In this document: piece after piece, positions 1 through 64,000 of the stretch
Position numbering within the stretch: the stretch's first letter is position 1
Layout of the letters: each line of letters begins with the position of its first letter
Assembly: GCA_964604515.1 (NCBI GenBank)
Contig: CAZRZA010000001.1
Location: 16,243 to 80,242, forward strand
DNA: 64,000 nucleotides
From: an uncultured Gammaproteobacteria bacterium
Lineage (GTDB): Bacteria; Patescibacteriota; Patescibacteriia; UBA1558; GWA2-36-10
Direction of reading: 5' to 3'
Notes under the pieces: model-generated
Databases searched by the model: none
Told to the model about the DNA's origin: nothing
The model's input: the letters and a program-made list of their open reading frames with translations, nothing else
Made by a program: the position numbers and the translations under genes

Positions 1-422
1 CTTTTACCACTTCCTGGTATATAAGGAACAACAACATAAAACTTTTTAGTCATTATTTTTTCCATTGTTACTAATTCAGAAATAAATTGTCTATAATCGG
101 CAGTTTGCATACGTAATAATTCATTAGTTTGTTCTTTTTCTAAAGATTCTAATTTATCTAAATAATCTTCAATATTTAAAGGACGAGATTGAACAACTAT
201 TTGAATAGGATATGCTAAAGAATTTAAAAATCCAACATAACCACTAATAACAGCTCTTTGTTCATCTTCTGACTTTAAGTCAAAGTTAATAGAAGATACA
301 AATAGCACTCCTCTAACTGTACCATCATTTAAAACAACCATATCATCTTTTATTTCTGCAATATCTAAATACTTCTGCGTAGAAGATGAGGGTTTATTTC
401 CGGCTAATTTTTTACTTTTCAT
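1..422 (-). CDS. VirB4/TraC-like type IV secretion ATPase, N-terminal fragment (gene continues beyond window start)
   Basis: Own translation of minus strand from ATG at about 420-422: MKSKKLAGNKPSSSTQKYLDIAEIKDDMVVLNDGTVRGVLFVSSINFDLKSEDEQRAVISGYVGFLNSLAYPIQIVVQSRPL... Pattern resembles N-termini of Gram-positive/CPR VirB4 (DUF87-type) ATPases; adjacent to PrgI-family gene. Not in ORF track because truncated. Confidence 0.4.
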   Translation of the reverse strand, partial: MKSKKLAGNKPSSSTQKYLDIAEIKDDMVVLNDGTVRGVLFVSSINFDLKSEDEQRAVISGYVGFLNSLAYPIQIVVQSRPLNIEDYLDKLESLEKEQTNELLRMQTADYRQFISELVTMEKIMTKKFYVVVPYIPGSGK

Positions 423-427
423 ATATT

Positions 428-889
428 TTATTTATTATGAACAACATTATTTTCCTGATTAGCATCTAATTCTCCTCTATATGCTCCTCCGGTATCTATT
501 ATTAATGATAGTTCTGATAATCTCTTTTTAGGAGCTAAAGACTTACGAGGAATAATCTTTTCTTTAATATCCTCTCCTTCTGCTTTTTTATGTTCTATTT
601 CTATATCCTCTTTTAACCAAACTCTAGTCTTTGGCTTTTTAAAAGATTGTATAAAGTTTAGAAGAAAAAAATGAAAAGGCATACCATTTACTTTAGCAAA
701 AGCTAAAGTACCAAAAGTTATTACTATTAATATTAATTGTAAGATGAATAAAGCAAAATCTGATAATTTATAAGCAACAAATGCTAAAAAGCCTGCAAAT
801 AAAACAATCAAAAATTGTCTAACAGTAATTGGTCCAAAAACTCTTGCTTCATTTTCTATAAATTGGGGGACAACAAATTTATCTTGCAT
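428..889 (-). CDS. PrgI-family small membrane protein (T4SS-associated)
   Basis: 153 aa, two hydrophobic helices, motif GPITVRQFL typical of PrgI-family proteins that accompany VirB4-like ATPases; 1-nt spacing to next gene. Confidence 0.5.
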   Translation of the reverse strand: MQDKFVVPQFIENEARVFGPITVRQFLIVLFAGFLAFVAYKLSDFALFILQLILIVITFGTLAFAKVNGMPFHFFLLNFIQSFKKPKTRVWLKEDIEIEHKKAEGEDIKEKIIPRKSLAPKKRLSELSLIIDTGGAYRGELDANQENNVVHNK

Positions 890-890
890 C

Positions 891-2075
891 TTAAAATCTT
901 AATAATTTATTTAAATCTGATATGGCTGTAAATTCTTTTTCTGTTAAAAATTCTTTCTTTTCTTTTTGATACTTATTTATAGTTTCTTTTACTTCTTTAT
1001 CATTTTCTAAACTTTCATTACCTATTTGTAAATATAGTTTATATATTTCATTATTCCTCCAAGCTTTTATACCTTCTGATTTTTTAGTGTAAGAATCTTC
1101 TGCTAAAAGATTAATCTTATAAAGTATTTTATCTGCCCTAGCCTGAGCATTGTCACCCAAACGCTGAAAATCACTTAATTTTAAATTCCTTAATTCATCT
1201 ATTGGTCCAGATAATACTTTTTTAGTTTTTTTAGATTGAGAAAGAACATCATCAATTTTATTTTTATCAGAACTAATCTTGGAGGGTCGAGAAACTTTTG
1301 GTAAAGCATCTTTAAATTTACTTTCTTTTTTAGCTACCTTTTCTTCTTTTATTTTCTTTTCTACTTTAGGTTTTTCTTTTATCTTTATTTCTGGCTTTAT
1401 CTCAGTTTTTATTAGCTGAGGTATTATCTTTGGTTCTGGAGCCTTAACTATATTTTTAATCTCTTTTATTTTAGGTTCAATAGGCTTTTGATTATCCTCT
1501 ACTTTCTCTAGCTTAACTTCTTCTATCATCACTACTAAACCACCTGCTTTTTCTATTTTCTTATATATTCCCTTTATTATTAATACTAAATTATCTACAA
1601 AATCTTTTTTTAAAGGTTTCTTATTTACTAATATTTTAGTATTTAAAGCCTCCCTTAAAACAATTATGCTTTTTCTATTACGAAAAAAATCAAAGATAAT
1701 ATTAGAAAAATATTCTTTATTTTCTTTATCTAATTTTAAATTATGCTTAATTATTAACTTATTAACTATTTTATTTAGACTATATTTCTTACTATTATCC
1801 TTTGGTAATTCTTTAGCTATTTTATCTAATTGATACTTATCTTCAGGATGAAAAGAAAAATCAGCCTTATCATTAGCTTGACCATTTAAAGAAGGTGTAG
1901 GCTCAAAAGAATCATTTTGAGGAGCTTTATCTAAATTAAAATTATTACTATTTTTTTCTTCCTGAAATGTATCTAAATCTTGATTTAAATTATGGAATTT
2001 ACCTTCTTGATCCTTAATTAATAAATCATTAGACCAATTACTATTATTTTTATTTTTGTCATCCTTTAAGGTCAT
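891..2075 (-). CDS. hypothetical Lys/Glu-rich protein (394 aa), possibly part of T4SS-like module
   Basis: Long ORF, K/E/I-rich with PEPK/IKPE repeats; no recognisable catalytic motif. Confidence 0.5.
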   Translation of the reverse strand: MTLKDDKNKNNSNWSNDLLIKDQEGKFHNLNQDLDTFQEEKNSNNFNLDKAPQNDSFEPTPSLNGQANDKADFSFHPEDKYQLDKIAKELPKDNSKKYSLNKIVNKLIIKHNLKLDKENKEYFSNIIFDFFRNRKSIIVLREALNTKILVNKKPLKKDFVDNLVLIIKGIYKKIEKAGGLVVMIEEVKLEKVEDNQKPIEPKIKEIKNIVKAPEPKIIPQLIKTEIKPEIKIKEKPKVEKKIKEEKVAKKESKFKDALPKVSRPSKISSDKNKIDDVLSQSKKTKKVLSGPIDELRNLKLSDFQRLGDNAQARADKILYKINLLAEDSYTKKSEGIKAWRNNEIYKLYLQIGNESLENDKEVKETINKYQKEKKEFLTEKEFTAISDLNKLLRF

Positions 2076-2137
2076 TTTACCTTAATATTAATATGTTAAA
2101 GTTTTCTATATTATAACATATTTTCCTCAAGAAGACC

Positions 2138-2167
2138 AACAAAAAAAATAAACCCTCTGCAGGGTTT
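2138..2167 (-). terminator. rho-independent terminator downstream of efp (minus strand)
   Basis: Hairpin aaaccctctgcagggttt preceded on plus strand by A9 (U-run on minus strand), 15 nt after efp stop. Confidence 0.6.
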
Positions 2168-2183
2168 ATTTATCTAAAATATT

Positions 2184-2741
2184 TTAAATTCTTTCTACAT
2201 ATTCTCCCGTTTCTGTGTTTATTTTTAACTTATCTCCTGCTTTTATAAATAAAGGAGTTCTAATTTCTAAACCTGTTTCTAAAGTAATAACTTTGGTAAC
2301 AGCTCCTGAACTATTACCCTTAACACCGTCAGGTGCTACAGAAACTTCTAAGATTATTTTTTTAGGTAAAGAAATAGAGACTGGATTATTATTAAATATT
2401 AAAACATTTACCTCTTGACCTTCTTTCAAATATTTAACTAAATCACCCAAAGTATCTTCATTAAATTGAAATTGCTCAAAGCTTTCATTGTCCATGAAGA
2501 AATAATCAGCTCCTTGTTGATAAAGAAAGTTAGCTTGACGATTAATAATATCTGCTTCTTCAACATTATCTGAACCAGAGAATGTTTTTTCTAAAGTAGA
2601 GCCAGTTACCAAGTTTTTTAATTTAGTTTTTAATACTGCTCCACCACGGGCTACTTTAATATGTTGAGTATATACTATTTGATAGGGATCATTATTTAAA
2701 TTAATAACTTTACCTAATTTTAATTCATTCATTGCTAACAT
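2184..2741 (-). CDS. efp: elongation factor P (Arg32-type loop)
   Basis: 185 aa; KOW/OB architecture; loop sequence IKVARGGA aligns Arg32 to the modified Lys34 of E. coli EF-P. Confidence 0.93.
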   Translation of the reverse strand: MLAMNELKLGKVINLNNDPYQIVYTQHIKVARGGAVLKTKLKNLVTGSTLEKTFSGSDNVEEADIINRQANFLYQQGADYFFMDNESFEQFQFNEDTLGDLVKYLKEGQEVNVLIFNNNPVSISLPKKIILEVSVAPDGVKGNSSGAVTKVITLETGLEIRTPLFIKAGDKLKINTETGEYVERI

Positions 2742-2745
2742 GAGC

Positions 2746-2964
2746 TTATCTTACTAAATATGGTAAAAAAGCCATAAATCTAGCTCTTTTTATAGATTGA
2801 GCTATTCCTCTTTGATGCTTAGAACAAGCCCCGCTTTTTCTTTTGGGAACTATTTTACCATAAGAGGAGGTAAATCTTTGTAATTGTTGCCAATTCTTAT
2901 AATCAATATGATCTTGATTATTAACACAAAAATGACAGTATTTATTCTTATTTTTCTTATGCAT
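2746..2964 (-). CDS. rpsR: 30S ribosomal protein S18
   Basis: 72 aa; CHFC... basic S18 signature; rpsF-ssb-rpsR order. Confidence 0.9.
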   Translation of the reverse strand: MHKKNKNKYCHFCVNNQDHIDYKNWQQLQRFTSSYGKIVPKRKSGACSKHQRGIAQSIKRARFMAFLPYLVR

Positions 2965-2981
2965 ATTATTTATTATTTAAT

Positions 2982-3425
2982 TTAAAAAGGTATATCCTCA
3001 ACATTAACTTCTTCTACCTCTGCTTCTTTAGTTACAGCTGGCTCTTCTTTTACTTGAGAATAATTATCTTTAGTATATTGCTGATTACTATTACCACCTT
3101 TATTATCTAACATAATCATATTATCAGCTATAATTTCTGTACGATATTTTTTTACTCCACTAGGATCATCCCAGCTTCTAGTTTGTAAACGACCTTCAAT
3201 ATATACTTTACTACCTTTTTTAAGGTATTCACCAACAATTTCTGCTAAACGACGCCAGGCTACTACATTATGAAATTCCGGTTTTTCTTGCTTCTGTCCT
3301 TGAGCATCTTTCCAAACCATATTAGTGGCTACAGAAAAAGAGGTTACATTTTGACCACCTGAAGTAGTACGCATTTCAGGATCACGAACTACATTACCGA
3401 TAATCATTGCTTTATTTAAATTCAT
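2982..3425 (-). CDS. ssb: single-stranded DNA-binding protein
   Basis: N-terminal OB fold (MNLNKAMIIGNVVRDPEMR...WHNVVAW...), acidic C-terminal tail ending DIPF. Confidence 0.9.
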   Translation of the reverse strand: MNLNKAMIIGNVVRDPEMRTTSGGQNVTSFSVATNMVWKDAQGQKQEKPEFHNVVAWRRLAEIVGEYLKKGSKVYIEGRLQTRSWDDPSGVKKYRTEIIADNMIMLDNKGGNSNQQYTKDNYSQVKEEPAVTKEAEVEEVNVEDIPF

Positions 3426-3446
3426 ATATTTATCTTATTTAATTTA

Positions 3447-3887
3447 TTAATCTAAAAGATTATCTAATTTAGAATCAATATCATCTAAATTAATCTTAGT
3501 GATCTCTACTTTATCTTCTTTAGGTTTGTCATTCTTAGTCTTTACCGCTTCTTTTTTAATTTCTCTTTTATTTTCTTTCTTTTCTTCTTCGCTAATAAAA
3601 GGTTTTTTGATAGTTAAATGACGTAAGATATTATCATTATGCTTTAACTTAGTATCTAAATCATTTAAATTACCCTTTTCTTCTGCTTTAAACTCTAAAG
3701 AAATATAAAAACCATGCTTTTGCTTATTAATAGCATAAGCTAATTTCTTACGACCTAAAGAAACGGGTTCTTTGCTTATTTGACCTTTAATACCTTTAAT
3801 GTAATCTAAAACCTTATTTTTGATTTCACCATGCTCTGTTTCAGGTATCAGAGCACTAATAATGAATGTTAGTTCATAGTTTTCCAT
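3447..3887 (-). CDS. rpsF: 30S ribosomal protein S6
   Basis: MENYELTFII... S6 N-terminus; track ORF extends 13 codons upstream from a GTG (3926) which I consider 5' UTR. Confidence 0.85.
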   Translation of the reverse strand: MENYELTFIISALIPETEHGEIKNKVLDYIKGIKGQISKEPVSLGRKKLAYAINKQKHGFYISLEFKAEEKGNLNDLDTKLKHNDNILRHLTIKKPFISEEEKKENKREIKKEAVKTKNDKPKEDKVEITKINLDDIDSKLDNLLD

Positions 3888-3899
3888 ATTTTTATAAAT

Positions 3900-3925
3900 T
3901 ACCCTCAAAATATATTTGAGGGACA
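3900..3925 (-). promoter_or_regulatory. hairpin in rpsF 5' leader (candidate S6:S18 autoregulatory structure)
   Basis: ccctcaaaatatatttgaggg inverted repeat (8-bp stem) immediately upstream of proposed rpsF start. Confidence 0.3.
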
Positions 3926-4054
3926 CATTTACTTAAAGTAAATAGTTTGGTTAATTAGATAAAAAGGAACTTTATTGACGTTAGCTACTTTAACATAAAG
4001 GGTATTATAAGTCAATATATTGACCTAATACTATATTTTAATTACTATTAACTT

Positions 4055-5227
4055 ATGAAAAGATATATATTTATTCTCGGACAAAATCCAGAATTATCAC
4101 AACAAGAAATTATTAATATTATTAAAAGAAAGAAAGGAATAATAGAGGCTATTTCTAATAGTTATGTTTTAGCTAAAATTAATATAAAACCCGCAGAATT
4201 AATTAATAATTTAGGAGGGATAATAAAAATAGTAGAGTATAAAGAAAGTATTAATAATTTAGAAAATTTAAATATTATTGATTATTATCAAGATAATTTA
4301 AATAAAGAAAAGAAAAATAATATTGGCTTTAGTATTTATAATAGTAATAATAAAGAATATCATAAAATATTTAAATCTTTTTTAGAATTAAAAAAAGAAT
4401 TAAAAAAAGATAATTATAAAATTCGTTTAGTGAGTAGTAAAGAAAATATATTATCTTCTGTAATTGTTTCTAAAAATAAATTATTAAATAAAGAATTAAT
4501 TATTATCAAAGATCATAATAATTATTTAATTGGCCTTACTTTAGCTATACAAGATTTTGCTAAATATAGTAAAAGAGATATGCTTCGACCAGCTCGAGAC
4601 AATAAATCAGGCATGCTTCCTCCTAAATTAGCTCAAATAATGATTAATTTAGCTAATTTAGATACTACTAAAGTATTTTTAGATCCATTTTGTGGTTCGG
4701 GAACTATCTTGCAGGAAGCTATGCTTTTAGGGTATCAAAATATAAATGGTAGTGATTTAAGTAATAAAGCTGTCATGGATACCAAAGAAAATATAGCTTG
4801 GCTTAAAAAAGAATATAATTTAAAGAATAATATTAATATTCAAAGAATGGCTACTAAAGACTTAAGCAAATTCTACCCTTCTCATTCTATAGATTTAATT
4901 ATTACTGAACCATTTATGGGAGATGCTCGTTTAATACAAAAAACTAATGACAAAGAAATATTAAAAAGCATTAAATATGAATTACAAGAATTATACTTAA
5001 ATACTTTTAAAGAATTTAAAAAAATACTATCCCCTCAAGGAAGAATAGTATTTATATTCCCTATCATTGATAATTTATATACTTTAGATCAAAGAGTGTT
5101 AAATAATATAGATTTTAAATTAATTAAAGTAGCTAATAACTCTGCTAATTTATCTAATAATAATAATTTAATATATAGTAGAGATAAACAAAAAGTTAAA
5201 AGAGAAATTACTATTTGGCAGAATTAA
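4055..5227 (+). CDS. SAM-dependent RNA methyltransferase, Trm11/RlmL-like (N2-guanine type motifs)
   Basis: DPFCGSGT (motif I) and TEPFMGD (NPPY-like motif IV) in C-terminal half; N-terminal half THUMP-like size. Confidence 0.5.
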   Translation: MKRYIFILGQNPELSQQEIINIIKRKKGIIEAISNSYVLAKINIKPAELINNLGGIIKIVEYKESINNLENLNIIDYYQDNLNKEKKNNIGFSIYNSNNKEYHKIFKSFLELKKELKKDNYKIRLVSSKENILSSVIVSKNKLLNKELIIIKDHNNYLIGLTLAIQDFAKYSKRDMLRPARDNKSGMLPPKLAQIMINLANLDTTKVFLDPFCGSGTILQEAMLLGYQNINGSDLSNKAVMDTKENIAWLKKEYNLKNNINIQRMATKDLSKFYPSHSIDLIITEPFMGDARLIQKTNDKEILKSIKYELQELYLNTFKEFKKILSPQGRIVFIFPIIDNLYTLDQRVLNNIDFKLIKVANNSANLSNNNNLIYSRDKQKVKREITIWQN

Positions 5228-6447
5228 GTTACCCAAGATAAATTATCCTTAATAACTTGTACTTCTCGCCATTTTAATATTCCATCAGCTTCATCTAAAT
5301 AAACAACTTGCCCACTACGCTTTATTAAATGAGTTAAATAATAAGCCATGATAGTGGGTTCTTTAATTTTTAATTTATCTACTAATATCATTTCTAAGAA
5401 TAATCTTCTTTTCAATAATGGTCCTTCTTTAACAAAACTATGAGCAACACCATTACCATATCTAATGGTTAGGAAACGCTTCATGACACTTTGTAAGCGT
5501 TTATCTTCCTTAATTAGCCTGTCTAGGCTCTTTTTCTTTATCAAGACCCTTAAACAGCCTAAAGCTTTATTACTATCTCCTAAGCCTAAACTATCCCATA
5601 GTAAATCTCCTACTTTCATTATTCTATTATCTACTTCAGAAAGAATATACTCTTCTGCTAAAATATCTTTTTCTAAATCTAATAAATCTTGTTTTAATTG
5701 TTCTAAGATATTATCAATATTTATTTCTTCTTTAACTTCTTTTTTCTTTTCTATATATTCAGCTACTGTTAATACAGAACCATTATTAATTATATTTACA
5801 ATATTATCCTTATCATATGAATCAAAGAACCTTATTAAGGAAGTCTTCTCTTCATTATTTAAATCTAAGATATTCTGATTATTAGAAAAGTATTTAGATC
5901 TTTGTAATGAATCATGATTACTGGCTCCTAAATAATGAACATAATCCTTTATCCAATTATCAACACTAGGAGTAACTTTACGATTATCTCTATTAACTAT
6001 CTTTTTAGAACTTAATCTTAAGTCTTTAAAGTCTTCATATTTTTTTAAAAGATTCTTAATATTACCATGAGCTTCATTGGGGAATAATTCATGTTGTAAA
6101 ACTGTTTTTCTTAAATGTTTTAAACGAGGCACTTTACCACCTAAACGAAGAATTAATCTATCTACTTTACCTAAATAATCTTGTAAAGGCCATAATATAT
6201 TATATGCTATTTCTAAGGCTAAAGCTCTTAAGTCTAATTCATTAGCATTTTCTATATCTTCTAATTTCTGAGGAAGGTCTAAAACAGAAACTTCTTTCAA
6301 AAATAAAGGTTTTTGTATGCTTACAATATAATCTATTTGCTTAAAACTAAGAGAAAACTTTTTTTCAATTTCTCTATTAATATTAGTTAAAGTTGAGCTA
6401 AAAACAATATCTTTAACTTCTTCTGGTAATTCTTGTAAGCTATTCAT
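5224..6447 (-). CDS. hypothetical cytoplasmic protein (407 aa), last gene of giant-protein operon
   Basis: Long ORF, 1-nt gap to upstream VirB6-like gene; no recognisable motifs. Confidence 0.5.
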   Translation of the reverse strand: MNSLQELPEEVKDIVFSSTLTNINREIEKKFSLSFKQIDYIVSIQKPLFLKEVSVLDLPQKLEDIENANELDLRALALEIAYNILWPLQDYLGKVDRLILRLGGKVPRLKHLRKTVLQHELFPNEAHGNIKNLLKKYEDFKDLRLSSKKIVNRDNRKVTPSVDNWIKDYVHYLGASNHDSLQRSKYFSNNQNILDLNNEEKTSLIRFFDSYDKDNIVNIINNGSVLTVAEYIEKKKEVKEEINIDNILEQLKQDLLDLEKDILAEEYILSEVDNRIMKVGDLLWDSLGLGDSNKALGCLRVLIKKKSLDRLIKEDKRLQSVMKRFLTIRYGNGVAHSFVKEGPLLKRRLFLEMILVDKLKIKEPTIMAYYLTHLIKRSGQVVYLDEADGILKWREVQVIKDNLSWVT

Positions 6448-6448
6448 T

Positions 6449-8899
6449 TTATTTATTAGATAACTTATCTACTGCCTTAGCTAAGTCTTCTGTTGCTTGA
6501 GTCTGGGCATCTTTAGCATCTTTGGCTGCAACTTTATCTTGTTCAGCTTGCACTTTTTTCTCTTTAGCATCTCTACTCTTCTGCTTCTTACTTATAAATT
6601 TATCACTTTCATCTTTATCATCATCTTCGTCTATATACTTATTATATTCATTAACAACTGTTTCGCTTACCAAATCTCTAGTAACTGTATTATGTAGCAT
6701 TTCATCTGCAGCCTCAAGATTTGTAGTACCATCATCATTTGTAACTTGCAATTCTACTATTAATTCTTTTTGTTTTCTGGTGCTCACTTCTTTTGTTAAG
6801 GATGCTGTATCCTTGGGATCAGCAATTCTAATAGCAGCTTTAAACATATCTGAAGCTTCTTCATTGTTCTTGGGAGCCATCTTAGCAAGAGATTTGCTGC
6901 TAATTACAGATCCTAAGCTCTTATCAAAGTCTTTTTTAGCTGCTGGATCAAGACCAGCGGTTAATTTCTTATAAGCAGCCTTGGATTGTTTAGGATCGTT
7001 CAATTGCATTATAGCTTTTTTACCAGCTGCACTTTCCTTGTCTATGCCACCATCTTTATCTGTTACCTTTCCTTCAGCCTTGATAGAGCTCATTCCTTCT
7101 TTAATAGCTTTTTGCATAGGCCCACTAAGTTTTTCAATAGACTTAAGAAAGTCTTCACTAGAGGTGTTCTTATTAGCTAATATTGCTCCTACTATTTCCT
7201 TAGCTCCTTCGGTTAACTCTCCGTTCTGGGCCATACTATCATCATCAAATCCTTTTAGAGCATCTACTCCTTTTGCTTTTACTAGTTTCTCTGCTGATTC
7301 TGGAGTATGAGTATCAGCTCTTGTCTGTCTTATTTTTTCTACTAACTCTGTTTCTCCTGCAGCACCTAAGTCTTCTATTACTCTCTGAGCCTCATCACTA
7401 TCTTTAAAATTATTATTTTTAGCCTTATCCTTACTTATGGCTAATTTAGTAGCTGGTCCCACACCCAAGCCTTTCTCTAAGTAATCACCCATGTCTGAGT
7501 CTGTTATACCAGCAGCTTTAGCCTTTTCTTCAACATAAGCTGTTTTCTTTCTTCGACGACTATTTTCTTTAGCTTTAGCACGCATTTCAACTTTCTCAAG
7601 AGATTCACCAACTTTACCAAAGGCTCCACCAACTTTTTGACCAAGTTTACTACCTGCTATTTCTTTTAATTTATCGCCATATTTACTGCCCGCTACTTGT
7701 TTACCAATTTTACTATCCTTAGCACTCTTAACTAACCTAACAGCTCCACCGCTTAACTTACTCTTGCCCCATGATGTAGCTCTAGAACCACCACCCTTAA
7801 ACATACCCTCTCCACTTGTGCCAGAATAGAGCATTCTTGCTCCTCCCTTAACTTTGTCTAAGGCTTTTTTCTTAACAGCATTGCCCATAGTACCTATAGC
7901 ATCAGATACTTTAGCAGCCCCTTTCATTCCCATCTCTGATGCTACCTGAAGACTGCCCATTAACATGGCTATACCAATAACAAAATTAATCATTTTATTA
8001 GGCTGATGAGCTTCTCCTAAGCCATCTAAACCGTCTCCTCCGCCACCGGAAGTCATGGAATCGCTTATATCACCAGCACCAACTATAGAAAAAGATAGCC
8101 AAAGAAAAAAAGCTAAAAGAGGGCCCTTTATTAATTCTTTACTTAATTTACTTAACCATTGATCAAAGTATTTCTTGCCACCTGGAAAAACATTAGCAAA
8201 AAAAGCCATAGGTGACAAAACAATAAGTATCCAAAGCTGAACTATCCTAGATGCAAAAGAAGTAATATATATTGCAATAACCATAACGGTTATTAAAAGC
8301 ATAATACCCATTAATATTACAGAAGTAACAACGATAAAGAGTTGCTCTCCACTAGCATTATCAATAGCTGTGCTTAATTCACCCCATTCTCCCATACCTA
8401 AAGCAACTGCTATATTACCAGCTGCTATATCTTTAATAGCAGCAACAAATGTTAACATTACTATTTGAAAAATATCAATAACAAAACCTACTATTGTTTT
8501 ACTAAAATTAATTAAAATAGCTAGAATAAGAAATTTCTTTAAAAGAGCTTCATAACCATAGCTTTTTATCTTTAATATAGTTGCAAAAGCAATAACTAAA
8601 AAAACAATAATAAAAAGCATATTAGACAAATCTCTCATTGCTATCCAACCATTTATAACGCCCTGTTCAAAAATAAAGTTATTATACTGAGCTATCATGG
8701 GTAAAATCCATAATTCTAATTTCAGAACTAAGCCTAAAGGATAAATCATTAAATAATAAACAATGCCTGCTATCATTTGTCCAGCAAAGCCCATCATACC
8801 ATCAGCATGAGCTAAATTAGGAATTATTAAACCACTGATTATCAAAAGAAAAGCCCAGTAATTATTTTTAAATTTATTTCTAATAATATTAATTCTCAT
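6449..8899 (-). CDS. VirB6/TrbL-like polytopic membrane protein with ~500-aa Lys/Gly/Ala/Asp-rich C-terminal tail
   Basis: Start placed at MRINIIRNKF... (signal-like, AHA cleavage) rather than track GTG at 8956 which overlaps the giant gene; ~7 hydrophobic helices in first 320 aa then low-complexity KxG-rich hydrophilic tail. Confidence 0.4.
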   Translation of the reverse strand: MRINIIRNKFKNNYWAFLLIISGLIIPNLAHADGMMGFAGQMIAGIVYYLMIYPLGLVLKLELWILPMIAQYNNFIFEQGVINGWIAMRDLSNMLFIIVFLVIAFATILKIKSYGYEALLKKFLILAILINFSKTIVGFVIDIFQIVMLTFVAAIKDIAAGNIAVALGMGEWGELSTAIDNASGEQLFIVVTSVILMGIMLLITVMVIAIYITSFASRIVQLWILIVLSPMAFFANVFPGGKKYFDQWLSKLSKELIKGPLLAFFLWLSFSIVGAGDISDSMTSGGGGDGLDGLGEAHQPNKMINFVIGIAMLMGSLQVASEMGMKGAAKVSDAIGTMGNAVKKKALDKVKGGARMLYSGTSGEGMFKGGGSRATSWGKSKLSGGAVRLVKSAKDSKIGKQVAGSKYGDKLKEIAGSKLGQKVGGAFGKVGESLEKVEMRAKAKENSRRRKKTAYVEEKAKAAGITDSDMGDYLEKGLGVGPATKLAISKDKAKNNNFKDSDEAQRVIEDLGAAGETELVEKIRQTRADTHTPESAEKLVKAKGVDALKGFDDDSMAQNGELTEGAKEIVGAILANKNTSSEDFLKSIEKLSGPMQKAIKEGMSSIKAEGKVTDKDGGIDKESAAGKKAIMQLNDPKQSKAAYKKLTAGLDPAAKKDFDKSLGSVISSKSLAKMAPKNNEEASDMFKAAIRIADPKDTASLTKEVSTRKQKELIVELQVTNDDGTTNLEAADEMLHNTVTRDLVSETVVNEYNKYIDEDDDKDESDKFISKKQKSRDAKEKKVQAEQDKVAAKDAKDAQTQATEDLAKAVDKLSNK

Positions 8900-8904
8900 A
8901 TATT

Positions 8905-11900
8905 TTAATCTACCTCTATCCAAGTATCGCTTGTATATATCTCTTCCTGATCCCACCAGTCTACAATTTTAATTTGGGGTTTATAACAAGATGTTCCTTC
9001 TTTATTTGATTTACCATCAGTACCATCACATTCAACAGCAGGGTCACCGCTATAAGTATAATTATATTGAAATACTTTATACCCCTCACTACAAGCATCA
9101 TTTGTACCACCAAAACCTTGCATATCTACACCAGTGTCTGTTGGATTATCACAAATTCCATTATCATCAGCATCAGTACACTCTAGAGAATGAGGCATTG
9201 TCCAATCAGAATTACATTTTGGTATTCTATTCTTATACTTACCAATAGTACCTGTAAAATAACCAAGGCCTTCCCAATCAACTTTTATAGCTTTTATGGG
9301 TGAAGCGTCAGGATATGCATAGTAATAGAATTTAATAGCTGCATTACCAGACTGATCATATTCTACCGTTATTCCTTCGTCTCCAAAAGTACATAAATTA
9401 CCACCACTACAATCAAGTTTATATGCTTTGGGATCATATACAGCCCCTGCATAACTATTAACAATATCACCAAGGCCGTCTGTTGAAAGATGATCGTAAG
9501 AATTACCGCTCCACTCTAAATTATATACTTGATAAAATAACTTTTTTAATTCTGTTACAATATATTCTGTCCCAAAGAAAACTGAAGAAGAATAATAAGT
9601 GTTATTAAGAACAGTACCTACTGGAACCTCAGTAATTATTGGTAAAGTATTGTCCCAATCTTGTGCTGCACCAAAATTACCATCTAATATTGTTGCGCTT
9701 CCAATCTCTGAGTATTTAAGAGCGGAAGAACCATATGATGCTGAGGAGTATGCATATGCTGACCAATTAACTATATCAGAAGTCGGATTATTTTTACTTC
9801 TCCACCAAATATCAGCTCTAACAATAGTCTTGTTATGCTCGGCAATACTGTCTACCTCTACAACTTGCCCACATTGCTGATAACAAGCATCTCCCGCACA
9901 AGTATTACCTGACAAAGAAATAGTATAACCACTTCCTGGTGTAGAGCAATCAGTTTCTGTTGTTGCTGCTAAACAGTCTTCTATTTCTGAGCTAATATCT
10001 AAGTCTGGAAAGCTCTCTGGCAATCCACTTAAGTCATATTCTGAGCAATAATCATTACTTATGGTTAAAGCCTCTATTAAGCTTACTATATCATACTCAT
10101 CTGTTCCATCGTCTTCTGTTCCGGCATTAATACTATCATAATAACCCTTATAAATAGTTTTGCTTCTCATACACTCTCTACCATAGGTTGGTCCTGAACA
10201 ATCAAGCTCATTGCACTCTTCTACTCCATCCTCTGGATTATATACATAATAATTATGATTCAATTCATTACAGTATGACTTATGACCATAAACACCCTCG
10301 TCCCAAGGACAATCCTTATGATCAGGAGTGTAACCAGGATAAGTACCATCACCACCTATACCATTTTCTAAATAAACATGTTTTGTATATACCTTGTGCT
10401 TGTTATCATCACAAGCCGGAAAACCAGACTCTTCACTTTCATCATTATGGCTACATATAATCTTATTATTATTTGTTAAACCAACTGATAAATAACTAGA
10501 ACCACTATATGTAGCATTAGGTTTTACATTTTCATCATAATAATAATATTTTAATGTCCCATCAAATAAAGCCTCAATATCACTCTCAAGACTTATGTCA
10601 CCGGTGCCAGATTCCAAATTAAAATCTTCTCTCATAAATCTACTATCACTAGCATCTCCAGGTATCAGTCTGCCACTACCTGTGGTAGGGTAAATAACTT
10701 CTTTACTAGAAACTGTATCGGTTTGATACTTTATATCTCCAATAGTATCTTTCATAAGATGCTTTAAGTAACTATTTTCAAACTCCGCAATATTAATTTT
10801 GCTACCAGCAGGAGCTACCATTAATAAATTACAATAATTATCGTTGAAATAACCACAATATATTAAATCTTCTGGTATTGTATATGCTTCACCAACTGAA
10901 CAGAAATATAAGTCTCCATCTGCATTATAATAACCAGCTTCATCATAATTATCATATAAACTATCTGTGCCACTAATGCTTTCTACCGGATACCATTGAG
11001 TGCATAAATTAGGAATACGATCATAAGAGCCACCCGCATCTGTATCTACTAATATATTAGATCCCTTAGGACTTTTATCATATTCTACACAAATACCAGG
11101 CCAATTATAATAAGTCTCAACTTTAGTTTTCTTAGAACAAGTACCAAAGCCCATCTCACCCTGACAATATACATCTTTATCTGTTGAAGTTGAACAATCT
11201 TCACCTAATAAATCAGGATCTCCTTCTGTACAAACCATATCACTAGAAGACTCTCCTTTGGCTATATATTTAGAATAATTAAGACCATAAGAAACTTTTT
11301 GATAAGTTGTTTCACAGCCACTAGGATTATCACTATTACAAATTTCAACTTGTTGATGATTTGAACTAATTTCACTGGTAGTAGGATTAATAACAGTATC
11401 TGGGAAAGGAGATTCTTCAATTGTATATCCTCTGGTACTTAAGCCATAATAAATATCATCACTATTACCTGCTTGAGGATTTAACCAACAACGCTCTTCA
11501 GAGCATTCACCATAAAAATCACCAACATTACAATCATCACCATTATTAGCAACATCAACACAAGCGGCATGTGTACCACCATTGATAACTAAACGAGGTC
11601 CATCAGTAAAATTATAAACTACCAAACCTTCAACTGGATACATATCTGGAACAGAATAACCTAAATATTCATCATCTGACCATCCTAAATAAGTACCTGC
11701 TAATCTTCCTTGATATTCTTCTTTAGTTAAAGGATCAACCTTAGTTATAATATCATCATCTAAATTAGTATAATTAGCCCATTGAGCACAACTTCTAAAA
11801 GGATCAGAGGAATCATAATTATATTCTGTACAAATACCCACTGAATCACATATATTTTTTACTTGCCCTTTATTATCTGTAACTTGAGTCAGAGACTTAC

Positions 11901-14900
11901 AAGCTAACCATTCTGAACACTTTCTATCTTTTTTAACTTTTATTAACTCATTAGAGTCACAGTCACCTACTATGGTAGGATCACAAGTACTAGGAGTCAT
12001 TGGAGTGCCAGCTGCTGTACTGCTAGCATAAGTGTCTATTGAGTCATAAATAGCTATTACTTCTGAGTGAGAAGAATTCCAATTATTAGCATTATAGAAT
12101 AACATACAACCACTATTCTGATCTACTTGACCAGTACAAGATGTTTTATCTATTTCCTCATTATCAAAATAATAATATGATTGATAATCTCCTTCTACAG
12201 TAATATCACAATTACCAGCTGTACAATCATCCATATCATTGGGATCTCTAAACTCTGTACATAAATTTTGTTCTTCCGGACAAATATTAACCCAATTATT
12301 ATTATAGTCACAGGGCTCTGGAGTATCAGTATTCAAGGTATCTATTTTCCACCAACCATCTGTCAAAGCATTATTATAGGTAATATCAGTTTCATAACGA
12401 CATAATTTATCTCCCGGATATTTAAAGTAATACATTTGTCCTTTAGAGTTTACAAAATTATCACAATATAAACCATCTTCTTCACATAGATTATCACTAT
12501 ATTGATCTGGATCATTGATACGGAAAACAGTATCATAATCAACTATAGTATCAGTAGTATCTAGTTCTGGTAATCCTAAAGCCTGACAACCCTGGTATTC
12601 TCCTGGACAATACTTATCAATATCTGGAACTAAATATTCAATACTATCTGCAGAAATAGTTAATTCTGCATTACCACTACCATATGTTTCTGCAAAAGGA
12701 CTGTCTGAATTATGAGTATTAATAACACCAGTACAACCAATAGCTTCTTCAGAACATAATTCATTAAATGATTTTAAATTATAAGCCTGCCCATTACCAT
12801 CAATATGTTCCTGACAACCAAGATAATAACCGGTATATGGTAAGTCACAAGAAGCTGGTGTAGTCCAAGAATCTTTAATCAAAGAAATATTACCAATAGT
12901 TTCTCTTAATTCTAAATTATCTATATAGATAAAATCAGCTCCATTTACTATTAATTGTAAAGACATATTATCTGCCAAAGAAGCATAATCTAATTCTGCA
13001 AAACTATCATTAGTAATTGTTAATTTATAATCTTGCCAATTAGATATTGCTATATCTTCATCAGAGTCTAAAGGAAGTTCCCCTAAGTCTATTATCTCTG
13101 CCCCTGTATCATCTAATAATTGAAGGCTAATATTATCTATAATACCTGTATTCATCATCCACCAGGATATTTCAAAGTTTTTATTTAATTGTATAGTATC
13201 TGCTATAGCTCTAGTAAAGGTACTGTTTGTGCTTAATTTTAAAGATTTACCATTATTAGATAAAGAAGCATTAGAAATATCTAAACTACCATTATTAGTA
13301 TTCCAAGAATTATAAGTACCATCTTCAAAATCATCTTTAAAGACGCTTCTTAAATTATTAGCAGAATTACCTTTATAAGCTCGACAATTGTTATGCTCTA
13401 TTGAACAACTATTACTTAAACTAGCTATGCCCTTATATAATTGTCCAGAACTATTACGACGATAATCAAGACAATTATCTGTCGCAAAAATTAATCTATT
13501 TTGTAATCTCCAATGAGTATTACCAGCTATATCAAAGAATTCACGACAATGAGGGTTATATTCTGGGTCATCATAAATATCAGCTGTATCTGCCCCACAA
13601 CTTGCTACAGTATCCGTAGTATCCTGACAAGTGTCTCCTCCAGGAGATATATTTGTACAAGGTGCTTGGTCTATATTAGATTTTAAGGCTAACCAAGTCT
13701 CTATTTGATAACCAGCGACATCAGAGCCCTCCCAAGTATAATATGTTTCTCCACTTTCTTCATAAACACATTGTCTAAGGAAAGAATAGTGTTCTGTATA
13801 TTCTCCTCCTTGACTTTGAGATCCTAAATTAGTAAATGATTCACAACCAATATATTGAGCTGGGCAAGCTATTCCTGTTTCTGGTATAAAATTATAATAC
13901 TCTACTTCATAATTACTTTCTAACTCATCAAAAGAACTTGGCATTTGAGCAAAAGAATCATAATTAAGACATTCAGCGGGACATAAATCATCTTGAGTTA
14001 TAATAGCTGGAATTAAATAACCACCATTAGAAGGAGTATAGCCCTGACAACCGACTTCTGTTGCCTGACACATTACTCTATCTTTATTTAAATTAATTTT
14101 ACCACCATCTCCATAGCTAGAATATGAAGGTGCAAAGCTATTTGCAGAAGAAACTATTTTTAATTGAATATTATCAAAATCTAAAAGACCAGTAGAAGAA
14201 TAAATATTAATACTAGCACTAGCTACATATTCATTTGTTTTAAAGTTACAATATCCTTTTTCTAAAGAAGTATTAGAAGGATTAAATTCTAATTTAATAT
14301 TATTATTACTTAAAGAACAATTACCAATGCCCTCTTCTCCTCCTGCTATACTGCTACTACTACAATCATTACTACCATCACAAGTTGCTATATCAATAAT
14401 AGCATCAGAATTAGATCCTGTTTGGGCAGCTAAAATTGCAATATTATAATTAGTATTAGGTAATAAAGTAATATTAGTATATAAGGGTGTTGTTCCTATT
14501 ATGACTTTTCCATCAAAAATACTACCCGCACCACTCCAACCAGTTGGTGTATTATTAGTCTCTCCATCAAAACTACTATTAGCTATTAAATTTGGTCCAG
14601 AGCCAGAACCAATAGCTGGTGTCATTACAATATATTCTGAACAGCCTTCATAATTATCGGGACAAGAACTAGTATTACTGTTTAAGAACAAATCATTACT
14701 TCCAATGCTTATATTACTATCTAAAACCCAGTCACCATTACTATCTTTTTCTTGAGAATAACGTAAACAACCCGCATTATTAGAGGTACAATACTCTAGA
14801 GTATCTTGAATATATGATTCTCTGCCATAACTAGCACTTTCAAAACTTAAACAGCCAGCATAATTAGGATTACAAGAATCACCTTCAAAACGCCAAATAT

Positions 14901-16647
14901 TCTCAGAACGAGTACAGTATCCATAATTAGTTTTACAATTACCCTGCTCATCTTCTTCTAAACAAGTTTTAAAGTCCGCACAATATTGAACACGACGAGA
15001 AGACAAAGAAGACTGTAATTCATTAGAATATGCCAAAGACTGACACATGGCACTAGGTTCTTTCAAAACCCAATCTTCATCTATTAAATGATAAAAAGGA
15101 TTGTGACCAGTATCATCATCACCAAAAATACAATTATAATTAGCATTGCTATTATCACTATCTTCAAAACACCCCAAAACCTCTGCTAATACCACTGGAT
15201 TGCTACCTGGACTAGCTAAAGCTGCTAATTCCCAACCAATGGGTAAGACTCCTGCTTTACGTAATTTAACTAAATTCTTATAACAAAGACCATTTTTATA
15301 ACAATCATAACTTTGATGAGTAGGATTTTCAGGAGATATCAATGGTAAATTATCATCCAGAGAGCCTTCGTCTATAAGCTGTCTAATTGTTTTCTTTTTA
15401 GTTATCAAAGAAAGAAATTCATTGTCAATAACACAATGATCTGCTTTACGAATATCTTCTTCCCCAGGACAAACAACATAATTTGTTAATAAACTATATT
15501 CTGGCATTTCTTGAAAATCAGGTGTTTTTATTTCTTTACTTATATCATAACCACGGGGTGGACGAGAAAAATCAAAACCACCTCTTAATCTGGAAACTAA
15601 ATCTTCAAAATTATCATCATCCTCATATTGATGCATGCCTAATAAACCTTTTTCTATATAAAATCTAGATAATTGACCGGCAATAGTCATAAGAAAACTC
15701 ATGCTAGCATTAGAAATAGCATTGGTTAGGGCCAAAGGAACACCTTCCCAGCTTAAGGACCTAAAATCACCTCCGGAAAAATTCTTAGCCTGTTCACTAG
15801 TTATATCACCCGAACTTTCTAATTCTTTAGCTATGGTCTCGCAACCAGTCTGCTTCTTCTCAGTAATAGGGGTTTTTTTATCTTTAAAACCTTGGCACTT
15901 AGCAAATTCCGCTTTTTTTTCTTCTAAGGTTTTATTCTTATCTTTTTTTATTTCATCTTGTAAAGATAAAAAAGTTCCTAATTCATTTTTCTTTACAGAA
16001 AACATTTTGCTAAAATATTCATTATAAGCATCCTCTTGTTCTTGTGGAGTATCATAAGCTGAAACATCTAATTTCTTTTTTGTAAAATTAACTTGTAATA
16101 TACTAGCCAATTTTTTATCTTTTAATGTTTCTCCAAATTCTTTCCAATTATTAACAACATTATTAAAATCACAATTAGGTGCTGGTGGTTTTTCGACATC
16201 TAATAATCCTAAAGTCAAAGAAAGTTTTATATCTAAAGAAGGAGAACAAAGATTAAGCTTTTCAAAACCACTATCATTTAAGCTAGAAGAAAGATCACCA
16301 ATAAAATCTCCCGCTGCAGAAGAAGCAGCATCAGCAAACAATTCAGAAGCTGTTTTTGTTTCAAATAATGGTTTACCACCCGTCTCTCCTTCTAATACTT
16401 GATTTAAAACACCGAAAGCAGCTTGTTGAGCTACATACTCTGCTGTATAATCTGTTAATTTATAAACTGTTCTTAAGGCTGCAAAATTTAAAGCATCTCC
16501 TATTTTTTCCCAAATCCATTTAGCAGAATCAACTACACCAAAAGTGGCCCATTGAGCTTTAGCTGGTTTTATATTACTAAATCCTATACCAGTTATTATA
16601 AAAAAGAATAAGGAAATACTAATTAAAATCTTTTTGGAGTTATTCAT
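8905..16647 (-). CDS. giant secreted cysteine-rich protein (2580 aa)
   Basis: Uninterrupted 7.7-kb ORF; N-terminal signal peptide (MNNSKKILISISLFFFIITGIGFSNIKPAKA/QW); >100 Cys with recurring Y-x-G-C modules (NYAGC, NYEGC, EVGCQGY, YIGCESF, YLGCQEH, YQGCQAL); no further TM segments. Confidence 0.8.
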   Translation of the reverse strand: MNNSKKILISISLFFFIITGIGFSNIKPAKAQWATFGVVDSAKWIWEKIGDALNFAALRTVYKLTDYTAEYVAQQAAFGVLNQVLEGETGGKPLFETKTASELFADAASSAAGDFIGDLSSSLNDSGFEKLNLCSPSLDIKLSLTLGLLDVEKPPAPNCDFNNVVNNWKEFGETLKDKKLASILQVNFTKKKLDVSAYDTPQEQEDAYNEYFSKMFSVKKNELGTFLSLQDEIKKDKNKTLEEKKAEFAKCQGFKDKKTPITEKKQTGCETIAKELESSGDITSEQAKNFSGGDFRSLSWEGVPLALTNAISNASMSFLMTIAGQLSRFYIEKGLLGMHQYEDDDNFEDLVSRLRGGFDFSRPPRGYDISKEIKTPDFQEMPEYSLLTNYVVCPGEEDIRKADHCVIDNEFLSLITKKKTIRQLIDEGSLDDNLPLISPENPTHQSYDCYKNGLCYKNLVKLRKAGVLPIGWELAALASPGSNPVVLAEVLGCFEDSDNSNANYNCIFGDDDTGHNPFYHLIDEDWVLKEPSAMCQSLAYSNELQSSLSSRRVQYCADFKTCLEEDEQGNCKTNYGYCTRSENIWRFEGDSCNPNYAGCLSFESASYGRESYIQDTLEYCTSNNAGCLRYSQEKDSNGDWVLDSNISIGSNDLFLNSNTSSCPDNYEGCSEYIVMTPAIGSGSGPNLIANSSFDGETNNTPTGWSGAGSIFDGKVIIGTTPLYTNITLLPNTNYNIAILAAQTGSNSDAIIDIATCDGSNDCSSSSIAGGEEGIGNCSLSNNNIKLEFNPSNTSLEKGYCNFKTNEYVASASINIYSSTGLLDFDNIQLKIVSSANSFAPSYSSYGDGGKINLNKDRVMCQATEVGCQGYTPSNGGYLIPAIITQDDLCPAECLNYDSFAQMPSSFDELESNYEVEYYNFIPETGIACPAQYIGCESFTNLGSQSQGGEYTEHYSFLRQCVYEESGETYYTWEGSDVAGYQIETWLALKSNIDQAPCTNISPGGDTCQDTTDTVASCGADTADIYDDPEYNPHCREFFDIAGNTHWRLQNRLIFATDNCLDYRRNSSGQLYKGIASLSNSCSIEHNNCRAYKGNSANNLRSVFKDDFEDGTYNSWNTNNGSLDISNASLSNNGKSLKLSTNSTFTRAIADTIQLNKNFEISWWMMNTGIIDNISLQLLDDTGAEIIDLGELPLDSDEDIAISNWQDYKLTITNDSFAELDYASLADNMSLQLIVNGADFIYIDNLELRETIGNISLIKDSWTTPASCDLPYTGYYLGCQEHIDGNGQAYNLKSFNELCSEEAIGCTGVINTHNSDSPFAETYGSGNAELTISADSIEYLVPDIDKYCPGEYQGCQALGLPELDTTDTIVDYDTVFRINDPDQYSDNLCEEDGLYCDNFVNSKGQMYYFKYPGDKLCRYETDITYNNALTDGWWKIDTLNTDTPEPCDYNNNWVNICPEEQNLCTEFRDPNDMDDCTAGNCDITVEGDYQSYYYFDNEEIDKTSCTGQVDQNSGCMLFYNANNWNSSHSEVIAIYDSIDTYASSTAAGTPMTPSTCDPTIVGDCDSNELIKVKKDRKCSEWLACKSLTQVTDNKGQVKNICDSVGICTEYNYDSSDPFRSCAQWANYTNLDDDIITKVDPLTKEEYQGRLAGTYLGWSDDEYLGYSVPDMYPVEGLVVYNFTDGPRLVINGGTHAACVDVANNGDDCNVGDFYGECSEERCWLNPQAGNSDDIYYGLSTRGYTIEESPFPDTVINPTTSEISSNHQQVEICNSDNPSGCETTYQKVSYGLNYSKYIAKGESSSDMVCTEGDPDLLGEDCSTSTDKDVYCQGEMGFGTCSKKTKVETYYNWPGICVEYDKSPKGSNILVDTDAGGSYDRIPNLCTQWYPVESISGTDSLYDNYDEAGYYNADGDLYFCSVGEAYTIPEDLIYCGYFNDNYCNLLMVAPAGSKINIAEFENSYLKHLMKDTIGDIKYQTDTVSSKEVIYPTTGSGRLIPGDASDSRFMREDFNLESGTGDISLESDIEALFDGTLKYYYYDENVKPNATYSGSSYLSVGLTNNNKIICSHNDESEESGFPACDDNKHKVYTKHVYLENGIGGDGTYPGYTPDHKDCPWDEGVYGHKSYCNELNHNYYVYNPEDGVEECNELDCSGPTYGRECMRSKTIYKGYYDSINAGTEDDGTDEYDIVSLIEALTISNDYCSEYDLSGLPESFPDLDISSEIEDCLAATTETDCSTPGSGYTISLSGNTCAGDACYQQCGQVVEVDSIAEHNKTIVRADIWWRSKNNPTSDIVNWSAYAYSSASYGSSALKYSEIGSATILDGNFGAAQDWDNTLPIITEVPVGTVLNNTYYSSSVFFGTEYIVTELKKLFYQVYNLEWSGNSYDHLSTDGLGDIVNSYAGAVYDPKAYKLDCSGGNLCTFGDEGITVEYDQSGNAAIKFYYYAYPDASPIKAIKVDWEGLGYFTGTIGKYKNRIPKCNSDWTMPHSLECTDADDNGICDNPTDTGVDMQGFGGTNDACSEGYKVFQYNYTYSGDPAVECDGTDGKSNKEGTSCYKPQIKIVDWWDQEEIYTSDTWIEVD

Positions 16648-16652
16648 ATATT

Positions 16653-17384
16653 TTATTTTTGTATTAATTTATCTCTTATTTCTAATAATTCTTCTTCAGT
16701 CAAAGAATTAATTTCTTCTACATTAGCCTGTGGTTGACTTAAAAGAAAAGATCTTATTTCTTCTGCACCCAAATCTTCAATATTAGTATTAGAATTTAAA
16801 CCACTTTCATTTATAGCTAATAATAAAGTTAGTAAATCATCATCTGTTAAAGAATTAACATCTTCTTCCGAAATATTATTATCTAATAAGAATTGTCTAA
16901 ATTCATTCAAAGTAGCTTGTAAGATAGTTAAATTAGGATCTGAAATAACATCTCCCACTACTTCTGATAATTTACTACTAGGAGTAATTAAAGATAATAA
17001 ATTACAATTTTCTCCCCGCGGACATAAAGGTTCCTGACCAGAGTTAACTTCTTCATAATCAGTATAACCATCACTATCTGTGTCTTCTAAAAAAATAGAA
17101 GTACGATATTGATATAATTCTTGATAATCTGTTAAACCATCATGATCTGTATCCTTGTCTTTTAATTCCGCAATACTTACTTGTTTATTATCTTCTAATT
17201 CTTTATCTAACTGTCTTTGTAAGGCTTCTGGTATTTCAACAAGAAAAGGATTATAAAGAGATTGTTTTAAATACTTAAAACCAAAGATAATAATAATTAT
17301 AGCTATTAAAACAAAAAAGAATATAATTTTATTATTATGAGCTTCTTTTTTATTTCCTAAAATAGAGTTATTTTTTATAGTCAT
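16653..17384 (-). CDS. membrane-anchored protein with thrombospondin-type-3-like Ca-binding repeats
   Basis: N-terminal TM anchor; DKDTDHDGLTDYQE and DTDSDGYTDYEE (D-x-D-x-D-G-x-x-D-x-x-E) repeats; 5-nt gap to giant gene. Confidence 0.6.
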   Translation of the reverse strand: MTIKNNSILGNKKEAHNNKIIFFFVLIAIIIIIFGFKYLKQSLYNPFLVEIPEALQRQLDKELEDNKQVSIAELKDKDTDHDGLTDYQELYQYRTSIFLEDTDSDGYTDYEEVNSGQEPLCPRGENCNLLSLITPSSKLSEVVGDVISDPNLTILQATLNEFRQFLLDNNISEEDVNSLTDDDLLTLLLAINESGLNSNTNIEDLGAEEIRSFLLSQPQANVEEINSLTEEELLEIRDKLIQK

Positions 17385-17452
17385 TAATTAACAATACTTT
17401 TTATTTTAATATTCATTATTATAACATAAAAAAGGATAATTAACAAAATGGT

Positions 17453-18283
17453 TTAAGATATTTTAGAATATAAATCTAACCAATTTTCTTTAGTTAAATC
17501 TTGAGCTCTAATATTCTTGTCTAAATTTAAACTGGTAAATATTTTAATCAATTTATCCTTTTTTAAATTACTGTCTATTATTAAATTATTTATTAATTTT
17601 TTTCTCTTATGTATAAAGCCTCTATGAATTAAATTCCAAACTTCATCTTCAGCTACATTATAACTCCATTGATGAATATCATAAATATGTATTAAAGCAG
17701 AGTCTACTTTAGGAATAGGATAAAAATCTTCTTTTTTTACTATAGCTACTGTCTCTACTTGAGCATAAAAAGAAATAGCTAAAGATAATAAGCTTTGTCT
17801 CTGATCTATTAAACGATCAGCCACTTCTTTTTGTACCATCAAAAACATATCAGAAGGTTGTTTTTTAAAAGACAAAAACTTATTAATAAACTTAGAGGTT
17901 AAATAATATGGTATATTGGCTACTATTTTATAATTATTTAATTTAGAATTTAATAATACTTTTCTAAATTGTTCATTAGTTAATGATAGTATATCTTGCC
18001 AAATAATTTCTAAATTATTATTATCTTTTTCTAATTTATTTAATACTTTAGAAAAATTTTTATCTATTTCTATAGCTATTACTTTCTGCTTATCTTTAAT
18101 TAATCTTTTTGTTAAAGATCCTAAACCAGGACCAACTTCCAAAATTAATTCTTCTTTGTTAATATTTGCTTCTTTAATAATAATATCTAAAATATCTTCT
18201 GAAATTAAAAAATTTTGCCCCCTAATCTTATTAGGAGACAAATTATATTTTTCTAATAATTTAAATAATTCTTCTTTAATCAT
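17453..18283 (-). CDS. rsmA: 16S rRNA (adenine1518/1519-N6)-dimethyltransferase
   Basis: GQNFL motif, VLEVGPGLGSLT SAM-binding motif. Confidence 0.9.
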   Translation of the reverse strand: MIKEELFKLLEKYNLSPNKIRGQNFLISEDILDIIIKEANINKEELILEVGPGLGSLTKRLIKDKQKVIAIEIDKNFSKVLNKLEKDNNNLEIIWQDILSLTNEQFRKVLLNSKLNNYKIVANIPYYLTSKFINKFLSFKKQPSDMFLMVQKEVADRLIDQRQSLLSLAISFYAQVETVAIVKKEDFYPIPKVDSALIHIYDIHQWSYNVAEDEVWNLIHRGFIHKRKKLINNLIIDSNLKKDKLIKIFTSLNLDKNIRAQDLTKENWLDLYSKIS

Positions 18284-18960
18284 TATTTTAATCTATCTTT
18301 TATAAAAACAATTATTCTTAATAAGAAGCCAAAACAAATAAACACAGTTATTACTAAAGTACCAGGTGGTAAATAATGAGTTAGCTCTGGATTAAGAAAG
18401 TATTTCTGCCAACCACTCATTTTACCTAAAGCTAAAATATGAAAAAGTCCAAAAAGCAATGCTGGGTAAACCAATCTTTGAATAAATTTCCATTTCTTAT
18501 AACCCAAAGCTATTAAACTCTTTTTGGTACCTGCTAAAATAATAATAGCTAGGAAAAGAATAAAAGATAAAAGGCCTGTTAAAAAAGCTAAATTAAAGCC
18601 CCAGTGACCAGAAGAAATAGCTATTATTACATGAACAATAACTAATAAGAAGCCTAAAACTCCTATTTCTTTGCGATAACCTATTTTCTTACAAAAGGAA
18701 GGTATAAAAGCTGCTAAAGGGCCAATTAGAATAGAAATAACTATTAAAGCTACTCCTGTTAGAGCAAATGCTTTGTTTATTAAGAAGTTAAGACTAATAT
18801 CATTTTCTGTAATAAAAGGTAAAAAAACATCTCTTCTAATATAATGATAATAAAGAGTAATAATAAAAATAGGTAAGGCTAATTTAAAAGCATAAATCCA
18901 ATCTTGAGTTTCATGTATTTTAAATTCTTGTTTTTCTTTAACTAGTTTTTCTTTGGTCAT
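18283..18960 (-). CDS. polytopic membrane protein, possibly ferric-reductase-like/MsrQ-like haem-binding domain
   Basis: 225 aa, ~6 TM helices with conserved His in helices (VHVIIAISSGHW, LFHILA). Confidence 0.35.
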   Translation of the reverse strand: MTKEKLVKEKQEFKIHETQDWIYAFKLALPIFIITLYYHYIRRDVFLPFITENDISLNFLINKAFALTGVALIVISILIGPLAAFIPSFCKKIGYRKEIGVLGFLLVIVHVIIAISSGHWGFNLAFLTGLLSFILFLAIIILAGTKKSLIALGYKKWKFIQRLVYPALLFGLFHILALGKMSGWQKYFLNPELTHYLPPGTLVITVFICFGFLLRIIVFIKDRLK

Positions 18961-18972
18961 AATTTTTTTTAA

Positions 18973-20136
18973 TTAAAGTAATAAATATAATAAAGACATA
19001 CCACCTGCTAAGATAAATGTTAATTTAAAAGCAAATATTTCATCGGCAATAAAGAAAAGAGCAGTATATATTAAAAGAATAGCAATAAACTTACCAACCA
19101 CTAAAGACATTTCAAAGAAAACTACTGTTTTCATAACACTTCTAGACTTAGCTCTTTCATAAGTAATAGCTGTTAAAGGAACAGCGACAACATTTTTAGC
19201 TAAACGAGATAAAGTGTCTACAAAAAATATTCCTAATTGATTTATAATAAAGATACGAGCAAACCAAGCTAATGAATAAAAAGAAGCTCCTAAGGATAAA
19301 ATAGACCTCTTATTATTAGAATCTGTAATTCGACCAATATAAAGAGTAATTACAGAAGTTACTAAAGTAGCTAAAGTAACTATTAATCCTAAATCAAATA
19401 TATCTGTAATAATAATAGAAATAAAAACAGGCCAAACTACTAAAACAATTAATTCTTCTCCAAAACCTAAATAAGCTAAAAATGATTTTCTATTCTTACT
19501 ACTAATTAAATATTTATAAGCTTCTTTATAAGAAAAGTCTTTCTTTTCAAATTCTTCTTTAGTAATTAAAGTTGGTATATTAGAAGCTAAGAATATAATA
19601 GTAGCTATAGTAAATAAAGCCCCAAAACCCCATTGTGTAATTATAAAACCAGCTAAAGCTGGTCCAATTATATAAACTAAAGAAACAGCTGTGGTTAAAC
19701 CACTAATCTCTCTACCCTCTTCGCTATCATCAGAAAAACGAGCAAAGTCAGCATGATAGGCTGGCCAATAAAATGTTTTCTGTGCAGCTAAAATAAGAGG
19801 TACTATATAAAAAAGAAAAGAATACTGTTCAATAAAGAATAAACCAATATAAAACAAAGAAAAGAGAATGGTTCCCAATAACATACCTAATTCATAACCC
19901 TTTTTTCTAGCAAACTTAGCCCCTAAAGGCATGATCCAAAAATAAACAAAATAAGTTATTAAATAGAAAAACATTATCTTCTGTAAAGAGTAGCCTATTT
20001 TATATAAATAAATAGGCTCAAAGATCATAACCATAGCTAAAGCTAAATTAACTAAAATAGTAGAAGCAAATAATTCTTTAACCTGCCTCTTCATATTATG
20101 TGGTAGAAAATCTTTTAAAAATCCTATATAATTCAT
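18973..20136 (-). CDS. MFS-type transporter
   Basis: 387 aa, ~12 TM helices, paralogous to 20729..21886. Confidence 0.55.
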   Translation of the reverse strand: MNYIGFLKDFLPHNMKRQVKELFASTILVNLALAMVMIFEPIYLYKIGYSLQKIMFFYLITYFVYFWIMPLGAKFARKKGYELGMLLGTILFSLFYIGLFFIEQYSFLFYIVPLILAAQKTFYWPAYHADFARFSDDSEEGREISGLTTAVSLVYIIGPALAGFIITQWGFGALFTIATIIFLASNIPTLITKEEFEKKDFSYKEAYKYLISSKNRKSFLAYLGFGEELIVLVVWPVFISIIITDIFDLGLIVTLATLVTSVITLYIGRITDSNNKRSILSLGASFYSLAWFARIFIINQLGIFFVDTLSRLAKNVVAVPLTAITYERAKSRSVMKTVVFFEMSLVVGKFIAILLIYTALFFIADEIFAFKLTFILAGGMSLLYLLL

Positions 20137-20139
20137 ATC

Positions 20140-20727
20140 TTATATGATACCATTTATAGTCCCTTCTCGTAAAATCTTTACTTTATTATTTTCTAAAGAA
20201 ATTATAGTTGAAGGTTTAACTTTTTTTAATATTCCAGCATTAATGAATAAATCAACAGTAATATTTTGTTCTTTTATTTGTTGAGGATTATATATATTAT
20301 CTAAGCCTGATTTATTAGCTGAAGTAGCTATAATTGGTTTATTAAATGATTTACATAAAGAAAAAGCAAATTTATTATTAGAAATTCTTAAAGCTAAATT
20401 ATTAAATTTATAATTAGCATATGGTTTTTTTATTAAATCTAATACTATATTCAATGGTCCTGGCCAATATTCTTTAATTATATTATTAATTTTTAAATTA
20501 GTTTTAACTATTTTAGAAAGATACTCTTTATTAGGTATAATTACTCCCAAAGGATTATTAAAGCCTCTTTTCTTTACTTCATATATTTTCTGTACAGCTT
20601 TTTCATTAAAAAAATCACAACCTAAAGCATATGAAGTTTCTGTTGGATATATTATTAGTCCCCCCTCTTTCAAAACTTTAATAGCCTCTGATATTGCTTC
20701 CTTGTCATTTACCTTTATTACTCTCAT
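20140..20727 (-). CDS. tsaC: L-threonylcarbamoyladenylate synthase (YrdC/Sua5 family)
   Basis: IIYPTETSYALGC motif, ~190 aa YrdC-size. Confidence 0.8.
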   Translation of the reverse strand: MRVIKVNDKEAISEAIKVLKEGGLIIYPTETSYALGCDFFNEKAVQKIYEVKKRGFNNPLGVIIPNKEYLSKIVKTNLKINNIIKEYWPGPLNIVLDLIKKPYANYKFNNLALRISNNKFAFSLCKSFNKPIIATSANKSGLDNIYNPQQIKEQNITVDLFINAGILKKVKPSTIISLENNKVKILREGTINGII

Positions 20728-20728
20728 T

Positions 20729-21886
20729 CTATTTTAATAAAGAAATAAACAAAACAGCTATAGAAGCTATAATAAAGCTAATTTGCAGAGGAAAGAATAA
20801 TAATAAAATAGCTATTAATATTAAAGAAATAATCCTCCCTAATTGTAATGACATTTCTTTAATTACTGTATATTCATCTATATAATGTCCTCTATCAGCT
20901 GCTTTTTCATACACCAAAGTATCTAAAGATGTTCTGAGAACAATTAAAGCTAAAACATGATAAGTAGATACTAAAAATATTTGTAAAGCAGATACTATTC
21001 CTACTTTAAATAACCAAGCCGTAGAATTTAAAGCTATACCGATTTTAATTAATTTAGTTTTATTTATTTTATCTAAAAGATTGCCAATAAATAATCTTAA
21101 AATAATCCCCATCAAAACAATAGCCCCAGTTAAAAGACCAACTGCTCTATATTGTTCATCTAAGATCATAAAAATAAATAAAGGCCAAAATAATACCCTA
21201 ATAATACCAATGACACCATCAGACATATAAGCTATAACCATTCTTCTGTTATAAGGATGAAAAAAATATTTAAAAGTTTCTTTAAAGGTCCAAGAATATT
21301 CTTCTTTATTATCTGGTAATCTATTAAAAAATAATAAGGAAAGCAAAGAAAGTAATAAAGAGATAATAGCTAAGACAGAAAAAGACCATTTTTCTAAAAC
21401 AAAACCAGCTATAATAGGAGCTAGGGTTCCTAAAATAGCAGTAATAGAAAGAATAATACCAAATTGTTTTCCTCTATTCTTTTTATTAGTTAATAAAGCA
21501 GCCTCAGTATGAAATGGTAACCAAAAAGTATTTCTCATCATAGTAATGGCTAAAAGAGAAATAATAAAATAAAGATTAGGATTATCTAAAAACTTATAAA
21601 ATGATAAGAAGAATATTAAACGAAAAAATACAGAAATAATAATACTATTCTTCATATTTATTTCTCCCATTAATTTAGCTCCTAATGGTAGGAGAATAAA
21701 ATATAATAAAGAACCTAATAAATAATAAAGAATGACTATATTAATATCTTGATAGTGTTGGTATAAGAAAATTGGTAAAAATAAAGAAAAGACATTAACA
21801 CCAAAATCTAAAAATAATTTTCCAGAATATAAATATAATAAATCCTTAGAAAATCCTAATTTTTTATAGTCTTCTATAATTTTCAT
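20729..21886 (-). CDS. MFS-type transporter (paralog)
   Basis: 385 aa polytopic; similar topology/length to 18973..20136. Confidence 0.5.
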   Translation of the reverse strand: MKIIEDYKKLGFSKDLLYLYSGKLFLDFGVNVFSLFLPIFLYQHYQDINIVILYYLLGSLLYFILLPLGAKLMGEINMKNSIIISVFFRLIFFLSFYKFLDNPNLYFIISLLAITMMRNTFWLPFHTEAALLTNKKNRGKQFGIILSITAILGTLAPIIAGFVLEKWSFSVLAIISLLLSLLSLLFFNRLPDNKEEYSWTFKETFKYFFHPYNRRMVIAYMSDGVIGIIRVLFWPLFIFMILDEQYRAVGLLTGAIVLMGIILRLFIGNLLDKINKTKLIKIGIALNSTAWLFKVGIVSALQIFLVSTYHVLALIVLRTSLDTLVYEKAADRGHYIDEYTVIKEMSLQLGRIISLILIAILLLFFPLQISFIIASIAVLFISLLK

Positions 21887-21898
21887 TTTTGTTTTTAT

Positions 21899-24304
21899 TT
21901 AAATGACAATAGAAATTATTTTATTCTTAATATAAATAAATTTCTTTATCTTTTTCTGAGCAATATGTTTTTTAATATTGGCTAAACTTAATACTTCTGA
22001 TCTTAATTCTTTGCTCTCTTCTTTGTCTATTTCTAAAGTAATAAAGTCCCTAACCTTACCATTAACTTGTATAGCTAGCTTAACTTTATCTTCTTTAATT
22101 AACTCCTTATTATATTGAGGCCACTCTTTAAACATTAAAGATTCTGAATAATTTAAATTAGAATGAAGCTCTTCTGTTAAATGAGGAGCAAAGGGAGATA
22201 ATAGTATTAATAGTTTAATAAATACTTCTTTATTTAAATTATCCTTATCAACTTCATTAATAAATATCATTAAACTAGAAATTGCTGTATTAAATCTAAT
22301 ATTTTCTATATCCTCAGTTACTTTCTTAATAGTTTTATTAATTAATATATTATTTTCTTCTGAATCTACATTCTCTTTAACACTATCTATTAATAAAAAT
22401 ATTTTTTTAAGAAAATTAACTACTCCTTTAATGCTCTTAGTATTCCAAGGTTTTTCATCTGCTAAGGGACCCATAAACATAATATATAATCTTAAAACAT
22501 CTGCTCCATATTGCTTTATAATATCATCAGGATTAACCACATTACCTTTAGATTTAGACATTTTCTTACCATCTTCAGCTAAAATCATTCCTTGATTAAA
22601 TAACTTAAGAAAAGGCTCCTCTACAGGAACTACTTTTAAATCATAAAGAAACATCTGCCAAAAACGAGCATATAATAAATGTAAAACGGCATGCTCTGCT
22701 CCACCAATATATATATCTACTGGTAAATTTTCTTTTAATAAATTATTATTAGCTAATTCTTTATCATTTTGACTATCAATATATCTTAAAAAATACCAAG
22801 AAGAACCTGCCCATTGAGGCATGGTATTGGTCTCTCTTTTAGCTTTACCATGACATTTAGGGCATTCTGTATTAACCCATTCTTCTATTTTAGCTAAAGG
22901 AGACTCTCCGTTTCCTGTCGGTTGATAATTATCTATTTTTGGTAATTCTACTGGTAAGTCTTTTTCAGCTACAGCCACTACTCCACATTTAATACAGTGT
23001 ACTATTGGTATTGGTTCTCCCCAATATCTTTGACGAGAAAAAACCCAATCTCTTAATTTATAATTTACTTTCTTCTGAGCTAAATTATCTTTAACTAAAT
23101 ACTCTATAATTTTCTTTTTAAACTCTGCTGTTTCTAAACCATCAAACTTATCTGAGTTAATAGCTAAACCAAATCCTTCTAAAGCTTTTTCTTTTATATT
23201 ACCCTCTGTTTTAACAACCTGTTTAATATTTAAATTAAATTTTTGCGCAAATTCCCAATCTCTTTGATCATGAGCTGGTACAGCCATAACTACTCCTGAG
23301 CCATATGAATCTAAAACATAATCAGCTACAAAAATAGGTAACTCTTCTCCATTAACAGGATTAACACCCTTTAAACCATTTATTAATACTCCTGTCTTTT
23401 CTTTGGCTAAATCTGTTCTTTCTAATTCTGATTTATTTTTTACTTTTTTAAGATACTCTTTAATTTCTTTATAGTTTTTTATTTTATCCTGATACTCTTC
23501 TATTATTCTATGCTCTGGAGCTAAGGCCATATAAGTTACCCCGTATAAAGTATCGGGACGAGTTGTAAATACTTTTAATTCTTCTTCAATATCTTTTAAT
23601 TTAAAAACTATTTCTGCTCCCTCAGATTTACCTATCCAATTTCTTTGCAAAGCTTTGATCTTTTCTGGCCAATCTAAATTAACTAAACCACCCAATAATC
23701 TTTCTGCATAGTCTGTAATCTTAAGTAACCATTGTTGCATGTCCTTCTTCTCTACCTCTGTTTCACAACGATCACATTTACCACCAACCACCTCTTCATT
23801 AGCTAAACCAGTTAAACAAGAGGGGCACCAATTTATTGGTATTGTGTCTTGATATGCTAAACCTTTTTTATATAATTGTAAGAATATCCATTGTGTCCAT
23901 TTATAATACTGTGGATTAGTAGTGTCAATTTCATTATTCCAATTATATGAATAACCTAAAGAGTTAATTTGTTTCCGAAAATTATCAATATTCTTCTTCG
24001 TAATATCTTGCGGATGCTCACCTGTTTTCAAAGCAAAGTTTTCTGTTGGCAAGCCAAAAGCATCCCAACCCATAGGATGTAAAACATTGAAGCCTTGATG
24101 ACGATAATAACGAGCTAAAATATCTGTAGCTGTATAGCTTTCTGTATGACCAATATGTAAACCAGCAGCAGAAGGATAGGGAAACATATCTAAAATATAT
24201 TTCTTCTTCTTTTTACTATTAGTAAATTCAAAAAGATTGTTATCTGCCCAATATTTTTGCCATTTAGCGTCTATTTTCTTAAAATTATATTCTTTTTCTT
24301 TCAT
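21899..24304 (-). CDS. leuS: leucine--tRNA ligase
   Basis: HIGH (HIGHTESYTATD) and KMSKS motifs; start placed at MKEKEYNFKKIDAKWQ (track ORF has 20 extra N-terminal codons). Confidence 0.93.
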   Translation of the reverse strand: MKEKEYNFKKIDAKWQKYWADNNLFEFTNSKKKKKYILDMFPYPSAAGLHIGHTESYTATDILARYYRHQGFNVLHPMGWDAFGLPTENFALKTGEHPQDITKKNIDNFRKQINSLGYSYNWNNEIDTTNPQYYKWTQWIFLQLYKKGLAYQDTIPINWCPSCLTGLANEEVVGGKCDRCETEVEKKDMQQWLLKITDYAERLLGGLVNLDWPEKIKALQRNWIGKSEGAEIVFKLKDIEEELKVFTTRPDTLYGVTYMALAPEHRIIEEYQDKIKNYKEIKEYLKKVKNKSELERTDLAKEKTGVLINGLKGVNPVNGEELPIFVADYVLDSYGSGVVMAVPAHDQRDWEFAQKFNLNIKQVVKTEGNIKEKALEGFGLAINSDKFDGLETAEFKKKIIEYLVKDNLAQKKVNYKLRDWVFSRQRYWGEPIPIVHCIKCGVVAVAEKDLPVELPKIDNYQPTGNGESPLAKIEEWVNTECPKCHGKAKRETNTMPQWAGSSWYFLRYIDSQNDKELANNNLLKENLPVDIYIGGAEHAVLHLLYARFWQMFLYDLKVVPVEEPFLKLFNQGMILAEDGKKMSKSKGNVVNPDDIIKQYGADVLRLYIMFMGPLADEKPWNTKSIKGVVNFLKKIFLLIDSVKENVDSEENNILINKTIKKVTEDIENIRFNTAISSLMIFINEVDKDNLNKEVFIKLLILLSPFAPHLTEELHSNLNYSESLMFKEWPQYNKELIKEDKVKLAIQVNGKVRDFITLEIDKEESKELRSEVLSLANIKKHIAQKKIKKFIYIKNKIISIVI

Positions 24305-24472
24305 ATTATTACATATTAACAAATTATTCAAATCTAGACAATATATAAACACAAACCTATACATTTATTATAGTAAAACCCTTATATTCATTGAATATTC
24401 AATATCAAGCCTATACATTATTAATAATATATATAAATAACTATTGACAAAATCCTTTTATTTTACTACTTT

Positions 24473-25849
24473 ATGTTCTATAATATAAATATTAATATAA
24501 AATATATTAAATTAATAATTAAACAAATAATTAATAAAATAGCCTTAAATTTATTTGAGGTATTAAGATGGTTTAGAAAGCCTGTTTTTATATTATTTAA
24601 GTTAATAATTAAATTATTAACTATAATTAATACTATATTAATAGTTCCTCTAATATTACCTTTTTATAAATTATATTTAAAAACAAAGAAAGTAATAAAG
24701 AATATAATATTTAAACCTACTATTTATTTAAGTTTTGTCAAAAAGTATTTAAGCTATGTTACTATTATCATAATCATCACCCTGGTAAGTACTCATAATA
24801 TATTTGCCCAAACATATAGTACAGATGAATATGCCTCTAAAAGTCTTCTTTCTGATTTAGTTACTACAGAACATGAGCATGATATCCAATTAATAGAAGA
24901 AAAACAAATAATTAATAAAAATAAAAGTAAAGTAGTTAACTATTTAGAAGAACAAGGTACTTTACAAGAATTAGTAATTGAAACTCCTTTTATTGATAAA
25001 GAATATGAGGCTGATAATACAAAAATATCTCCAGATTCTTCTAGTTTAGTATTAATCAATCCAGAAGATATTAATTTAACCACTACTAATGAAATAGTTA
25101 ATACTAGAACAGATGCTATTATCTATACTGTTCAAACTGGAGATATTATAGGTAAAATAGCTGAAAAATTTAATGTTTCTGCTAATACTATTCTCTGGGA
25201 AAATAATTTGAGTTGGCGAAGTACTATCAAGCCTGGTTTAAAATTAAATATCCTACCAAATAGTGGCATTAATCATGAAGTTAAGTCTGGAGATACTGTT
25301 TTAGCTATTGCAAAAAAATATCAAATTGAAGCTCAAGATATTGTTTTCTCTAATAAATTAGCTAATGCTGGAGATATAAAAAAAGGAGATTTATTATTCA
25401 TACCAGGAGGTATAAAACCAGCAACAGTTAAATCTTCCTATACTTCTCGTCAAACTATTACCTACTTACCTCCCGCCAGTACAGATTCTGGTACTAAATT
25501 ATTATGGCCACTTAATAGTCATCGTATTACTCAATATTATCACTGGGGACACCATGCTTTAGATGTTGGTGATAAAACGGGCAACCCTATTTATGCTTCT
25601 GAGTCTGGTAAAATAGAAAGATCTGGTTGGAATAAAGGTTATGGCTATAATATAGTAATTAATCATGGTAATGGCTTAAAGACTCTTTATGCTCATGCTA
25701 GTAGCTTATTAGTTAATGCTGGTGAAACAGTGTCTCGTGGGCAAACTATAGCTCTAATAGGCTCTACGGGTTGGTCTACGGGACCACATATTCATTATGA
25801 AGTTAGAGTAAATGGTGCTAAACAAAATCCTTTAAATTATATAAAATAA
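24473..25849 (+). CDS. LysM-domain M23 family peptidase (peptidoglycan hydrolase)
   Basis: Two LysM repeats (YTVQTGDIIGKIAEKFNV..., HEVKSGDTVLAIAKKYQI...) and C-terminal LytM/M23 motifs (HWGHHALD, HGNGLKTLYAH, GPHIHYE); N-terminal hydrophobic region; exact start uncertain. Confidence 0.8.
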   Translation: MFYNININIKYIKLIIKQIINKIALNLFEVLRWFRKPVFILFKLIIKLLTIINTILIVPLILPFYKLYLKTKKVIKNIIFKPTIYLSFVKKYLSYVTIIIIITLVSTHNIFAQTYSTDEYASKSLLSDLVTTEHEHDIQLIEEKQIINKNKSKVVNYLEEQGTLQELVIETPFIDKEYEADNTKISPDSSSLVLINPEDINLTTTNEIVNTRTDAIIYTVQTGDIIGKIAEKFNVSANTILWENNLSWRSTIKPGLKLNILPNSGINHEVKSGDTVLAIAKKYQIEAQDIVFSNKLANAGDIKKGDLLFIPGGIKPATVKSSYTSRQTITYLPPASTDSGTKLLWPLNSHRITQYYHWGHHALDVGDKTGNPIYASESGKIERSGWNKGYGYNIVINHGNGLKTLYAHASSLLVNAGETVSRGQTIALIGSTGWSTGPHIHYEVRVNGAKQNPLNYIK

Positions 25850-25876
25850 AAAACAGCCTAGAAAGGCTGTTTTTTA
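25849..25876. terminator. bidirectional hairpin terminator between convergent genes
   Basis: aaaacagcctagaaaggctgtttttt (A-run, stem, T-run). Confidence 0.6.
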
Positions 25877-25882
25877 TATTTT

Positions 25883-26836
25883 CTAACCTCTATATACTAA
25901 GTACATTAAATAAGCTATATATATTAATACTAAAATAATACCCTCTAATCTTCCTAAAACATTCTTACGACCAATAAAGACAAATAATAGTAATAAGATA
26001 GTAGCAAAACCCATGAAATAAATATCAAAATTTAAGACAGGAGAAAAGAATATTGGTTTAATAGCTGAGCTTAATCCTAAGATCCAAAAAATATTAAAAA
26101 TATTAGAGCCAATAACATTACCAATAGCTATGTCTGCATTGTGCTTGAAAGCAGCAACAGCTGAAGCAGCTAATTCTGGTAAAGAAGTACCAATAGCAAC
26201 GATTGTTAAGCCAATTAATGATTCTGACATATTAAACTTGGCCGCTATAATAACGGCTCCGTCTACTATCCATTTTCCTCCAAATGCTAAACCAATCATA
26301 CCAGCTATTATCATAGCAATAGATATTAAAGTATGTTTTTCTTCTACTTTTTCTTTTTCACCCTCTACTCTAGAAATGCCGAAGGTATAATAAATAAAGA
26401 TAATAAAGAATAATAATAATATTAAACCATCTATTCTAGTTAAAGCAGAAAATTCTGCACCATCAATTAAAATATCATTAACTAATAACCATAAAGCTAC
26501 TACAGCCAACATATTTAAAGGTATTTCTGTAGAGGCTGTACCTCTTTTTACTGTTAAAGGATAAATAATAGCCGCAATACCTAATATTAATAAGATATTA
26601 GAAATATTAGAACCAATGACATTAGCAATAGCTAAGTCACTATTACCATTAAAGGAAGCAATCAAATTAACAAATAACTCTGGAGCAGAGGTACCAAAAG
26701 AAACAATTGTTAAACCAATCATTAAATCAGAAACTCTAAATTTTTTAGCAATAGAAGATGCTCCCTCTACTAACCAATCAGCACCTTTGATTAAGAAATA
26801 AAAACCAGCTACAAATAGAGAGTAGGTTAAAAACAT
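25883..26836 (-). CDS. Ca2+/cation antiporter (CaCA family Na+/Ca2+ exchanger)
   Basis: Two alpha-repeats GTSAPELFVNLIA... and GTSLPELAASAVAAFKHNADIAIGNVIGSNIFNI. Confidence 0.85.
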   Translation of the reverse strand: MFLTYSLFVAGFYFLIKGADWLVEGASSIAKKFRVSDLMIGLTIVSFGTSAPELFVNLIASFNGNSDLAIANVIGSNISNILLILGIAAIIYPLTVKRGTASTEIPLNMLAVVALWLLVNDILIDGAEFSALTRIDGLILLLFFIIFIYYTFGISRVEGEKEKVEEKHTLISIAMIIAGMIGLAFGGKWIVDGAVIIAAKFNMSESLIGLTIVAIGTSLPELAASAVAAFKHNADIAIGNVIGSNIFNIFWILGLSSAIKPIFFSPVLNFDIYFMGFATILLLLFVFIGRKNVLGRLEGIILVLIYIAYLMYLVYRG

Positions 26837-26837
26837 T

Positions 26838-29800
26838 TTATTTTTGTACTTCTTCTAATAATTTTCTGGTCAAGGGGCCAACTACACCTACTCCTGGTAA
26901 ATCATTGTCTCTCTGGAATTCACTAACAGCTTTAGTAGTAATTAAACCATAATATCCTGTTATTTTGTGAAAGATAAAGTATCCTAAATCTTTTAATAAA
27001 GATTGCAGGTTCTTAACTTCTTGTCCTTCACTACCATGATATAAATATCTATTAAACTTATAAACAACCCTTTCTTCTTCTGTCTCTAAATCAGCAATAA
27101 TTTCTTCTTCTATTTCTTCTTCTGTAAGAGTAATTTCTTCTTCATATTCTTCAGAAAAGAAATTTCTTTCTGTTAGTAAACCATCTGATATAATATAGTA
27201 ATTCTTATCATTATGAGTAAAATATTTTAATAGATTATCAAAATATTGAATAATATTAGTTATGGTATCTTCAGTTAATTCTGATCCTACCGCTCCTCTG
27301 TCTAAAACAGTATTAGACATAATAATACCAGAAGAATTACCATAATCATTATAGAATTTAACAAATACAGAATACTGTCCTTCTGGACATTCTGCTTCTT
27401 TTATTAAGCCATCTGATTCTGAACACAAATCCCAAGCTATTTCTTCTTGATATGGTTGAATACTAGCATCGCTCATATCTTCTTTGTTAGAAATGGCCAC
27501 TTTAGTTATATCTTCTCCAACATTAAATGATAAGGTTACCTCTCTAGCGCCTACTAAGTCTGATTCACCATTAACGTATGTTTGAAAGCCATACTCTGGT
27601 GTTTCTATTGGATTTAATAAATACATTGCTATACCTCCACCGCCAGAAGAACCGCTGCCATCATCACCACCAATACCAAATGGAGATAATTCTGAAACAT
27701 TACACGTTATACTATTATCTGTTGTATTAATAGTACAATCTGTTTCTTTTTTCCAAGCATTATCTACATAATGAAGAACATATAAGGAAGACTCACTTAG
27801 ACCCCCTAAGTTATCTTCTTGATATGGTAGGGTTATGGTGGTGGTTCCTGATACAGTCGCGGTTCCAGCTTCTAAATTTACTACACTACCAACTGTTTTA
27901 ACACTGGCTCCATCAGAGGTTGTCATATTTACTGTTCCATCATTATTATTAGTAGAGGATGGAATATTCTCCGGAGCATATAAATCAGTTTTAAAGGTAC
28001 CATCACCACTAACTGTTCCAAATGACATTGTAATGCCAAGTCCCTTTATTTCAAAAGATTTGTTTTCCTCTCCAATACTAGTAAAGGTTGCTACTGGGTC
28101 TTGTCCTGGTAATAATTTATCACCTGGCGCTAAATATTTACTAGCATCACTTGGCTTACAATCACTAGTAGTACAAGTAATTCCTTCTAATAAGACACCA
28201 TATGCTGGAATCATGTTGGCAGAAAGAGTTTGAGTTCCGTCATCTAGGAATGTTGTCCCTAAACCAAATGATGCAGCTTCTTTAAAGTCTTGTTTCATAG
28301 CGCTAAAATCAGTTGTATCTCCAAAATGTGAATACTTATCAAAAACCATTTCCTTTGCAAAAACTTGTGAATCTGAAAATATAGTAAAATCGTCAAAGGT
28401 CATGTTTCCTCCAAAATCCTGTACACCAGAACTAAAGTCTGCTCCTTGTCCCATTACCTCATTGTCTCTAAACTTCATTCCAGATCCATATTTTATTGAT
28501 AGAGCAGAAAAATCATGGTCAAGATCACTAAGGTCTTGTCCTGTAGAAAATTTTGCGCTTTTTCCAAATGTTTGAGCAACAGCAAAGGTAGATATACCAC
28601 CAGAAAAATCAGCCTTCTCTCCAAATATTTGACTTGCGTTAAAAGTAGTTCCCCTTTTAAATTTTGCTTTCTCTCCAAATGTTTGGGTTGCGTCAAATCT
28701 TTGATTTTCTGCAAACTCAGTTCTTGGACCAAAGTTTTGATTTGCACCAAATGTTTGGGTTGTATTAGCAAAACTTTGTCCTTCTGGAAATATCATACCA
28801 TCATTAAACATTGTTCCAGAATCAAAATCCTGTGTTTCTGAAAATTCATAATTTTCACTAAAATGATAACTTGTTCCTGAAACAGTAGTACTATATGAAC
28901 CAGAGCCAATGCTATTAGTAGCCAATACTTTAAAGTAGTATAAAGTACCCTTGCTTAATCCTGTTACTGTAGTACTAGCAATAGCACTTGTGCCAAATGT
29001 TGACCAAGTACTATTATCTAAACTTGTTTGAATAGTATAACCAGTGATAGCTGAGCCATTATTTGCCGGAGCCGTCCAAGAAAGAACTGTGGTGGTGTCT
29101 GTTTTATCTCCTATTATCAAACCAGTAGGAGCATCTGGTACCAAAGCACTGGTTGTTCCTGAGGCAGTACTACTATTACTACCGGTACCAACACTATTAA
29201 CAGCTGCTACTCTAAAATTATATGCTGTATTACCAATTAGCCCTGTTACCGTAGTGCTAGCTGTGGTGCTTGTGCCATCAGAAAAAGTAACCCAAGAACC
29301 ACCAGAAGGTTGACTTTGAATAATATAATCTGTAATAGCTGCTCCATTAGCTGCTGGAGCTGTCCAAGAAAGAGCTATAGAGGAGCTAGTGATAGCTCCT
29401 ACTGTTAAACTAGTAGGAGCATCTGGTGCTGCAGCTAAAGTAGTAGCAGAAACAGCTGAGGTATAAGAACTTGTTCCTGATTTATTCTTAGCTGCTACTT
29501 GAAAATTATATGCTGTCCCAGAAATCAAACCTGTTATTGTCGTGCTTTTATTAGCATTAACACCGTCAACAAAAGTAGTCCAAGTCTTAGCTTTGTTTAC
29601 TTGATATTGAATAATATAATCAGTAGCAGCAATAGATCCTTTAGGTAAAGACCAAGACAAATCAACAGAAGCGCTACTAACCGTTCCTACTGTTAAACTA
29701 GTAGGAGTGCTAGGCTCTCCTTTAGCAAGCATAGATGCTCCGCTAAAAGTAGAAGCAACAATAAAGAAAGAGCCTAATAAGAATAAAATAGATAATTTCT

Positions 29801-29843
29801 TAAAACTAGGGTCTTCAAAAAATAGTTTAATTTTTTCTAACAT
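26838..29843 (-). CDS. surface protein with three fibronectin-type-III domains, ~16-aa tandem repeats and C-terminal peptidoglycan-binding domain
   Basis: N-terminal signal/TM; three Fn3 units ending ...GTAYNF(Q/R)VAA...; repeat tract xTFGxKAKF; C-terminal PG_binding_1-like YKFNRYLYHGSEGQEVKNLQSLLKDLGY... Confidence 0.8.
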   Translation of the reverse strand: MLEKIKLFFEDPSFKKLSILFLLGSFFIVASTFSGASMLAKGEPSTPTSLTVGTVSSASVDLSWSLPKGSIAATDYIIQYQVNKAKTWTTFVDGVNANKSTTITGLISGTAYNFQVAAKNKSGTSSYTSAVSATTLAAAPDAPTSLTVGAITSSSIALSWTAPAANGAAITDYIIQSQPSGGSWVTFSDGTSTTASTTVTGLIGNTAYNFRVAAVNSVGTGSNSSTASGTTSALVPDAPTGLIIGDKTDTTTVLSWTAPANNGSAITGYTIQTSLDNSTWSTFGTSAIASTTVTGLSKGTLYYFKVLATNSIGSGSYSTTVSGTSYHFSENYEFSETQDFDSGTMFNDGMIFPEGQSFANTTQTFGANQNFGPRTEFAENQRFDATQTFGEKAKFKRGTTFNASQIFGEKADFSGGISTFAVAQTFGKSAKFSTGQDLSDLDHDFSALSIKYGSGMKFRDNEVMGQGADFSSGVQDFGGNMTFDDFTIFSDSQVFAKEMVFDKYSHFGDTTDFSAMKQDFKEAASFGLGTTFLDDGTQTLSANMIPAYGVLLEGITCTTSDCKPSDASKYLAPGDKLLPGQDPVATFTSIGEENKSFEIKGLGITMSFGTVSGDGTFKTDLYAPENIPSSTNNNDGTVNMTTSDGASVKTVGSVVNLEAGTATVSGTTTITLPYQEDNLGGLSESSLYVLHYVDNAWKKETDCTINTTDNSITCNVSELSPFGIGGDDGSGSSGGGGIAMYLLNPIETPEYGFQTYVNGESDLVGAREVTLSFNVGEDITKVAISNKEDMSDASIQPYQEEIAWDLCSESDGLIKEAECPEGQYSVFVKFYNDYGNSSGIIMSNTVLDRGAVGSELTEDTITNIIQYFDNLLKYFTHNDKNYYIISDGLLTERNFFSEEYEEEITLTEEEIEEEIIADLETEEERVVYKFNRYLYHGSEGQEVKNLQSLLKDLGYFIFHKITGYYGLITTKAVSEFQRDNDLPGVGVVGPLTRKLLEEVQK
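28253..28871 (-). repeat. in-frame short tandem coding repeats within Fn3 protein gene
   Basis: Encoded peptide periodicity (TQTFGEKAKFKRGTTF / NASQIFGEKADFSGGISTF / AVAQTFGKSAKFSTGQ); many overlapping spurious ORFs on both strands in track typical of repetitive DNA. Confidence 0.5.
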
Positions 29844-29879
29844 AAAACAAGTAATTTAATATTTTTATTTTAACAATTA

Positions 29880-30074
29880 TTATTTTTTCTTTAAAATAGT
29901 AAAACCGTTATAGGCTAAATATCCTAATAAAAGAAAAACCGCATAAGAAACCCAAAGAGGTATTTCCCAGTTATTAACAGTCAAAGGCCAAGAGTAAATA
30001 GCTCTTAATAAATGACATATAGCAACTAGAGAAAAAATGTGAGCTGCCAGAGAAATAAAAGTATCTTTTTTCAT
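29880..30074 (-). CDS. small 2-TM membrane protein (64 aa), first gene of Fn3/CaCA operon
   Basis: ORF with two hydrophobic helices; 36-nt gap to Fn3 gene. Confidence 0.4.
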   Translation of the reverse strand: MKKDTFISLAAHIFSLVAICHLLRAIYSWPLTVNNWEIPLWVSYAVFLLLGYLAYNGFTILKKK

Positions 30075-30338
30075 ATATTTTATTTAATTATAATACTTTA
30101 TATTATAACAAATATTTAGCAAAAAACCAAATACCCTATTACTTTATATAAAATGGATAAATTAAGCAAAATAAAAACCTACTCAAAAAAATGAGTAAGT
30201 TAAAACTTAAAGCTTATTTTAGTTTATTTATTTTTAAATCTGTTTCTTCTTTTCAATTTTTTTCTTCTCTTGATCTTAACAGATTTTCTTTTATTCTTAA
30301 TTTTTGTTCCCATATTATTATTTAAAAATATTTAAAAC

Positions 30339-30415
30339 TGGTCGTCCTGCTGGGACTTGAACCCAGGACCTCTACTTTATCAGAGTAGCGCTCTAACCAG
30401 CTGAGCTACAGGACG
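30339..30415 (-). tRNA. tRNA-Ile (anticodon GAU), CCA encoded
   Basis: Minus-strand sequence CGTCCTGTAGCTCAGCTGGTTAGAGCGCTACTCTGATAAAGTAGAGGTCCTGGGTTCAAGTCCCAGCAGGACGACCA folds as cloverleaf: 7-bp acceptor, GCTCAGCTGGTTAGAGC D-arm, anticodon loop CUGAUAA, GGTTCAAGTCC T-arm. Confidence 0.9.
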
Positions 30416-30461
30416 TAAAAACAGTTCAATTATAGATTAATTTTATAGTTTTGTACAGCCT

Positions 30462-31568
30462 TTAACTATTTATAATATTGATTTTATCACCAATATGTTT
30501 TAATACTAATTTTTGTGCTCCCTCTAAATCTTTATCTATTGTTACTTTACTAAAATTATTCTTACCTTTTCCTTCTAATTCTGAAGTTAAGTCTAAAGAA
30601 TCTATATTATCAATAGTATAAACCCAAGCTTCTGTTTTATTTAATTCTAATTGATAAAAGATAATAGCAACTTGAGCAGTATTAGTAGATAATATTAATT
30701 CTTTAATCATATCAGAAAAATCTTGAGGTATATTTGCTATTTCGTCATATCTTAAGAAAGAAGAAATAAGATATTTATCTTGTTTTAATCTGCTTAATAC
30801 TTTGCCCCAATTCTTTAAAGTATTAACATCTTTAGTTCTATATAAATGTTCAATAATAGCTTCTCGATCAGCTCCTTTATTAATTAAATTACTAGCTAAT
30901 TCTAAAGTAGTCGGTGTAACTTGAGAAGACTGAAAGCTATTAGTAGCAGCTATCATACCAGTTAATAAAGCGGTACTCATATCTTTATTAAGATTCTTTT
31001 CTAAAATATGATAAGACATTTCTGCTAAAGATGTACTAGAGCTTTTAACTACATTTAATTGCCCATAATTTTCATTAATCAAAGAATTATCTAAATTAAT
31101 AACAGGTATTTCATGAAAAAAACTACTATGTTCTTTAAAAATATCTCCTAAATCATTTAAACTATTGGCTCCAAAAGAAATAATTAAATCATATTTATAT
31201 TCTCCTACTTGAGATTTAATATGCTCTTCTTTTAACACTCCTCCTTGAGGATCAATATTAATATGTAATTCATTACCTTTTATATTATAATCTAATTTAT
31301 CTACCTGAGCTTTAGAAATATCTAAAATAATTTTAAAACTATTCAAAATATTAAAATCTCTATTTAGCTTATCTTTACTATTTAAAAAAGGTAAATTAAT
31401 TATATCTCCCGAAAAGAATAAGTCTACTTTCTTATCTTTTAAAGCTAAAAAATTTTGCCAAGCCAAAGCAGTGCTAAGGACATCTATATTAGGACTAGCT
31501 GGTCCAGTCAAAAGAATATTTTGATAGGAATTTAAAATTTTACTTAATTCTTTTAAGGGTAAATTCAT
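30462..31568 (-). CDS. DHH/DHHA1-like protein lacking catalytic motifs (degenerate NrnA paralog)
   Basis: 368 aa, length/profile like NrnA but DGD, DHH and GGGH motifs absent; directly downstream of bona fide nrnA. Confidence 0.45.
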   Translation of the reverse strand: MNLPLKELSKILNSYQNILLTGPASPNIDVLSTALAWQNFLALKDKKVDLFFSGDIINLPFLNSKDKLNRDFNILNSFKIILDISKAQVDKLDYNIKGNELHINIDPQGGVLKEEHIKSQVGEYKYDLIISFGANSLNDLGDIFKEHSSFFHEIPVINLDNSLINENYGQLNVVKSSSTSLAEMSYHILEKNLNKDMSTALLTGMIAATNSFQSSQVTPTTLELASNLINKGADREAIIEHLYRTKDVNTLKNWGKVLSRLKQDKYLISSFLRYDEIANIPQDFSDMIKELILSTNTAQVAIIFYQLELNKTEAWVYTIDNIDSLDLTSELEGKGKNNFSKVTIDKDLEGAQKLVLKHIGDKINIINS

Positions 31569-31595
31569 ATTATACTTTTAAGGGGAAAGTTACTT

Positions 31596-31624
31596 ATATT
31601 ATAATAAAAGTAATATTTTGTCAA
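31596..31624 (-). promoter_or_regulatory. sigma70-like promoter for DHH paralog
   Basis: Minus strand TTGACA-17nt-TAATAT about 30 nt upstream of start codon. Confidence 0.5.
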
Positions 31625-31629
31625 TGTTA

Positions 31630-31704
31630 ATAAAAAAAGACTATCAGTTATTGTTTAATAATCTTAAAGTCTTCCGGCTCTAAGATTATTAAGCGCTGAT
31701 AGTC
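31630..31704 (-). terminator. long structured terminator after nrnA
   Basis: 9-bp stem gactatcag/ctgatagtc enclosing an inner hairpin (aatcttaaag...ctctaagatt), followed on minus strand by U7. Confidence 0.55.
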
Positions 31705-31787
31705 TCTGGAGACGAGTTGTGGCAAGCTTTAAAAAGCTCTTCTCGTCTTGTAAAATATATTAACATATTTTTTAAAAGTTGTAAAAA

Positions 31788-32753
31788 CTACTCAATTCTA
31801 AGCTTATTATTTTCATTAATTAACTTCCCTGGAAAAGAAAAAGCAGCTGCTTTCTTATGTCCTCCCCCTCCCATTAGCTTTGCTAATTCAGAAACATCTA
31901 AATCTTTTTCTGTAGTCCTAAAAGAACCCTTAATCATTCCTTTTTCTTCTGTTAATAATAATACTAAGCGAGCTTCTTTTAATAATTGTAAGAAATTAAT
32001 TAAATTATTAACAGCTGTTCCATCAACACCAGCTTCAATAAAGTCCTCTGTAGTTAAAAAAGTATATACTAAACCATATTTAGGAACAGTAGTTAATCTT
32101 TCAAAAGCTTTGCCCCAAATCTTTAAATCTAATAAATTATTTTTACTTAAGGTTATTTGAATTATTTTATTTATATTAGCACCATTATCTACTAATTCTG
32201 AGGCTGCTAAAAGAGATTGATAATTAGTAGCTGGATTTAAAAAGCCTCCTGTGTCTGTAATAATACCACAAGCTAAACAAGTTGCTATTTGATTATTCCA
32301 ATCTATATTCCAATCTTTCAATAATCTAAAAACTACTTCTGCTGTTGAAGAGGCAGAGGTAACCACTAAATTAATATCTCCATATAAAGGATTAGTGGCA
32401 TGATGGTCTATATTTATTAATTTATAATCATTTGTTAAGGCGGTTAATAAATTAGCTACTCCAGCATATTCTAAGCTACCAGAGTCTAAAATAATTACTA
32501 AATCATAATTCTCAGAAAAAACTAAATGATTATTGGTTAATAAATTACTTTGTGGTAAAAATTTTAAATACTCTGGTAATTCATCTAAACAAAAAGAAGT
32601 GATGTCTTTACCCATTCTTTTTAAGTAAATATGTAAAGCTAAATTAGAGCCGGAGGTGTCTCCGTCTGGTTTTTTATGAGAAAGAAGTAATATCTTTTGT
32701 GCTTTATTTATTTCTTCTCTAATCTGATTACTTATATTTTTATGATTATTCAT
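31788..32753 (-). CDS. nrnA: bifunctional oligoribonuclease / pAp phosphatase NrnA (DHH family)
   Basis: HKKPDGDTSGS, IDHH, GGGHKKAAA (DHHA1) motifs. Confidence 0.8.
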   Translation of the reverse strand: MNNHKNISNQIREEINKAQKILLLSHKKPDGDTSGSNLALHIYLKRMGKDITSFCLDELPEYLKFLPQSNLLTNNHLVFSENYDLVIILDSGSLEYAGVANLLTALTNDYKLINIDHHATNPLYGDINLVVTSASSTAEVVFRLLKDWNIDWNNQIATCLACGIITDTGGFLNPATNYQSLLAASELVDNGANINKIIQITLSKNNLLDLKIWGKAFERLTTVPKYGLVYTFLTTEDFIEAGVDGTAVNNLINFLQLLKEARLVLLLTEEKGMIKGSFRTTEKDLDVSELAKLMGGGGHKKAAAFSFPGKLINENNKLRIE

Positions 32754-32821
32754 AACATAGTAGTATAAGTAAAAAAAGTATTTAAGTCAATACAAAAACC
32801 CTATTAAATTAATAATAGGGC

Positions 32822-33052
32822 TTATGATCTAATCCAGGTAATACCATCTTTGGCTTTTATGATATAATTTTTAATACTTCTTCCTTTATAAATATTCTTT
32901 AAATATTCTAAAGAAATATCTTTATAATTACTCATAATTACTGTTTTAGTTGTAATATATTTAATTAAATCCCTATGATCAGGACCACCAAAATAATATT
33001 TTTTACCTAAACTAGACTTACACTCTACAAAGAATGTTTTGCCATTTTTCAT
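32822..33052 (-). CDS. hypothetical small protein (76 aa)
   Basis: ORF only. Confidence 0.4.
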   Translation of the reverse strand: MKNGKTFFVECKSSLGKKYYFGGPDHRDLIKYITTKTVIMSNYKDISLEYLKNIYKGRSIKNYIIKAKDGITWIRS

Positions 33053-33118
33053 ATCGTCTCCTTTTTTAAATGAACTTAAGTTATATTAAACTACTATAAC
33101 CTATATTATGTGTCAAGA

Positions 33119-33457
33119 TTACTCTTTTAAAGCATCTTCTATCTCTTTATACCTTAAGTCTCTTTCATCAATAGCCCAGTGTACTTTAGGCACTTGTCTA
33201 ATAAAAAGAGCTTTATTTAATTCTCTCTGCACATGACTACCAAATTTTTTCATTATTTTTAAACCAGTTCCTAATTGATCTTGAGGTATAATACTTAAAT
33301 AAGCAGTAGCATTTTTTAAATCTGGAGAAACAGATACTTCAGAAACACTTATTAAACTACCTCTTGGTGGCTCAAAATCTTTAATAATAATTTTATTAAT
33401 TTCTTCTCTTAATAATTCTGAAACCTGTTCTGTTCTTTTACTCATGACTTTCTTCAA
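33119..33457 (-). CDS. rbfA: ribosome-binding factor A
   Basis: RTEQVSELLREEINKII... KH-like RbfA signature; overlaps infB 3' end by 20 nt. Confidence 0.85.
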   Translation of the reverse strand: MKKVMSKRTEQVSELLREEINKIIIKDFEPPRGSLISVSEVSVSPDLKNATAYLSIIPQDQLGTGLKIMKKFGSHVQRELNKALFIRQVPKVHWAIDERDLRYKEIEDALKE

Positions 33458-35417
33458 AAAATTCTAAAATATCACCTTCTTGAATTAAAGGGTCACCCTT
33501 AAATTCTATGCCCGCTTCATTACCTTCTACTACTTCCGAAACATTTTCTTTGGCTGCTTGTAAGTTCTCTATTTCTCCAATAGCTTCTATTTCATCATTA
33601 TGCCAAACTTTAATTTTAGATTCTTTAACGGCTTTACCCTCTATTACTTTACCACCAATAACCATACCATCTTTTTTAGTTTTAAAAATAGCCAAAACCT
33701 TTAAACGACCTAAGGACTTATGAACCGTTCTTTGTACTTTTATATTTTTTAATCTTTCTCCTATTTCTTCTAATAATTTATAAATTATATCAAAATATAA
33801 TATCTGAACACCTTTTTCTTGAGCTAAATTATTTATAGCCTTGTTATCTTTAATATGAAAGCCTAATATTAAAGCCTGAGAAGCTTCTGCTTTCATAATA
33901 TCATCTTCAGTAATTTGTCCTAAGCCTTTCTTTAAAACTTTAATCTTAGCCTGTGGTATTTCTATTTTATTTAATGACTCTTCAATAGCTTCTGCTGATC
34001 CTAAAACATCAGACTTAATTATTAAGTTTAGGGTATTAAATTCTTCCTCATCTTCTTTGCTAGTAACAGCAGCTGTTTTAATAGGAGAATGTGATGTTAA
34101 GGCTTTTAATTTCTTCTTATGCTCTTTTTTATCTGTAATAACTTCTAATATTTCACCTACTTTAGGTAGTTGTTTTAAGCCTAAAATTCTAACGGGAGTT
34201 CCCGGTGTAGCTTCTTTAACATTGTTACCTTTCCAATCTCTTAATATTTTAATTTTACCTGGCACCTCACCAACGATAAACATATCACCTGTCATTAATG
34301 TTCCGGCTTGTACTAAAATAGTAGCTATTGGTCCTTCACTTTTATCAATATGAGATTCAATAATCGTTCCTAAAGCTGATCCTTTATGATCTGCTTTTAA
34401 TTCTTTCATATCAGCAATTAAAAGAACTAAGTCTAATAATTCTGTAATACCCTTATTAAATTTAGCAGAAATGGGGTGACAAGTAATATCCCCTCCCCAA
34501 TCTTCAGGCATTAAATTAATTTCAGATAATTGTTGTTTGACCTTTTCTATGTCTGCATTATCTTTATCTATTTTATTAATAGCAACTATAAAAGGAAGTT
34601 TTTCTTTTTGAATAACAGAAATACTTTCTAAGGTTTGTGGCTGTAGACCATCATCAGCAGCTACTACTAAAATAGCAACATCAGCTATTTGTCCTCCTCG
34701 AGAACGCATAGCTTTAAAGGCTTCGTGACCTGGAGTATCTAAAAAAGTAATCAACCTTCCTTTGTCTTCAGCTTGATAAGCACCGATATGTTGGGTGATG
34801 CTACCTGCTTCTTGATCAATAATATTAGTATTACGAATAGCGTCTAATAATTTAGTCTTTCCATGGTCAACGTGTCCCATAACAACAACTACCGGCGGCT
34901 TTTCACCTTTACCCTCTCTTTTAGATAATAATTCTACTAACTTTTCTCTATTAGTCTTATCTTCTTTTTCTTCTTCATTGTTCTTAATTACCTTAAATCC
35001 TAGATCTTCTGAAATAATACTAGCTGTATCAAAGTCTATTTTCTCATTTAGAGAAACCATAATTCCATTCTTCATTAATTCCGCCATTAATTTAACAACT
35101 GGCAGTTTCATTAATTCCGCCATGTCTTTAACGATAATAGTTTCTCCGATACTAATTTCTTTTTGTTCCTCTTTTATCTCCTTCTCTTTTTTATCAGAAA
35201 CCTCTTTAACCTTAGATAGCTCTTCTTTTAATCTACTCTTTTTAATATCTTTTTTCCAAGCAGCTATTATCTTAGGAACTAAACTATCATCAACTTTTAT
35301 AGCTTTAGCGCCAATATCAAAACCAATTTCTGGTAATTTTTCCAAAAGTTCATTAGTGGTAACTTTTAATTGTCTAGCTAGGCTGCTAACATTCATATAA
35401 TTTAGTAAATATGGCAT
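33438..35417 (-). CDS. infB: translation initiation factor IF-2 (short form)
   Basis: G-domain VVVVMGHVDHGKTKLLD, DTPGHEAF, NKID motifs. Confidence 0.93.
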   Translation of the reverse strand: MPYLLNYMNVSSLARQLKVTTNELLEKLPEIGFDIGAKAIKVDDSLVPKIIAAWKKDIKKSRLKEELSKVKEVSDKKEKEIKEEQKEISIGETIIVKDMAELMKLPVVKLMAELMKNGIMVSLNEKIDFDTASIISEDLGFKVIKNNEEEKEDKTNREKLVELLSKREGKGEKPPVVVVMGHVDHGKTKLLDAIRNTNIIDQEAGSITQHIGAYQAEDKGRLITFLDTPGHEAFKAMRSRGGQIADVAILVVAADDGLQPQTLESISVIQKEKLPFIVAINKIDKDNADIEKVKQQLSEINLMPEDWGGDITCHPISAKFNKGITELLDLVLLIADMKELKADHKGSALGTIIESHIDKSEGPIATILVQAGTLMTGDMFIVGEVPGKIKILRDWKGNNVKEATPGTPVRILGLKQLPKVGEILEVITDKKEHKKKLKALTSHSPIKTAAVTSKEDEEEFNTLNLIIKSDVLGSAEAIEESLNKIEIPQAKIKVLKKGLGQITEDDIMKAEASQALILGFHIKDNKAINNLAQEKGVQILYFDIIYKLLEEIGERLKNIKVQRTVHKSLGRLKVLAIFKTKKDGMVIGGKVIEGKAVKESKIKVWHNDEIEAIGEIENLQAAKENVSEVVEGNEAGIEFKGDPLIQEGDILEFFEESHE

Positions 35418-35521
35418 TACTTTACTAAATTTAGCTTAAAAAGTCAACTCTCTTGATTTATATTATTATTTGACATGTGGTATTATAATATATATTATAA
35501 GGTTATTATTTATTTAAACTT

Positions 35522-36022
35522 ATGGAGTTCAAAAACTTTAGACCAGACTGGAACAATCCAACGCCTGATATGTTTTCTTCTCATGCCGCTTATTTAAAGT
35601 ATATGGAATCAATAGAAAGAGAATATATTGAAGAAGAGTCTTTAGGGTTAGAAAAATTAAAAGAAAATATAAAAAAAGAAAATTGTTCAGAAGAAACAAA
35701 AGAAAGTGCTTTAGAGTTAATAGAAGATATTTATAATTATGCTTTAGACTATGTCTCTATAATAAGAAAACAAGGTAATATAAAATCTAATAACAAAGAA
35801 GAAGAGTATAAAGAGAAAATGGAAACTATAGATGAGGCTAGAACTAGAAAACATAATACTTTAATAGATTCTATAAATATTGCTAATAGGTACCTGATTA
35901 ATAATTTTGAAAAATTTAAATCTAATCCTATAAAGGTTAGTACCGATAATAGAGATGTGGTTAAGGATTGGGCCATAAGATTAATGGAAGAATTAAGTAA
36001 AATAAAAAAAAGCTCCATATAA
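35522..36022 (+). CDS. hypothetical protein (166 aa)
   Basis: ORF; acidic/Lys-rich, no motif. Confidence 0.45.
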   Translation: MEFKNFRPDWNNPTPDMFSSHAAYLKYMESIEREYIEEESLGLEKLKENIKKENCSEETKESALELIEDIYNYALDYVSIIRKQGNIKSNNKEEEYKEKMETIDEARTRKHNTLIDSINIANRYLINNFEKFKSNPIKVSTDNRDVVKDWAIRLMEELSKIKKSSI

Positions 36023-36053
36023 ATATGAAGCTTTTAAGGTTTGGATGAAATGC

Positions 36054-36380
36054 TCATCTAGCTTTATTAACCTGTTTAAAAAACCAAGGTCTAATTAAAT
36101 CATTATAAAGCTCTCTGTTAGAATTAGGTATTATTATTCTTTTTTCCTCTATTTTTTTTCTAAAAATAGAAAAAAGAATACCAATCTCTTCCTTTCTCCT
36201 ATTTTTATTTAATGTACTAGTTTTATTAAGATTGCCCCTCACCACCTTAATAACAATTTTAGATGCTATCTCTGCTAACTTAACATCTGTTCTTAAGACT
36301 GAATTAAAATTATTCATCTTTATTCTCCTTTCTCTTAAGAACTTTATATTAACATATTTTATCATTTTAGTCAATAGCAA
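36054..36380 (-). CDS. hypothetical basic protein
   Basis: ORF only; true start may be internal Met (MNNFNSV). Confidence 0.35.
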   Translation of the reverse strand: MLLTKMIKYVNIKFLRERRIKMNNFNSVLRTDVKLAEIASKIVIKVVRGNLNKTSTLNKNRRKEEIGILFSIFRKKIEEKRIIIPNSNRELYNDLIRPWFFKQVNKAR

Positions 36381-36635
36381 TGATAGCGCCCTTGATTTAT
36401 ATTACTCTTTATGTTAAAGTATTGATAAGGATAATAATCCTTAATAATCAGTAAATTACTGTTTTAAATTTAATTATTTTAAACAAAATATTGAAAATAC
36501 TTATAAATTCTGATTAAGATATAATAGATGAAATTGTCTAATAAAGCTCAAAAAATAATATTAGAAAATAACCTAAAATATAGGTTATTTATTGAATCTC
36601 AAAGAACAAAACAGTAGAAGAAAGGAAACTATAAA

Positions 36636-38150
36636 ATGGAATATATGTTAATAGCCGGCGCTTTAATTATAGGTGTTATTTTTGGTTTCTTCCTAAAACA
36701 AGCTTTAACAAGTAAGGCTATATCATCTGCTAAGAAAAAAGCAGATAGTATCTTAGAAGAAACAAAAAACAAAGCACAAAATTTAATATTAGAAGCTAAA
36801 GAAAAATCTACTAGTATTATTGAAGAGGCTAAGAAAGAAGAAAAGGAAAGAAGAAATCAATTACAACAATTAGAAAATAGAATAAATAAAAGAGAAAGTC
36901 TCTTTGATAAAAAACTTCTAGAGTTAGAAGAAAAAAAGACTGAAAATGAAAAACTTAATAAATTATTAAGTAAAGAAAAAAAAGATATTAAAAAGATTAG
37001 AAAAGAACAACTAGCTAAATTAGAAAAAATAGCTAAATTAACAACTACAGAAGCTAAAGATGTTATTCTAAAAAATACTGAAATGAGAATGAAAGATGAA
37101 TTACTTCATAGAATACGTAAATTAGAAAATGAAGCCTCAGAGACTTTAGAAAAAAAAGCTAAAGAAATGTTAACTACAGTTATTGAAAGATGTGCAGCTG
37201 CTCATACTGTAGAAACAACAACCACTAATGTTAATCTTCCTAATGAAGAAATGAAAGGCAGAATTATAGGAAGAGAAGGAAGAAATATTAAGGTAATTGA
37301 ACGCTTAACAGGTGTTGAGATAATTATAGATGATACTCCGGAGGTTATTACAATTTCTGCTTTTAATCCTGTTCGTAGACAATTAGCTAAAAAAACATTA
37401 GACAAATTAATGGAAGATGGTCGTATTCATCCTGGTCGTATAGAAAAGACTATTGAAGAGGTTAAAAGAGATTTAGCCTTAGATATTAAAAAAACCGGAG
37501 AAGAAGCTGCTTATAAAGCGGGTGTAATTGGTTTAGATAATAAATTATTACAAATATTAGGTAGACTAAAGTTTAGAACTAGTTATGGACAAAATCAACT
37601 TCAACATGCTTTAGAGGTCTCTTATCTTTCTGGTTTATTAGCCTTTGAATTAGGAGCTAATGTTTCTGTCTGCAAAAAGGGTGGTCTTTTACATGATATT
37701 GGTAAAGCTTTAGATCATGAAATACAAGGATCACATCCTGATATAGGCTATGACTTAATGTTAAAGTTTGGCTTATCAGAAGAAGTAGCTTATATGTCTA
37801 TTGCTCATCATGAAGACAAACCTAAGACATTAGAAGGTTTGGTGGTTAAAATAGCGGATGCTGTTTCTGGTTCTAGGCCAGGAGCTCGTAGAGATACATT
37901 AGAGAAGTATATACAAAGATTAACAGAATTAGAAGATACTGCTAAATCTTTTTCTGGTGTTGAAAAAGTATATGCTATACAAGCTGGTAAAGAAATTAGA
38001 GTTTTTGTTTCTTCTGAAAAAATAAGTGATTTAGAGGCTACTAAATTAGCTAGAGATATAGCTAATAAAATAGAAGAGGAATTAAAATATCCTGGAGAAA
38101 TAAAAGTTAATGTTATTAGAGAAACTAGAGTAATAGAATATGCCAGATAA
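36636..38150 (+). CDS. rny: ribonuclease Y
   Basis: N-terminal TM, coiled coil, KH domain (GRIIGREGRNIKVIERLTGVEIIIDD), HD domain (LLHDIGK). Confidence 0.9.
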   Translation: MEYMLIAGALIIGVIFGFFLKQALTSKAISSAKKKADSILEETKNKAQNLILEAKEKSTSIIEEAKKEEKERRNQLQQLENRINKRESLFDKKLLELEEKKTENEKLNKLLSKEKKDIKKIRKEQLAKLEKIAKLTTTEAKDVILKNTEMRMKDELLHRIRKLENEASETLEKKAKEMLTTVIERCAAAHTVETTTTNVNLPNEEMKGRIIGREGRNIKVIERLTGVEIIIDDTPEVITISAFNPVRRQLAKKTLDKLMEDGRIHPGRIEKTIEEVKRDLALDIKKTGEEAAYKAGVIGLDNKLLQILGRLKFRTSYGQNQLQHALEVSYLSGLLAFELGANVSVCKKGGLLHDIGKALDHEIQGSHPDIGYDLMLKFGLSEEVAYMSIAHHEDKPKTLEGLVVKIADAVSGSRPGARRDTLEKYIQRLTELEDTAKSFSGVEKVYAIQAGKEIRVFVSSEKISDLEATKLARDIANKIEEELKYPGEIKVNVIRETRVIEYAR

Positions 38151-38931
38151 AATAAAAATAATATTTTTTGGAGACATAACTGGTTCTTTAGCTAGAAAAG
38201 CTATAAAGGATATAGTTCCTCAATGGCAAAAAGAATATAATGTAGATTTATTTATTGGTAATGTTGAAAATTTAGCCCATGGCAAAGGTGTTACTAAAAA
38301 AACCTTAACTGAAATATCTGAGGCTGGTATAAGTATATTTACCGGTGGCAATCATATTAATAATAAAGAAGATTTAAATGAATTAGCAGAAACTACTAAT
38401 TTTAAAATAGCTTCTTTAGCTAATGATAGCACTACTCCTCAAAAATATATTAAACAAAGTATTAATATAAATAATAATAAATTATTTGTAATTAATTTAT
38501 CCGGAAGAGTGTTCATGAAAGATGACAATCTTTCTAATCCTTTTCTAAAAATAGATGAATTATTAAAAGATCTTCCTAAAGATTCTAATATTATAGTTGA
38601 TTTACATGCTGAAGCTACTTCTGAAAAAAGAGCTTTAGGATTATACTTAGATGGTAGAGTAGCTGCTCTAGTTGGTACTCATACTCATATTCCTACTGCT
38701 GATGCTCAAATATTAGAAAAAGAAACAGGCTATATCACAGACATAGGTATGATCGGTCCCCACCCTTCTGTTTTGGGTATTAAGTCTGAAATAATTATTG
38801 AAAAGTTTATAAGTGAAAAAAATATTAGACATGAATTACCAGATTCTGGTAAAATAGAAATAAATGCAGTATTATTAGAAATAGAGAATAACAAAACAAA
38901 ACATATTCAACATTTAAGAAAAATAATATGA
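38140..38931 (+). CDS. ymdB: YmdB-like metallophosphoesterase (2',3'-cyclic nucleotide phosphodiesterase family)
   Basis: IFFGDITGSLARKAI... GNHIN motif; conserved rny-ymdB linkage; overlaps rny by 11 nt. Confidence 0.8.
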   Translation: MPDKIKIIFFGDITGSLARKAIKDIVPQWQKEYNVDLFIGNVENLAHGKGVTKKTLTEISEAGISIFTGGNHINNKEDLNELAETTNFKIASLANDSTTPQKYIKQSININNNKLFVINLSGRVFMKDDNLSNPFLKIDELLKDLPKDSNIIVDLHAEATSEKRALGLYLDGRVAALVGTHTHIPTADAQILEKETGYITDIGMIGPHPSVLGIKSEIIIEKFISEKNIRHELPDSGKIEINAVLLEIENNKTKHIQHLRKII

Positions 38932-39206
38932 AAAAAGCAGAATTAATAAAAGAGTTGGCAAAAAAATCAGGTCTTTTTAATATTCAAGTTGAAGATCTTG
39001 TTGAGTCTTTTACAGAATTAGTTATGGAAAGACTAAAAAATGGTCAAGATGTAACTTTAACTGGTTTCGGTACTTTCTCTGCTCGTAAAAGAACAGCTCG
39101 TATTGGAGTTGATCCTCGAGATCCTAGCAAGAGAATTCAAATGCCAGAAATAATGGTACCTAAGTTTAAGGCTGGTAAAACTTTAAAAGATTATTTAAAA
39201 AAATAA
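38928..39206 (+). CDS. hup: DNA-binding protein HU
   Basis: 92 aa, GFGTFSARKRTARIGVDPR arm motif. Confidence 0.9.
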   Translation: MKKAELIKELAKKSGLFNIQVEDLVESFTELVMERLKNGQDVTLTGFGTFSARKRTARIGVDPRDPSKRIQMPEIMVPKFKAGKTLKDYLKK

Positions 39207-39866
39207 ATGACTTTAAAGGAAATAAAAAAAGATGACCGTATTAATGCTTTTATTGATCAAACAGATATTTACTTAAAAAAATTGGGTTATACTGATCATG
39301 GTCGTAGACATTCTAATATTGTTAGTCAGAGAGCTATGTCTTTAGCTAAGAAAATTGGTTTAAATAAAAAAGATCAAGAAATTAGTGGCATTGCTGGCTG
39401 GTGTCATGATATGGGAAACTTTTTAGGAAGAACTCAACACCATTATTGGGGTGGCTTACTATTTTCTCAATGCTTCATTAATGAAGCTAACCCTCTTGAT
39501 GTTTCTACTATTAGTCAAATAATAGTTTCTCATGATAAAGATGATTTAAAAATAGTTAATAAAGCTACCGCTGCTGTTATTATAGCTGATAAATCAGATG
39601 TACATCGTTCTCGAGTTTTAACCAAAAATATGAGAAAGATAAAAGAAGATATTCATGATCGTGTTAATTATGCTGTTACAGATAATAAATTAACTGTTGC
39701 TAGTAATAAAAAAACCATTACTTTAGCCATAAAATTAGATACAAAATTTACAGATATTATGGATTATTTTTCTATCTTTGTAATTAGAATGAATTATTGC
39801 CAAAAAGCAGCCGAGTATTTAAATTATGAGTTTAAATTAAAAATTAATAATACTATCTTAGCTTAA
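39207..39866 (+). CDS. HD-domain phosphohydrolase
   Basis: H..RHS ... CHDMG (HD motif) ... HDKDD. Confidence 0.65.
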   Translation: MTLKEIKKDDRINAFIDQTDIYLKKLGYTDHGRRHSNIVSQRAMSLAKKIGLNKKDQEISGIAGWCHDMGNFLGRTQHHYWGGLLFSQCFINEANPLDVSTISQIIVSHDKDDLKIVNKATAAVIIADKSDVHRSRVLTKNMRKIKEDIHDRVNYAVTDNKLTVASNKKTITLAIKLDTKFTDIMDYFSIFVIRMNYCQKAAEYLNYEFKLKINNTILA

Positions 39867-40618
39867 TCTCTTAAAATAATTAGAGCGCTCTTTAGTCCTG
39901 TATTAGTATAGGACTTTTCTATATCCCAATCTGCAATAGAATTTAATAAATTATCTGTAGTATAAATAAAGTTCTCGCCTCTTTTAGTACCCGGATCATT
40001 AGTAATAAACTTATTATCTAAATAACCCCTAATAACTAACATATGGTACTCTGGGCCACCATTATTAAAATAAGAATTATTTAATTCCTTGCCATTAGCC
40101 GGAACAATAAGAGGAAGTCCCCTGTCTAAATAATCTTTTATTTTAACTACATTTAAATTAGTAACAATCTCTGTTTTATAATTATAATACTCTTCTACAA
40201 ATTCTTTTAACTTAATAATTGGTAAATTGAAATGACCTCCCCAATTTTCTTCTTGCCAAATTACCATTTCTTGAAAAATAAACTCTCTTTCTTCAAGAGA
40301 GGGTAGTTCTTTTTCTTGATAATAATAATCTACCATCAATACAGAGGCCTCCTCACAGGCATCTTGATATGGTTGCTCCCAATTAGCAGTTGGAGCTTGA
40401 GAAGTAAAAGGAATATTAAGATTAATTTCTTTTTTATTATCTTTTAATTCTTCCTCTATGACCAGAGTATCGTCTTTGTTAATATTTTTATTACTAGAAA
40501 AATCTTCATAGTCTAAAGAAGGTGGTAAAGAAATTTCTTCTCTAATAATATCTTTATCTAATAAAGTATAGGTGATTAGAATTATAATAAATAAAAGTAA
40601 TATTTTTTTCATAATCAT
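39863..40618 (-). CDS. secreted peptidase C39-like (YvpB-like) family protein
   Basis: Signal peptide; FTSQAPTANWEQPYQDACEEAS (Gln/Cys), EYHMLVIRGY (His), NDPG (Asp) match C39-like catalytic layout. Confidence 0.55.
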   Translation of the reverse strand: MIMKKILLLFIIILITYTLLDKDIIREEISLPPSLDYEDFSSNKNINKDDTLVIEEELKDNKKEINLNIPFTSQAPTANWEQPYQDACEEASVLMVDYYYQEKELPSLEEREFIFQEMVIWQEENWGGHFNLPIIKLKEFVEEYYNYKTEIVTNLNVVKIKDYLDRGLPLIVPANGKELNNSYFNNGGPEYHMLVIRGYLDNKFITNDPGTKRGENFIYTTDNLLNSIADWDIEKSYTNTGLKSALIILRD

Positions 40619-40620
40619 AT

Positions 40621-40661
40621 TAAAAAAATAAGGGGTCGATTAAACATGAAAATCAACCCCC
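40621..40661 (-). terminator. rho-independent terminator/attenuator 12 nt upstream of the C39-like peptidase start codon
   Basis: Minus strand GGGGGUUGAUUUUCAUGUUUAAUCGACCCC followed by UUAUUUUUUU. Confidence 0.6.
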
Positions 40662-40760
40662 AAGCGACGATAACCCACTCGCCTATTCCAATCATGCCAA
40701 CGATCCTTGTTCTAATTTTCCTCCCAGAACGTTAATCGTAATGATTAGAGTTTTTTAAAT
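40662..40760 (-). promoter_or_regulatory. GC-enriched structured leader of unknown identity (candidate riboswitch/attenuator aptamer)
   Basis: ~45% GC island in ~25% GC background: GGGAGGAAAAUUAGAACAAGGAUCGUUGGCAUGAUUGGAAUAGGCGAGUGGGUUAUCGUCGCUUGGGGG preceding terminator; AT-rich promoter-like tract just upstream (40741-40800). Confidence 0.3.
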
Positions 40761-40800
40761 GTTCTATATAATATATATACCATATACTATATTAATAATC

Positions 40801-40830
40801 AAATAAAAAAGGACCAATCAATTGGTCCTT
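40801..40830 (-). terminator. rho-independent terminator ending a ~365-nt transcript
   Basis: aaggaccaa-tcaa-ttggtcctt (9-bp stem) followed on minus strand by UUUUUUAUUU. Confidence 0.6.
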
Positions 40831-40863
40831 AGCAGTTTCTTTCTAATTAAGATTAAATCTTAA

Positions 40864-41022
40864 TTAGAGCGGATTAGTGTTCATTGAGCCTACAATTTTA
40901 TTTAAAACAATCAATACTGTTCTAAAAAGTTCAATGATTAAATGAGCTAAACCCGGAGCAAATACCTTAAACAACATAATTAAAAATATAATATTAAAAC
41001 ATCCAAATAATGATTTAAACAT
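40864..41022 (-). CDS. candidate 52-aa hydrophobic peptide within promoter/terminator-delimited transcript
   Basis: Own translation: MFKSLFGCFNIIFLIMLFKVFAPGLAHLIIELFRTVLIVLNKIVGSMNTNPL; weak SD; below track size cutoff. Confidence 0.3.
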   Translation of the reverse strand: MFKSLFGCFNIIFLIMLFKVFAPGLAHLIIELFRTVLIVLNKIVGSMNTNPL

Positions 41023-41179
41023 ATTTTTAAACTTAGTTTCAAAGCCTTAGAAAATATTAGGATTACGACTATATTCCTAAGACATTGATTGTCTAAGATA
41101 TTCTCTTCAGGCAGGTAAGATCAACACTTTAATCTCACTATACTGAAGAGAATAATGTTTTAAAGAACTGCTTAGTTAA

Positions 41180-41208
41180 TATATATCATTCAATGCTTTT
41201 TGTGTCAA
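41180..41208 (-). promoter_or_regulatory. strong sigma70-like promoter
   Basis: Minus strand TTGACA-17nt-TATATA; transcript 5' end (~41172) can pair with segment just before terminator. Confidence 0.5.
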
Positions 41209-41345
41209 TATTAAGCCTAAGAAAAGTTAAGCAAAAAATTATTTATTAATAATATTGAGCCCCCGCTTATTAATATTATTAACCAAAAAGAGACTAATTA
41301 TGTTAAAATTCTCAAATGCTTTTCTTAGGCAATTTAAACTTAATA

Positions 41346-41762
41346 CTATTTTATTATTTTGTCAAATTTAAACTCATAATATATTAATATACAAATACCA
41401 ATAAATATATAAGTATCACTTAAATTAAAAACTGTAAAATATGGTATGTCTATAAAGTCTATGACACCCTGATAATGAAAACGATCTATAATATTACTAA
41501 GAGCTCCTATTAATACTAAAGACCAGGGCCAAAGAAAAACACTCTTTTTTCTATAATATTTTAAACAAGTCAATAATAAAAATATTAATAAAATAAATAA
41601 TAAAGGATAAAGAATATAGAATGGTAATTCTAAAGAAAAAGAAATATTCTTATTCAAATGTAAACTAAAAAAGTTACCTAATGATAACTTTTTAATAAAA
41701 TAAACTTTAGTTAATCTATCTATTAAGAATAATAAAAAAAATATTAAGTAATGTTTTTTCAT
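41346..41762 (-). CDS. lspA: lipoprotein signal peptidase II
   Basis: IDRLTK, LIGALSNIIDR, GVIDFIDI, FNLSD motifs; 4 TM. Confidence 0.8.
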   Translation of the reverse strand: MKKHYLIFFLLFLIDRLTKVYFIKKLSLGNFFSLHLNKNISFSLELPFYILYPLLFILLIFLLLTCLKYYRKKSVFLWPWSLVLIGALSNIIDRFHYQGVIDFIDIPYFTVFNLSDTYIFIGICILIYYEFKFDKIIK

Positions 41763-42127
41763 TATAAAGATTTTTTCTTACAATCCATACAAGCTGTAGC
41801 AGAAGGAAAAGCTTTTAATCTTTTTTCGGCAATTGATGACTGACACTTCTCACAAAGACCATAATTACCTTTTTTAATTTTTTTCAAAGCTTTATTAACA
41901 TTATATAAAGAAACTTCCATTGTTTTCTCTAAAGAAAGGTTTTTCTCAAAAGCAGCTACCTCGGCTGCATTCTCATCATCCTTACTACCAAATTCTGGAA
42001 ACTTAGCATTATAATCATTTTCAGCAACCTGAACAGCATCAATATCTAATTCCTTTATTAATTCTTCGCGACGCTTAAGAAGGTCTTTTTCAATTTCTTT
42101 TGTAAATTTAACTGTTATTTTTTTCAT
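41762..42127 (-). CDS. DksA/TraR-family C4 zinc-finger protein
   Basis: C-terminal CEKCQSSI...ACMDC; coiled-coil N-terminus. Confidence 0.7.
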   Translation of the reverse strand: MKKITVKFTKEIEKDLLKRREELIKELDIDAVQVAENDYNAKFPEFGSKDDENAAEVAAFEKNLSLEKTMEVSLYNVNKALKKIKKGNYGLCEKCQSSIAEKRLKAFPSATACMDCKKKSL

Positions 42128-42181
42128 AATTCTTATCTTAAATACTAAGTTATTCTAGCAAATAAATAGGTAAAAATCAAG

Positions 42182-42242
42182 ACAAAAATAAAAGACGCAA
42201 CGTGCATCTCATTTTTTTAAATTATATAGATAGTTGCGTCTT
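42182..42242 (-). terminator. long-loop hairpin terminator
   Basis: 10-bp stem aagacgcaac/gttgcgtctt with ~31-nt loop, followed on minus strand by UUUAUUUUU; 55 nt upstream of dksA-like start. Confidence 0.5.
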
Positions 42243-42677
42243 AGTGACTGAAGAAAAACTATTTTTCAACTTAAGTAAGTTAAAGTTAATAAAATAATAT
42301 TTATTTTTCAATCATTAAATTGCTTACCCTGACTATAAGCTAATACACTCTACCGTTCATGGCATTGATCTCCATTCTTTTTGATGAAAATAAGCCTTTT
42401 TATTATTTTTATTTTTGTTTTCCTGAAAGACAGTCAGTTTATCTTTCTTTTTTTATATAAACAGTAAAATGCAAAGAGCTATATACTAATTTATTTAATA
42501 TACAATTCTTTTCTTTTTTAAGGTACCTCTTTATCAACATACTAAGTATATCACATATAAAGGTAAAAGTCAATAATATATTATAGCTAACTTTAGCTAA
42601 AATATAAATATATTTAAATATTAATTGACAATGTTGTCAAAAATAAGCCTAAGCTATCGACAAGTTATCCACAATAC

Positions 42678-43958
42678 TTAAAAACAAAGCTTCCAACCCT
42701 CACTAACATAGTCATTATAGTGAATTAAATTAATAGTCTCTAAATCATTATCTTCTAAGTACTCCCTTATTAAGGCACTGCTTATCTCTTTACTCTTTAT
42801 ATAGATTAAATTATTAATTTTATAATTAACTTCTCCTAAACAAGAATAAATAATGTCATTTATATTGGTACTACTTTTTATAATATCCTTAATCATACCC
42901 TCTTCATTACTTAAATAATAATATTGTTTTGATTTTAGTCCCCAGAAACCATCTATGCCCCAATATTCTGTTTCTAAATACATATTATTAATAATATTTT
43001 GATTTTCTTTTTGTCTTAATTCAGTATAAGCAGTGCCATCTGGTAAAATATTAGAAAATTCCTCTACTTCTATATTATCTATTAAGTTATTAACTATTAA
43101 CTTCCAATCTGAGGTAGAGATTAATAAATAATTATTATCTTTTTGTAATAATATTATATTTTCTAAAATATTATTTAAATTTAAACTATGATGAGGCAGG
43201 GAATCATATAAAGATATTAATAGATTATTTAAAATATTTTTATCTTTAGCTATATTTTTAATAATAGTTAGTAAATCAAAATTATTTAGTACCTTAATTG
43301 ATCCTAAGTCTATATTTTCTTCTTTATTATTTTTTTCTAAAAATAAGTTAATGCTCTTATTATTTAAATTAATAAAAACACCCTCTTTATTATCTAATAT
43401 AGGATTAACGAATACTATTAAGTCTTTTAAAAAATCCGGAATACTATTTTTCCAATAAATATTTATTCCATCTCTTTGATTATTAATTCTAAAGTCAGAT
43501 ATTAAATACTTAGGTAAAATATTTAATAACTCTTCTTCCTTAGTTATATAAAGAATATAATATTGTTCAACTTTAAAAAAATATTCAGGATTATTTTTAA
43601 TTAACCCTTCTAAATATTCTTTTTTTATTTTTTGAGAGAATTTAATTAAATAATTATCTTCTTCTTTTGTTTTAAACCAAATAATATCTTCTATTTCATT
43701 ATTAATTATACTTAAAATTTTATTCTTATGACTATTAGGTATACTGTCATCAAATATTTTAATATTGACCTTTTCTTTGTCTGTCCATTCATAATAAAAA
43801 GAAGTTTCTTTTGGTAAAAAGTCTCGAGCATTGATATCTGGTTCTAAAGAATAGAAATAAATTAAAAAGAAGATAAAAATAGCTAAAATAATTAAGTATA
43901 ATATTTTAAACCTATTATCTTCTTTTTTTCTTTTTATAAAATGTAAGAAATTTTGCAC
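42678..43958 (-). CDS. hypothetical membrane-anchored protein (426 aa)
   Basis: N-terminal TM then Asn/Ile-rich soluble domain. Confidence 0.5.
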   Translation of the reverse strand: MQNFLHFIKRKKEDNRFKILYLIILAIFIFFLIYFYSLEPDINARDFLPKETSFYYEWTDKEKVNIKIFDDSIPNSHKNKILSIINNEIEDIIWFKTKEEDNYLIKFSQKIKKEYLEGLIKNNPEYFFKVEQYYILYITKEEELLNILPKYLISDFRINNQRDGINIYWKNSIPDFLKDLIVFVNPILDNKEGVFINLNNKSINLFLEKNNKEENIDLGSIKVLNNFDLLTIIKNIAKDKNILNNLLISLYDSLPHHSLNLNNILENIILLQKDNNYLLISTSDWKLIVNNLIDNIEVEEFSNILPDGTAYTELRQKENQNIINNMYLETEYWGIDGFWGLKSKQYYYLSNEEGMIKDIIKSSTNINDIIYSCLGEVNYKINNLIYIKSKEISSALIREYLEDNDLETINLIHYNDYVSEGWKLCF

Positions 43959-43972
43959 TTTATTGTAAAAAA

Positions 43973-46120
43973 TTATTTATCTTCTTCTTTTGGTAATAAT
44001 TCTTTAATAGATAATTCTATTCTATTCTTTTCTTTATCAACTCCCATTACTTTTACTTTAACGATATCATTTTCTTTAATATAGTCTGTAACTTTTTCAA
44101 TTCTCTTATGAGCAATATTAGAAATATGAACCATACCATCTTTGCCTGGTAATAACTCAACAATAGCCCCTATTTCATTTCCTCTATTCTTGTCTGTAAT
44201 AATTTTTAAGACTTTACCTTCATAAATTTCACCAATTTCTATTTCTTTTACTATATTTTCAATCCATTCTCTAGCTTTCTTTGCTCCCTCGCCATCAGTA
44301 CTGGTAATCATTACTAAACCGTCTTGTTCAATATCAATATTAACATTACATTTTTCTATAATTTCATTTATTACTTTACCTCCCGGACCAATAATATCTC
44401 TAATCTTATCTTGGTCAATTCTCATACTATCAATACGAGGAGCATGAGCAGATAAATCACTACGAGGGCCTTCTATGGCCTTATTCATAACTTCCAATAT
44501 CTTTTCTCTACCTACCTTAGCTTTTATCAATGTTTCAGAAACAATATCGTAGCTAATACCACCTAATTTAATATCTAATTGTATAGCTGTAATACCTTCT
44601 TTAGTGCCAGCTACCTTAAAGTCCATATGACCTGCATGATCTTCTATTCCCTGAATATCTGTTAGTATTGCATATTTACTATTATCATCAGCAACAACTA
44701 ATCCCATAGCAACTCCAGCTACTGGAGTTTTAAGGGGAACACCTGCATCCATTAATGATAAAGAAGAGCCACAAATAGAAGCTTGTGAAGAGGAGCCATT
44801 TGATCCTAAGACCTCAGAAACAACTCTAATTGTATAAGGAAAGCTCTCATTATCTGGTAAAACAGGTAATAAAGCTTTCTCTGCTAAGGCACCATGTCCT
44901 ATATCACGACGACTAGGACCTCTTAAAGGCTTTACTTCTCCAACAGAGTATCCGGGAAAGTTATAATGATGCATATACTTCTTGGCTCCTGACTCTTCCA
45001 TGGTATCTAGAGTTAACTCGTCTCCTGGAGAACCTAAAGTAACCACAGACAATACTTGGGTTTCACCTCTACTAAACAAACCACTGCCATGAGTTCTTGG
45101 TAATAAACCAACCTCAGCAGATAAGCTTCTTATTTCATCTAAAGATCTATTATCTGGTCTATTACTTTTTTCTAAAACTAAAACTTTAAAAGATTTCTCT
45201 AAAGACTCATCTAAGATACTTAAACCAAAAGATCTCATGTCTTTAGAGACATCACTATCTTCTTTTAACATTTCATTTAGTTCTGTTTTGATTTTTTCTA
45301 TAGCTAATTTCATTTTAGACTTATCAGGATTAAAACAAGAGCTTAAGTCTTGAGAGTCTAAGAATTGATGTACTTTCTTGCTAATAATATTCTTTATTTC
45401 TTCTTTTTCCTCATCCTTAGCCGCTTCTTTTTTAGGAAGACCTACTTCTTTTATAATATTTTCAATAAAAGGAACTAATTTAGCTATTTCCTGTCCCGCA
45501 AATTTAATACCTTCAAATATATCAGCTTCAACTACTTCTTTAGCACCAGCTTCAATCATAATTACTTCTTTTTCAGATCCAGCAACAAATAATTCTAAAT
45601 CACTATTTACTTTATCTTCTACTTTAGGGTTTATAATAAATTTTCCATCCAAACGACCAACTTGAACACCAGCCAAAGGTCCGGCCCAAGGAATAGATGA
45701 GATACCTAAAGAAATAGAGGCCGCAATAATAGCTGGAAACCCTGGATCATTAATTCCATCATATGATAAAACAGTTAAAATAACTTGCACGTCATTTCTT
45801 TGAGTCTCTTTAAATAAAGGTCTAATAGATCTATCTATTAAACGAGCAGTAAGCATGGCTTCATCTGTTGCTCGACCCTCTCTTTTAATAAAACGAGATC
45901 CTTTTATTTTACCAGCAGCATATAACTTTTCTTCATAATCAACCATTAAAGGAAAATAATCAATCCCTTCACGAGGCTGACTAGAAGTTGTTGCTGTAGC
46001 TAAGACTACAGTTTCACCATAGGTAACAGTACAAGAACCATGAGCTTGTTGGGCTAATTTACCAACTTCTACTTCTAATTCTTGTCCAGCTACTTCTAAT
46101 TTAAATTGTTTAATAGACAT
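43973..46120 (-). CDS. pnp: polyribonucleotide nucleotidyltransferase
   Basis: Two RNase PH domains, KH (GPGGKVINEI), S1 C-terminus. Confidence 0.95.
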   Translation of the reverse strand: MSIKQFKLEVAGQELEVEVGKLAQQAHGSCTVTYGETVVLATATTSSQPREGIDYFPLMVDYEEKLYAAGKIKGSRFIKREGRATDEAMLTARLIDRSIRPLFKETQRNDVQVILTVLSYDGINDPGFPAIIAASISLGISSIPWAGPLAGVQVGRLDGKFIINPKVEDKVNSDLELFVAGSEKEVIMIEAGAKEVVEADIFEGIKFAGQEIAKLVPFIENIIKEVGLPKKEAAKDEEKEEIKNIISKKVHQFLDSQDLSSCFNPDKSKMKLAIEKIKTELNEMLKEDSDVSKDMRSFGLSILDESLEKSFKVLVLEKSNRPDNRSLDEIRSLSAEVGLLPRTHGSGLFSRGETQVLSVVTLGSPGDELTLDTMEESGAKKYMHHYNFPGYSVGEVKPLRGPSRRDIGHGALAEKALLPVLPDNESFPYTIRVVSEVLGSNGSSSQASICGSSLSLMDAGVPLKTPVAGVAMGLVVADDNSKYAILTDIQGIEDHAGHMDFKVAGTKEGITAIQLDIKLGGISYDIVSETLIKAKVGREKILEVMNKAIEGPRSDLSAHAPRIDSMRIDQDKIRDIIGPGGKVINEIIEKCNVNIDIEQDGLVMITSTDGEGAKKAREWIENIVKEIEIGEIYEGKVLKIITDKNRGNEIGAIVELLPGKDGMVHISNIAHKRIEKVTDYIKENDIVKVKVMGVDKEKNRIELSIKELLPKEEDK

Positions 46121-46221
46121 AAATAGTCCCTTTCACAATAATGAGAATTGATAGACAAACCCTAGACCATAATATATTTATTAGCCTAAACGTCTATTCA
46201 CCAAAAACTCATTATATTTAA

Positions 46222-46262
46222 TTATTATTTAAATAAACCCCTTCTAATAAAAGAAAGGGTTA
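46222..46262 (-). terminator. rpsO-pnp intergenic hairpin (attenuator/terminator)
   Basis: aaccccttc...gaaagggtt stem 6 nt after rpsO stop, followed on minus strand by U/A-rich tract. Confidence 0.45.
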
Positions 46263-46267
46263 GTGTT

Positions 46268-46612
46268 TTATTTATCTTCTTTTTTTTCTTCTATCTCTTC
46301 AACGTTTTTAATCAAATCCTCTTCTAAGTCTTTATCTGTTTTTTTGCTAATCTTTAGTTTTAATGTTTTAACTAGTTTAATAAATCTTTTCTCATCTTCT
46401 CTTTCTAAATAACGTAATAACTTATGTCTTAAAGAAACCTTAGCTAATAAACCACGACGAGAAGAATAATCTTTTTTATGCTCCCTTAAGTGATTAGTAA
46501 GCTCTTTAATTTCTTCAGTTAAGATAGCTATTTGAATCTCTGTAGAACCAGTGTCACCTTTATGAGTTCTATACTTTTTAATAATATTCTGTTTTTTTAT
46601 TCTGCTTAACAT
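46268..46612 (-). CDS. rpsO: 30S ribosomal protein S15 with ~25-aa Lys/Glu-rich C-terminal extension
   Basis: GDTGSTEIQIAILTEEI... S15 core; 114 aa vs usual ~89. Confidence 0.85.
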   Translation of the reverse strand: MLSRIKKQNIIKKYRTHKGDTGSTEIQIAILTEEIKELTNHLREHKKDYSSRRGLLAKVSLRHKLLRYLEREDEKRFIKLVKTLKLKISKKTDKDLEEDLIKNVEEIEEKKEDK

Positions 46613-46705
46613 ATTTTTTCCTTTCTCCTATTACCTAGTATATACTCCAGTTAAGCCCTGTCAGAATAAACCAAGATATAGGTTTCAATTAATTAATACC
46701 AAGCT

Positions 46706-46734
46706 ATATTAACATTTTAATACTATTTTGTCAA
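46706..46734 (-). promoter_or_regulatory. rpsO promoter
   Basis: Minus strand TTGACA-17nt-TAATAT; SD AGGAGAAAGG before ATG. Confidence 0.45.
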
Positions 46735-46743
46735 TGATTATAG

Positions 46744-47859
46744 CTATTTCTGTAAATTATATATATCTGTCACTTCTTGTGCTGTTAAAGCTTTGTTCCA
46801 AATTGATACCTGATCAATGCTAGCGTTAATATTTCTACCACCAGTACTATCTTCTCCGATATATAATTTACTAACACTAGCATAATCACCAATGGTCCCG
46901 CTTCTACTTGCGGTAACCGGTGTTCCTGCATTTTTATAAATACTTACGGTTGTGCCATCAAATGTTGCTACAATATGTGTCCACTCATCTGCTGTTACGA
47001 TAATACTCCCTGTATGAGCCCAAGTTCCACCAACATCCGCCCAAAGCCCTATATTTGTATTACTATTACTAGTACCAAGTGCCCAACCATAACCAGAATT
47101 TAAGTTTCCAACACTTACAACTGAAGACCAAAGACTTGCATGAGAACCATTATATTTAAACCATGTAGCTACTGAAAATACATCAAGCTCAAAAGGTGCG
47201 CTTGCTACTTCAACATGATCGTCACTACCATCAAAATCAATGGCTCCTCCAACCTGCCCCCTCACAATATCAGAGGAGGTCATAGAGCCAGAAGAGGTTC
47301 CATCATAAGCATTTCCAGAATAATCACAAACATCTTCTCCTCCCGAACAAGAATTAGAGGAGGGGTCTTCGTCCATTCTCATAGCTAATACTAAACCAGA
47401 AGAAGGTATATCATTATTATCATATAAATCACAAGGAGTAACTTCTATTAAATCATTGGTCTTAACTAAATAATATCCTGTGCCAGAGGTAGCTTCGCTA
47501 GTTATACTAGGGTCTATAGGTAGAGAAGGTAAATAATCACTAAGCTCTGTACCTATATTAACTTGATTAATACCCCCTAATACTTCCTGACAAGTTAAAA
47601 GATTAGTATTAGTAGTAATAGTAATCATATAAGGTATATAATTAGATAAAGAGGCTAAACTAGCTGGTAAGGCTCTATTATCTGCCGTATATCTATCTAT
47701 GGCTTCTTCTATATTATTAGCCTCTGTTAATCTTTGCGCATCTTTAGCCTTACCTAATCGTTTAGCTGGATTAATAGCTACAAAAATAGAAGCTGCCACC
47801 ACCCCTATAATAGCTATTACTATTATTAGCTCTATTAATGTAAAAGCTTTATTATTCAT
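46744..47859 (-). CDS. type IV prepilin-like protein with LamG/concanavalin-like C-terminal domain
   Basis: N-terminal class III signal KAFTLIELIIVIAIIGVVA (prepilin cleavage/methylation motif); C-terminal LamG-like (WFKYNG... QVSIWNKALTAQEV); start taken at second Met. Confidence 0.7.
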   Translation of the reverse strand: MNNKAFTLIELIIVIAIIGVVAASIFVAINPAKRLGKAKDAQRLTEANNIEEAIDRYTADNRALPASLASLSNYIPYMITITTNTNLLTCQEVLGGINQVNIGTELSDYLPSLPIDPSITSEATSGTGYYLVKTNDLIEVTPCDLYDNNDIPSSGLVLAMRMDEDPSSNSCSGGEDVCDYSGNAYDGTSSGSMTSSDIVRGQVGGAIDFDGSDDHVEVASAPFELDVFSVATWFKYNGSHASLWSSVVSVGNLNSGYGWALGTSNSNTNIGLWADVGGTWAHTGSIIVTADEWTHIVATFDGTTVSIYKNAGTPVTASRSGTIGDYASVSKLYIGEDSTGGRNINASIDQVSIWNKALTAQEVTDIYNLQK

Positions 47860-47896
47860 ATACATAAGTATACTATATATATGATATAATATAAAT

Positions 47897-48682
47897 ATGT
47901 CTTATAAACAATATTTAAAATTAAGAAAATTAAAACCAAATACAATTAAAATATATCTTTGGCATTTAAATATGTTTTTATTGTATTTTGATAAACAGAA
48001 GTTAAATACTATAAACCTTAACAAATACTATAGATATATATTAAATAATTATAAAAAAATAGCTACTATTAATATTCATTTAAGTATTATTAATAATTAT
48101 TTAAAGTATAAAAATATTAAATATCATTTTAATCTATTAAGTTCTGAAGAAAGAGATATTAGAGTATTAAATGATAAACAATTAAGAGAGTTTTTAGAAA
48201 AACCATTGCAAAGAAAAGGAATATTATCCTTAAGAGATAAAGTATTATTAGAATTATTATATTCTACAGGATTAAAAGTAAAAATAATTAGTAAATTAAA
48301 AAAGAATCATTTAGACTATATAAAGAATGAAATAATAATAAATAAAAAAATAATACCCCTAACAGCAACCGCCTGGTATTATTTAGAAAAATATTTAGAG
48401 TTAAGAAAAGATGATAATCCCTATATATTCATTAGTTTAGATAAAGCACAGAATTCTCAAAAAAGACTTAATAAAATAAAACCTCTCTCTATTAGATCTA
48501 TAGAAAGAATTCTAGAAAAATATTCTAAAAAATTCAATCCTATTTTAAGAATAACAACTCAAATATTAAGAGATACTTTAGCTTATAATATAAAAAATAA
48601 AGGGGGAGGTAAAAGAATAATAAAAAAAGCTTTGCACTTTCAAACAAAACTAGGAGCTGAAAGATATTTTCAAAAACTATAA
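47897..48682 (+). CDS. tyrosine recombinase XerC/D-like (phage-integrase family), possibly catalytically degenerate
   Basis: RDKVLLELLYSTGLKV box-I-like motif; box II region reads QILRDTLAYN and tail ALHFQTKLGAERYFQ with expected H-x-x-R His replaced. Confidence 0.65.
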   Translation: MSYKQYLKLRKLKPNTIKIYLWHLNMFLLYFDKQKLNTINLNKYYRYILNNYKKIATINIHLSIINNYLKYKNIKYHFNLLSSEERDIRVLNDKQLREFLEKPLQRKGILSLRDKVLLELLYSTGLKVKIISKLKKNHLDYIKNEIIINKKIIPLTATAWYYLEKYLELRKDDNPYIFISLDKAQNSQKRLNKIKPLSIRSIERILEKYSKKFNPILRITTQILRDTLAYNIKNKGGGKRIIKKALHFQTKLGAERYFQKL

Positions 48683-48978
48683 TGGCAAATAAATATAAAT
48701 ACTTAAATGATGCTCAAGATACTTTTGATTTTCATAGTCTAGAAATGCTAAAAAAAGAGGAGATAATAAACTTAACTAATAATTTTATAAAAGAATCCTT
48801 AAATAATAACTTAAATATTATTTCTCTAATAACAGGAAAAGGAAAGCATTCAAAAAATGGTCCTGTTATCAAACCATTATTAAAAGAATATTTAAGTAAT
48901 CATAAAAATATAATTAATATAAAGGAAGGTAAATTTACTGAAGGAGGAGAAGGTGTTTTAATAATAAAAATAAAATAA
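48682..48978 (+). CDS. Smr-domain protein
   Basis: FDFHSL, ITGKGKHS, GGEGVLIIKIK Smr motifs; ATG overlaps xer stop. Confidence 0.7.
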   Translation: MANKYKYLNDAQDTFDFHSLEMLKKEEIINLTNNFIKESLNNNLNIISLITGKGKHSKNGPVIKPLLKEYLSNHKNIINIKEGKFTEGGEGVLIIKIK

Positions 48979-49018
48979 AAAACTCCATTTCTATGAAACG
49001 GAGTTTTCTTTTTTTTCA
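48977..49018. terminator. bidirectional terminator between Smr gene and convergent zf-HC2 gene
   Basis: aaaactcc-(13nt loop)-ggagtttt flanked by A-run and T9; overlaps last codons of minus-strand gene. Confidence 0.6.
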
Positions 49019-49188
49019 TACTTAGGCAAATTATTAACAAGAAAAGTATAGACCTCCCAAACTGCTGTACGACATTCGTAACAGCCTTGAACATGAAGCT
49101 TAATCTTCTCTTCTAAAGCATCTAAATCATCAGATCTTAGAGTGTTTACATAATCTGCTGTTTCTATCTCTGTTAGACATCTTTTCAT
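48991..49188 (-). CDS. small zinc-finger protein (zf-HC2-like H-x3-C-x2-C, anti-sigma-factor-type)
   Basis: 65 aa; HVQGCYEC motif. Confidence 0.4.
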   Translation of the reverse strand: MKRCLTEIETADYVNTLRSDDLDALEEKIKLHVQGCYECRTAVWEVYTFLVNNLPKYEKKENSVS

Positions 49189-49258
49189 TTCTTTGCCCTC
49201 TTTTATTAATGAACTATTGAAGAAATAAAACTATACCATAATAATAGAAAATAGTCAA

Positions 49259-49789
49259 TTATAAAAACCCTTTTATTAAATAGCCTAAAATAAAGCTTAT
49301 TAAAGCAACTCCTAAACTAACTATTAACATTTCAAGGAATCTCTTCTTTAAAGATATCTTTTTAATTGTTGAAATATAATAATTAAAGATAAAGATGATA
49401 AAAATAGATAAAATAATAGAAATACCTAAACAAAGATAAATATTATTAAGGAATAAATAAGGTAATATTAATATAATTACAGTAATTAAATAAGCTAATC
49501 CTGTATAGGTAGCAGCTTTAATAGGATTCTTATAATTACCTTCTGCCTTAGTAGATAGATATTCAGAGGCAGCCATTGATAAAGACGCTGCTATACCTGT
49601 TATTAATCCTGTTATAGCAATTAATTTAACCTCTTGTAAAGCTAATGTTAAGCCAGCTAAAATACCAATTAACTCCACCAAAGCATCGTTTAAACCTAAA
49701 ACAGCTGAAGAGATATATTTTAACTTCTTTCTATTATCTATACTTTTTCTAATTCTAGAAAATAAAAACATATATATATTATATAGCAA
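49259..49789 (-). CDS. VIT1/CCC1-family Fe/Mn transporter
   Basis: GLNDALVELIGILAG motif, 5 TM. Confidence 0.65.
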   Translation of the reverse strand: MLYNIYMFLFSRIRKSIDNRKKLKYISSAVLGLNDALVELIGILAGLTLALQEVKLIAITGLITGIAASLSMAASEYLSTKAEGNYKNPIKAATYTGLAYLITVIILILPYLFLNNIYLCLGISIILSIFIIFIFNYYISTIKKISLKKRFLEMLIVSLGVALISFILGYLIKGFL

Positions 49790-49881
49790 AAATAATACTT
49801 TAACAAACTGTTTGACAAAAACAATTAAAGAAAGTAAAATAAATAATTATTTTGTTAATTAACATAAAAAGGAGAAAGAAA

Positions 49882-50388
49882 ATGGAAGAAAATAATAATA
49901 TATTTTCAGAAATAAAAAATGCATTAGAAATTTTAGCTGCTTCAAATTACCCTGGTTTAGAAAAAGATATTATTAATTTAAATCAAGCTAATGAAGTTCT
50001 TGATGCATTCATAGCTAACCCACCTATTCCACAATTTCCTGATAATATAAGAAATTATTCTCAAGAATTAAAAAGAATAGAAGAAGATAATAAAAATCTA
50101 TTAAAAAAATGGAAAAGTCTTCTTGCAGAAATACCTCATATTTGTTATGACGATGATACTGATTACATTGGAATGAATAATATTCTTTCCGGATGTTTTC
50201 CTCTGAATAATGATGAAACAAATGATGCATATGGTGTGGGATCTGGAATATTTGATTTTAGAGTAGACGGAAAAGCTGAAATTGATTTTGAAGAATCAAA
50301 ATACACCGGGAGTTGGGAAGAAGTATATAAAAAATTAATAGATTTTATGGAAAATTTATTAAAAAATACTACCCCTATGACTCCTTAA
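49882..50388 (+). CDS. hypothetical protein
   Basis: Start at MEENNN preceded by AAAGGAG SD (track ORF starts 10 codons earlier). Confidence 0.5.
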   Translation: MEENNNIFSEIKNALEILAASNYPGLEKDIINLNQANEVLDAFIANPPIPQFPDNIRNYSQELKRIEEDNKNLLKKWKSLLAEIPHICYDDDTDYIGMNNILSGCFPLNNDETNDAYGVGSGIFDFRVDGKAEIDFEESKYTGSWEEVYKKLIDFMENLLKNTTPMTP

Positions 50389-50390
50389 TT

Positions 50391-50426
50391 AAAAAACCCC
50401 TTTATATAAAATATAAAGGGGTTTTA
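50391..50426. terminator. bidirectional terminator
   Basis: aaaaaacccctttatat-aaaa-tataaaggggtttt near-perfect palindrome. Confidence 0.65.
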
Positions 50427-50435
50427 GTTGATGGT

Positions 50436-50720
50436 TCAAGTATGCAAGTATTTATTAATTAACTCTGGACAACCTATAACTTCAGCTACTTCTTGAATGT
50501 CTCTTAAAGTATGAGCAGAGCAATTCTCTATTGGATAATCAGAAAAAAAATCTTCTAAATAATCTTTAGTGGCAATCTTTTCTTCTTCTGATAAATTTAT
50601 TAGATCAGAAGACTCCCTGACTAGCTCCAAACGAGTAGCTTTGCCTCTATTGTCCAAAACAAAGACAATACCTTTAGACTCTATACTGTTATTATTACTT
50701 TCATTTATTTTCTTAGCCAT
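50436..50720 (-). CDS. hypothetical protein (94 aa)
   Basis: ORF only. Confidence 0.45.
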   Translation of the reverse strand: MAKKINESNNNSIESKGIVFVLDNRGKATRLELVRESSDLINLSEEEKIATKDYLEDFFSDYPIENCSAHTLRDIQEVAEVIGCPELINKYLHT

Positions 50721-50909
50721 CTTTTCTCCTTTTGTTTGTTTTTTAATTGAATGTACTGTTCATTTATTTAATAAATGAAGATTAACAATACCATTCTATT
50801 ATTGTTTAGTCAATAATACATTAATTGACTAAATTATTTTTATATAATATACTAAATATTGTCACCTATTATAAGTAATGTACATTAAATTAAACAATGA
50901 GGAGAATAT

Positions 50910-51239
50910 ATGAAAAATAAAAATGATCATTATGATCAGTGTAAGCATAAATTAGAAAACTCTAAAGAATCTAAATATAAAACAATAGTATTTGGATTAG
51001 CAGTTAGTAAACTAACATGCGAAAAAGTTGTTGAGGCAACACTTCCTGTTATAATAGAAAGTCCAGATTTTTGTCCTAAAGAACTTGGTATTAGTTTAGG
51101 AACTTTTTATAAAGAAACAGAAATTGTTAAGGTCTTTCTTCATGAAGAAAGAAAACATTTACTTGAGCCTGTTTTAATAGGTTTAGAGATTGATTTAGAT
51201 AATATAATAAGCGGTTCATTAGAGGAGGCTCAAGCTTAA
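50910..51239 (+). CDS. hypothetical protein (109 aa)
   Basis: ORF with GAGGAG SD. Confidence 0.45.
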   Translation: MKNKNDHYDQCKHKLENSKESKYKTIVFGLAVSKLTCEKVVEATLPVIIESPDFCPKELGISLGTFYKETEIVKVFLHEERKHLLEPVLIGLEIDLDNIISGSLEEAQA

Positions 51240-51244
51240 AAAAT

Positions 51245-51279
51245 TACCCCATCAAAAAAATTGATGGGGTTTTTATTTG
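51245..51279 (+). terminator. rho-independent terminator
   Basis: accccatcaa-aaaaa-ttgatggggt + ttttatttg. Confidence 0.6.
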
Positions 51280-51294
51280 TAATAAATATATAAT

Positions 51295-51323
51295 AAAAAA
51301 GCCCAATTTTTAAAAATTGGGCT
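51295..51323 (-). terminator. rho-independent terminator for 51334..51783
   Basis: agcccaattt-ttaa-aaattgggct preceded on plus strand by A6. Confidence 0.5.
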
Positions 51324-51333
51324 AAATATTATT

Positions 51334-51783
51334 TTAAGCATTAGCTACAAAATTATGCCTCATTATAAAGTCTAATTCTTCTTCTGCATTCTTAATAGAT
51401 TCATTCATAGATAAATTAAGTACAATACCCTTTATTAATTCCTTAGTATTTATATCATTATTTTCATTATGTATTAAACAATCATAAAAATTATCTTCTT
51501 TTAATAATTGATATTTATATAATCTTTCTATAAAAGTTTCTAATTCAATCTTCTTTTCTGGAAAAATAGAAAATTGAACTTCTCTGGTAAGAATACTGGC
51601 TTTATCAGAAGAAATTATTCCTAAACTATTCCAAACCCTTATCATTTCTATTAATGAATCCTGTGAAAAACAAGGACCAACCTCGTTTATTATTTCTTCT
51701 CCTTTTAGTTTTTGTATAAAACAATGTTTTGGTTTATTTTGACAGTGACATATTTCTAGTAAAAAGCTTACTTTATTTTTCAT
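51334..51783 (-). CDS. hypothetical Cys-rich N-terminus protein (149 aa)
   Basis: ORF; CHCQNKPKHC. Confidence 0.45.
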   Translation of the reverse strand: MKNKVSFLLEICHCQNKPKHCFIQKLKGEEIINEVGPCFSQDSLIEMIRVWNSLGIISSDKASILTREVQFSIFPEKKIELETFIERLYKYQLLKEDNFYDCLIHNENNDINTKELIKGIVLNLSMNESIKNAEEELDFIMRHNFVANA

Positions 51784-51932
51784 ATTTTGTCTCCTCTTTG
51801 CTTCATATTTTAAAGAACTATCAGATTAATCTGATCCTTTTTAATATACTCCCTCAAAATATGCTTGTCAATTAATTGACAAGTAAATTAATATATAATA
51901 ATCTTAAATAGTTAATAAAAGGAGGAATAATA

Positions 51933-52160
51933 ATGCGCTCTTTAAAAAGCATTCTACCAATTACTATGAATAATATGCTAAGTAGGGTAGAAAAAAAAGA
52001 TCTCCTTGATATAATAATAGATAATCAAGATAATATTATATTGCAGGAAGAAGCAAGAAAAATAATATTAAATAATAATCCTAGTAAAAAAGAGTTAGCT
52101 ATTATTAAAAAATATGCAATTCGGAAAAAACAAATGGAGATCAAATTTAAAGAGTCATAA
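51933..52160 (+). CDS. hypothetical small protein (75 aa)
   Basis: ORF with AAAGGAGG SD. Confidence 0.4.
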   Translation: MRSLKSILPITMNNMLSRVEKKDLLDIIIDNQDNIILQEEARKIILNNNPSKKELAIIKKYAIRKKQMEIKFKES

Positions 52161-52245
52161 TAATGTGGCTCTTTTTATTGACATTATTACTTTCTTGTAT
52201 TAGATTAAAATTAGTACTTTACAAATAAAAATAAGGAGAATAAAG

Positions 52246-52938
52246 ATGACTAATCCTTTGTCTTTTCTTAATAAGTTTTTGATAAAAATAAACGACTGGC
52301 GAGATAAGTGGTTACAATCTAAAATAAAATATTATTTAGAAGATTTTAAACAAAGATCTAAGAATAAAAAAGAATATTGGTTTGAAAAATTGTTTCTTCC
52401 TTTAGCTGAACAAACAATTGTTAATATTCCTAATCTTTTATCTTTATTTAGAGCGATCATGTCTGTTCCTATAGCTATTTTCATTATTGATAATAGACTT
52501 ATAGAGGCTTTCATATTCTTCTTTTTTAGTATGTTTCTTGATGCTATAGACGGACCATTAGCTAGAGCATTAAAACAAGAAACTGATTTAGGTGAATTAC
52601 TAGATCCTTTGGGAGATAAACTAATATTTGCTTCAGTTTTTTTAACCTTAGGAATGAAGTATCTTTCTGGTTTGGTCTTTACTTCAACTTTAATACTTGA
52701 ATTAGTAATTGTTTTCATGGCTTTAGTATTAAGACCAATAGCACAAAAGAAAAATTTAATTTTTATAAAAAAAGCTACTCTAGCTGGAAAAATTAAATTA
52801 AACTTACAAGCTATTGCTTGTGGTTTGCTTATTTTAAATATAATAGAAATAGCTACTATATTTTTTATTATTAGCTTACCCTTCTCTTTAATAGCTATTA
52901 TCAAGCACTTAATAATAAAAAAGCCCCCTAGTATATAA
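52246..52938 (+). CDS. CDP-alcohol phosphatidyltransferase
   Basis: DAIDGPLARALKQETDLGELLDPLGDKL = D-x2-DG-x2-AR...G-x3-D-x3-D signature; polytopic. Confidence 0.8.
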   Translation: MTNPLSFLNKFLIKINDWRDKWLQSKIKYYLEDFKQRSKNKKEYWFEKLFLPLAEQTIVNIPNLLSLFRAIMSVPIAIFIIDNRLIEAFIFFFFSMFLDAIDGPLARALKQETDLGELLDPLGDKLIFASVFLTLGMKYLSGLVFTSTLILELVIVFMALVLRPIAQKKNLIFIKKATLAGKIKLNLQAIACGLLILNIIEIATIFFIISLPFSLIAIIKHLIIKKPPSI

Positions 52939-52972
52939 TTATTACAATGTGGGGGGTTTTTTATTTTTTATA
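52918..52972. terminator. bidirectional terminator between CDP-OH transferase and sensor kinase genes
   Basis: aaaaagccccc-(loop)-gggggg-tttttt. Confidence 0.55.
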
Positions 52973-54727
52973 CTTAGGAATAATAAGGGTAATTTCTGTT
53001 CCTTTGTTTTCTATGCTACTTAAATATATTTTACCATTCATTAATCTTATTAATCGTTTAGTTATCCATAAGCCGAGACCAGTTCCTTCAATACCAGCTG
53101 TTTTATTATTCTTAACTCTATTAAACTTAGTAAATAACCCCTCTTGATCCTTATATGCTATGCCAATACCTGAATCTTTTACTATTATTTTTATGAAGCT
53201 ACTTTCTTCTTTAGCAGAAATTTCTATACCACCCTTATTTGTATATTTAATAGCATTATCTATTAAATTAATAAAAACTTGTTTTAATTTATCTTCATCT
53301 GCTAAAACTGGGGAAATATTTTTAGGTATATTTAGTTCTAAATTTAAATTTTTCTCCTTAATTTTTAAAATGAGCTGTTCAGTAACTTCTTTAACTATTT
53401 TTTCTAAGTTTACTTCTTCTAATTCTATTGGTAACCTTTTTTGTTCAATACGAGAAACGTCTAATAAATCATTAACTAATTTTCCTAAACGATTATTTGA
53501 TACTTCTATAATTTTTAAAGTTTTCTTAATTTTATCATCCACCTCACCAAAATCCCCTTCTAAAGTCATAGAAACAAAACCCTTGATAGCTGAAATTGGT
53601 GTTCTTAATTCATGAGAAGCCATAGAAATAAATTCATCTTTCATTTTATCTAAACCCTTTAATTCTTCATATGATTTATTTAAGGCTTTAGTCATTTTAT
53701 TAAATGAATTAGCTAATGTACCTATTTCATCTTTAGAGTCTACATTTATTTTATATTTTAAATTACCCTTACTAACTATGTTTGTTCCTTTAATTAACCT
53801 TAATAATGGTTTGGTAATGGTACGAGAAAATATAAGTCCTAATAAAGTAATGACTAATAAAATAGCTGAAGTAACTAAAAAAACAAAAACTCTTAACTTT
53901 TCAATAGACCTAAAGGCTTCTGATTGATTTATTTCTGCTAAAAGACAAACATTTCTTTCTTCAATCCATGTATAAGCCCCTATCACTGGTATATTATCAT
54001 AATTATCATATAGAGCTAAGCCATTGTTATGTTTCAAGCATTCTTTAGTTGCTTCTGTGTAAATAACGTCCTTAAATACTTTTTTAGAAAGGCTTGTTTC
54101 TTCCCCGCTAACTAAAAAATTAAATTTATTAACTAAATAAGTCTCTCCACTATTACTTAAACCAACCTTTTCTTTCATTATCTCATTTATCTTTTCTAAT
54201 TTAATTCTACCAATTAATACGCTTTCTAAAGACCCTTCTTTACTATTTAAAGGAGTAGATATAGTAAGAGCCGGTTGTCCTAATGCTAAAGAATAATAAA
54301 TATTTTTAATAAAAGTTTTATTTTTACCTTCTTTAAAATATTCTTCTGATATTTTTATTTTACCAATATTATTTTTATTTGTAGAAACAACTATTTGACC
54401 ATTATTTTTATCTAAAATAAATAACTCAAAAAAACCTAATTCTTTATTCAATAGTTCTTCTAAAATAGGTTGATCTGAACTATTAATGCTATTGTTCTTT
54501 ATAATTTCACCGATCAATACTAAACTTTGTGCTTGTTGATTTATCCAGCTATTAATTTCTTCCTGCTTTAATATAGAAACAGAAATAAGATGATCAAAGG
54601 TTTCTTTTTTTATTATATCTTCACTATTTTTAAAAGAAAAATAGCCAGTTATAATAAGTGGTAAAAAGGAGATTACTACAAAATATAATAATAATCTTAT
54701 TCTTATGTTTTTTTTAGGAGAGTTCAT
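52961..54727 (-). CDS. sensor histidine kinase (TM, extracytoplasmic sensor, HAMP, HisKA, HATPase_c)
   Basis: H-box MASHELRTPISAIKGF; N/G-box motifs (IDNAIKYT, DSGIGI, GTGLGLWI). Confidence 0.85.
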   Translation of the reverse strand: MNSPKKNIRIRLLLYFVVISFLPLIITGYFSFKNSEDIIKKETFDHLISVSILKQEEINSWINQQAQSLVLIGEIIKNNSINSSDQPILEELLNKELGFFELFILDKNNGQIVVSTNKNNIGKIKISEEYFKEGKNKTFIKNIYYSLALGQPALTISTPLNSKEGSLESVLIGRIKLEKINEIMKEKVGLSNSGETYLVNKFNFLVSGEETSLSKKVFKDVIYTEATKECLKHNNGLALYDNYDNIPVIGAYTWIEERNVCLLAEINQSEAFRSIEKLRVFVFLVTSAILLVITLLGLIFSRTITKPLLRLIKGTNIVSKGNLKYKINVDSKDEIGTLANSFNKMTKALNKSYEELKGLDKMKDEFISMASHELRTPISAIKGFVSMTLEGDFGEVDDKIKKTLKIIEVSNNRLGKLVNDLLDVSRIEQKRLPIELEEVNLEKIVKEVTEQLILKIKEKNLNLELNIPKNISPVLADEDKLKQVFINLIDNAIKYTNKGGIEISAKEESSFIKIIVKDSGIGIAYKDQEGLFTKFNRVKNNKTAGIEGTGLGLWITKRLIRLMNGKIYLSSIENKGTEITLIIPKYKK

Positions 54728-54750
54728 TTATTATTTAAATTATAAATAAC

Positions 54751-55737
54751 CTATCTTAGTATTTTATCTAAAAACTCCATACTATATGCTTCCTTGATAT
54801 TAAAAGTATTTTTAATTTCTCCATACTCTAATAAAGTATTATACATTTCTTCCCATTTCTTTTCATCCATATCACCGATCTCATTGTCACCAGTATATAT
54901 TAATGGTCTTTGATGATTAAAAATATATTCTTCATAGTCCTTATCTTTATATCTACCGCTTTCATATTTTGGTAATATTTTTAAAACATAGTCTTCATGC
55001 TCTATAGCATATTGCCACCCTCTTAAAGTAGCTCTTAAAAATTTCTCTACTAACTCTGGATTACTATCAATAATATTATCTGTAGTAAAGATAGTGTCTG
55101 CATAGAATATAACATCATAATCATAGGGCATAATTGTATTTACCTCATAACCCTCTTCTTCTATTTTATAAATTTCGTCTGTAACATACATAGTAAAAGC
55201 ATCATAAGTACCGTCTAATAAAGGGTGAAAATCAAAGCCTGCATCAATAATATTCATCTGTCCTTTTATGTTTAACCTGTTCATCAAGGTACTGTGTATT
55301 GTAGGAGCGTCTGGTGTTAAGCCAATGTTCTTACCAACAAAATCTTGTGGTTTTTTTATTCCAGAATCTTTTAATGTCACATAACCTAAAGGACTTATTT
55401 GAAATATTACACTAATAGCTTTTAGTTTATTACCCTCACTAATCTTTGTTAAAATTCTGGCAGGATCATCAACGCCAAACTCTGCCTCTCCAGCTAGAAC
55501 AATATCTGTTGGTTCTTTAGCAAAATCTGATTCTTCAAAGTTTACGTCTAAACCCTCATCTTCGTAATAACCTTTTTCAAGAGCAGTATAAAAACCAGAA
55601 AACTGTGCTTGATGTAACCATTTTAATCTTACGGTTACTTTTTCTAATTCTTCATTACTTTTATTATTTTCTAAAAAAAAGTAAACTAAACCTAAAATGA
55701 TTATTAAAAAAATAATTGTTAAAATAGATTTTTTCAT
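54751..55737 (-). CDS. periplasmic substrate-binding protein (NMT1/THI5 / TauA-like) cotranscribed with sensor kinase
   Basis: Signal anchor; VTVRLKWLHQAQFSGFY motif. Confidence 0.6.
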   Translation of the reverse strand: MKKSILTIIFLIIILGLVYFFLENNKSNEELEKVTVRLKWLHQAQFSGFYTALEKGYYEDEGLDVNFEESDFAKEPTDIVLAGEAEFGVDDPARILTKISEGNKLKAISVIFQISPLGYVTLKDSGIKKPQDFVGKNIGLTPDAPTIHSTLMNRLNIKGQMNIIDAGFDFHPLLDGTYDAFTMYVTDEIYKIEEEGYEVNTIMPYDYDVIFYADTIFTTDNIIDSNPELVEKFLRATLRGWQYAIEHEDYVLKILPKYESGRYKDKDYEEYIFNHQRPLIYTGDNEIGDMDEKKWEEMYNTLLEYGEIKNTFNIKEAYSMEFLDKILR

Positions 55738-55781
55738 ATATTTTATTTACTAATTACTAATATTATATCATGAAATAAAAC

Positions 55782-55808
55782 AAAAAACGAGATAATATCT
55801 CGTTTTTT
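55782..55808. terminator. bidirectional terminator
   Basis: aaaaaacgagata-at-atctcgtttttt. Confidence 0.6.
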
Positions 55809-55831
55809 ACTATTTATTTAATAACTTATAC

Positions 55832-56374
55832 TTATTTAAACTGTTTAATTAAATTATTTACATTATCACTTGTAATTTGAAAACCATTGCTACTTGCTTT
55901 TTGTAATGCTTGGTTATTAGTGATAATATTACTCACCTCTTCTTCATTTAACCCCTCTGCTTTAATAAAGGTATCTTTTAATAATTCACTATTTTCTAAA
56001 ACTTTACCAAATTTAATTTTAGTACCAATTATTAAATTATCTGGATTCTCCTCTATACCATAATTTAAATAATTATTCACAACCTCATCCTTTAAAGCAT
56101 CTATTAAGTATGTTTGCTTTGCTTCTCCTAGCTCATTCCACTTATTATCTGTAATACTCAACATTATCTGTTCTTTAGATAGATTCCAAATATTATCACC
56201 AGCCTTAACTTCGACTTCAAAATGTGAATCTATTTTATAATCACTTTTTATGTTTTCTTCTAAATTTATAGTTGAATTTTCTTCATCTTTATTAATATCG
56301 ACCCTCTGATTAGCAGAGGTACACCCTGTTAAAAATGTTAACAGTATAAAAATAAAAAATACTTTTTTCTTCAT
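55832..56374 (-). CDS. lipoprotein (lipobox LTGC)
   Basis: MKKKVFFIFILLTFLTGCTS signal + lipobox. Confidence 0.5.
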   Translation of the reverse strand: MKKKVFFIFILLTFLTGCTSANQRVDINKDEENSTINLEENIKSDYKIDSHFEVEVKAGDNIWNLSKEQIMLSITDNKWNELGEAKQTYLIDALKDEVVNNYLNYGIEENPDNLIIGTKIKFGKVLENSELLKDTFIKAEGLNEEEVSNIITNNQALQKASSNGFQITSDNVNNLIKQFK

Positions 56375-56480
56375 ATATAATAATCTTACTTATAATTTAT
56401 TACTTTATTGTAATAAATAAAAATTGTCAATAAAAAAATAAGGTTAATAAACCTTATTTAAATTTTAATTTCTCTAAAAA

Positions 56481-57041
56481 CTATTTTTTCTTACTGCTTT
56501 TTTTCTTTTTTACAACTTTCTTTTTTTTCTTAAGAACCTTAACTTTTTTCTTTTTAGAAAAAGATCCTAAAACTGCTTTTTCTAATTTTATAAAATCTTT
56601 TACTGTTAATTCTAAAGAATGATTAGAGCTTCCTGTTGAAAAAACTGCTTTTTTTAATTTATCTAGTTTAGATTCAACAATAACTGGTACTTTATGTAAA
56701 TTACCAAAAGCACTTATTGCTCCTGCTTTAACTTTTAAAGAATTTTCTATAATTTTCTCACCTGGTATTTTTAAAATTTTAATATCTTTTTGTTGGGCCT
56801 TGCTAATTATTTTTTTTAATTTATCTAAATCTAAATTATGATCTGCTGGTAAAAGAACTAAATAATAATCTTTATCTGCTTTTACTAATAAAGATTTAGC
56901 AATTTCTTCTAACTTCTTCCTCATTGTTAAAGCAGCATCAATAGCTGTATAAACTGTTTTGTGCTCCAAGATCTCATGGTCTATACCAGATTTTTCTAAA
57001 TAATTTAAAACCTTTTTAGAAATTTTTGTTTTCTTGGCCAT
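56481..57041 (-). CDS. YbaK/ProX-type aminoacyl-tRNA deacylase domain protein with polylysine tail
   Basis: ~150-aa YbaK-like core followed by KKKKVKVLKKKKKVVKKKKSSKKK. Confidence 0.5.
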   Translation of the reverse strand: MAKKTKISKKVLNYLEKSGIDHEILEHKTVYTAIDAALTMRKKLEEIAKSLLVKADKDYYLVLLPADHNLDLDKLKKIISKAQQKDIKILKIPGEKIIENSLKVKAGAISAFGNLHKVPVIVESKLDKLKKAVFSTGSSNHSLELTVKDFIKLEKAVLGSFSKKKKVKVLKKKKKVVKKKKSSKKK

Positions 57042-57067
57042 ATAATTATATTAAGATAAAAAATATA

Positions 57068-57199
57068 TTATTTAATAATTGATAATAATACTAAACAAGA
57101 AAAAAAGAACATAGCTAATAGTGGCCAATTTGTGTAACCAGTTGCTGTTGTTCCATAATTTGTATCTACTAAAGTAAAGCTTTTAATATCTTTTTTCAT
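57068..57199 (-). CDS. candidate 43-aa tail-anchored peptide upstream of YbaK-like gene
   Basis: Own translation MKKDIKSFTLVDTNYGTTATGYTNWPLLAMFFFSCLVLLSIIK; no SD; could be chance ORF in AT-rich DNA. Confidence 0.2.
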   Translation of the reverse strand: MKKDIKSFTLVDTNYGTTATGYTNWPLLAMFFFSCLVLLSIIK

Positions 57200-57301
57200 A
57201 ATTTTATTTTTCTTATTATTTTTAATAAAATAATTACTTATTAACTTATAATTCTATTATACCACTTTTATACAAAAGATAAAACCCTATAAAATAGGGT
57301 T

Positions 57302-57442
57302 TTATTTAGCTTCTGAATTTCTATGCCTTTCTATTTCTCTCCATAAATACATTAAAGTATATAAAATGATTAAGAAAGGAATTTTTATTAATTTCCAAAA
57401 TAGAAAAATATTATTTCCGAAGCTTTTTAAAAAATACTCCAT
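57302..57442 (-). CDS. candidate 46-aa membrane peptide with strong SD and own terminator
   Basis: GGGAGG-6nt-ATG; MEYFLKSFGNNIFLFWKLIKIPFLIILYTLMYLWREIERHRNSEAK; followed by hairpin aaaaccctat-aaaa-tagggtttt + U-rich. Confidence 0.45.
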   Translation of the reverse strand: MEYFLKSFGNNIFLFWKLIKIPFLIILYTLMYLWREIERHRNSEAK

Positions 57443-57494
57443 TGTTTGCCTCCCTTTTTCTATTGGATTATATTATAACACTTTTAATAAATTA

Positions 57495-58301
57495 TTAATA
57501 GTTTAAAATAGTACAAAGCTCTTCTACTGTATTTATATTATTACTATCAATATCACTGATAATTATGTCTGTTAAACAAAGTTCTGTGTTTTCTATACTT
57601 AAAGTATCAAAACTTAAATTAGTAAGGACACCATTAGCAGTCTCTATGCTATTACCTACGGTTGAAAATCCTAAAATAATATTTGTTCCTTCTCCAACCA
57701 TAATATCTATATCATATTCATCAACTAAGCCTCCAAAAGCTCCTATAGCTACTAATTGATCATTTATTGATTCTAAATCAAATTGAAAACCAGCTACTAC
57801 TAAATTACTGTTTATAAGTATCTCTATAGTACTATTTTCATAATCAACTTGACCAAAGGATAAGTAAGTGCCGCTTTCGCTACCACTATCATCAGAATTA
57901 TCACCATCCTCTTCATTGTTGTTTTCTTGATTTTCATCTTCTTGGTTTTCATTATTATCTTCTGATTCATTTGTTTCTGAATCATTATTACTTTCTTCGC
58001 TTTCTTCTGATTCATTTGTTTCTGAATCATCACTAATATTTTCATCTCCAATATTAGTATCTTCTTGCTGATAATCATTCATATCGGCTACATTAGCACT
58101 TTCTTCATTGTTATTATCGGTATTATTATTTACCGGCACAAGTCTCTTTGGGCTGTCATCTTCTAAAGAAGAACAATCTGAGCCTTTTAAACAAATAGGT
58201 GCTTTTTCTTTAATCTTTTTATTAATATTTAACTTTTTTACTTCGGAAGTACATCCAGTTAATAGTATAACTATAATAAAAAGTAAAATAACTTTTTTCA
58301 T
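57495..58301 (-). CDS. acidic low-complexity lipoprotein
   Basis: Lipobox LLTGCTS; long D/E/N/S-rich tract; beta-rich C-terminus. Confidence 0.5.
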   Translation of the reverse strand: MKKVILLFIIVILLTGCTSEVKKLNINKKIKEKAPICLKGSDCSSLEDDSPKRLVPVNNNTDNNNEESANVADMNDYQQEDTNIGDENISDDSETNESEESEESNNDSETNESEDNNENQEDENQENNNEEDGDNSDDSGSESGTYLSFGQVDYENSTIEILINSNLVVAGFQFDLESINDQLVAIGAFGGLVDEYDIDIMVGEGTNIILGFSTVGNSIETANGVLTNLSFDTLSIENTELCLTDIIISDIDSNNINTVEELCTILNY

Positions 58302-58455
58302 ATTTTTTTAATTAATTTTTAGTCACAAATATAAAGACGAGCTTTTATAGGTATTATTACACCTAATATATTGCTAAATTATAACTAATATGTTATACAT
58401 ATAAATCAATTAATAATGATTGATATCACTGTACATTAACAAAAAAGGAGAAAAA

Positions 58456-59178
58456 ATGAATAAAAATAATATTATTATTCCTCTTGAAATAAATGGAGAG
58501 GGGCTCAGTATTGGTATAAAAGACATAAGCAAAGTATCTTCTTATAGAACTGGCGACTTAGTGATGAAAAAGGGTAAGTTTATTAAAAATATCCTGATAC
58601 TTACTGAGGGGGTGGCTCAATATGTTATGAAAATAAAAAAGAAAGAGGTTGGCTTAAGAGCGCTTTTTTCACCCTGTATTATCAATGACATTAGTTTTAT
58701 ATTAAATAATAAAAAAAAGAAGAAAATAAGAAAAAGTGTTAGGATGCTTACTCCTGGTAAAGTTTTCTATATCAACTCGGAGTCTTTAATATCAAGGGAC
58801 AAAGACTTTAATGCTGTTTCATCGATGGTTTTACTTCAACATTTAATAAAATTAAGAAGAGATGCGTTTGATACTATAGAAACAATATATGATTCTGATG
58901 AAAAAAAGATAGGAGGATTTTTGCTACTATTATCCAAAAAAAGAGGGACAACAGTTAATCATAGTGAAAAATGGAAAAAAGTAAAAATTAATATTCCTAT
59001 AACTGAGGAAGTATTATCAAAAATATTAAATATACCGGAAACATCTGTATATAAAATATTAATAAATCTTGAAAAAGGAGGTTACTTAAAAAGGTCGGGT
59101 AATAGCTGTACATTATTATATTATTCAAGGTGGAATTTTCTTTTCCGCGATGACTACCAAAAAGCTCTATCTATATAA
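58456..59178 (+). CDS. Crp/Fnr-family transcriptional regulator
   Basis: cNMP-binding-like N-domain, C-terminal HTH (ITEEVLSKILNIPETSVYKILINLEKGGYL); start at MNKNN with AAAGGAG SD. Confidence 0.7.
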   Translation: MNKNNIIIPLEINGEGLSIGIKDISKVSSYRTGDLVMKKGKFIKNILILTEGVAQYVMKIKKKEVGLRALFSPCIINDISFILNNKKKKKIRKSVRMLTPGKVFYINSESLISRDKDFNAVSSMVLLQHLIKLRRDAFDTIETIYDSDEKKIGGFLLLLSKKRGTTVNHSEKWKKVKINIPITEEVLSKILNIPETSVYKILINLEKGGYLKRSGNSCTLLYYSRWNFLFRDDYQKALSI

Positions 59179-59285
59179 GATGGGGCTTTTTTATTTAAAA
59201 AGAAAAGGCGAGAAACATATCTTTCCTTTTGTTTATCTAATACTAATCTCCCTATAATAAACAAAAATAAATTCTCGCCTTTTAA

Positions 59286-59306
59286 TTGACATATTAAATA
59301 TGTCAA
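59286..59306. promoter_or_regulatory. perfect 21-bp palindrome TTGACATATT-A-AATATGTCAA (candidate operator)
   Basis: Located between crp-family gene and NSS transporter gene; preceded by long-range stem aaaaggcgagaa...ttctcgcctttt (59203-59283). Confidence 0.35.
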
Positions 59307-59520
59307 TAAAATTTTGAGAGACACGACTTCTCCTCTAATTATAATAAAATAACATTATAATTATCGTATCTCTCATTGTGAAAGAACAGTATTAGCAATT
59401 AATATAATTACTAATATTAATAATATACCATAATAATAATCTTTTGTCAATGAAATATCTATTTTACTAACTAGATATCATTATGCTATACTTTTATTAT
59501 AATAATTAACCTATAAAACT

Positions 59521-61029
59521 ATGAGTGAAAGACATCATTGGCCAAGTAAATGGATTTTTATATTGGCCGCTATTGGTTCCGCAGCTGGTTTAGGTAATTT
59601 ATGGAGATTTCCTTATTTAGCTTATGAACATGGTGGTGGTACCTTTTTATTAGTTATTCTTTTAGCTAATTTAATTGTTGGTATTCCCCTTCTTTTAGCT
59701 GAAGTAGCTATTGGACAAAAAATGCAAAAAGCTGCTCCTGATGCTTTAGAAAAAATACAAAAAGGTTTTCGTTATATTGGTTGGACTATGGTCACCTTTG
59801 GCTTCTTTGTTGTTAGTTACTATGTCTCTGTTATGGCTTGGGGACTAGATTATATAGTAGGCTCTTTTTCTTTGCCTACTTGGGCCGCTAATACTAAAGG
59901 ATATTTCTTTGAAAATATCTTACAATTATCTGAAGGACCAGGTGTTATGGGTGGTTTTTCTTGGCCTGTCTTAATTGGCGCCTTAGTAGCTTGGGTTGCT
60001 ATTTACTTTTCAATTTGGAAAGGTGTTAAAAGTGTTAGTAAAGTTGTCGTTTGGACGGCTACTTTACCTTTCTTATTCTTAGCTATCTTAATTATTAGGG
60101 CCGTAACTTTAGATGGCTCTGCTGCTGGTTTACAACTATTCTTTGTTCCTGATTGGAGTGCTTTAGGTAATAAAGAATTATGGTTAGCAGCATTCTCACA
60201 AGTTTTCTTTAGTCTCTCTGTTGCCTTTGGTATTATGATGGCTTATGGTAGTTATCAACCGAAAAGATCAGAATTAACAAAAAGTATTGTTTATATAACT
60301 ATTGGTAATTTCTTAGTTTCCTTTATGTCTGGTATTGTTGTTTTTGGCACTTTAGGTTATATGGCTTTACAACAAGGTGTTGGTGTTGCTGATGTCTTTA
60401 CCGGTGGTCCTGGTTTAGCTTTTATAGTATTCCCTCAAGCAATATCCCTCTTACCTTCTTTCTCTGTCTTATTTGCTATTCTTTTCTTTGCTATGTTCTT
60501 CCTTTTAGCTTTAGACAGTGCTTTTTCATTAATAGAGGGTTTATCAGCTCCTTTCCGTGATCGTTATCCTAGTCTTTCTACTAAAAAGATTTCCTTTTAT
60601 GTTTGTTTAGCCTCTTTCTTGGCTGGTTTATTATATACTACTAAAGCTGGTTTATATTATTTAGATATTACAGATCATTTCTTAGTTAATTACGGCATTA
60701 CTATCATGGGCTTCCTCTTATCTATTATTGTTGGCTGGATTTGGAAAGGTGATGATTTAAAAAACTTTATTAATGAACACTCTGATTGGAAAGTAGGTTC
60801 TTTATGGAGCCTAGCTTTAAAGTTTGTTATTCCTCTTTTCTTAATAGTTCTTTTCTTTATTAATTTTACTACTGAATTTAAAGCACCCTATGAAGGTTAT
60901 CCTGTTTGGTCTTTATTAGTATTTGGTTTAGGACCATTAATATTGGCTCCAATTATTGCTGTTATATTGGATAAATTAACTAGTAAAAAAGAAGATAGCT
61001 CTTCTGAAGACTTTCCTTCTGACTTTTAA
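59521..61029 (+). CDS. sodium-dependent transporter, NSS (SNF) family
   Basis: GLGNLWRFPYL... signature, 11-12 TM. Confidence 0.85.
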   Translation: MSERHHWPSKWIFILAAIGSAAGLGNLWRFPYLAYEHGGGTFLLVILLANLIVGIPLLLAEVAIGQKMQKAAPDALEKIQKGFRYIGWTMVTFGFFVVSYYVSVMAWGLDYIVGSFSLPTWAANTKGYFFENILQLSEGPGVMGGFSWPVLIGALVAWVAIYFSIWKGVKSVSKVVVWTATLPFLFLAILIIRAVTLDGSAAGLQLFFVPDWSALGNKELWLAAFSQVFFSLSVAFGIMMAYGSYQPKRSELTKSIVYITIGNFLVSFMSGIVVFGTLGYMALQQGVGVADVFTGGPGLAFIVFPQAISLLPSFSVLFAILFFAMFFLLALDSAFSLIEGLSAPFRDRYPSLSTKKISFYVCLASFLAGLLYTTKAGLYYLDITDHFLVNYGITIMGFLLSIIVGWIWKGDDLKNFINEHSDWKVGSLWSLALKFVIPLFLIVLFFINFTTEFKAPYEGYPVWSLLVFGLGPLILAPIIAVILDKLTSKKEDSSSEDFPSDF

Positions 61030-61048
61030 TAAATACTATTGCGTATAT

Positions 61049-61077
61049 AAAAAACACCTTTTTAAAAGGTGTTTTTT
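61049..61077. terminator. bidirectional terminator
   Basis: aaaaaacacctttt-taaaaggtgtttttt. Confidence 0.6.
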
Positions 61078-61094
61078 ATTCTTAAACTATTTTA

Positions 61095-61571
61095 CTATTC
61101 TTGCCAGTAAACACTTGAACCATGCTCACTTAAAGAATAAACATTAAAAGTACCTGCTTTAGCTCCAGACATACCAGGAGATCCCAGGGGCATCCCTGCT
61201 AAAGCTATGCCTTTAATATCTGGCTGTTCTTCTAATAGCTTATCAATGGCTGCAAATGGTACATGTCCTTCAACAACATAATCGCCAAAAACTGAAGTAT
61301 GACATGATTCCATATTACTGGGTATTCCGTATTCTTCTTTAATACTAGCCATATTATTTGTTTCTACAACATCAACAGCATAGCCATCTTCTTCTAATAA
61401 AGAAATGTAATTAGCGCAACAACCACAAGAGGGTGATTTATAAACAGTTACTTTTTGCTGAGAACTATTTATCTCTTCTTCAAAAGTTATTTCTTCTGGT
61501 ATAGAAGAAGTATTTAAATAAATAATTGTCATTACTATAACCGCTAAGGCTAATAAATTTATTTTTTTCAT
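61095..61571 (-). CDS. DUF411/CopG-like periplasmic metal-binding protein
   Basis: Signal peptide; SPSCGCC motif, Met/His-rich C-terminal part. Confidence 0.6.
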   Translation of the reverse strand: MKKINLLALAVIVMTIIYLNTSSIPEEITFEEEINSSQQKVTVYKSPSCGCCANYISLLEEDGYAVDVVETNNMASIKEEYGIPSNMESCHTSVFGDYVVEGHVPFAAIDKLLEEQPDIKGIALAGMPLGSPGMSGAKAGTFNVYSLSEHGSSVYWQE

Positions 61572-61589
61572 AAATATATTATTTAATTC

Positions 61590-62123
61590 TTATTTACCAT
61601 TTTTACAAAGTGAAGGATTAGAAATCTTATCAAGAAAAATATGAATTGAGAAAAGTAATAAAATTATACCTAAAAAAGCAAACTCTAAACCCCTAAAAGG
61701 TAATATACTTAAAAATCCTATCGTAGCTGAAAAGCCAAAAATAGAGGTCAATATTACTGACCCACAAGCAGCACAACCAAATCCTAAAATACCAAAAATA
61801 CTACCTGCTAAACCAGTCCCTAAAGATCTCTCTTTTTTAATTCTTCTTTTAAGGTAAAAAACTAATAAAGCAAAATTTAAACCACTTAATATTGCTAAAA
61901 TTAATAGTAAGAATCGAGATATTAGCGTAGAATTATAAATAAAAAAATCAAATACAATTCCTGGTATTTTAAATAAATTACCTTGTGCTAATAATTTTAC
62001 TAAATTATAACTAGGAATAATAGTAGCTATTACAAAAAATAATAAAGTAATAAAAAAAGCTAAAATTATATACTTATAATCTCTAAAAACTAATTTAAAT
62101 GCTTTAAAGCTTTCTTTAATCAT
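61590..62123 (-). CDS. polytopic membrane protein with intramembrane CAAC pair (possible thiol-disulfide/metal partner of adjacent DsbA-like protein)
   Basis: 177 aa, 4-5 TM, GFGCAACGSV. Confidence 0.4.
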   Translation of the reverse strand: MIKESFKAFKLVFRDYKYIILAFFITLLFFVIATIIPSYNLVKLLAQGNLFKIPGIVFDFFIYNSTLISRFLLLILAILSGLNFALLVFYLKRRIKKERSLGTGLAGSIFGILGFGCAACGSVILTSIFGFSATIGFLSILPFRGLEFAFLGIILLLFSIHIFLDKISNPSLCKNGK

Positions 62124-62129
62124 CTTTGA

Positions 62130-62882
62130 TTATAACAAAGGATCAAGCATCTCTTTTATTCTTTCAAATGGTAAGGCACCTGGGATAACAATTTCTTGAT
62201 CACCCTTTATAATAACACTATAAGGAGTTCCTTTTGCTCCCGCTGCTTGTCCTTGAGCCATATGATCTTTAACTTTATCATTATACTTACCAGAGTCTAA
62301 GCATTCTTGAAATTGATTAATATTTAAATTAATGTCTTCAGCAATATCAGTTAACTGACTGTCTTCTAATCTATTATTAGCTGGTGTAATTTCAAACAAT
62401 CTATCTAGATACGCCCAGAAAGTATCATTACCACCTTGATCTCCAGCGCATTCTGTTGCCTCCGATTCTCGAACAGCCTTAGAGTGTAAAGCGGTTAAAG
62501 GAAAATGTCGATAAACCCAGTTTACTTGTCCCTGATAATTATCTACTACTTGATTCATAGTATCATGAAATCTCTTACAAAAAGGACATTCTGTATCTGA
62601 GAATTCAATAATACTTATCGCTGCATTTCTATCTCCCTTTACCCAGTCTTCATCGCTAAGACCCCCTATATTTATGTCTGTTGCTACTACCGGTGAAGGA
62701 GCGATGGCCTTGGGAGCATTATTATCATTACCCTTAATGCTAAGGGGACTATCTTTTTCATCATTAACAATGATACCCAAGAGAACAAAGAAGCCAATAA
62801 TAAAAGCTACGGCTAAACCACTAACTATTCCTGTCTTAAAAGCTCCTTTCGGGCTTAAATTATTTATTAAATTTTTTTCCAT
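62130..62882 (-). CDS. DsbA-family thiol:disulfide oxidoreductase (membrane-anchored)
   Basis: Thioredoxin fold CPFC active site (SDTECPFCKRFH). Confidence 0.8.
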   Translation of the reverse strand: MEKNLINNLSPKGAFKTGIVSGLAVAFIIGFFVLLGIIVNDEKDSPLSIKGNDNNAPKAIAPSPVVATDINIGGLSDEDWVKGDRNAAISIIEFSDTECPFCKRFHDTMNQVVDNYQGQVNWVYRHFPLTALHSKAVRESEATECAGDQGGNDTFWAYLDRLFEITPANNRLEDSQLTDIAEDINLNINQFQECLDSGKYNDKVKDHMAQGQAAGAKGTPYSVIIKGDQEIVIPGALPFERIKEMLDPLL

Positions 62883-62939
62883 ATAATTTGTTTAATTCTT
62901 AAATAAAAAACACTCATAAACTAAAAGTTAAAATAAAAA

Positions 62940-63323
62940 CTAATATACTTTAGGATGTAATATTCCTTTTTTAAATAAAATAATAAAATAATAAAATAAC
63001 TTAGACCTTTTCCACCTATTATACCTTTTTAAATACTTACTAAATATTCTACTATATTCTTTATTATCTCTAATATAAAAACAAATAAACACTACCATTG
63101 CTAGTGCTTGTAATATATTATTAGTTTCTAGAATAAAAGGAATATTATGAGAATTACTTCCAAAAATATAAGCATCTTCGCAACAGGGAGCCATTTTACT
63201 AGCATGACTATTTCCTGCTTCTATAGCAAAACTCTGTAAAGCAAAGATACAACTAAAAATAGTTGTTAATAAAAAACCAAATATTACTATACTAGTAATT
63301 ATATTTTGTTTTCCTTTTTTCAT
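62940..63323 (-). CDS. small membrane protein with APCCE motif
   Basis: 127 aa, 2-3 TM; Cys pair. Confidence 0.4.
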   Translation of the reverse strand: MKKGKQNIITSIVIFGFLLTTIFSCIFALQSFAIEAGNSHASKMAPCCEDAYIFGSNSHNIPFILETNNILQALAMVVFICFYIRDNKEYSRIFSKYLKRYNRWKRSKLFYYFIILFKKGILHPKVY

Positions 63324-63368
63324 CTCTATATGATATCATAAAATTATAAATTATTAAAGAATAAAAAT

Positions 63369-63815
63369 ATGAAAATTATTTCTCCTGCCTTTAAAAATAA
63401 TACTCTCCTAGCTAGTAAATATACTTGTGACGGTGAAGATATTAACCCTCCTTTGGAATTTCAGGATATTCCTGAGAACACAAAGAGTCTAGTCTTGATC
63501 ATGGATGATCCTGATGCCATAAAACCAGCAGGTAAAGTTTGGGATCATTGGTTAGTTTTTAATATTCCTCCTGAAACTAAGAAAATAGAAGAAAATAAAG
63601 AACCAGAAGGCATTCATGGCCTAGGAACAAGTGATAATTTAGACTATCATGGTCCTTGTCCTCCTGATGGTCAGCATAGATACTTCTTTAAATTATATGC
63701 TTTAGATATTAAATTAAATTTAAATGAAGGTATTACTAAAAAAGAAATAGAAATAGCCTTAAAAGATAATATTATAGAACAAGCAGAATTAATTGGTTTA
63801 TATCAAAAAAAATAG
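63369..63815 (+). CDS. YbhB/YbcL-family PEBP (Raf kinase inhibitor-like) protein
   Basis: DPDA...HW, GPCPPDG..HRY PEBP motifs. Confidence 0.85.
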   Translation: MKIISPAFKNNTLLASKYTCDGEDINPPLEFQDIPENTKSLVLIMDDPDAIKPAGKVWDHWLVFNIPPETKKIEENKEPEGIHGLGTSDNLDYHGPCPPDGQHRYFFKLYALDIKLNLNEGITKKEIEIALKDNIIEQAELIGLYQKK

Positions 63816-63895
63816 TTTATTGATAAAATATAAAAAACATGTTATTAATTAATTATTAATCAATAAGGATTAATAGTACATTAAAAAGGAGAGAC

Positions 63896-64000
63896 ATGAA
63901 AAATACAAAAACTATAATTAATGGTATAAAGTATTTACCTCATCATAATGGCAATGGTTTAGTAGCAGAAACAGCTTCAGTAGCTGATATATGTTATATA
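63896..64000 (+). CDS. hypothetical protein, 5' fragment (continues beyond window)
   Basis: AAAAGGAGAGAC-ATG then open frame MKNTKTIINGIKYLPHHNGNGLVAETASVADICYI to window end. Confidence 0.4.
   Translation, partial: MKNTKTIINGIKYLPHHNGNGLVAETASVADICYI

Follow-up and report, generated by a model that had tools for sequence, protein, structure and literature searches.

Positions 1 to 2,075 of the window (the whole 64,000-nt stretch of DNA analysed) most probably form the promoter-proximal stretch of the second of two transcription units that encode a type IV secretion system (T4SS) of the Patescibacteria type, fixed in the chromosome, a reading to which we assign a probability of roughly 0.8. 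This figure concerns what the system is; the functional roles proposed below stand at about even odds. The locus is a genuine example of the chromosomal, relaxase-less T4SS already described in the ultra-small Patescibacteria (CPR), most of which have it, and not a new kind of system, and the Patescibacteria-type T4SS derives from monoderm conjugation machinery of the MPF-FATA class. The source organism belongs to class ABY1, near Komeilibacteria, and has AT-rich DNA. The three minus-strand ORFs lie where the initial annotation had placed them, with gaps of 5 nt and 1 nt, and its reading of them as a T4SS module holds: the PrgI-family protein scores above the Pfam cut-off and the truncated ORF matches VirB4 N-terminal/TrsD profiles. 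The features of the region are:

1..422, minus strand: first 140 codons of a stand-alone 226-aa TrsD/"TraC-like" gene, cut by the window edge (profile matches; full gene on contig L001)
428..889, minus strand: PrgI/VirB3-family small membrane protein, 153 aa (PF12666, 40.5 bits against a gathering score of 27; two predicted TM helices)
891..2075, minus strand: Lys-rich accessory protein, most likely cytoplasmic, 394 aa (ORF; no Pfam/NCBIfam family)
2106..2123, minus strand: conserved putative promoter box AAATATGTTATAATATAG (cross-species conservation)
2146..2171, minus strand: intrinsic terminator of efp, hairpin and T-run
2184..3926, minus strand: rpsF-ssb-rpsR-efp housekeeping block, interrupting the T4SS cluster (Pfam)
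2184-2741, minus strand: efp
4055..5227, plus strand: SAM-dependent methyltransferase (UPF0020/N6_N4_Mtase), part of the inserted block (Pfam)
5224..6447, minus strand: 407-aa soluble protein (synteny; homologues between the VirB6-like gene and prgI)
6449..8899, minus strand: extended, putatively VirB6-like polytopic membrane protein, 835 aa (synteny, topology, TrbL_3 in homologues)
8905..16647, minus strand: secreted giant protein, 2580 aa (signal peptide; directly upstream of the VirB6-like gene)

VirB4 is split between two genes

The ORF at the window edge starts at 422 and runs off the window after 140 codons. The remainder of the operon can be read from the metagenome contig L001 (99.98% identity over 5,528 nt), which includes the full TrsD-like gene (5107-5787, 226 aa). 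The 140-aa fragment matches NF041427 (1.2e-10) and NF045975 (3.4e-8), while the full protein matches NF045975 positions 93-284, NF045971 positions 26-117 and also NF041427; a precomputed annotation gives it PF26593 (TraC-like). Its NF041427 scores, 41.5 bits for the fragment and 38.9 bits for the full 226 aa, are far under the curated NCBIfam cut-off of 200, and the protein is therefore only a distant relative of the TrsD/TraD family. When the AF2 model of a 91% identical homologue (P0148) was compared with PDB by Foldseek, the top 14 matches were R388 TrwK/VirB4 chains, the best with a probability of 1.00.

There is no P-loop in the 226-aa ORF; the ATPase is the ORF that follows. The stop codon of the TrsD-like gene overlaps the start of virB4 (TAATG), which lies just outside the window (L001 5787-7808) and encodes a 673-aa protein with a score of 364.5 bits on NF045971 (cut-off 325), a Walker A motif (GAGKS) and a Walker B motif (VVDEAW). 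Residues 254-610 of this ATPase match the VirB4 C-terminal domain structure 4AG5 (E 6e-48). The TrsD-like protein and the ATPase are complementary on two full-length VirB4 models, at positions 26-117 and 178-730 of 752 in one and at 93-284 and 272-887 of 894 in the other, and VirB4 is here encoded as two polypeptides that jointly cover full-length VirB4. In every related locus that has it the TrsD-like protein is a separate ORF, never fused to VirB4, and the top 120 of its 2,975 homologues are all 197-234 aa long. A frameshift artefact was rejected as the source of the TrsD/VirB4 split, which is the same in six independent assemblies and in all related species.

The initial annotation had called the truncated ORF a VirB4/TraC-like N-terminus. 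It is a homologue of the VirB4 N-terminal domain, as proposed, but it is a complete and separate gene rather than the start of the ATPase polypeptide. The Walker A and B motifs sought by upstream extension are both present, but in the next gene, and profile searches with the 140-aa fragment and the 153-aa protein returned the expected TrsD/VirB4 N-terminal and PrgI matches. The core reading stands because an ATPase is encoded in the sequence beyond the window start and matches to PrgI and VirB4 profiles exist. Judged from its nearest relatives, this VirB4 would fall in the published Patescibacteria clade.

PrgI, VirB6-like and downstream genes

The 153-aa ORF is a PrgI-family membrane protein, as first annotated; its two-helix hydrophobic hairpin is kept in homologues, and most related loci have prgI as the gene just before TrsD-VirB4, at a variable distance. 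Past virB4, L001 continues with a gene for a protein that weakly resembles VirB8, two membrane-protein genes, the gene for a VirB2-like pilin and a convergent recG. The VirB8-like signal of the first of these (184 aa) is one weak TraE match among 11 homologues, and its family profile gave only noise against PDB sequences. The pilin gene (L001 10040-10954, outside the window) encodes a Cys-rich tail; the protein scores 28.9 bits on PF18895 (cut-off 26.6) and matches NF045849 weakly.

The 835-aa protein has about eight TM helices and a Lys/Ala-rich hydrophilic tail of about 490 aa. Translation probably begins at ATG 8899; a start at the listed GTG (8956) would run into the giant gene. Neither a Pfam search with the window's protein nor a search of PDB sequences with the family profile gave a match. 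PF19590 (TrbL_3) is found in 6 of 27 homologues and weakly in the L062 orthologue, and a search of 32 homologues gave one TrbL_3 or TrbL match. In related loci the gene lies upstream of and near prgI-trsD-virB4. Synteny, topology and the TrbL_3 matches in homologues together suggest a VirB6-like protein.

The neighbouring 407-aa protein has no Pfam family. In Patescibacteria of other classes (L026, L027, L038, L042, L052, L059) its homologues are found between prgI and the VirB6-like gene. The 2580-aa giant protein contains 98 Cys residues and only a faint CBM_4_9 match; its orthologues of 2682 and 2902 aa occupy the same position in L062 and L063. This Cys-rich protein is linked to the VirB6-like gene and may be the adhesin that is missing from surveys.

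A housekeeping block splits the T4SS cluster

The locus was compared with the 51 genomic loci closest to it, at 47-79% identity. Most come from MAGs assigned to Patescibacteria lineages; about a dozen are filed under different names (Gammaproteobacteria, Bdellovibrionales, Fimivivens, Peribacteria), in our view wrongly. The same proteins in the same gene order were found again in independent assemblies and in other species, and because of this recurrence the arrangement is not due to chance. In most of the 51 loci an unbroken run of genes encodes the VirB6-like protein, the 407-aa and/or Lys-rich protein, PrgI, TrsD and VirB4, which bears out the proposal that the module and the VirB6-like/giant-protein gene string are two halves of one system. 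Here the start of the 394-aa gene is 3.1 kb from the 407-aa/835-aa/2580-aa string, close to the 3 kb first estimated.

Most of the 51 loci lack the rpsF-efp block at this point; L010, L062, L063 and L061 alone have it, and there the methyltransferase gene travels with it. The split T4SS arrangement is found only in L010, L062 and L063 among the related loci. Insertion of the methyltransferase and rpsF-ssb-rpsR-efp is confined to the Komeilibacteria-like (ABY1) clade of the window. A role for the ssb gene product as a T4SS-associated SSB like PrgE was considered and rejected, as ssb sits in the universal rpsF-ssb-rpsR operon.

As the initial annotation had it, the module is directly downstream of efp with the efp terminator between them (2171-2146). 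Four related species have a GC-rich stretch and a T-run of other sequence at the same place, where hairpins were judged by eye and not folded. The conserved box that follows reads as an extended −10 element (TGnTATAAT), with TG at 2118-2117 and TATAAT at 2115-2110, in a 17-nt block shared without change by five species with Lys-rich proteins only 38-65% identical to that of the window. Similar boxes precede other operons in the window. In DNA this rich in AT, a generic scan for promoters carried no information (47 sites against 48 expected), and for this reason the call is based on cross-species conservation. The second half would be transcribed from a conserved extended −10 promoter of its own (the TGTTATAAT box, around 2100) that directly follows the terminator of efp. 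No structured RNA was found near the module with Rfam. The T4SS cluster can evidently be divided into two units, each with a putative promoter of its own, and still be conserved.

A Lys-rich protein precedes PrgI

The first gene of the second unit encodes the one modestly new item of the locus, the rest of the system having been described already. The 394-aa protein lacks a signal peptide and transmembrane helices and is 19% Lys overall. It comprises a folded N-domain (about residues 77-182), a disordered Lys/Pro/Glu-rich linker (183-289; 28% Lys, pI about 9.8) and an all-helical C-domain (290-394); AF2 pLDDT exceeds 90 in both domains. No PDB fold match was found for the domains (best E-value 2.2), and Tandem Repeats Finder detected no real repeat unit in the linker. 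Pfam and NCBIfam gave no family for the protein and 29 homologues; the sole matches among the homologues were an ALMT match judged spurious and, in three fusion proteins, the receiver domain. The family, which has no Pfam model, nevertheless comprises 2,580 representative clusters at 50% identity. Its members range from 355 to 1020 aa through N-terminal parts of variable length, while the C-domain and C-terminus (…DLNKxLRF) are invariant, and a C-domain gene is directly upstream of prgI in 11 of 11 ABY1-type loci. The N-terminal module of the 407-aa protein is common to other Lys-rich-family members (hhalign probability 89.6%); by profile-profile comparison the window's copy mostly lacks it, and BLASTP found no similarity between the 394-aa and 407-aa proteins. 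The N-domain is also present in a cytoplasmic response regulator that is linked to CheA and whose gene adjoins that of the PilB pilus ATPase.

Position and conservation make a role as cytoplasmic accessory subunit the best guess for the Lys-rich protein. A more specific proposal, that it is an unrecognised subunit of the ABY1-type T4SS that serves as a substrate or nucleic-acid receptor in place of a coupling protein, with an N-domain that could provide a link to pilus chemosensory control, is speculative and unlikely. If true, T4SS activity could be tied to the chemosensory control of type IV pili through the N-domain. A widespread, unannotated two-domain protein is always found in front of prgI.

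Proposed function of the system

By analogy with R388 cryo-EM structures and with Saccharibacteria, PrgI would anchor the assembly of TrsD and VirB4 ATPase to the membrane beside VirB6, and the ATPase, as in general T4SS architecture, would power assembly of a VirB2-type pilus or channel. The Lys-rich C-domain may dock on this PrgI/TrsD/VirB4 base, leaving the basic linker and N-domain free to capture a regulator or a substrate. The lack of an accompanying relaxase or coupling protein suggests that the machine may serve contact or exchange with a host bacterium rather than conjugation. Its expression, pilus formation and substrate are likewise presumed by analogy.

The same lack of a nearby relaxase or coupling protein would suit a competence-type T4SS for DNA uptake, like Helicobacter ComB or archaeal Ced, that imports host DNA or RNA, with the Lys-rich protein binding incoming nucleic acid at the cytoplasmic face. 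The composition and pI of the linker fit such a role, and recG is convergent at the operon end here and in L010, L062, L063 and L014; recG, comF and radA adjoin ABY1 T4SS loci according to the published survey (PMC12102498). A 2026 preprint also proposes host RNA uptake with T4SS pili as a possible conduit. However, the Lys-rich protein shows no recognisable nucleic-acid-binding fold, and the adjacent ssb is part of a universal operon and not a T4SS gene. The T4SS of Southlakia epibionticum is essential (Wang et al. 2023, PMC10633639), whereas comEC competence is dispensable for viability (review, PMC12857230), and ComEC DNA uptake is therefore not what makes the system essential. We regard the uptake reading as unlikely.

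T4SS substrates often bear C-terminal, positively charged signals. The Lys-rich protein might accordingly be a translocated effector, with the C-domain and extreme C-terminus as secretion signal; the invariance of these parts beside N-terminal parts of variable length, and the place of a protein without signal peptide or membrane segment at the head of the operon, would agree with this. A fixed place before prgI and conservation over 2,580 clusters are more typical of a machine component, and the N-domain is common to a cytoplasmic response regulator. An effector is thus improbable, and an accessory subunit is the preferred reading.

The locus is probably chromosomal

Pfam searches of the whole window and 8 kb beyond it, about 72 kb in all, found none of the flanking genes for a relaxase, coupling protein or adjacent integrase that the initial annotation had suggested looking for. 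The genome could still carry a coupling-protein gene at another site, a common situation in the phylum. The rest of the window encodes housekeeping proteins (LeuRS, KsgA, IF2, PNPase, RNase Y and others), and the GC3 of the T4SS genes (0.11-0.22) is the same as that of their housekeeping neighbours. These results uphold the earlier suggestion that the module is chromosomally fixed rather than mobile. The suggestion that a T4SS is unusual in such a context fell: in the survey of Patescibacteria chromosomal T4SS by Quiñonero-Coronel et al. 2025 (PMC12102498), VirB4 is reported in 2,417 of 3,035 genomes, mostly on the chromosome, with usual neighbours such as dnaA and ksgA, and recG in class ABY1.

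It is highly improbable that an integrated conjugative element, split by rearrangement, left these genes behind as a remnant or as one of its arms: the closest non-Patescibacteria profiles are indeed ICE or plasmid conjugation ATPases (CD1110 family, Mycoplasma ICE Mbov_0397, pGO1 TrsD) and there is a small tyrosine recombinase gene at 47897-48682, but this 261-aa recombinase, the only one found, is 46 kb away amid housekeeping genes, no mobility genes or deviant GC3 mark the locus, the exact order including flanking housekeeping genes is kept where Lys-rich proteins are only 38-42% identical, and the system occurs in about 80% of Patescibacteria genomes with little between-class transfer (PMC12102498).

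Comparison with known systems

Like the VirB3-VirB4-VirB6-VirB8 inner-membrane complex of R388 and Agrobacterium, the system has a VirB3-like and a putative VirB6-like partner, a TrsD model that matches the TrwK/VirB4 fold and an ATPase domain that matches TrwK residues 446-741. In contrast to that complex, VirB4 is made as two polypeptides, genes for the outer-membrane core (VirB7/9/10), VirB11 and VirD4 are absent, and the organism is a monoderm.

The TrsC-TrsD-TrsE set of pGO1/pSK41 (MPF-FATA subclass) similarly encodes a VirB3-like protein, a small homologue of the VirB4 N-terminus and a VirB4 ATPase in separate genes, arranged in that order. Here, however, the TrsD score is 38.9-41.5 bits against a cut-off of 200, there is no relaxase, coupling protein or plasmid context, and there is a VirB2-like pilin, a component missing from Gram-positive systems.

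The closest counterpart is the Patescibacteria T4SS, the first T4SS reported to be essential to its own bearer and thought to serve the epibiotic lifestyle of a very large, mostly uncultivated radiation. Both have separate genes for TrsD, VirB4, PrgI/VirB3, a VirB6-like protein (putative here) and a VirB2-like pilin, no relaxase or coupling protein nearby, and a position amid housekeeping genes with ksgA upstream and, as in class ABY1, recG at the end. The accessible sections of the published survey name no counterpart of the Lys-rich family (PMC12102498). The locus is a clean ABY1-class example with several testable details, and it differs from the described systems in being bipartite, with the methyltransferase and rpsF-ssb-rpsR-efp separating the VirB6 half from a VirB3/VirB4 half that has its own conserved putative promoter, in the 2580-aa Cys-rich secreted protein directly upstream of the VirB6-like gene, and in having one long Cys-rich-tailed pilin rather than an array of short pilins.

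T4SS gene order at the window start

The ORFs, intergenic gaps, PrgI-family and Lys-rich assignments and efp terminator given in the initial annotation for the window start are correct in every element.

T4SS genes and their neighbors in the window
17453-18283, −, ksgA, upstream end of the string
between ksgA and the giant gene, −, 243-aa protein
8905-16647, −, 2580-aa secreted giant protein with signal peptide, 98 Cys and pI 4.2, directly upstream of the VirB6-like gene
6449-8956, −, 835-aa polytopic membrane protein (VirB6-like), probable true start ATG at 8899
5224-6447, −, p407 (407 aa)
4055-5227, +, methyltransferase
3926-2184, −, rpsF, ssb, rpsR and efp
2171-2146, −, terminator 3′ of efp (hairpin and T-run)
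2075-891, −, 394-aa Lys-rich ORF, 1-nt gap before the next ORF
889-428, −, 153-aa ORF (PrgI), 5-nt gap before the next ORF
from 422, −, edge ORF (TrsD), leaving the window after 140 codons

Profile searches bore out the PrgI assignment (40.5 bits against the Pfam model, gathering score 27), and the 140-aa edge fragment matched the TrsD/TraD model at 1.2e-10 as well as the N-terminal part of VirB4 models.

The edge ORF is a stand-alone TrsD-like protein

At least eight metagenome contigs encode the exact 153-aa PrgI protein. L001 (13.8 kb), the longest, differs from window positions 1-5528 by one base. On L001 the edge ORF is complete at 226 aa, with its stop codon and the start of the following gene overlapping in TAATG. 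This following gene encodes a 673-aa ATPase that has both Walker motifs (A, GAGKS; B, VVDEAW). The ATPase scores 364.5 bits against the CD1110-family VirB4 model (cut-off 325) and matches 4AG5, a crystallized VirB4 C-terminal domain, at E 6e-48. The two proteins are complementary on full-length VirB4 models, the 226-aa protein and the ATPase covering 26-117 and 178-730 of a 752-position model and 93-284 and 272-887 of an 894-position model. When the AlphaFold model of a homologue with 91% identity to the 226-aa protein is compared with the PDB, TrwK/VirB4 chains of plasmid R388 take the first 14 places, with probability 1.00 for the best hits. The best 120 among 2,975 database homologues all fall within 197-234 aa. 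Wherever a related locus has a match to an HMM of the family, the match is an ORF of its own immediately before virB4, never a fusion. The edge ORF is therefore TrsD-like: it encodes a VirB4 N-terminal-domain protein that stands alone and is not the start of the ATPase. The initial annotation, which took it for the ATPase N-terminus, was thus right about the VirB4 homology, but the Walker motifs lie in the next gene. An assembly error is ruled out by the same split in 6/6 contigs examined and by the never-fused HMM matches in related loci.

Genes downstream of the ATPase on L001, beyond the window
184-aa bitopic protein; 1 of 11 homologues matches Pfam TraE (VirB8 relative) at 9.6e-5
150-aa membrane protein
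399-aa membrane-anchored protein
10040-10954, 304-aa pilin; T4SS_pilin domain 28.9 bits against 26.6, tail with 20 Cys
recG, convergent, after the pilin

The VirB2-like pilins are unusually long (304-496 aa; L001 10040-10954 and, in two compared loci, L010 14094-16254 and L015 18682-21653). They occur singly or in tandem pairs and have a tail after the pilin domain; in L001 this tail is Cys-rich.

Two halves of one system

Scanning species-representative genomes with the 673-aa ATPase yielded 51 loci. The nearest is a mislabelled MAG (79% identity), followed by Magasanikbacteria, Falkowbacteria, Uhrbacteria and Doudnabacteria (62-70%); Lys-rich and TrsD homologues carry the name Komeilibacteria. 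These lineages are placed in GTDB class ABY1. Most of the 51 loci have the 835-aa homologue immediately before a p407-like gene, a Lys-rich-like gene or both, with prgI, trsD and virB4 following. This contiguity identifies the module at the window start as the other half of the VirB6-like/giant operon, as initially proposed. The methyltransferase and rpsF-ssb-rpsR-efp separate the halves only in the window, L010 and two Komeilibacteria-labelled contigs (L062 and L063). From the giant gene through to recG these split loci keep one gene order, despite a Lys-rich identity of only 38-42%. L061 is the closest relative, with 65% identity in the Lys-rich protein; upstream of its methyltransferase lie dnaE...dxr and a gene for a POTRA protein in place of the giant and VirB6 genes, so the two halves can be unlinked. 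The methyltransferase-rpsF-ssb-rpsR-efp-Lys-rich block of L061, which follows these genes, spans 6088-7992.

We aligned the spacer between efp and the Lys-rich gene from five species, judging hairpins in the relatives by eye without folding. At the terminator position there is a GC-rich stretch of unrelated sequence with a T-run, followed in all five by an invariant 17-nt block containing TGTTATAAT. This block holds a putative extended −10 promoter, of a type also found before other operons in the window. The second half would thus be an independently promoted operon. Further boxes of the TGTTATAAT type lie at 47877-47894 (+), 30098-30115 (−) and 57468-57485 (−). The box at 47877 ends just 3 nt before the ATG of a Xer-like recombinase gene, so a leaderless transcript would result.

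The VirB6-like, giant and Lys-rich proteins

Pfam TrbL_3, a VirB6-family model, was found in 6 of 27 homologues of the 835-aa protein; a Pfam search with the window protein itself gave no match. The VirB6 label is therefore reasonable but indirect. With the listed GTG (8956) as its start, the gene for the 835-aa protein would run 52 nt into the giant gene's end; aligned with its L010 orthologue, it more probably begins at the ATG at 8899. The last ~490 residues of the protein make up a hydrophilic tail, rich in Lys and Ala, like that of "extended VirB6" proteins, and orthologues span 699-1678 aa. Orthologues of the giant protein (2682 and 2902 aa) occupy the same position in L062 and L063. A DsbA-like thioredoxin (62130-62882, −) and a DUF411/glutaredoxin-like protein (61095-61571, −) could form the disulfides of the giant protein and the pilin tail.

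The Lys-rich protein contains 19% Lys. Pfam and NCBIfam assigned no family to it or to 29 homologues; receiver domains of three fusions and a single spurious ALMT match were all that turned up. Searching with a profile built on the family gave 2,580 clusters (50% identity), 1,759 of them below 1e-30. In the AlphaFold model, residues 77-182 and 290-394 form two confidently predicted domains (pLDDT > 90), for which Foldseek found no PDB relative, joined by a linker predicted to be disordered (28% Lys, 13% Glu, 8% Pro). The conserved part is the C-domain, which directly precedes prgI in 11/11 ABY1-type loci. A domain 63% identical to the folded N-domain (window 1521-1865) forms the C-terminal output part of a response regulator of 227 aa (L064 4623-5306, also L065 and L066). 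In these MCP-CheW-CheA-RR-PilB-PilC operons the regulator gene stands between cheA and pilB, which codes for the pilus ATPase, so T4SS and type IV pilus gene sets have a domain in common. The p407 family and other members of the Lys-rich family share an N-terminal module. In one population variant (L003 ~750-776, window ~1376) a 27-nt insertion in the linker brings a stop codon, so that the two folded domains fall in separate ORFs of 236 aa and 164 aa. We infer that the Lys-rich protein would be a cytoplasmic accessory subunit docking on the PrgI/TrsD/VirB4 base. Conceivably it could instead be a T4SS substrate or a nucleic-acid-binding factor of an uptake system.

A chromosomally fixed T4SS

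Pfam annotation of the remainder of the window gives housekeeping genes (a class-I aminoacyl-tRNA synthetase read as LeuRS, Sua5, KsgA, IF2, RbfA, PNPase, S15, RNase Y and LspA), with a sensor kinase and a DsbA-like protein. It contains no relaxase or coupling protein, and the lone small tyrosine recombinase is 46 kb distant. GC3 of the T4SS genes (0.11-0.22) equals that of their neighbors. On these grounds the module is chromosomally fixed and not mobile, as the initial annotation had suggested might be the case.

Comparison with published Patescibacteria T4SSs

The module represents the system surveyed by Quiñonero-Coronel et al. 2025 (PMC12102498), who found VirB4 in 2,417 of 3,035 Patescibacteria genomes as a monophyletic clade inside the MPF-FATA class, with TrsD the commonest associated component, followed by PrgI/VirB3, VirB6 and VirB2-like pilins, and relaxases nearly always absent. 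In that survey Patescibacteria T4SSs are chromosomal and adjoin housekeeping genes (recG, comF and radA in ABY1), so the context, which the initial annotation considered unusual, is the norm for the phylum; the T4SS assignment itself stands. Only two leads are worth following here, the Lys-rich family and the giant Cys-rich protein linked to the VirB6-like gene. The giant protein may be the adhesin missing from published Patescibacteria T4SS surveys. An orthologous cluster, lacking coupling and relaxase proteins, is essential for epibiotic growth of Southlakia (Wang et al. 2023, PMC10633639), and a 2025 review (PMC12857230) raises the possibility that the system acts as a pilus-based conduit linking epibiont and host.

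Follow-up and report, generated by a model that had tools for sequence, protein, structure and literature searches.

The block of four minus-strand genes at 5224-17384 of the window, the 64,000-nucleotide stretch of DNA analyzed here, is probably (we put the probability at roughly 65%) the envelope-proximal operon of a chromosomal, relaxase-less T4SS-like machine typical of the ultra-small Patescibacteria (CPR). The variant present in the window is that of lineages of the Komeili-, Falkow-, Uhr-, Kuenen-, and Magasanikbacteria type, which we take to be grouped by GTDB in class ABY1. The machine is of a known kind; the giant Cys-rich protein with CBM modules that is encoded with it, the TSP3 partner of this giant, and the P407 and P394 proteins are absent from the published descriptions consulted (Wang 2023; Quinonero-Coronel 2025).

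Organization of the Gene Block

The ORF list contains the four genes at the positions given in an earlier note on this DNA, which had described them as a single transcription unit with spacings of 1-6 nt:

16653-17384, minus strand: 243-aa predicted Ca-binding, membrane-anchored protein, hereafter TSP3 anchor (PF18884 and orthologue alignment)
8905-16647, minus strand: 2580-aa secreted giant protein (signal peptide, 98 Cys, orthologues)
6449-8956, minus strand: VirB6-like protein, 835 aa from a GTG start
5224-6447, minus strand: 407-aa soluble three-domain protein of the P407 family (homologues, AF2 model), starting 1 nt past the VirB6-like stop

The junctions were read directly. The stop codon of the TSP3 gene lies 5 nt from the ATG of the giant gene, the giant stop 5 nt from an ATG of the VirB6-like gene at 8899, and the VirB6-like stop 1 nt from the ATG of the 407-aa gene. 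The first two junctions both read TAAAATATATG. As the VirB6-like and giant genes share 52 nt when the former starts at the GTG, the spacing of 1-6 nt holds only with the ATG at 8899, from which the protein has 816 aa. A single transcription unit is supported by these short spacers and by the location of the best promoter-like site just upstream. This top-ranked site of the scan (TTGTTA-17 nt-TATAAT with a TG upstream, 17418-17446, minus strand) sits within the 68-nt spacer between ksgA and the TSP3 gene and might be the promoter of the four-gene unit; promoter-like sites in this AT-rich region are not above the level of shuffled sequences (97 vs. 80.9 +/- 9.3). A terminator scan revealed none that was convincing between the four genes, and its few intragenic matches were at shuffle level. 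When the four proteins were scanned against Pfam, NCBIfam, and PHROGs, TSP3_bac alone scored above threshold.

The VirB6-Like Membrane Protein

Two parts of the 816-aa protein can be distinguished:

7865-8899, minus strand: VirB6/TrbL-like polytopic membrane domain, aa 1-345 (from ATG 8899)
6449-7864, minus strand: Lys-rich low-complexity C-terminal tail of ~470 aa, stop codon included (composition, conservation)

Its assignment as VirB6/TrbL-like, already made in the earlier note, is supported by the fold, a polytopic helical bundle superimposable on solved VirB6, and by weak HMM matches in orthologues (precomputed PF19590 in 7/27; PF04610 in 5/25, best E 3.4e-4). HMM searches, which had been proposed as a check, detected PrgI and TrsD among the neighbors; the window protein itself gave no match in Pfam or NCBIfam, PF04610 and PF19590 included, even at E <= 1. 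Nor did a PDB sequence-profile search with the family profile return a match. We also compared the protein with TrwI/VirB6 of R388 (PDB 7o3v) and DotA of Legionella: identity is only 13%, with no HMM-level match, and the R388 TrwI lacks the ~470-aa tail. R388 VirB6 carries a VirB5 tip, whereas no VirB5-like protein was found here. A VirB5-like (TrwJ) nature of the N-terminal domain of the giant was considered and rejected (hhalign probability 0.7%).

The tail, previously estimated at 500 aa, is indeed of low complexity (K 16%, A 12%, D 9%, G 9%; rich in K/A/D/G/S/E). Column conservation drops from 0.6-0.75 in the TM core to 0.10-0.23 in the tail. A tail is present in every orthologue, full-length orthologues ranging from ~800 to ~1350 aa, and according to the positive-inside rule it would be cytoplasmic. 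Extended VirB6 proteins, such as the RvhB6 paralogues of Rickettsiales and TcpH of pCW3, likewise have a long hydrophilic extension C-terminal to a polytopic domain of VirB6 type, for a total of 800-1400 aa. The resemblance would be one of architecture, the window tail being a poorly conserved low-complexity sequence.

The PrgI and TrsD Genes and the Rest of the Window

Part of the other half of the machine lies at the window edge:

1-424, minus strand: TrsD/TraC-like (VirB4 N-terminal domain-like) gene, first ~140 codons, crossing the window edge (NF041427)
428-889, minus strand: VirB3-like membrane protein of the PrgI family (40.5 bits to PF12666, cut-off 27)
891-2075, minus strand: 394-aa soluble protein of the P394 family, directly upstream of PrgI

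The PrgI gene is ~4.3 kb from the four-gene block, rather than the 3 kb first indicated, and the VirB6-like gene is ~5.6 kb upstream of PrgI. The gene at 1-424, initially taken for VirB4-like, turned out to encode a TrsD/TraC-like N-terminus (NF041427 TrsD, E 1.2e-10; VirB4_plasma, 3.4e-8); since the window edge cuts the gene short, the NF041427 match does not reach the cut-off set for the full length. This fragment is 70-78% identical to the 226-230-aa TraC-like proteins (PF26593) of relatives, which precede VirB4. In syntenic relatives, a 612-647-aa VirB4 (DUF87 / P-loop_TraG) directly follows the TraC-like gene, a position that falls beyond the window edge here.

Within the window, the cluster is interrupted by a methyltransferase gene and by rpsF-ssb-rpsR-efp. 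The ten largest other ORFs encode housekeeping or surface proteins. In agreement with the earlier note, the scan of the window's large ORFs turned up neither a relaxase nor a coupling protein (ORFs below about 300 aa were scanned in part).

P407 and P394, Two Soluble Protein Families

The 407-aa protein, formerly listed simply as unknown, is no stray gene product: its neighbors and fusions place it in a large, conserved, previously unnamed family associated with T4SSs. Its 118 homologues are 38-74% identical, and the family comprises 1798 representative clusters (50% identity) at E <= 1e-3; the cluster names read only "hypothetical protein." Neither the window protein nor any of 59 distant members scanned has a Pfam match. 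The AF2 model is predicted with high confidence (pLDDT 86) and has no convincing match among PDB structures; the family profile matched nothing significant in the PDB either. The start of the P407-like gene lies 1-60 nt from the VirB6 stop in 58 of 60 loci. All four distant members checked are encoded directly upstream of PrgI-TrsD-VirB4, either alone or fused to P394.

P394, whose C-terminal ~110 aa are conserved, precedes PrgI in every locus that reaches that far. P407-like and P394-like proteins are fused in five cases (L021, L022, P0272, P0322, and P0259). We rejected the possibility that the two are paralogues (BLAST E 0.25; hhalign probability 1.3%).

The TSP3 Anchor and the Giant Protein

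The description of the 243-aa protein as a TM-anchored protein of the thrombospondin type 3 kind is borne out by an N-terminal TM helix (aa ~20-36) and two TSP3 repeats, at aa 78-89 (17118-17153) and aa 101-112 (17049-17084). They are followed by a CPxGxxC loop and by a ~35-aa helical motif present twice. The PF18884 TSP3_bac match covers two stretches and scores 28.5 bits (cut-off 25). Across 20 aligned orthologues, D78, D80, D82, G83, E89, D101, D103, D105, D109, and E112 are invariant, and the protein is predicted to bind Ca through these repeats of the DxDxDGxxDxxE type. A TSP3 gene lies upstream of the giant gene in 18 of the 20 loci with room for it.

The giant is Cys-rich and secreted, as first proposed. 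The following features were recognized:

16552-16647, minus strand: signal peptide, aa 1-32
14149-14595, minus strand: first CBM4/9/22-like beta-sandwich module, aa ~685-833 (profile A2 vs. PDB)
12892-13359, minus strand: second CBM4/9/22-like module, aa ~1097-1252 (profile A2 vs. PDB)

It contains 98 Cys, is acidic (D+E 401 vs. K+R 170), and has a single hydrophobic segment. Its 86 homologues measure 1.5-3.6 k aa, and those source names that bear a taxon are all patescibacterial. The form conserved next to VirB6 is an acidic, Sec-exported protein of 2.4-3.6 k aa with ~100 Cys and a pair of CBM4/9/22-like modules. All 32 listed orthologues have a signal peptide, and their Cys counts range from 80 to 118. 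Orthologues are just 23-39% identical, and their alignment has ~40 invariant Cys columns. According to the conservation profile, the N-terminal two thirds, rich in C-x6-C-x2-[YF] motifs, are conserved and the C-terminal part is variable, in particular aa ~1900-2300.

More than 85% of the giant is without a match to any known family, and the profile of its N-terminal part found none in the PDB. The two modules emerged from the family profile A2. Positions ~640-785 match CBM structures (8xmz, 7e-5; 2zez, 3.5e-3), the boundaries of this first module being set from the motif NLIxNxSFE ... DNIQL, and positions ~1075-1232 match the CBM22 of a xylanase (4xup, E 4.3e-10) and 4d0q (4e-7). PF02018 CBM_4_9 aligns with aa 1102-1167 of the window protein below its cut-off (16.8 bits vs. 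25.9) and is matched in 14 of 16 homologues (best 6e-13). It was the sole Pfam match, with no Pfam-detectable relation to described adhesins. The signal peptides, invariant Cys, and CBM matches point to an extracellular protein predicted to bind glycans. One homologue carries a type I dockerin, which, like the two CBM-like modules and the Asp-rich TSP3 partner, recalls CBM4/9/22 surface glycanases with dockerin/TSP3-type anchoring. Unlike these, the giant has no glycoside hydrolase domain detectable by Pfam in the window protein or its homologues, and no cohesin was identified. A search of the literature outside subscription journals for a giant Cys-rich protein linked to the T4SS of CPR bacteria returned nothing relevant.

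Conservation of Gene Order

The order TSP3 anchor / giant / VirB6 / P407 is conserved in relatives. As for the link to the ATPase half, the same order recurs in four of four close loci and in most of 80 GTDB loci. In other lineages, this order runs straight into P394 / PrgI (VirB3) / TrsD / VirB4. In distant clades, VirB6, P407-like, P394, PrgI, and TrsD genes are contiguous, with gaps of ~1.1-1.3 kb or none. The two halves separated in the window are therefore joined in more distant relatives, which upholds the proposed link between the VirB6-like block and the PrgI/TrsD/VirB4 genes. VirB2-like pilin genes (PF18895) occur downstream of VirB4 in two distant loci (L086 and L089), and RadA is found at the end of distant T4SS clusters.

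Alternative Explanations

The TSP3 anchor and the giant could be a free-standing adhesin or S-layer-like pair that merely neighbors the VirB6 gene in a frozen neighborhood. We regard this as unlikely. By itself, conserved adjacency says little here, since the housekeeping gene ksgA is equally conserved upstream of the block. The association is also looser in part of the loci: of the 50 whose sequence extends 8 kb or more upstream, six have a VirB6 gene for which no giant could be detected in the 9-10 kb upstream, and in distant clades the two are separated by one to three genes (gaps of 635-2507 nt). Among the distant T4SS loci L086-L089, the two with upstream sequence available (L086 and L088) encode no giant of this size. 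These absences indicate that the giant is a lineage-specific addition and not a core part. On the other hand, the giant-VirB6 gap is 5 nt in the window, and a giant homologue lies within 10 kb upstream of VirB6, on the same strand and in the same order, in 44 of the 50 loci (directly or with one to three genes between) despite the 23-39% identity. Furthermore, the gene that usually separates the two in distant clades is itself conserved and linked to VirB6; it encodes a small protein with 2 TM segments. Housekeeping insertions recur at the P407/P394 junction; in the clade of the window, none was seen between the TSP3, giant, and VirB6 genes. Substrates are often encoded within T4SS loci, and the giant gene lies in the same apparent unit as that of a channel protein. 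On this view the giant might be an effector or toxin, effector delivery having been proposed for the patescibacterial T4SS (PMC11665869), but this is very unlikely: in a single-membrane cell, the Sec-type signal peptide places the giant outside without the T4SS. Moreover, the ~98 Cys and two CBM modules of the giant are in keeping with a stable binding protein outside the cell, and Pfam scans of the window protein and its homologues detected neither enzymatic nor toxin domains. Between the cargo and the adhesin of the earlier note, an adhesin or extracellular component is thus the more likely on account of the signal peptide.

The machine might also work inward, as a ComB-like system for the uptake of host DNA, RNA, or nucleotides, the lectin-like giant only docking to the host; we find this rather unlikely. 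Patescibacteria lack nucleotide synthesis, and uptake via the T4SS has been proposed (PMC11665869); in a 2026 preprint, VirB4 is tied to the transfer of macromolecules and to feeding on host RNA. The lack of a relaxase or coupling protein among the large ORFs of the window and the RadA gene of the distant clusters would also fit. However, the sequences give no sign of direction, and Pfam and NCBIfam scans detected no nuclease or DNA-binding domain in the block; the window ssb is no evidence for uptake, as it belongs to the universal rpsF-ssb-rpsR operon. That the block is mobile DNA, the remnant of a decayed integrative conjugative element, is extremely improbable. Its G+C content (32-35% vs. 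24-28% in the flanks) and the relationship of patescibacterial VirB4 to the monoderm conjugation type (PMC12102498) could suggest it, but other long genes of the window are as G+C-rich, and tblastn of the VirB6-like domain against 72,556 plasmids gave no match. We rejected the mobile-element reading for lack of an integrase or relaxase among the large ORFs and of a tRNA flanking the block (the window's single tRNA is at 30339-30415), and because many species have the block at this same chromosomal place between ksgA and rpsF/efp.

Comparison with Known Systems and Proposed Mechanism

In the Prg/Pcf system of pCF10 (MPF-FATA), the order PrgH-PrgI-PrgJ corresponds to VirB6-like, PrgI (VirB3-like), and VirB4-like ATPase, and the adhesin is PrgB. 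Such adhesins position the secretion channel in Gram-positive conjugative T4SSs. The window resembles these systems in the single membrane, in this gene order (with VirB4 placed from relatives), and in a large surface protein, here a candidate adhesin, encoded with channel genes. It differs from pCF10 in having no relaxase, coupling protein, or oriT context, and in the P407 and P394 genes between VirB6 and PrgI.

The earlier note had seen in this block the best candidate for an undescribed system. This is not supported, since the block would be the envelope half of a T4SS that is already described (Wang 2023; Quinonero-Coronel 2025): Patescibacteria have chromosomal, relaxase-less T4SSs of Gram-positive type with VirB4, TrsD, PrgI/VirB3, and VirB6, often with ksgA nearby (PMC12102498). 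In Southlakia epibionticum, the T4SS is essential and VirB6-like proteins have ~1000 aa or more (PMC10633639). With the Southlakia locus (SEML1_0006-0019) and those of the 2025 survey, the window shares the chromosomal location, the lack of a nearby relaxase or coupling protein, the PrgI (VirB3) and TrsD/TraC-like genes, VirB4 (DUF87 / P-loop_TraG; here from relatives), a VirB6-like protein with a long C-terminal extension, and the frequent proximity of ksgA. VirB2-like pilin arrays, prominent in the T4SS of Saccharimonadia, are not in the window, which stops before VirB4. PrgB-type adhesins were not detected in patescibacterial T4SSs by that survey (Quinonero-Coronel et al. 2025).

We propose that VirB6, PrgI, TrsD, and the VirB4 ATPase would form a translocon in the cytoplasmic membrane, the Lys-rich tail of VirB6 facing the cytoplasm, with P407 and P394 as soluble cytoplasmic accessory subunits. 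These might serve as an assembly scaffold or, no coupling protein being linked, as a substrate adaptor; as P407 has no recognizable fold, any role is a guess. The giant would be exported by Sec, stabilized by ~49 disulfides, and kept at the cell surface, plausibly via VirB6, the Ca-binding anchor, or both. Host-surface glycans may be bound by the two lectin modules of CBM type and by the variable C-terminal third of the giant, which would bring the secretion channel into place at the host cell, in a way comparable to PrgB-like adhesins. In a more far-reaching version, which is possible but doubtful, the giant of this group of Patescibacteria would be a disulfide-locked lectin organ of 2.5-3.6 k aa docked on VirB6 through the Ca anchor, its variable distal third conferring host specificity, and P407/P394 would be a new core cytoplasmic subunit across Patescibacteria that replaces the coupling protein as substrate receptor or gate.

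No new kind of system emerges from these genes. Few machines have been shown to be indispensable to a cultivated patescibacterium in its epibiotic life, and the T4SS is among them. To this T4SS, the locus adds candidate parts: a host-contact protein with predicted sugar-binding modules and a variable tip, a Ca-binding anchor, and a very widespread soluble family without known fold that adjoins PrgI-TrsD-VirB4.

Organization of the Gene Block

The block comprises four ORFs on the minus strand, which the ORF listing places exactly where the earlier note had read them:

16653-17384, minus strand: TSP3 anchor, 243 aa
8905-16647, minus strand: giant protein, 2580 aa
6449-8899, minus strand: VirB6-like protein, 816 aa (6449-8956, 835 aa, in the ORF listing)
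5224-6447, minus strand: P407, 407 aa

Inspection of the junctions revealed 5 nt between the stop codon of the anchor gene and the giant ATG, 5 nt between the giant stop and an ATG at 8899, and 1 nt between the VirB6-like stop and the ATG of the P407 gene. The spacing of 1–6 nt claimed from the sequence thus holds if the VirB6-like gene begins at ATG 8899, and fails with the mechanically called 835-aa ORF, whose GTG start entails a 52-nt overlap with the giant gene. Of the two starts, the ATG (816 aa) is more likely. The anchor/giant (16645-16655, minus strand) and giant/VirB6 (8897-8907, minus strand) junctions are identical, TAAAATATATG, corresponding to stop, 5 nt, and start. As neither contains a Shine-Dalgarno-like purine run, their sequence suggests coupling by termination-reinitiation. 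A terminator scan gave no convincing terminator among the junctions of the four genes.

The block is flanked by two genes:

17453-18283: ksgA, upstream, separated from the block by a 68-nt spacer
4055-5227: methyltransferase gene (UPF0020/TIGR01177), convergent to the P407 gene

Because the 3' end of the P407 gene reaches 4 nt into the convergent methyltransferase gene, the four-gene unit ends there. Within the ksgA spacer lies TTGTTA-17-TATAAT with TG, which scores highest among the sigma-70-like sites of the region and is a candidate promoter of the block. This assignment is only suggestive, because in such AT-rich DNA (24–35% G+C in the window) the sites show no enrichment relative to shuffled sequence. 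The VirB6 and giant genes (6001-16000) have a G+C content of 32–35% versus 24–28% in neighboring genes. Since other long genes of the window are likewise G+C-rich, this difference probably reflects amino acid composition and not foreign origin.

Conservation of Gene Order in Relatives

The start of the window encodes further T4SS-related proteins, and VirB4, judging from relatives, would lie beyond the window edge:

891-2075: P394, soluble protein, 394 aa
428-889: PrgI (VirB3-like)
1-424: TrsD/TraC-like fragment

We compared gene order on the contigs of four P407 homologues (39–50% identical). All four encode a giant protein (2548–2906 aa), a VirB6-like protein (806–1040 aa), and a 41x-aa protein, followed by a reversed methyltransferase gene and rpsF-ssb-rpsR-efp. 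After efp come an unknown protein of 438–489 aa, PrgI, a TraC-like protein (226–228 aa), VirB4 (DUF87/P-loop_TraG, 622–639 aa), and further small proteins. The VirB6 alignment was also run against GTDB, with one genome for each species, and found more than 342 relatives. Eighty loci were kept, belonging to Komeili-, Falkow-, Uhr-, and Kuenenbacteria as well as unnamed Patescibacteria, and the window proteins were mapped onto them by BLASTP. Two arrangements are distinguishable. The clade of the window has the split order, with the methyltransferase gene and rpsF-ssb-rpsR-efp inserted. Distant clades have a contiguous order: ksgA, TSP3 anchor, giant, VirB6, one gene of 300–430 aa, P394, PrgI, and TrsD, with 1.1–1.3 kb or nothing between VirB6 and P394. 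What the window shows as two halves, ~4.3 kb apart, is therefore a single cluster in these clades. Gene order, named as a check in the earlier note, is conserved in both close and distant relatives.

Among the 50 loci with at least 8 kb of upstream sequence, 44 have a giant homolog no more than 10 kb upstream of VirB6, either adjacent to it or separated from it by one to three genes. The TSP3 gene lies upstream of the giant gene in 18 of the 20 loci with room for it, and the VirB6 stop is 1–60 nt from the next start in 58 of 60 loci. In the window, the P407/P394 junction (2075-5224) contains the methyltransferase gene and rpsF-ssb-rpsR-efp. In other lineages (loci L025, L035, and L043), the same junction is invaded by metK, ahcY, and sugar (PfkB-type) kinase genes and by PEP-utilizing enzyme fragments. 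The recurrence of housekeeping inserts at this position argues for one system made of two transcription units, TSP3-giant-VirB6-P407 and P394-PrgI-TrsD-VirB4 with the genes that follow.

A conserved protein of ~190–280 aa with two TM segments is encoded directly upstream of VirB6, after the giant gene where present, in ~50 loci of distant clades (L016-L080; e.g., L017:9337-9921 and L018:9303-9977). It carries the motif FGLSLIxINxHVFL...LFCKLGEEW and has no Pfam match. Since the window has no homolog at E ≤ 10, its clade lost or replaced this gene. Many GTDB representative MAGs with the patescibacterial cluster (L015, L020, L022, L028, and ~30 others) are titled "uncultured Gammaproteobacteria bacterium." These records are evidently mislabelled, and such titles are unreliable for taxonomy.

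A VirB6-Like Membrane Protein

The 816-aa protein has no match in Pfam or NCBIfam, even at E ≤ 1. Its membrane domain has 27 homologs, whose named taxa are all patescibacterial except for one record labelled Methylomirabilis. Seven of the 27 have a precomputed match to PF19590 (TrbL_3), and 5 of 25 match PF04610 (TrbL) weakly (best E-value 3.4e-4); orthologs in the syntenic loci bear the same weak TrbL marks. According to the fold comparison, the first match is TrwI/VirB6 of plasmid R388 (7o3v_F; score 12.4, 240 of 261 residues aligned), followed by a designed helical repeat protein (11.1) and, with a score of 10.2, by DotA, which belongs to the channel of the Legionella Dot/Icm T4SS. As the designed protein ranks second, the fold match on its own is not unique. 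A profile alignment with the R388 TrwI sequence by hhalign is weak (E = 0.015) and pairs residues 213–275 with TrwI 164–226, which we take to be the conserved core of the VirB6 family. A tblastn search of 72,556 plasmids with the VirB6 domain returned no match. We accept the protein as VirB6-like: the VirB6/TrbL identity proposed earlier stands on fold and genomic context, and not on the family HMMs, which do not match the protein itself.

Full-length orthologs range from ~800 to ~1350 aa. The tail (residues ~346–816) is rich in Lys, Ala, Asp, Gly, Ser, and Glu; its column identity is 0.10–0.23, yet it is present in every ortholog. Basic and acidic loops alternate, from which the positive-inside rule suggests a cytoplasmic location of this tail.

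P407 and P394, a Widespread T4SS-Associated Component

P407 has no TM segment and no sequence match in Pfam, NCBIfam, PHROGs, or PDB. Its 118 close homologs are of constant length and 38–74% identical. In distant clades, the P407 HMM finds the gene following VirB6 (E-values of 1e-5 to 1e-18), with matches running through the N-terminal domain and a core near residues 145–215. In loci L021 and L022, this core lies within a 638–645-aa protein with a P394-like C-terminus. Two other loci illustrate the separate and fused states, as assigned by HMM for L086:

Gene order in two distant loci
L088: VirB6 (924 aa), P407-like (518 aa), P394-like (412 aa), PrgI, TrsD, VirB4
L086: VirB6 (1583 aa), P407-P394 fusion (661 aa), PrgI, TrsD, VirB4, ..., two T4SS_pilin, RadA

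Homology between P407 and P394 themselves was considered, and none is detectable.

Searched against 1.84 billion representative proteins, the P407 profile matches 1798 clusters at E ≤ 1e-3, of which 895 also pass E ≤ 1e-10; 59 sampled distant members contain no Pfam domain. Four distant members, picked by length and contig size, were examined for context. In every case the next gene downstream encodes PrgI or is of PrgI size, and TraC-like and VirB4 genes come after it. P407 is thus no stray neighbor but, with P394, a soluble, widespread T4SS-associated component.

The Giant Protein and Other Candidate Surface Proteins

The only hydrophobic segment of the giant protein is an N-terminal signal peptide (...PAKA/QW). 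The protein contains 98 cysteines and at least ten C-x6-C-x2-[YF] motifs, and is strongly acidic (D+E 401 versus K+R 170). All 32 extracted full-length orthologs have a signal peptide and 80–118 cysteines, with ~40 invariant Cys columns despite an overall identity of 23–39%. The 86 homologs (1.5–3.6 k aa) come from patescibacterial taxa wherever the source is named. The family profile matches solved CBM22/CBM4-type modules (4xup, 4.3e-10; 4d0q, 4e-7) in two regions, residues ~685–833 and ~1097–1252. The window protein itself stays under the Pfam cut-off for CBM_4_9 (16.8 versus 25.9 bits); 14 of 16 homologs have the domain. One homolog has a LamG domain, and the rest of the giant matches no known family. 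Conservation is highest in residues 1–1600 and lowest in ~1900–2300, as would be expected if the base lay near the machine and the tip faced the host. Similarity of the N-terminal domain to VirB5 was also considered and not found. One 3025-aa homolog, P0223, bears a type I dockerin (PF00404) besides CBM_4_9, which hints at Ca-dependent docking as an attachment mode in the family.

The 243-aa anchor has an N-terminal TM helix, two predicted TSP3 Ca-binding repeats, whose acidic positions are invariant among orthologs, and a CPxGxxC loop. In the C-terminal half (16653-17048), after the TSP3 repeats, a ~35-aa helical motif, LRxLLIxxGxxxExLDxISDxDLLxxY, occurs once to three times. This motif is similar to a helix-extended-helix (SAP/HeH-like) unit and matches nothing in Pfam.

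Three other proteins of the window have surface-related domains:

24473-25849, plus strand: 458 aa, N-terminal TM region, two LysM, and Peptidase_M23; 7 kb upstream of the block
26838-29843, minus strand: 1001 aa, a further large surface protein in the vicinity, with fibronectin type III (three domains) and PG_binding_1 (C-terminal)
46744-47865, minus strand: 373 aa, type IV pilin-like, N_methyl prepilin motif and Laminin_G_3/concanavalin-like lectin domain

The 458-aa protein could be the cell-wall hydrolase of the T4SS, since VirB1-like candidates of Patescibacteria frequently combine M23 and LysM domains (PMC12102498). The 373-aa protein could be a pilus-tip adhesin.

A Probable Patescibacterial T4SS-Like Machine

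The block is best explained, with a probability of roughly 0.65, as the envelope-proximal operon of a patescibacterial T4SS-like machine. VirB6 would form the membrane platform acting with PrgI, TrsD, and VirB4, and P407 and P394 would be accessory subunits in the cytoplasm. Together with the Ca-binding anchor, the Sec-exported giant with its many disulfides and lectin modules would build a lineage-specific host-contact structure. The analysis shows the VirB6 fold, the conservation of gene order, the contiguity with the ATPase half in relatives, the position of P407-domain proteins beside PrgI-TrsD-VirB4 in distant genomes, the signal peptide, and the CBM modules. From these we infer all physical interactions, the topology of the VirB6 tail, the adhesin role, and the direction of transport.

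Less likely is uptake of host nucleic acids by the same machine. Somewhat more doubtful is an independent adhesin pair, giant and anchor, frozen beside a T4SS. In favor of this reading, ksgA is conserved there as well, so that proximity by itself counts for little, and the giant is missing in 6 of 50 loci. The earlier note had allowed the giant to be cargo of the export system. This is improbable, because a Sec signal peptide suffices for export across the single membrane of such a cell without a T4SS; the giant is more likely an extracellular component or adhesin. Least credible of all is a decayed conjugative element, given the fixed chromosomal position and the absence of mobility genes among the large ORFs of the window.

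The T4SS-like machine that we favor is not the undescribed system first proposed. Wang et al. (2023, PMC10633639) found that Southlakia epibionticum needs an "apparent T4SS" (SEML1_0006-0019) for epibiotic growth. The system is similar to those of Gram-positive conjugation and has pilins, but lacks recognizable coupling and relaxase proteins; its cluster tables include VirB4 (0008), PrgI (0010), a 998-aa protein (0011), and a TrbL/VirB6-like protein of >1085 aa (0013) (PMC10633639). In their survey of Patescibacteria, Quinonero-Coronel et al. (2025, PMC12102498) described a monophyletic VirB4 clade related to MPF-FATA, 2,272 TrsD and 480 VirB6 homologs (304 near virB4), VirB3/PrgI, and VirB2-like pilins; relaxases were almost absent. 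The survey names ksgA as one of the genes often located close to virB4 and states that "no adhesins, such as PrgB, were detected" (PMC12102498). A 2024 perspective calls the role of these T4SSs "completely unknown" (PMC11665869). The giant, the TSP3 anchor, and P407/P394 are mentioned neither in these three articles nor in the part of the journals covered by a full-text literature search. The block reveals no new system; what it contributes to a known T4SS are candidate parts for host recognition and a large T4SS-associated family that has no name yet.

What the first reader, a model, noticed from the sequence alone, without database searches (positions are those of the whole stretch)
40801..41208. 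Promoter- and terminator-delimited ~365-nt minus-strand transcript with 5'-3' end pairing and an embedded 52-aa hydrophobic ORF (hok-like type I toxin, small membrane protein or sRNA?)
A consensus TTGACA-17-TATATA promoter at 41180-41208 and a GC-stem/U-run terminator at 40801-40830 bracket a transcript that overlaps no annotated gene. Its first ~14 nt (CUAAGCAGUUCUUU) can pair with the segment just upstream of the terminator (AAAGAAACUGCUAAG). This resembles the fold-back architecture of hok-type mRNAs and closed sRNAs. Inside it is the ORF MFKSLFGCFNIIFLIMLFKVFAPGLAHLIIELFRTVLIVLNKIVGSMNTNPL, which is entirely hydrophobic, toxin-like, and has a weak SD. The window has no other 700-nt noncoding gap like this one.
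Basis: partly seen in the sequence, partly recalled or inferred. Interest (0 to 1): 0.6.

Follow-up and report, generated by a model that had tools for sequence, protein, structure and literature searches.

The report
Small membrane-protein gene with switching leader
The flagged stretch is a real, previously undescribed gene unit of a group of ultra-small (Parcubacteria) bacteria: a short mRNA that encodes a conserved 52-residue membrane peptide behind a 150-base leader that evolution keeps able to fold in two mutually exclusive ways, the design used to keep small membrane peptides tightly controlled.

Summary
The promoter, terminator, 52-aa ORF and 5'-3' end pairing are all present at the stated coordinates. 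The unit recurs in about 30 distinct Parcubacteria loci, in conserved synteny (DksA/TraR, LspA, sometimes ComM, then this unit, then a C39-like peptidase). The ORF is coding: dN/dS is 0.17, third codon positions vary most, and the N-terminus is near-invariant (MFKALYGFFN.IFLLILFKMFAPG). It matches no Pfam, NCBIfam, PADLOC or PDB family.

The ~150-nt leader matches no Rfam family. It is a conserved structured RNA with two mutually exclusive folds:
- Fold A: a long hairpin P1 plus a long-range helix D:C.
- Fold B: the upper part of P1 plus a three-way junction (P4/P2/P3).

Compensatory changes maintain both folds, including coupled three-way covariation at two shared positions. Every leader found is followed 15-17 nt later by this ORF and by no other gene.

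The 5'-3' end pairing is specific to the window. No conserved antisense promoter exists. The gene is single-copy and syntenic, so hok/sok membership fails, although the mRNA logic resembles dinQ/tisB/hok mRNAs.

Best reading: a regulated small membrane-protein gene with a new bistable cis-regulatory leader. The trigger and the read-out are unresolved.

The parts
41203..41208 (-). -35 hexamer TTGACA
   Evidence: Read. TTGAC(A/T) is conserved at the same place in relatives.
41180..41188 (-). Extended -10, TGaTATATA, 17-nt spacer from the -35
   Evidence: Read. The TG.TATA(A/T)(A/G) block is conserved in alignment A4. Sense-strand promoters cluster 160-170 nt upstream of the AUG.
40803..41173 (-). 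Predicted monocistronic transcript of about 370 nt. The TSS is inferred from the position of the -10; the 3' end is in the terminator U-run.
   Evidence: MFE -106.9 kcal/mol, z -7.5. No transcript data are available.
41160..41168 (-). Conserved 5' block GUUC(U/A)UUAA; no pairing partner found
   Evidence: Alignments A3 and A4. In the window only, it is part of the segment that pairs with the 3' end.
41100..41153 (-). Hairpin P1. The upper part P1a is 41147-41106. The lower part P1b pairs AUUCUC (41153-41148) with GAGAAU (41105-41100).
   Evidence: P1a: 18 pairs, 15 with changes on both sides, 90.5% paired. P1b: 98.3% paired, 3 of 6 pairs compensatory.
41098..41105 (-). Shared strand GAGAAUAU. 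It pairs either with 41153-41148 (P1b, fold A) or with 41057-41050 (P4, fold B).
   Evidence: Coupled covariation at A7 columns 3/63/137, 6/60/140, 7/59/142 and 5/61/139.
41080..41094 (-). Hairpin P2 (AGACA...UGUCU), part of fold B
   Evidence: 7 pairs, 6 with changes on both sides.
41059..41078 (-). Hairpin P3 (AGGA...UCCU) with the conserved loop ..AUAGUCG.. (the GUC is invariant), part of fold B
   Evidence: 6 pairs, 5 with changes on both sides. G/U/C are invariant in alignments A3-A5. The stem is weak in the window's own copy.
41075..41083 (-). Strand D, GUCUUAGGA. It overlaps the P2 3' strand and the P3 5' strand, and pairs with 41052-41044 in fold A.
   Evidence: D:C helix: 9 pairs, 86.6% paired. 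Column 103:149 shows GC 7 / UA 7 / AU 6. There is coupled covariation at columns 125/105/146.
41044..41057 (-). Strand C, AUAUUUUCUAAGGC. Its 5' part (41057-41050) is the P4 3' strand in fold B. Its 3' part (41052-41044) pairs with strand D in fold A.
   Evidence: P4: 8 pairs, 90.9% paired, 5 compensatory. D:C.
41037..41047 (-). Near-invariant block AGGCYUUGNA(A/G), 15-17 nt upstream of the AUG. Its role is unknown.
   Evidence: Invariant G, G, C, U, G and A in alignments A3-A5. No supported pairing partner was found.
40864..41022 (-). Gene for a 52-aa hydrophobic protein, MFKSLFGCFNIIFLIMLFKVFAPGLAHLIIELFRTVLIVLNKIVGSMNTNPL
   Evidence: Conserved family. dN/dS is 0.17, against 0.74 and 3.2 in the other two frames; entropy by codon position is 0.84 / 0.34 / 1.34. 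AlphaFold2 predicts one long helix, residues 2-49, pLDDT 82.6.
40844..40866 (-). Perfect hairpin that includes the stop codon (UAAUUAAGAU-UUA-AUCUUAAUUA)
   Evidence: Also present in the closest relative, L029. Not examined further.
40828..40842 (-). 3' segment AAAGAAACUGCUAAG, complementary to the 5' end (41175-41162)
   Evidence: This pairing is specific to the window and is not conserved.
40803..40830 (-). Intrinsic terminator (9-bp stem, 4-nt loop, U-run)
   Evidence: A terminator is present at the same position in all relatives.

Best explanation
This is a self-contained transcription unit of a Parcubacteria (CPR) chromosome. A sigma-70-type promoter drives a monocistronic mRNA of about 370 nt, which ends at an intrinsic terminator. 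The mRNA encodes a genuine, vertically inherited 52-aa membrane protein of unknown function. The protein belongs to a narrow family with the hallmark ...LFK(M/I)FAPG....

A leader of about 150 nt precedes the ORF and acts as a bistable RNA.
- Fold A is the more stable, default state. The strand GAGAAU closes the bottom of a long hairpin (P1), and the strand GUCUUAGGA pairs with UUCUAAGGC (helix D:C).
- In fold B the same GAGAAU(AU) strand pairs instead with the downstream AUAUUUUC (P4). This closes a three-way junction of two hairpins, P2 and P3, whose loop AAUAGUCGA is conserved. It also releases the AU-rich 5' end of the mRNA.

Shown here: the gene is coding; both folds are maintained by compensatory and coupled substitutions; and the leader occurs only in front of this gene.

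Inferred: the switch gates expression of the peptide, through translation or mRNA stability, and is off by default. Inferred triggers are something that removes or masks the 5' strand (5' processing, or a trans-acting RNA or protein) or something that stabilises the junction (a ligand). This would be analogous to the 5'-processing-activated mRNAs of dinQ and tisB.
For: Coding:
- The peptide aligns without gaps over 41 residues in 29 distinct loci, with dN/dS 0.17 and variation concentrated at third codon positions.
- The family is narrow: 20 clusters among 5.8 billion sequences and 20 representatives among 1.84 billion.

Synteny:
- DksA/TraR, LspA, (ComM), the unit, then a C39_2 peptidase, with HU, YmdB and RNase Y on the opposite strand.

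Leader:
- It matches no Rfam family at the gathering threshold or at E <= 10.
- A leader-only DNA pattern is expected 0.00 times per window.
- That pattern found 65 metagenome loci. The covariance model R1 accepted 21 of these 65 (42 hits of >=63.7 bits in all, counting the window and the loci fetched earlier), and each is followed by the ORF.

Fold B: 87.2% of cells paired, against 72.9% in shuffles and about 44% with slid partners. 31 of 39 pairs have changes on both sides.

Fold A-specific helices: 91.3% paired, against about 50% with slid partners.

Coupled covariation:
- B-strand column 63 changes U to C in three lineages. The C-strand partner becomes G in all three, and the A-strand partner becomes G in two.
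- Column 105 changes G to A in at least three lineages, and both partners become U.

Energetics:
- Fold A is about 13-14 kcal/mol more stable.
- Blocking the first 9 nt makes fold B the MFE structure.

Precedent: in dinQ, four sequence elements form mutually exclusive pairings, and removal of the 5' end activates translation (PMC5066626).
Against: - No expression data exist.
- The read-out is not visible in silico. Predicted accessibility of the start region is the same in both folds (0.359 against 0.359).
- The candidate anti-start pairing GGACA:UGUUU has no covariation and a probability near zero.
- The leader contains no internal terminator.
- Fold B is far less stable and forms later during transcription, so an unknown factor has to be invoked.
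- The alignment used for the counts was fitted to fold B, which biases the counts toward it.
- The independent events behind the coupled covariation are few, 3-5 lineages.
- The function of the peptide is unknown.
Confidence: 0.55

Rival explanations
1. It is a type I toxin-antitoxin locus. The hydrophobic peptide would be a membrane toxin whose mRNA is kept inert by folding, as for hok, tisB, dinQ or aapA1, and an RNA antitoxin not yet recognised would neutralise it.
For: - The ORF is small and hydrophobic.
- The unit is monocistronic with a strong promoter and a terminator.
- The leader has mutually exclusive folds with coupled covariation, and the default state is closed.
- In the window, the 5' and 3' ends pair.
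- Known type I toxin mRNAs use the same kind of logic (PMC5066626; listing).
Against: - The peptide matches no toxin family.
- The 5'-3' pairing is not conserved.
- No conserved antisense promoter exists.
- There is no conserved complementarity to the neighbouring ~400-nt RNA.
- The gene is single-copy and lies at the same chromosomal place in genomes whose flanking proteins are only 46-59% identical.
- It is absent from viral contigs.
- Many residues are invariant (F2, F9, F13, F18, K19, F21, N41), and the C-terminal tail is polar or acidic rather than basic. This suggests a specific partner rather than generic membrane damage (inference).
Confidence: 0.17
2. The leader is a metabolite- or ion-sensing riboswitch. 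The three-way junction (P4/P2/P3, with its conserved loop and junction nucleotides) would be the aptamer, and P1b against P4 would be the expression platform.
For: - The conserved three-way junction shows covariation in all its helices and has sequence-invariant unpaired blocks.
- An alternative pairing competes for one strand of the closing helix.
- A precedent exists for small membrane-associated proteins under riboswitch control (bioRxiv 10.64898/2026.06.10.731418; abstract seen).
Against: - The leader is associated with one gene family only.
- Neither fold provides a terminator or occludes the start region.
- Fold B is about 13 kcal/mol less stable, and the competing 5' strand is transcribed first. 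This is hard to overcome by ligand binding alone.
- The distribution is narrow.
Confidence: 0.15
3. It is a dual-function RNA. The structured 5' domain would act in trans as a base-pairing or protein-binding sRNA, while the 3' half encodes the peptide, as in RNAIII/hld, SgrS/SgrT or SR1/SR1P (comparison from my own knowledge).
For: The transcript is discrete and highly structured. The sequence-invariant single-stranded blocks (GUUCUUUAA, AAUAGUCGA, AGGCYUUG) have no intramolecular partner.
Against: No target was sought or found. The leader is always immediately upstream of the ORF at a fixed 15-17-nt spacing, as expected for cis control.
Confidence: 0.08
4. It is a non-coding RNA, and the ORF arises by chance in AT-rich sequence.
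For: AT-rich DNA readily gives F/I/L/K/N-rich ORFs. There is no SD.
Against: dN/dS is 0.17 in this frame only. The reading frame and the start codon are conserved in all 29 distinct loci. SD motifs are rare genome-wide.
Confidence: 0.02

Closest known systems
dinQ/agrB and tisB/istR-1 type I toxin mRNAs of E. coli (5'-processing-activated; PMC5066626)
   Same: Both have a small hydrophobic inner-membrane peptide and a long structured 5' UTR. In both, four sequence elements form mutually exclusive pairings, and the full-length form is locked by a 5' stem. Here, masking the 5' strand in silico flips the leader to the other fold.
   Different: - No antitoxin RNA was found.
- There is no SD hairpin, and the organism largely lacks SD motifs.
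- The start region is not predicted to be occluded.
- The gene is syntenic and single-copy across a broad clade.
- There is no sequence similarity to these systems.
hok/sok (plasmid R1 and chromosomal hok family)
   Same: The peptide is about 50 aa and hydrophobic. In hok mRNAs, as recalled from the literature rather than tested here, coupled covariations support alternative folds. In the window, the 5' and 3' ends can pair like the hok fbi element.
   Different: - The end pairing is not conserved.
- There is no Hok_Gef match.
- There is no conserved overlapping mok-like frame.
- There is no Sok-like antisense promoter.
- The unit is not on mobile elements.
Riboswitches with three-way-junction aptamers and strand-exchange expression platforms
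   Same: The unit has a conserved junction with covarying helices and invariant unpaired nucleotides, and one strand is shared between two helices.
   Different: No ligand is known. Only one downstream gene family is associated with it. There is no terminator or start-occlusion read-out. It matches no Rfam family.
Dual-function sRNAs that encode small peptides (RNAIII/delta-haemolysin, SgrS/SgrT, SR1/SR1P)
   Same: It is a promoter- and terminator-delimited RNA of 200-500 nt that combines a structured domain with a small ORF.
   Different: No trans target is known, and the structured domain sits exactly where a cis-acting leader would.

Membership tests
hok/sok-type (type I) toxin-antitoxin | Small (<=60 aa) hydrophobic, membrane-targeted peptide | tested here: met
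   The ORF is 52 aa. AlphaFold2 predicts a single long helix.
hok/sok-type (type I) toxin-antitoxin | Sequence membership in a known toxin family (Hok_Gef, Ldr, Fst, TisB, and others) | tested here: not met
   No Pfam, NCBIfam or PADLOC match, and no PDB match better than E 9.8.
hok/sok-type (type I) toxin-antitoxin | Antisense or nearby RNA antitoxin | tested here: not met
   No positionally conserved antisense promoter in 31 loci. No complementarity to the neighbouring conserved RNA is shared by 3 or more of 6 genomes. A trans-encoded antitoxin elsewhere in the genome cannot be excluded.
hok/sok-type (type I) toxin-antitoxin | Conserved 5'-3' fold-back (fbi) that locks the full-length mRNA | tested here: not met
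   The window gives z = -2.6, but the mean z over 31 loci is +0.23 and the median is +0.73.
hok/sok-type (type I) toxin-antitoxin | Mutually exclusive mRNA folds supported by coupled covariation | tested here: met
hok/sok-type (type I) toxin-antitoxin | Patchy, multicopy or mobile-element distribution | tested here: not met
   One copy in the 64-kb window. Synteny is conserved. There is no true hit in viral contigs.
hok/sok-type (type I) toxin-antitoxin | Toxicity on expression | not testable with these tools
   This needs expression in a host.
Riboswitch | Conserved structured 5' leader with covariation-supported helices | tested here: met
   31 of 39 pairs have changes on both sides; 87% paired against 44% with slid partners.
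Riboswitch | Expression platform with an alternative pairing | tested here: met
   P1b and P4 share the strand GAGAAU.
Riboswitch | Read-out element (leader terminator or occlusion of the start region) | tested here: not met
   There is no U-run after P1. Start-region accessibility is 0.359 in both folds.
Riboswitch | Ligand binding | not testable with these tools
   This needs in-line probing or ITC.
Riboswitch | Membership in a described RNA family | tested here: not met
   Rfam 15 gives nothing at gathering score, and only noise at E <= 10.
Non-coding sRNA | No selection on any reading frame | tested here: not met
   dN/dS is 0.17 in the ORF frame, against 0.74 and 3.2 in the other frames.

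The most novel reading that the evidence does not exclude
The leader would be a new class of ligand-sensing riboswitch confined to Parcubacteria, organisms with almost no known regulatory RNAs. Its three-way junction would be the aptamer, and the 52-aa protein would be a new regulated component of the cell envelope or of a transport or host-interaction system.
Probability: 0.15. Interest if true: 0.75.

Novelty: new member of a known kind. Interest (0 to 1): 0.55.

Why it matters
Patescibacteria/CPR bacteria have tiny genomes, are mostly uncultured, and have very few documented regulatory RNAs or characterised small proteins.

This locus gives a concrete and testable example. It combines an undescribed, strongly conserved small membrane-protein family with an undescribed leader RNA. 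The two competing folds of the leader are both preserved by evolution, which is the signature of an RNA switch.

The result also shows that the mRNA logic known from enterobacterial type I toxins (dinQ, tisB, hok) occurs in a deeply divergent phylum on what looks like a housekeeping gene. Alternatively, a type I toxin has become a fixed chromosomal resident there. Either outcome would be informative.

The covariance model and the alignments made here allow the family to be annotated in metagenomes.

Tried and rejected
- **Known RNA genes.** Rfam found only a tRNA-Ile elsewhere in the window. ARAGORN found no tmRNA.
- **5'-3' end pairing as a family feature.** Rejected.
- **Antisense promoter or antitoxin.** None is conserved. 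The antisense matches to the covariance model come only from the near-palindromic P1 hairpin.
- **P2 5' strand (GGACA) as an anti-start element.** It can pair in 96% of cells, but shuffles give 95%, and its probability in constrained folding is about zero.
- **Different start-region accessibility in the two folds.** None was found.
- **Pairing of the AGGCYUUGAAG block with the P1 5' strand, or in a local hairpin P5.** Inspection of the alignments shows no covariation.
- **The leader in front of other genes.** None was found. The other 44 pattern hits in metagenomes and the one viral hit fail the covariance model.
- **The neighbouring ~400-nt conserved RNA as a trans partner.** No conserved complementarity. 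An unrestricted RNAduplex run was uninformative.
- **Protein family, defence-system and structure searches.** All empty.
- **Fold search with the AlphaFold model.** Not run, because a single helix cannot give a meaningful match.
- **Bacteriocin precursor for the adjacent C39-like peptidase.** Considered and set aside. There is no double-glycine leader. The conserved part of the peptide is the hydrophobic N-terminus. In some loci the peptidase is not adjacent.
- **In-frame N-terminal extensions called in some database entries.** They are not conserved.

Full report
**Observation.** On the minus strand, TTGACA (41208-41203), a 17-nt spacer and TGaTATATA (41188-41180) form a near-consensus extended -10 promoter. 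A 9-bp GC-containing stem with a U-run lies at 40830-40803. Between them lies the quoted 52-aa ORF, 41022-40864. The predicted RNA folds far better than shuffled versions: -106.9 kcal/mol, z = -7.5. Taken alone, that duplex gives -13.6 kcal/mol, z = -2.6.

**Context.** The window has about 25% G+C. The flanking genes encode a DksA/TraR zinc-finger protein and signal peptidase II upstream, and a secreted C39-like peptidase downstream. Relatives of the peptidase come from Parcubacteria/Patescibacteria MAGs. Six of these loci carry a nucleotide-level homologue of the flagged region just upstream of the peptidase gene.

**The ORF is a gene.**
- All homologous regions keep the reading frame. The peptides read MF(K/R)AL.GFF(N/Q).IF(L/M)LILFK(M/I)F(A/T)PG..., followed by a second hydrophobic stretch, an invariant Asn and a variable polar tail.
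- Over the 41 gap-free codons of 29 distinct loci, entropy at codon positions 1/2/3 is 0.84/0.34/1.34. The median dN/dS is 0.17, against 0.74 and 3.2 in the other two frames.
- The family is narrow. A profile search of 5.8 billion proteins found 20 clusters. An exhaustive HMMER search of 1.84 billion representatives also found 20, nearly all of 40-67 aa.
- No source names the family, and it matches nothing in Pfam, NCBIfam, PADLOC or the PDB.
- AlphaFold2 predicts one long helix, residues 2-49, pLDDT 82.6.
- The missing SD says nothing, because only 8 of 53 genes in the window have an SD-like motif.

**Synteny.** In every locus with enough flank, the order is DksA/TraR, LspA, often ComM, then a gap of about 200 nt, the small ORF and a terminator. 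A C39_2 peptidase usually follows, with an HD protein, HU, YmdB and RNase Y on the opposite strand. All loci have an intrinsic terminator 30-70 nt after the stop codon. Many have a promoter scoring >=10/12 whose -10 ends 160-170 nt before the AUG. The unit is therefore a monocistronic, vertically inherited chromosomal gene. The window holds one copy.

**The leader.** The roughly 150 nt between the inferred start site and the AUG are as conserved as the ORF. A pattern built from leader sequence only is expected 0.00 times in shuffled windows. It hit 65 metagenome loci. Covariance model R1 accepts 21 of them, as well as the loci fetched earlier (42 hits of >=63.7 bits). It rejects the rest, the more distant peptidase loci L008-L021 and the single viral hit. 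Every accepted leader is followed 15-17 nt later by the small ORF, and no leader precedes any other gene. No Rfam family matches the window or the relatives.

**Two folds.** All counts below use the model-guided alignment of 29 distinct leaders (A7).
- *Fold B* consists of the upper P1 hairpin plus a three-way junction. P4 (GAGAAUAU with AUAUUCUC) closes the junction, which holds hairpin P2 and hairpin P3 with the conserved loop AAUAGUCGA. 87.2% of cells are paired, against 72.9% in shuffles and 38-47% with slid partners. 31 of 39 pairs show changes on both sides, and every helix is supported.
- *Fold A-specific helices* are P1b (AUUCUC with GAGAAU, which extends P1) and D:C (GUCUUAGGA with UCCUAAGGC). 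RNAalifold predicted these independently. 91.3% of cells are paired, against 40-55% with slid partners. P1b is 98.3% paired.
- *The folds exclude each other.* P1b and P4 use the same GAGAAU strand. D:C uses the 3' strand of P2 and the 5' strand of P3.
- *Coupled covariation.* Changes in the shared strands are answered in both partners. Column 63 changes U to C in three lineages. Its P4 partner (column 137) becomes G in all three, and its P1b partner (column 3) becomes G in two. Column 60 changes G to A in L029, and both partners become U. Column 105 changes G to A in at least three lineages, and both the P3 partner and the D:C partner become U. Single events at columns 59 and 61 are compensated in one partner and tolerated as G-U in the other. 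No such change leaves a mismatch in either fold.
- *Caveats.* The alignment was fitted to fold B, and the independent events are few.

**How it may work.**
- ViennaRNA puts fold A 13-14 kcal/mol below fold B. The P1 strands are also transcribed first, so fold A is the default.
- If the first 9 nt of the P1b 5' strand are made unavailable, the MFE structure becomes fold B in the four leaders tested (the full three-way junction in L028, L023 and the window; without upper P1 in L079).
- This matches the logic shown experimentally for dinQ. There, four elements form mutually exclusive pairings, and removal of the first 44 nt turns an inert mRNA into a translatable one (PMC5066626).
- The read-out could not be identified. 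The start region is equally accessible in both folds. The attractive GGACA:AUGUUU pairing has no covariation. The leader has no terminator.
- Three sequence-invariant unpaired blocks have no partner: GUUC(U/A)UUAA at the 5' end, the P3 loop, and AGGCYUUGNA before the AUG. They may be sites for a protein, the ribosome, a ligand or a trans-acting RNA.
- My commitment is a default-off conformational gate on expression of the peptide. I give this about 0.55, conditional on the gene and the leader being real, which I put at about 0.9.

**Comparison with known systems.**
- Membership in hok/sok or any type I TA family is not supported. There is no toxin-family match. The fold-back is not conserved (mean z +0.23 over 31 loci). 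There is no conserved antisense promoter. There is no conserved complementarity to the neighbouring RNA. The gene is single-copy, syntenic and not on mobile elements.
- "Works like a type I toxin mRNA" remains a fair description of the leader.
- A riboswitch reading remains possible, but no ligand or read-out is known, and only one gene family is associated with the leader.
- The many invariant residues and the non-basic tail of the peptide suggest a specific partner in the membrane (inference).
- Literature searches found no description of this RNA or protein.

**Verdict.** The finding is a real and undescribed gene unit. It combines a new small membrane-protein family with a new bistable leader RNA, in a phylum poor in known regulators. 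In kind it belongs with structured, switchable leaders of small hydrophobic peptides. As a family it is new.

Noticed in passing
window 42128-42677 (minus strand); RNA body about 42185-42545: The 550-nt gap upstream of the DksA/TraR gene is conserved at nucleotide level in at least 9 related loci (nhmmer E 1e-19 to 1e-47). It starts with a perfect DnaA-box-like TGTGGATAA, followed by a conserved TTGAC-17-TGATATACT promoter, a body of about 400 nt and an intrinsic terminator (42210-42192). The window's copy has MFE z = -4.9. RNAalifold on 6 sequences gives 75 pairs, 36 of them with compensatory changes. There is no ORF longer than 44 aa, no Rfam match even at E <= 5, and no tmRNA. This looks like a second, larger unannotated structured RNA gene of this clade.
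   Followed up: partly
window 40619-40795 (minus strand): A second unit lies between the small-ORF terminator and the C39-like peptidase gene. It has a promoter-like TTGATT-17-TATATA and a structured leader of about 150 nt (z = -4.2). The leader ends in a terminator-like hairpin, GGGGUUGAUU...AAUCGACCCC plus UUAUUUUUUU, immediately before the AUG. It is conserved in L029, with compensatory changes in that stem. It matches no Rfam family. It is a candidate transcription-attenuation leader.
   Followed up: partly
window, all genes: Only 8 of 53 likely genes have any SD-like motif within 20 nt of the start. Start regions are A/U-rich instead, so this organism seems to rely mostly on SD-independent initiation.
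   Followed up: partly
L028, L032, L031, L022, L023 and other loci (peptide C-termini); absent in the window: One subclade of the peptide family ends in a conserved (T/E/D)FP(E/D/N/A)G(F/L/I) motif. The copies in the window and in L029 lack it. L001 has a premature stop after residue 41.
   Followed up: no
window 40844-40866 (minus strand); L029 1508-1535: A perfect 10-bp hairpin includes the stop codon of the small ORF (UAAUUAAGAU-UUA-AUCUUAAUUA). The closest relative shares it. Other relatives have short hairpins of the form UAGCC...GGCUA at the stop codon.
   Followed up: no
window 8905-16647 (minus strand): A very large ORF of 2580 aa lies in this small-genome organism. It was not examined.
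   Followed up: no
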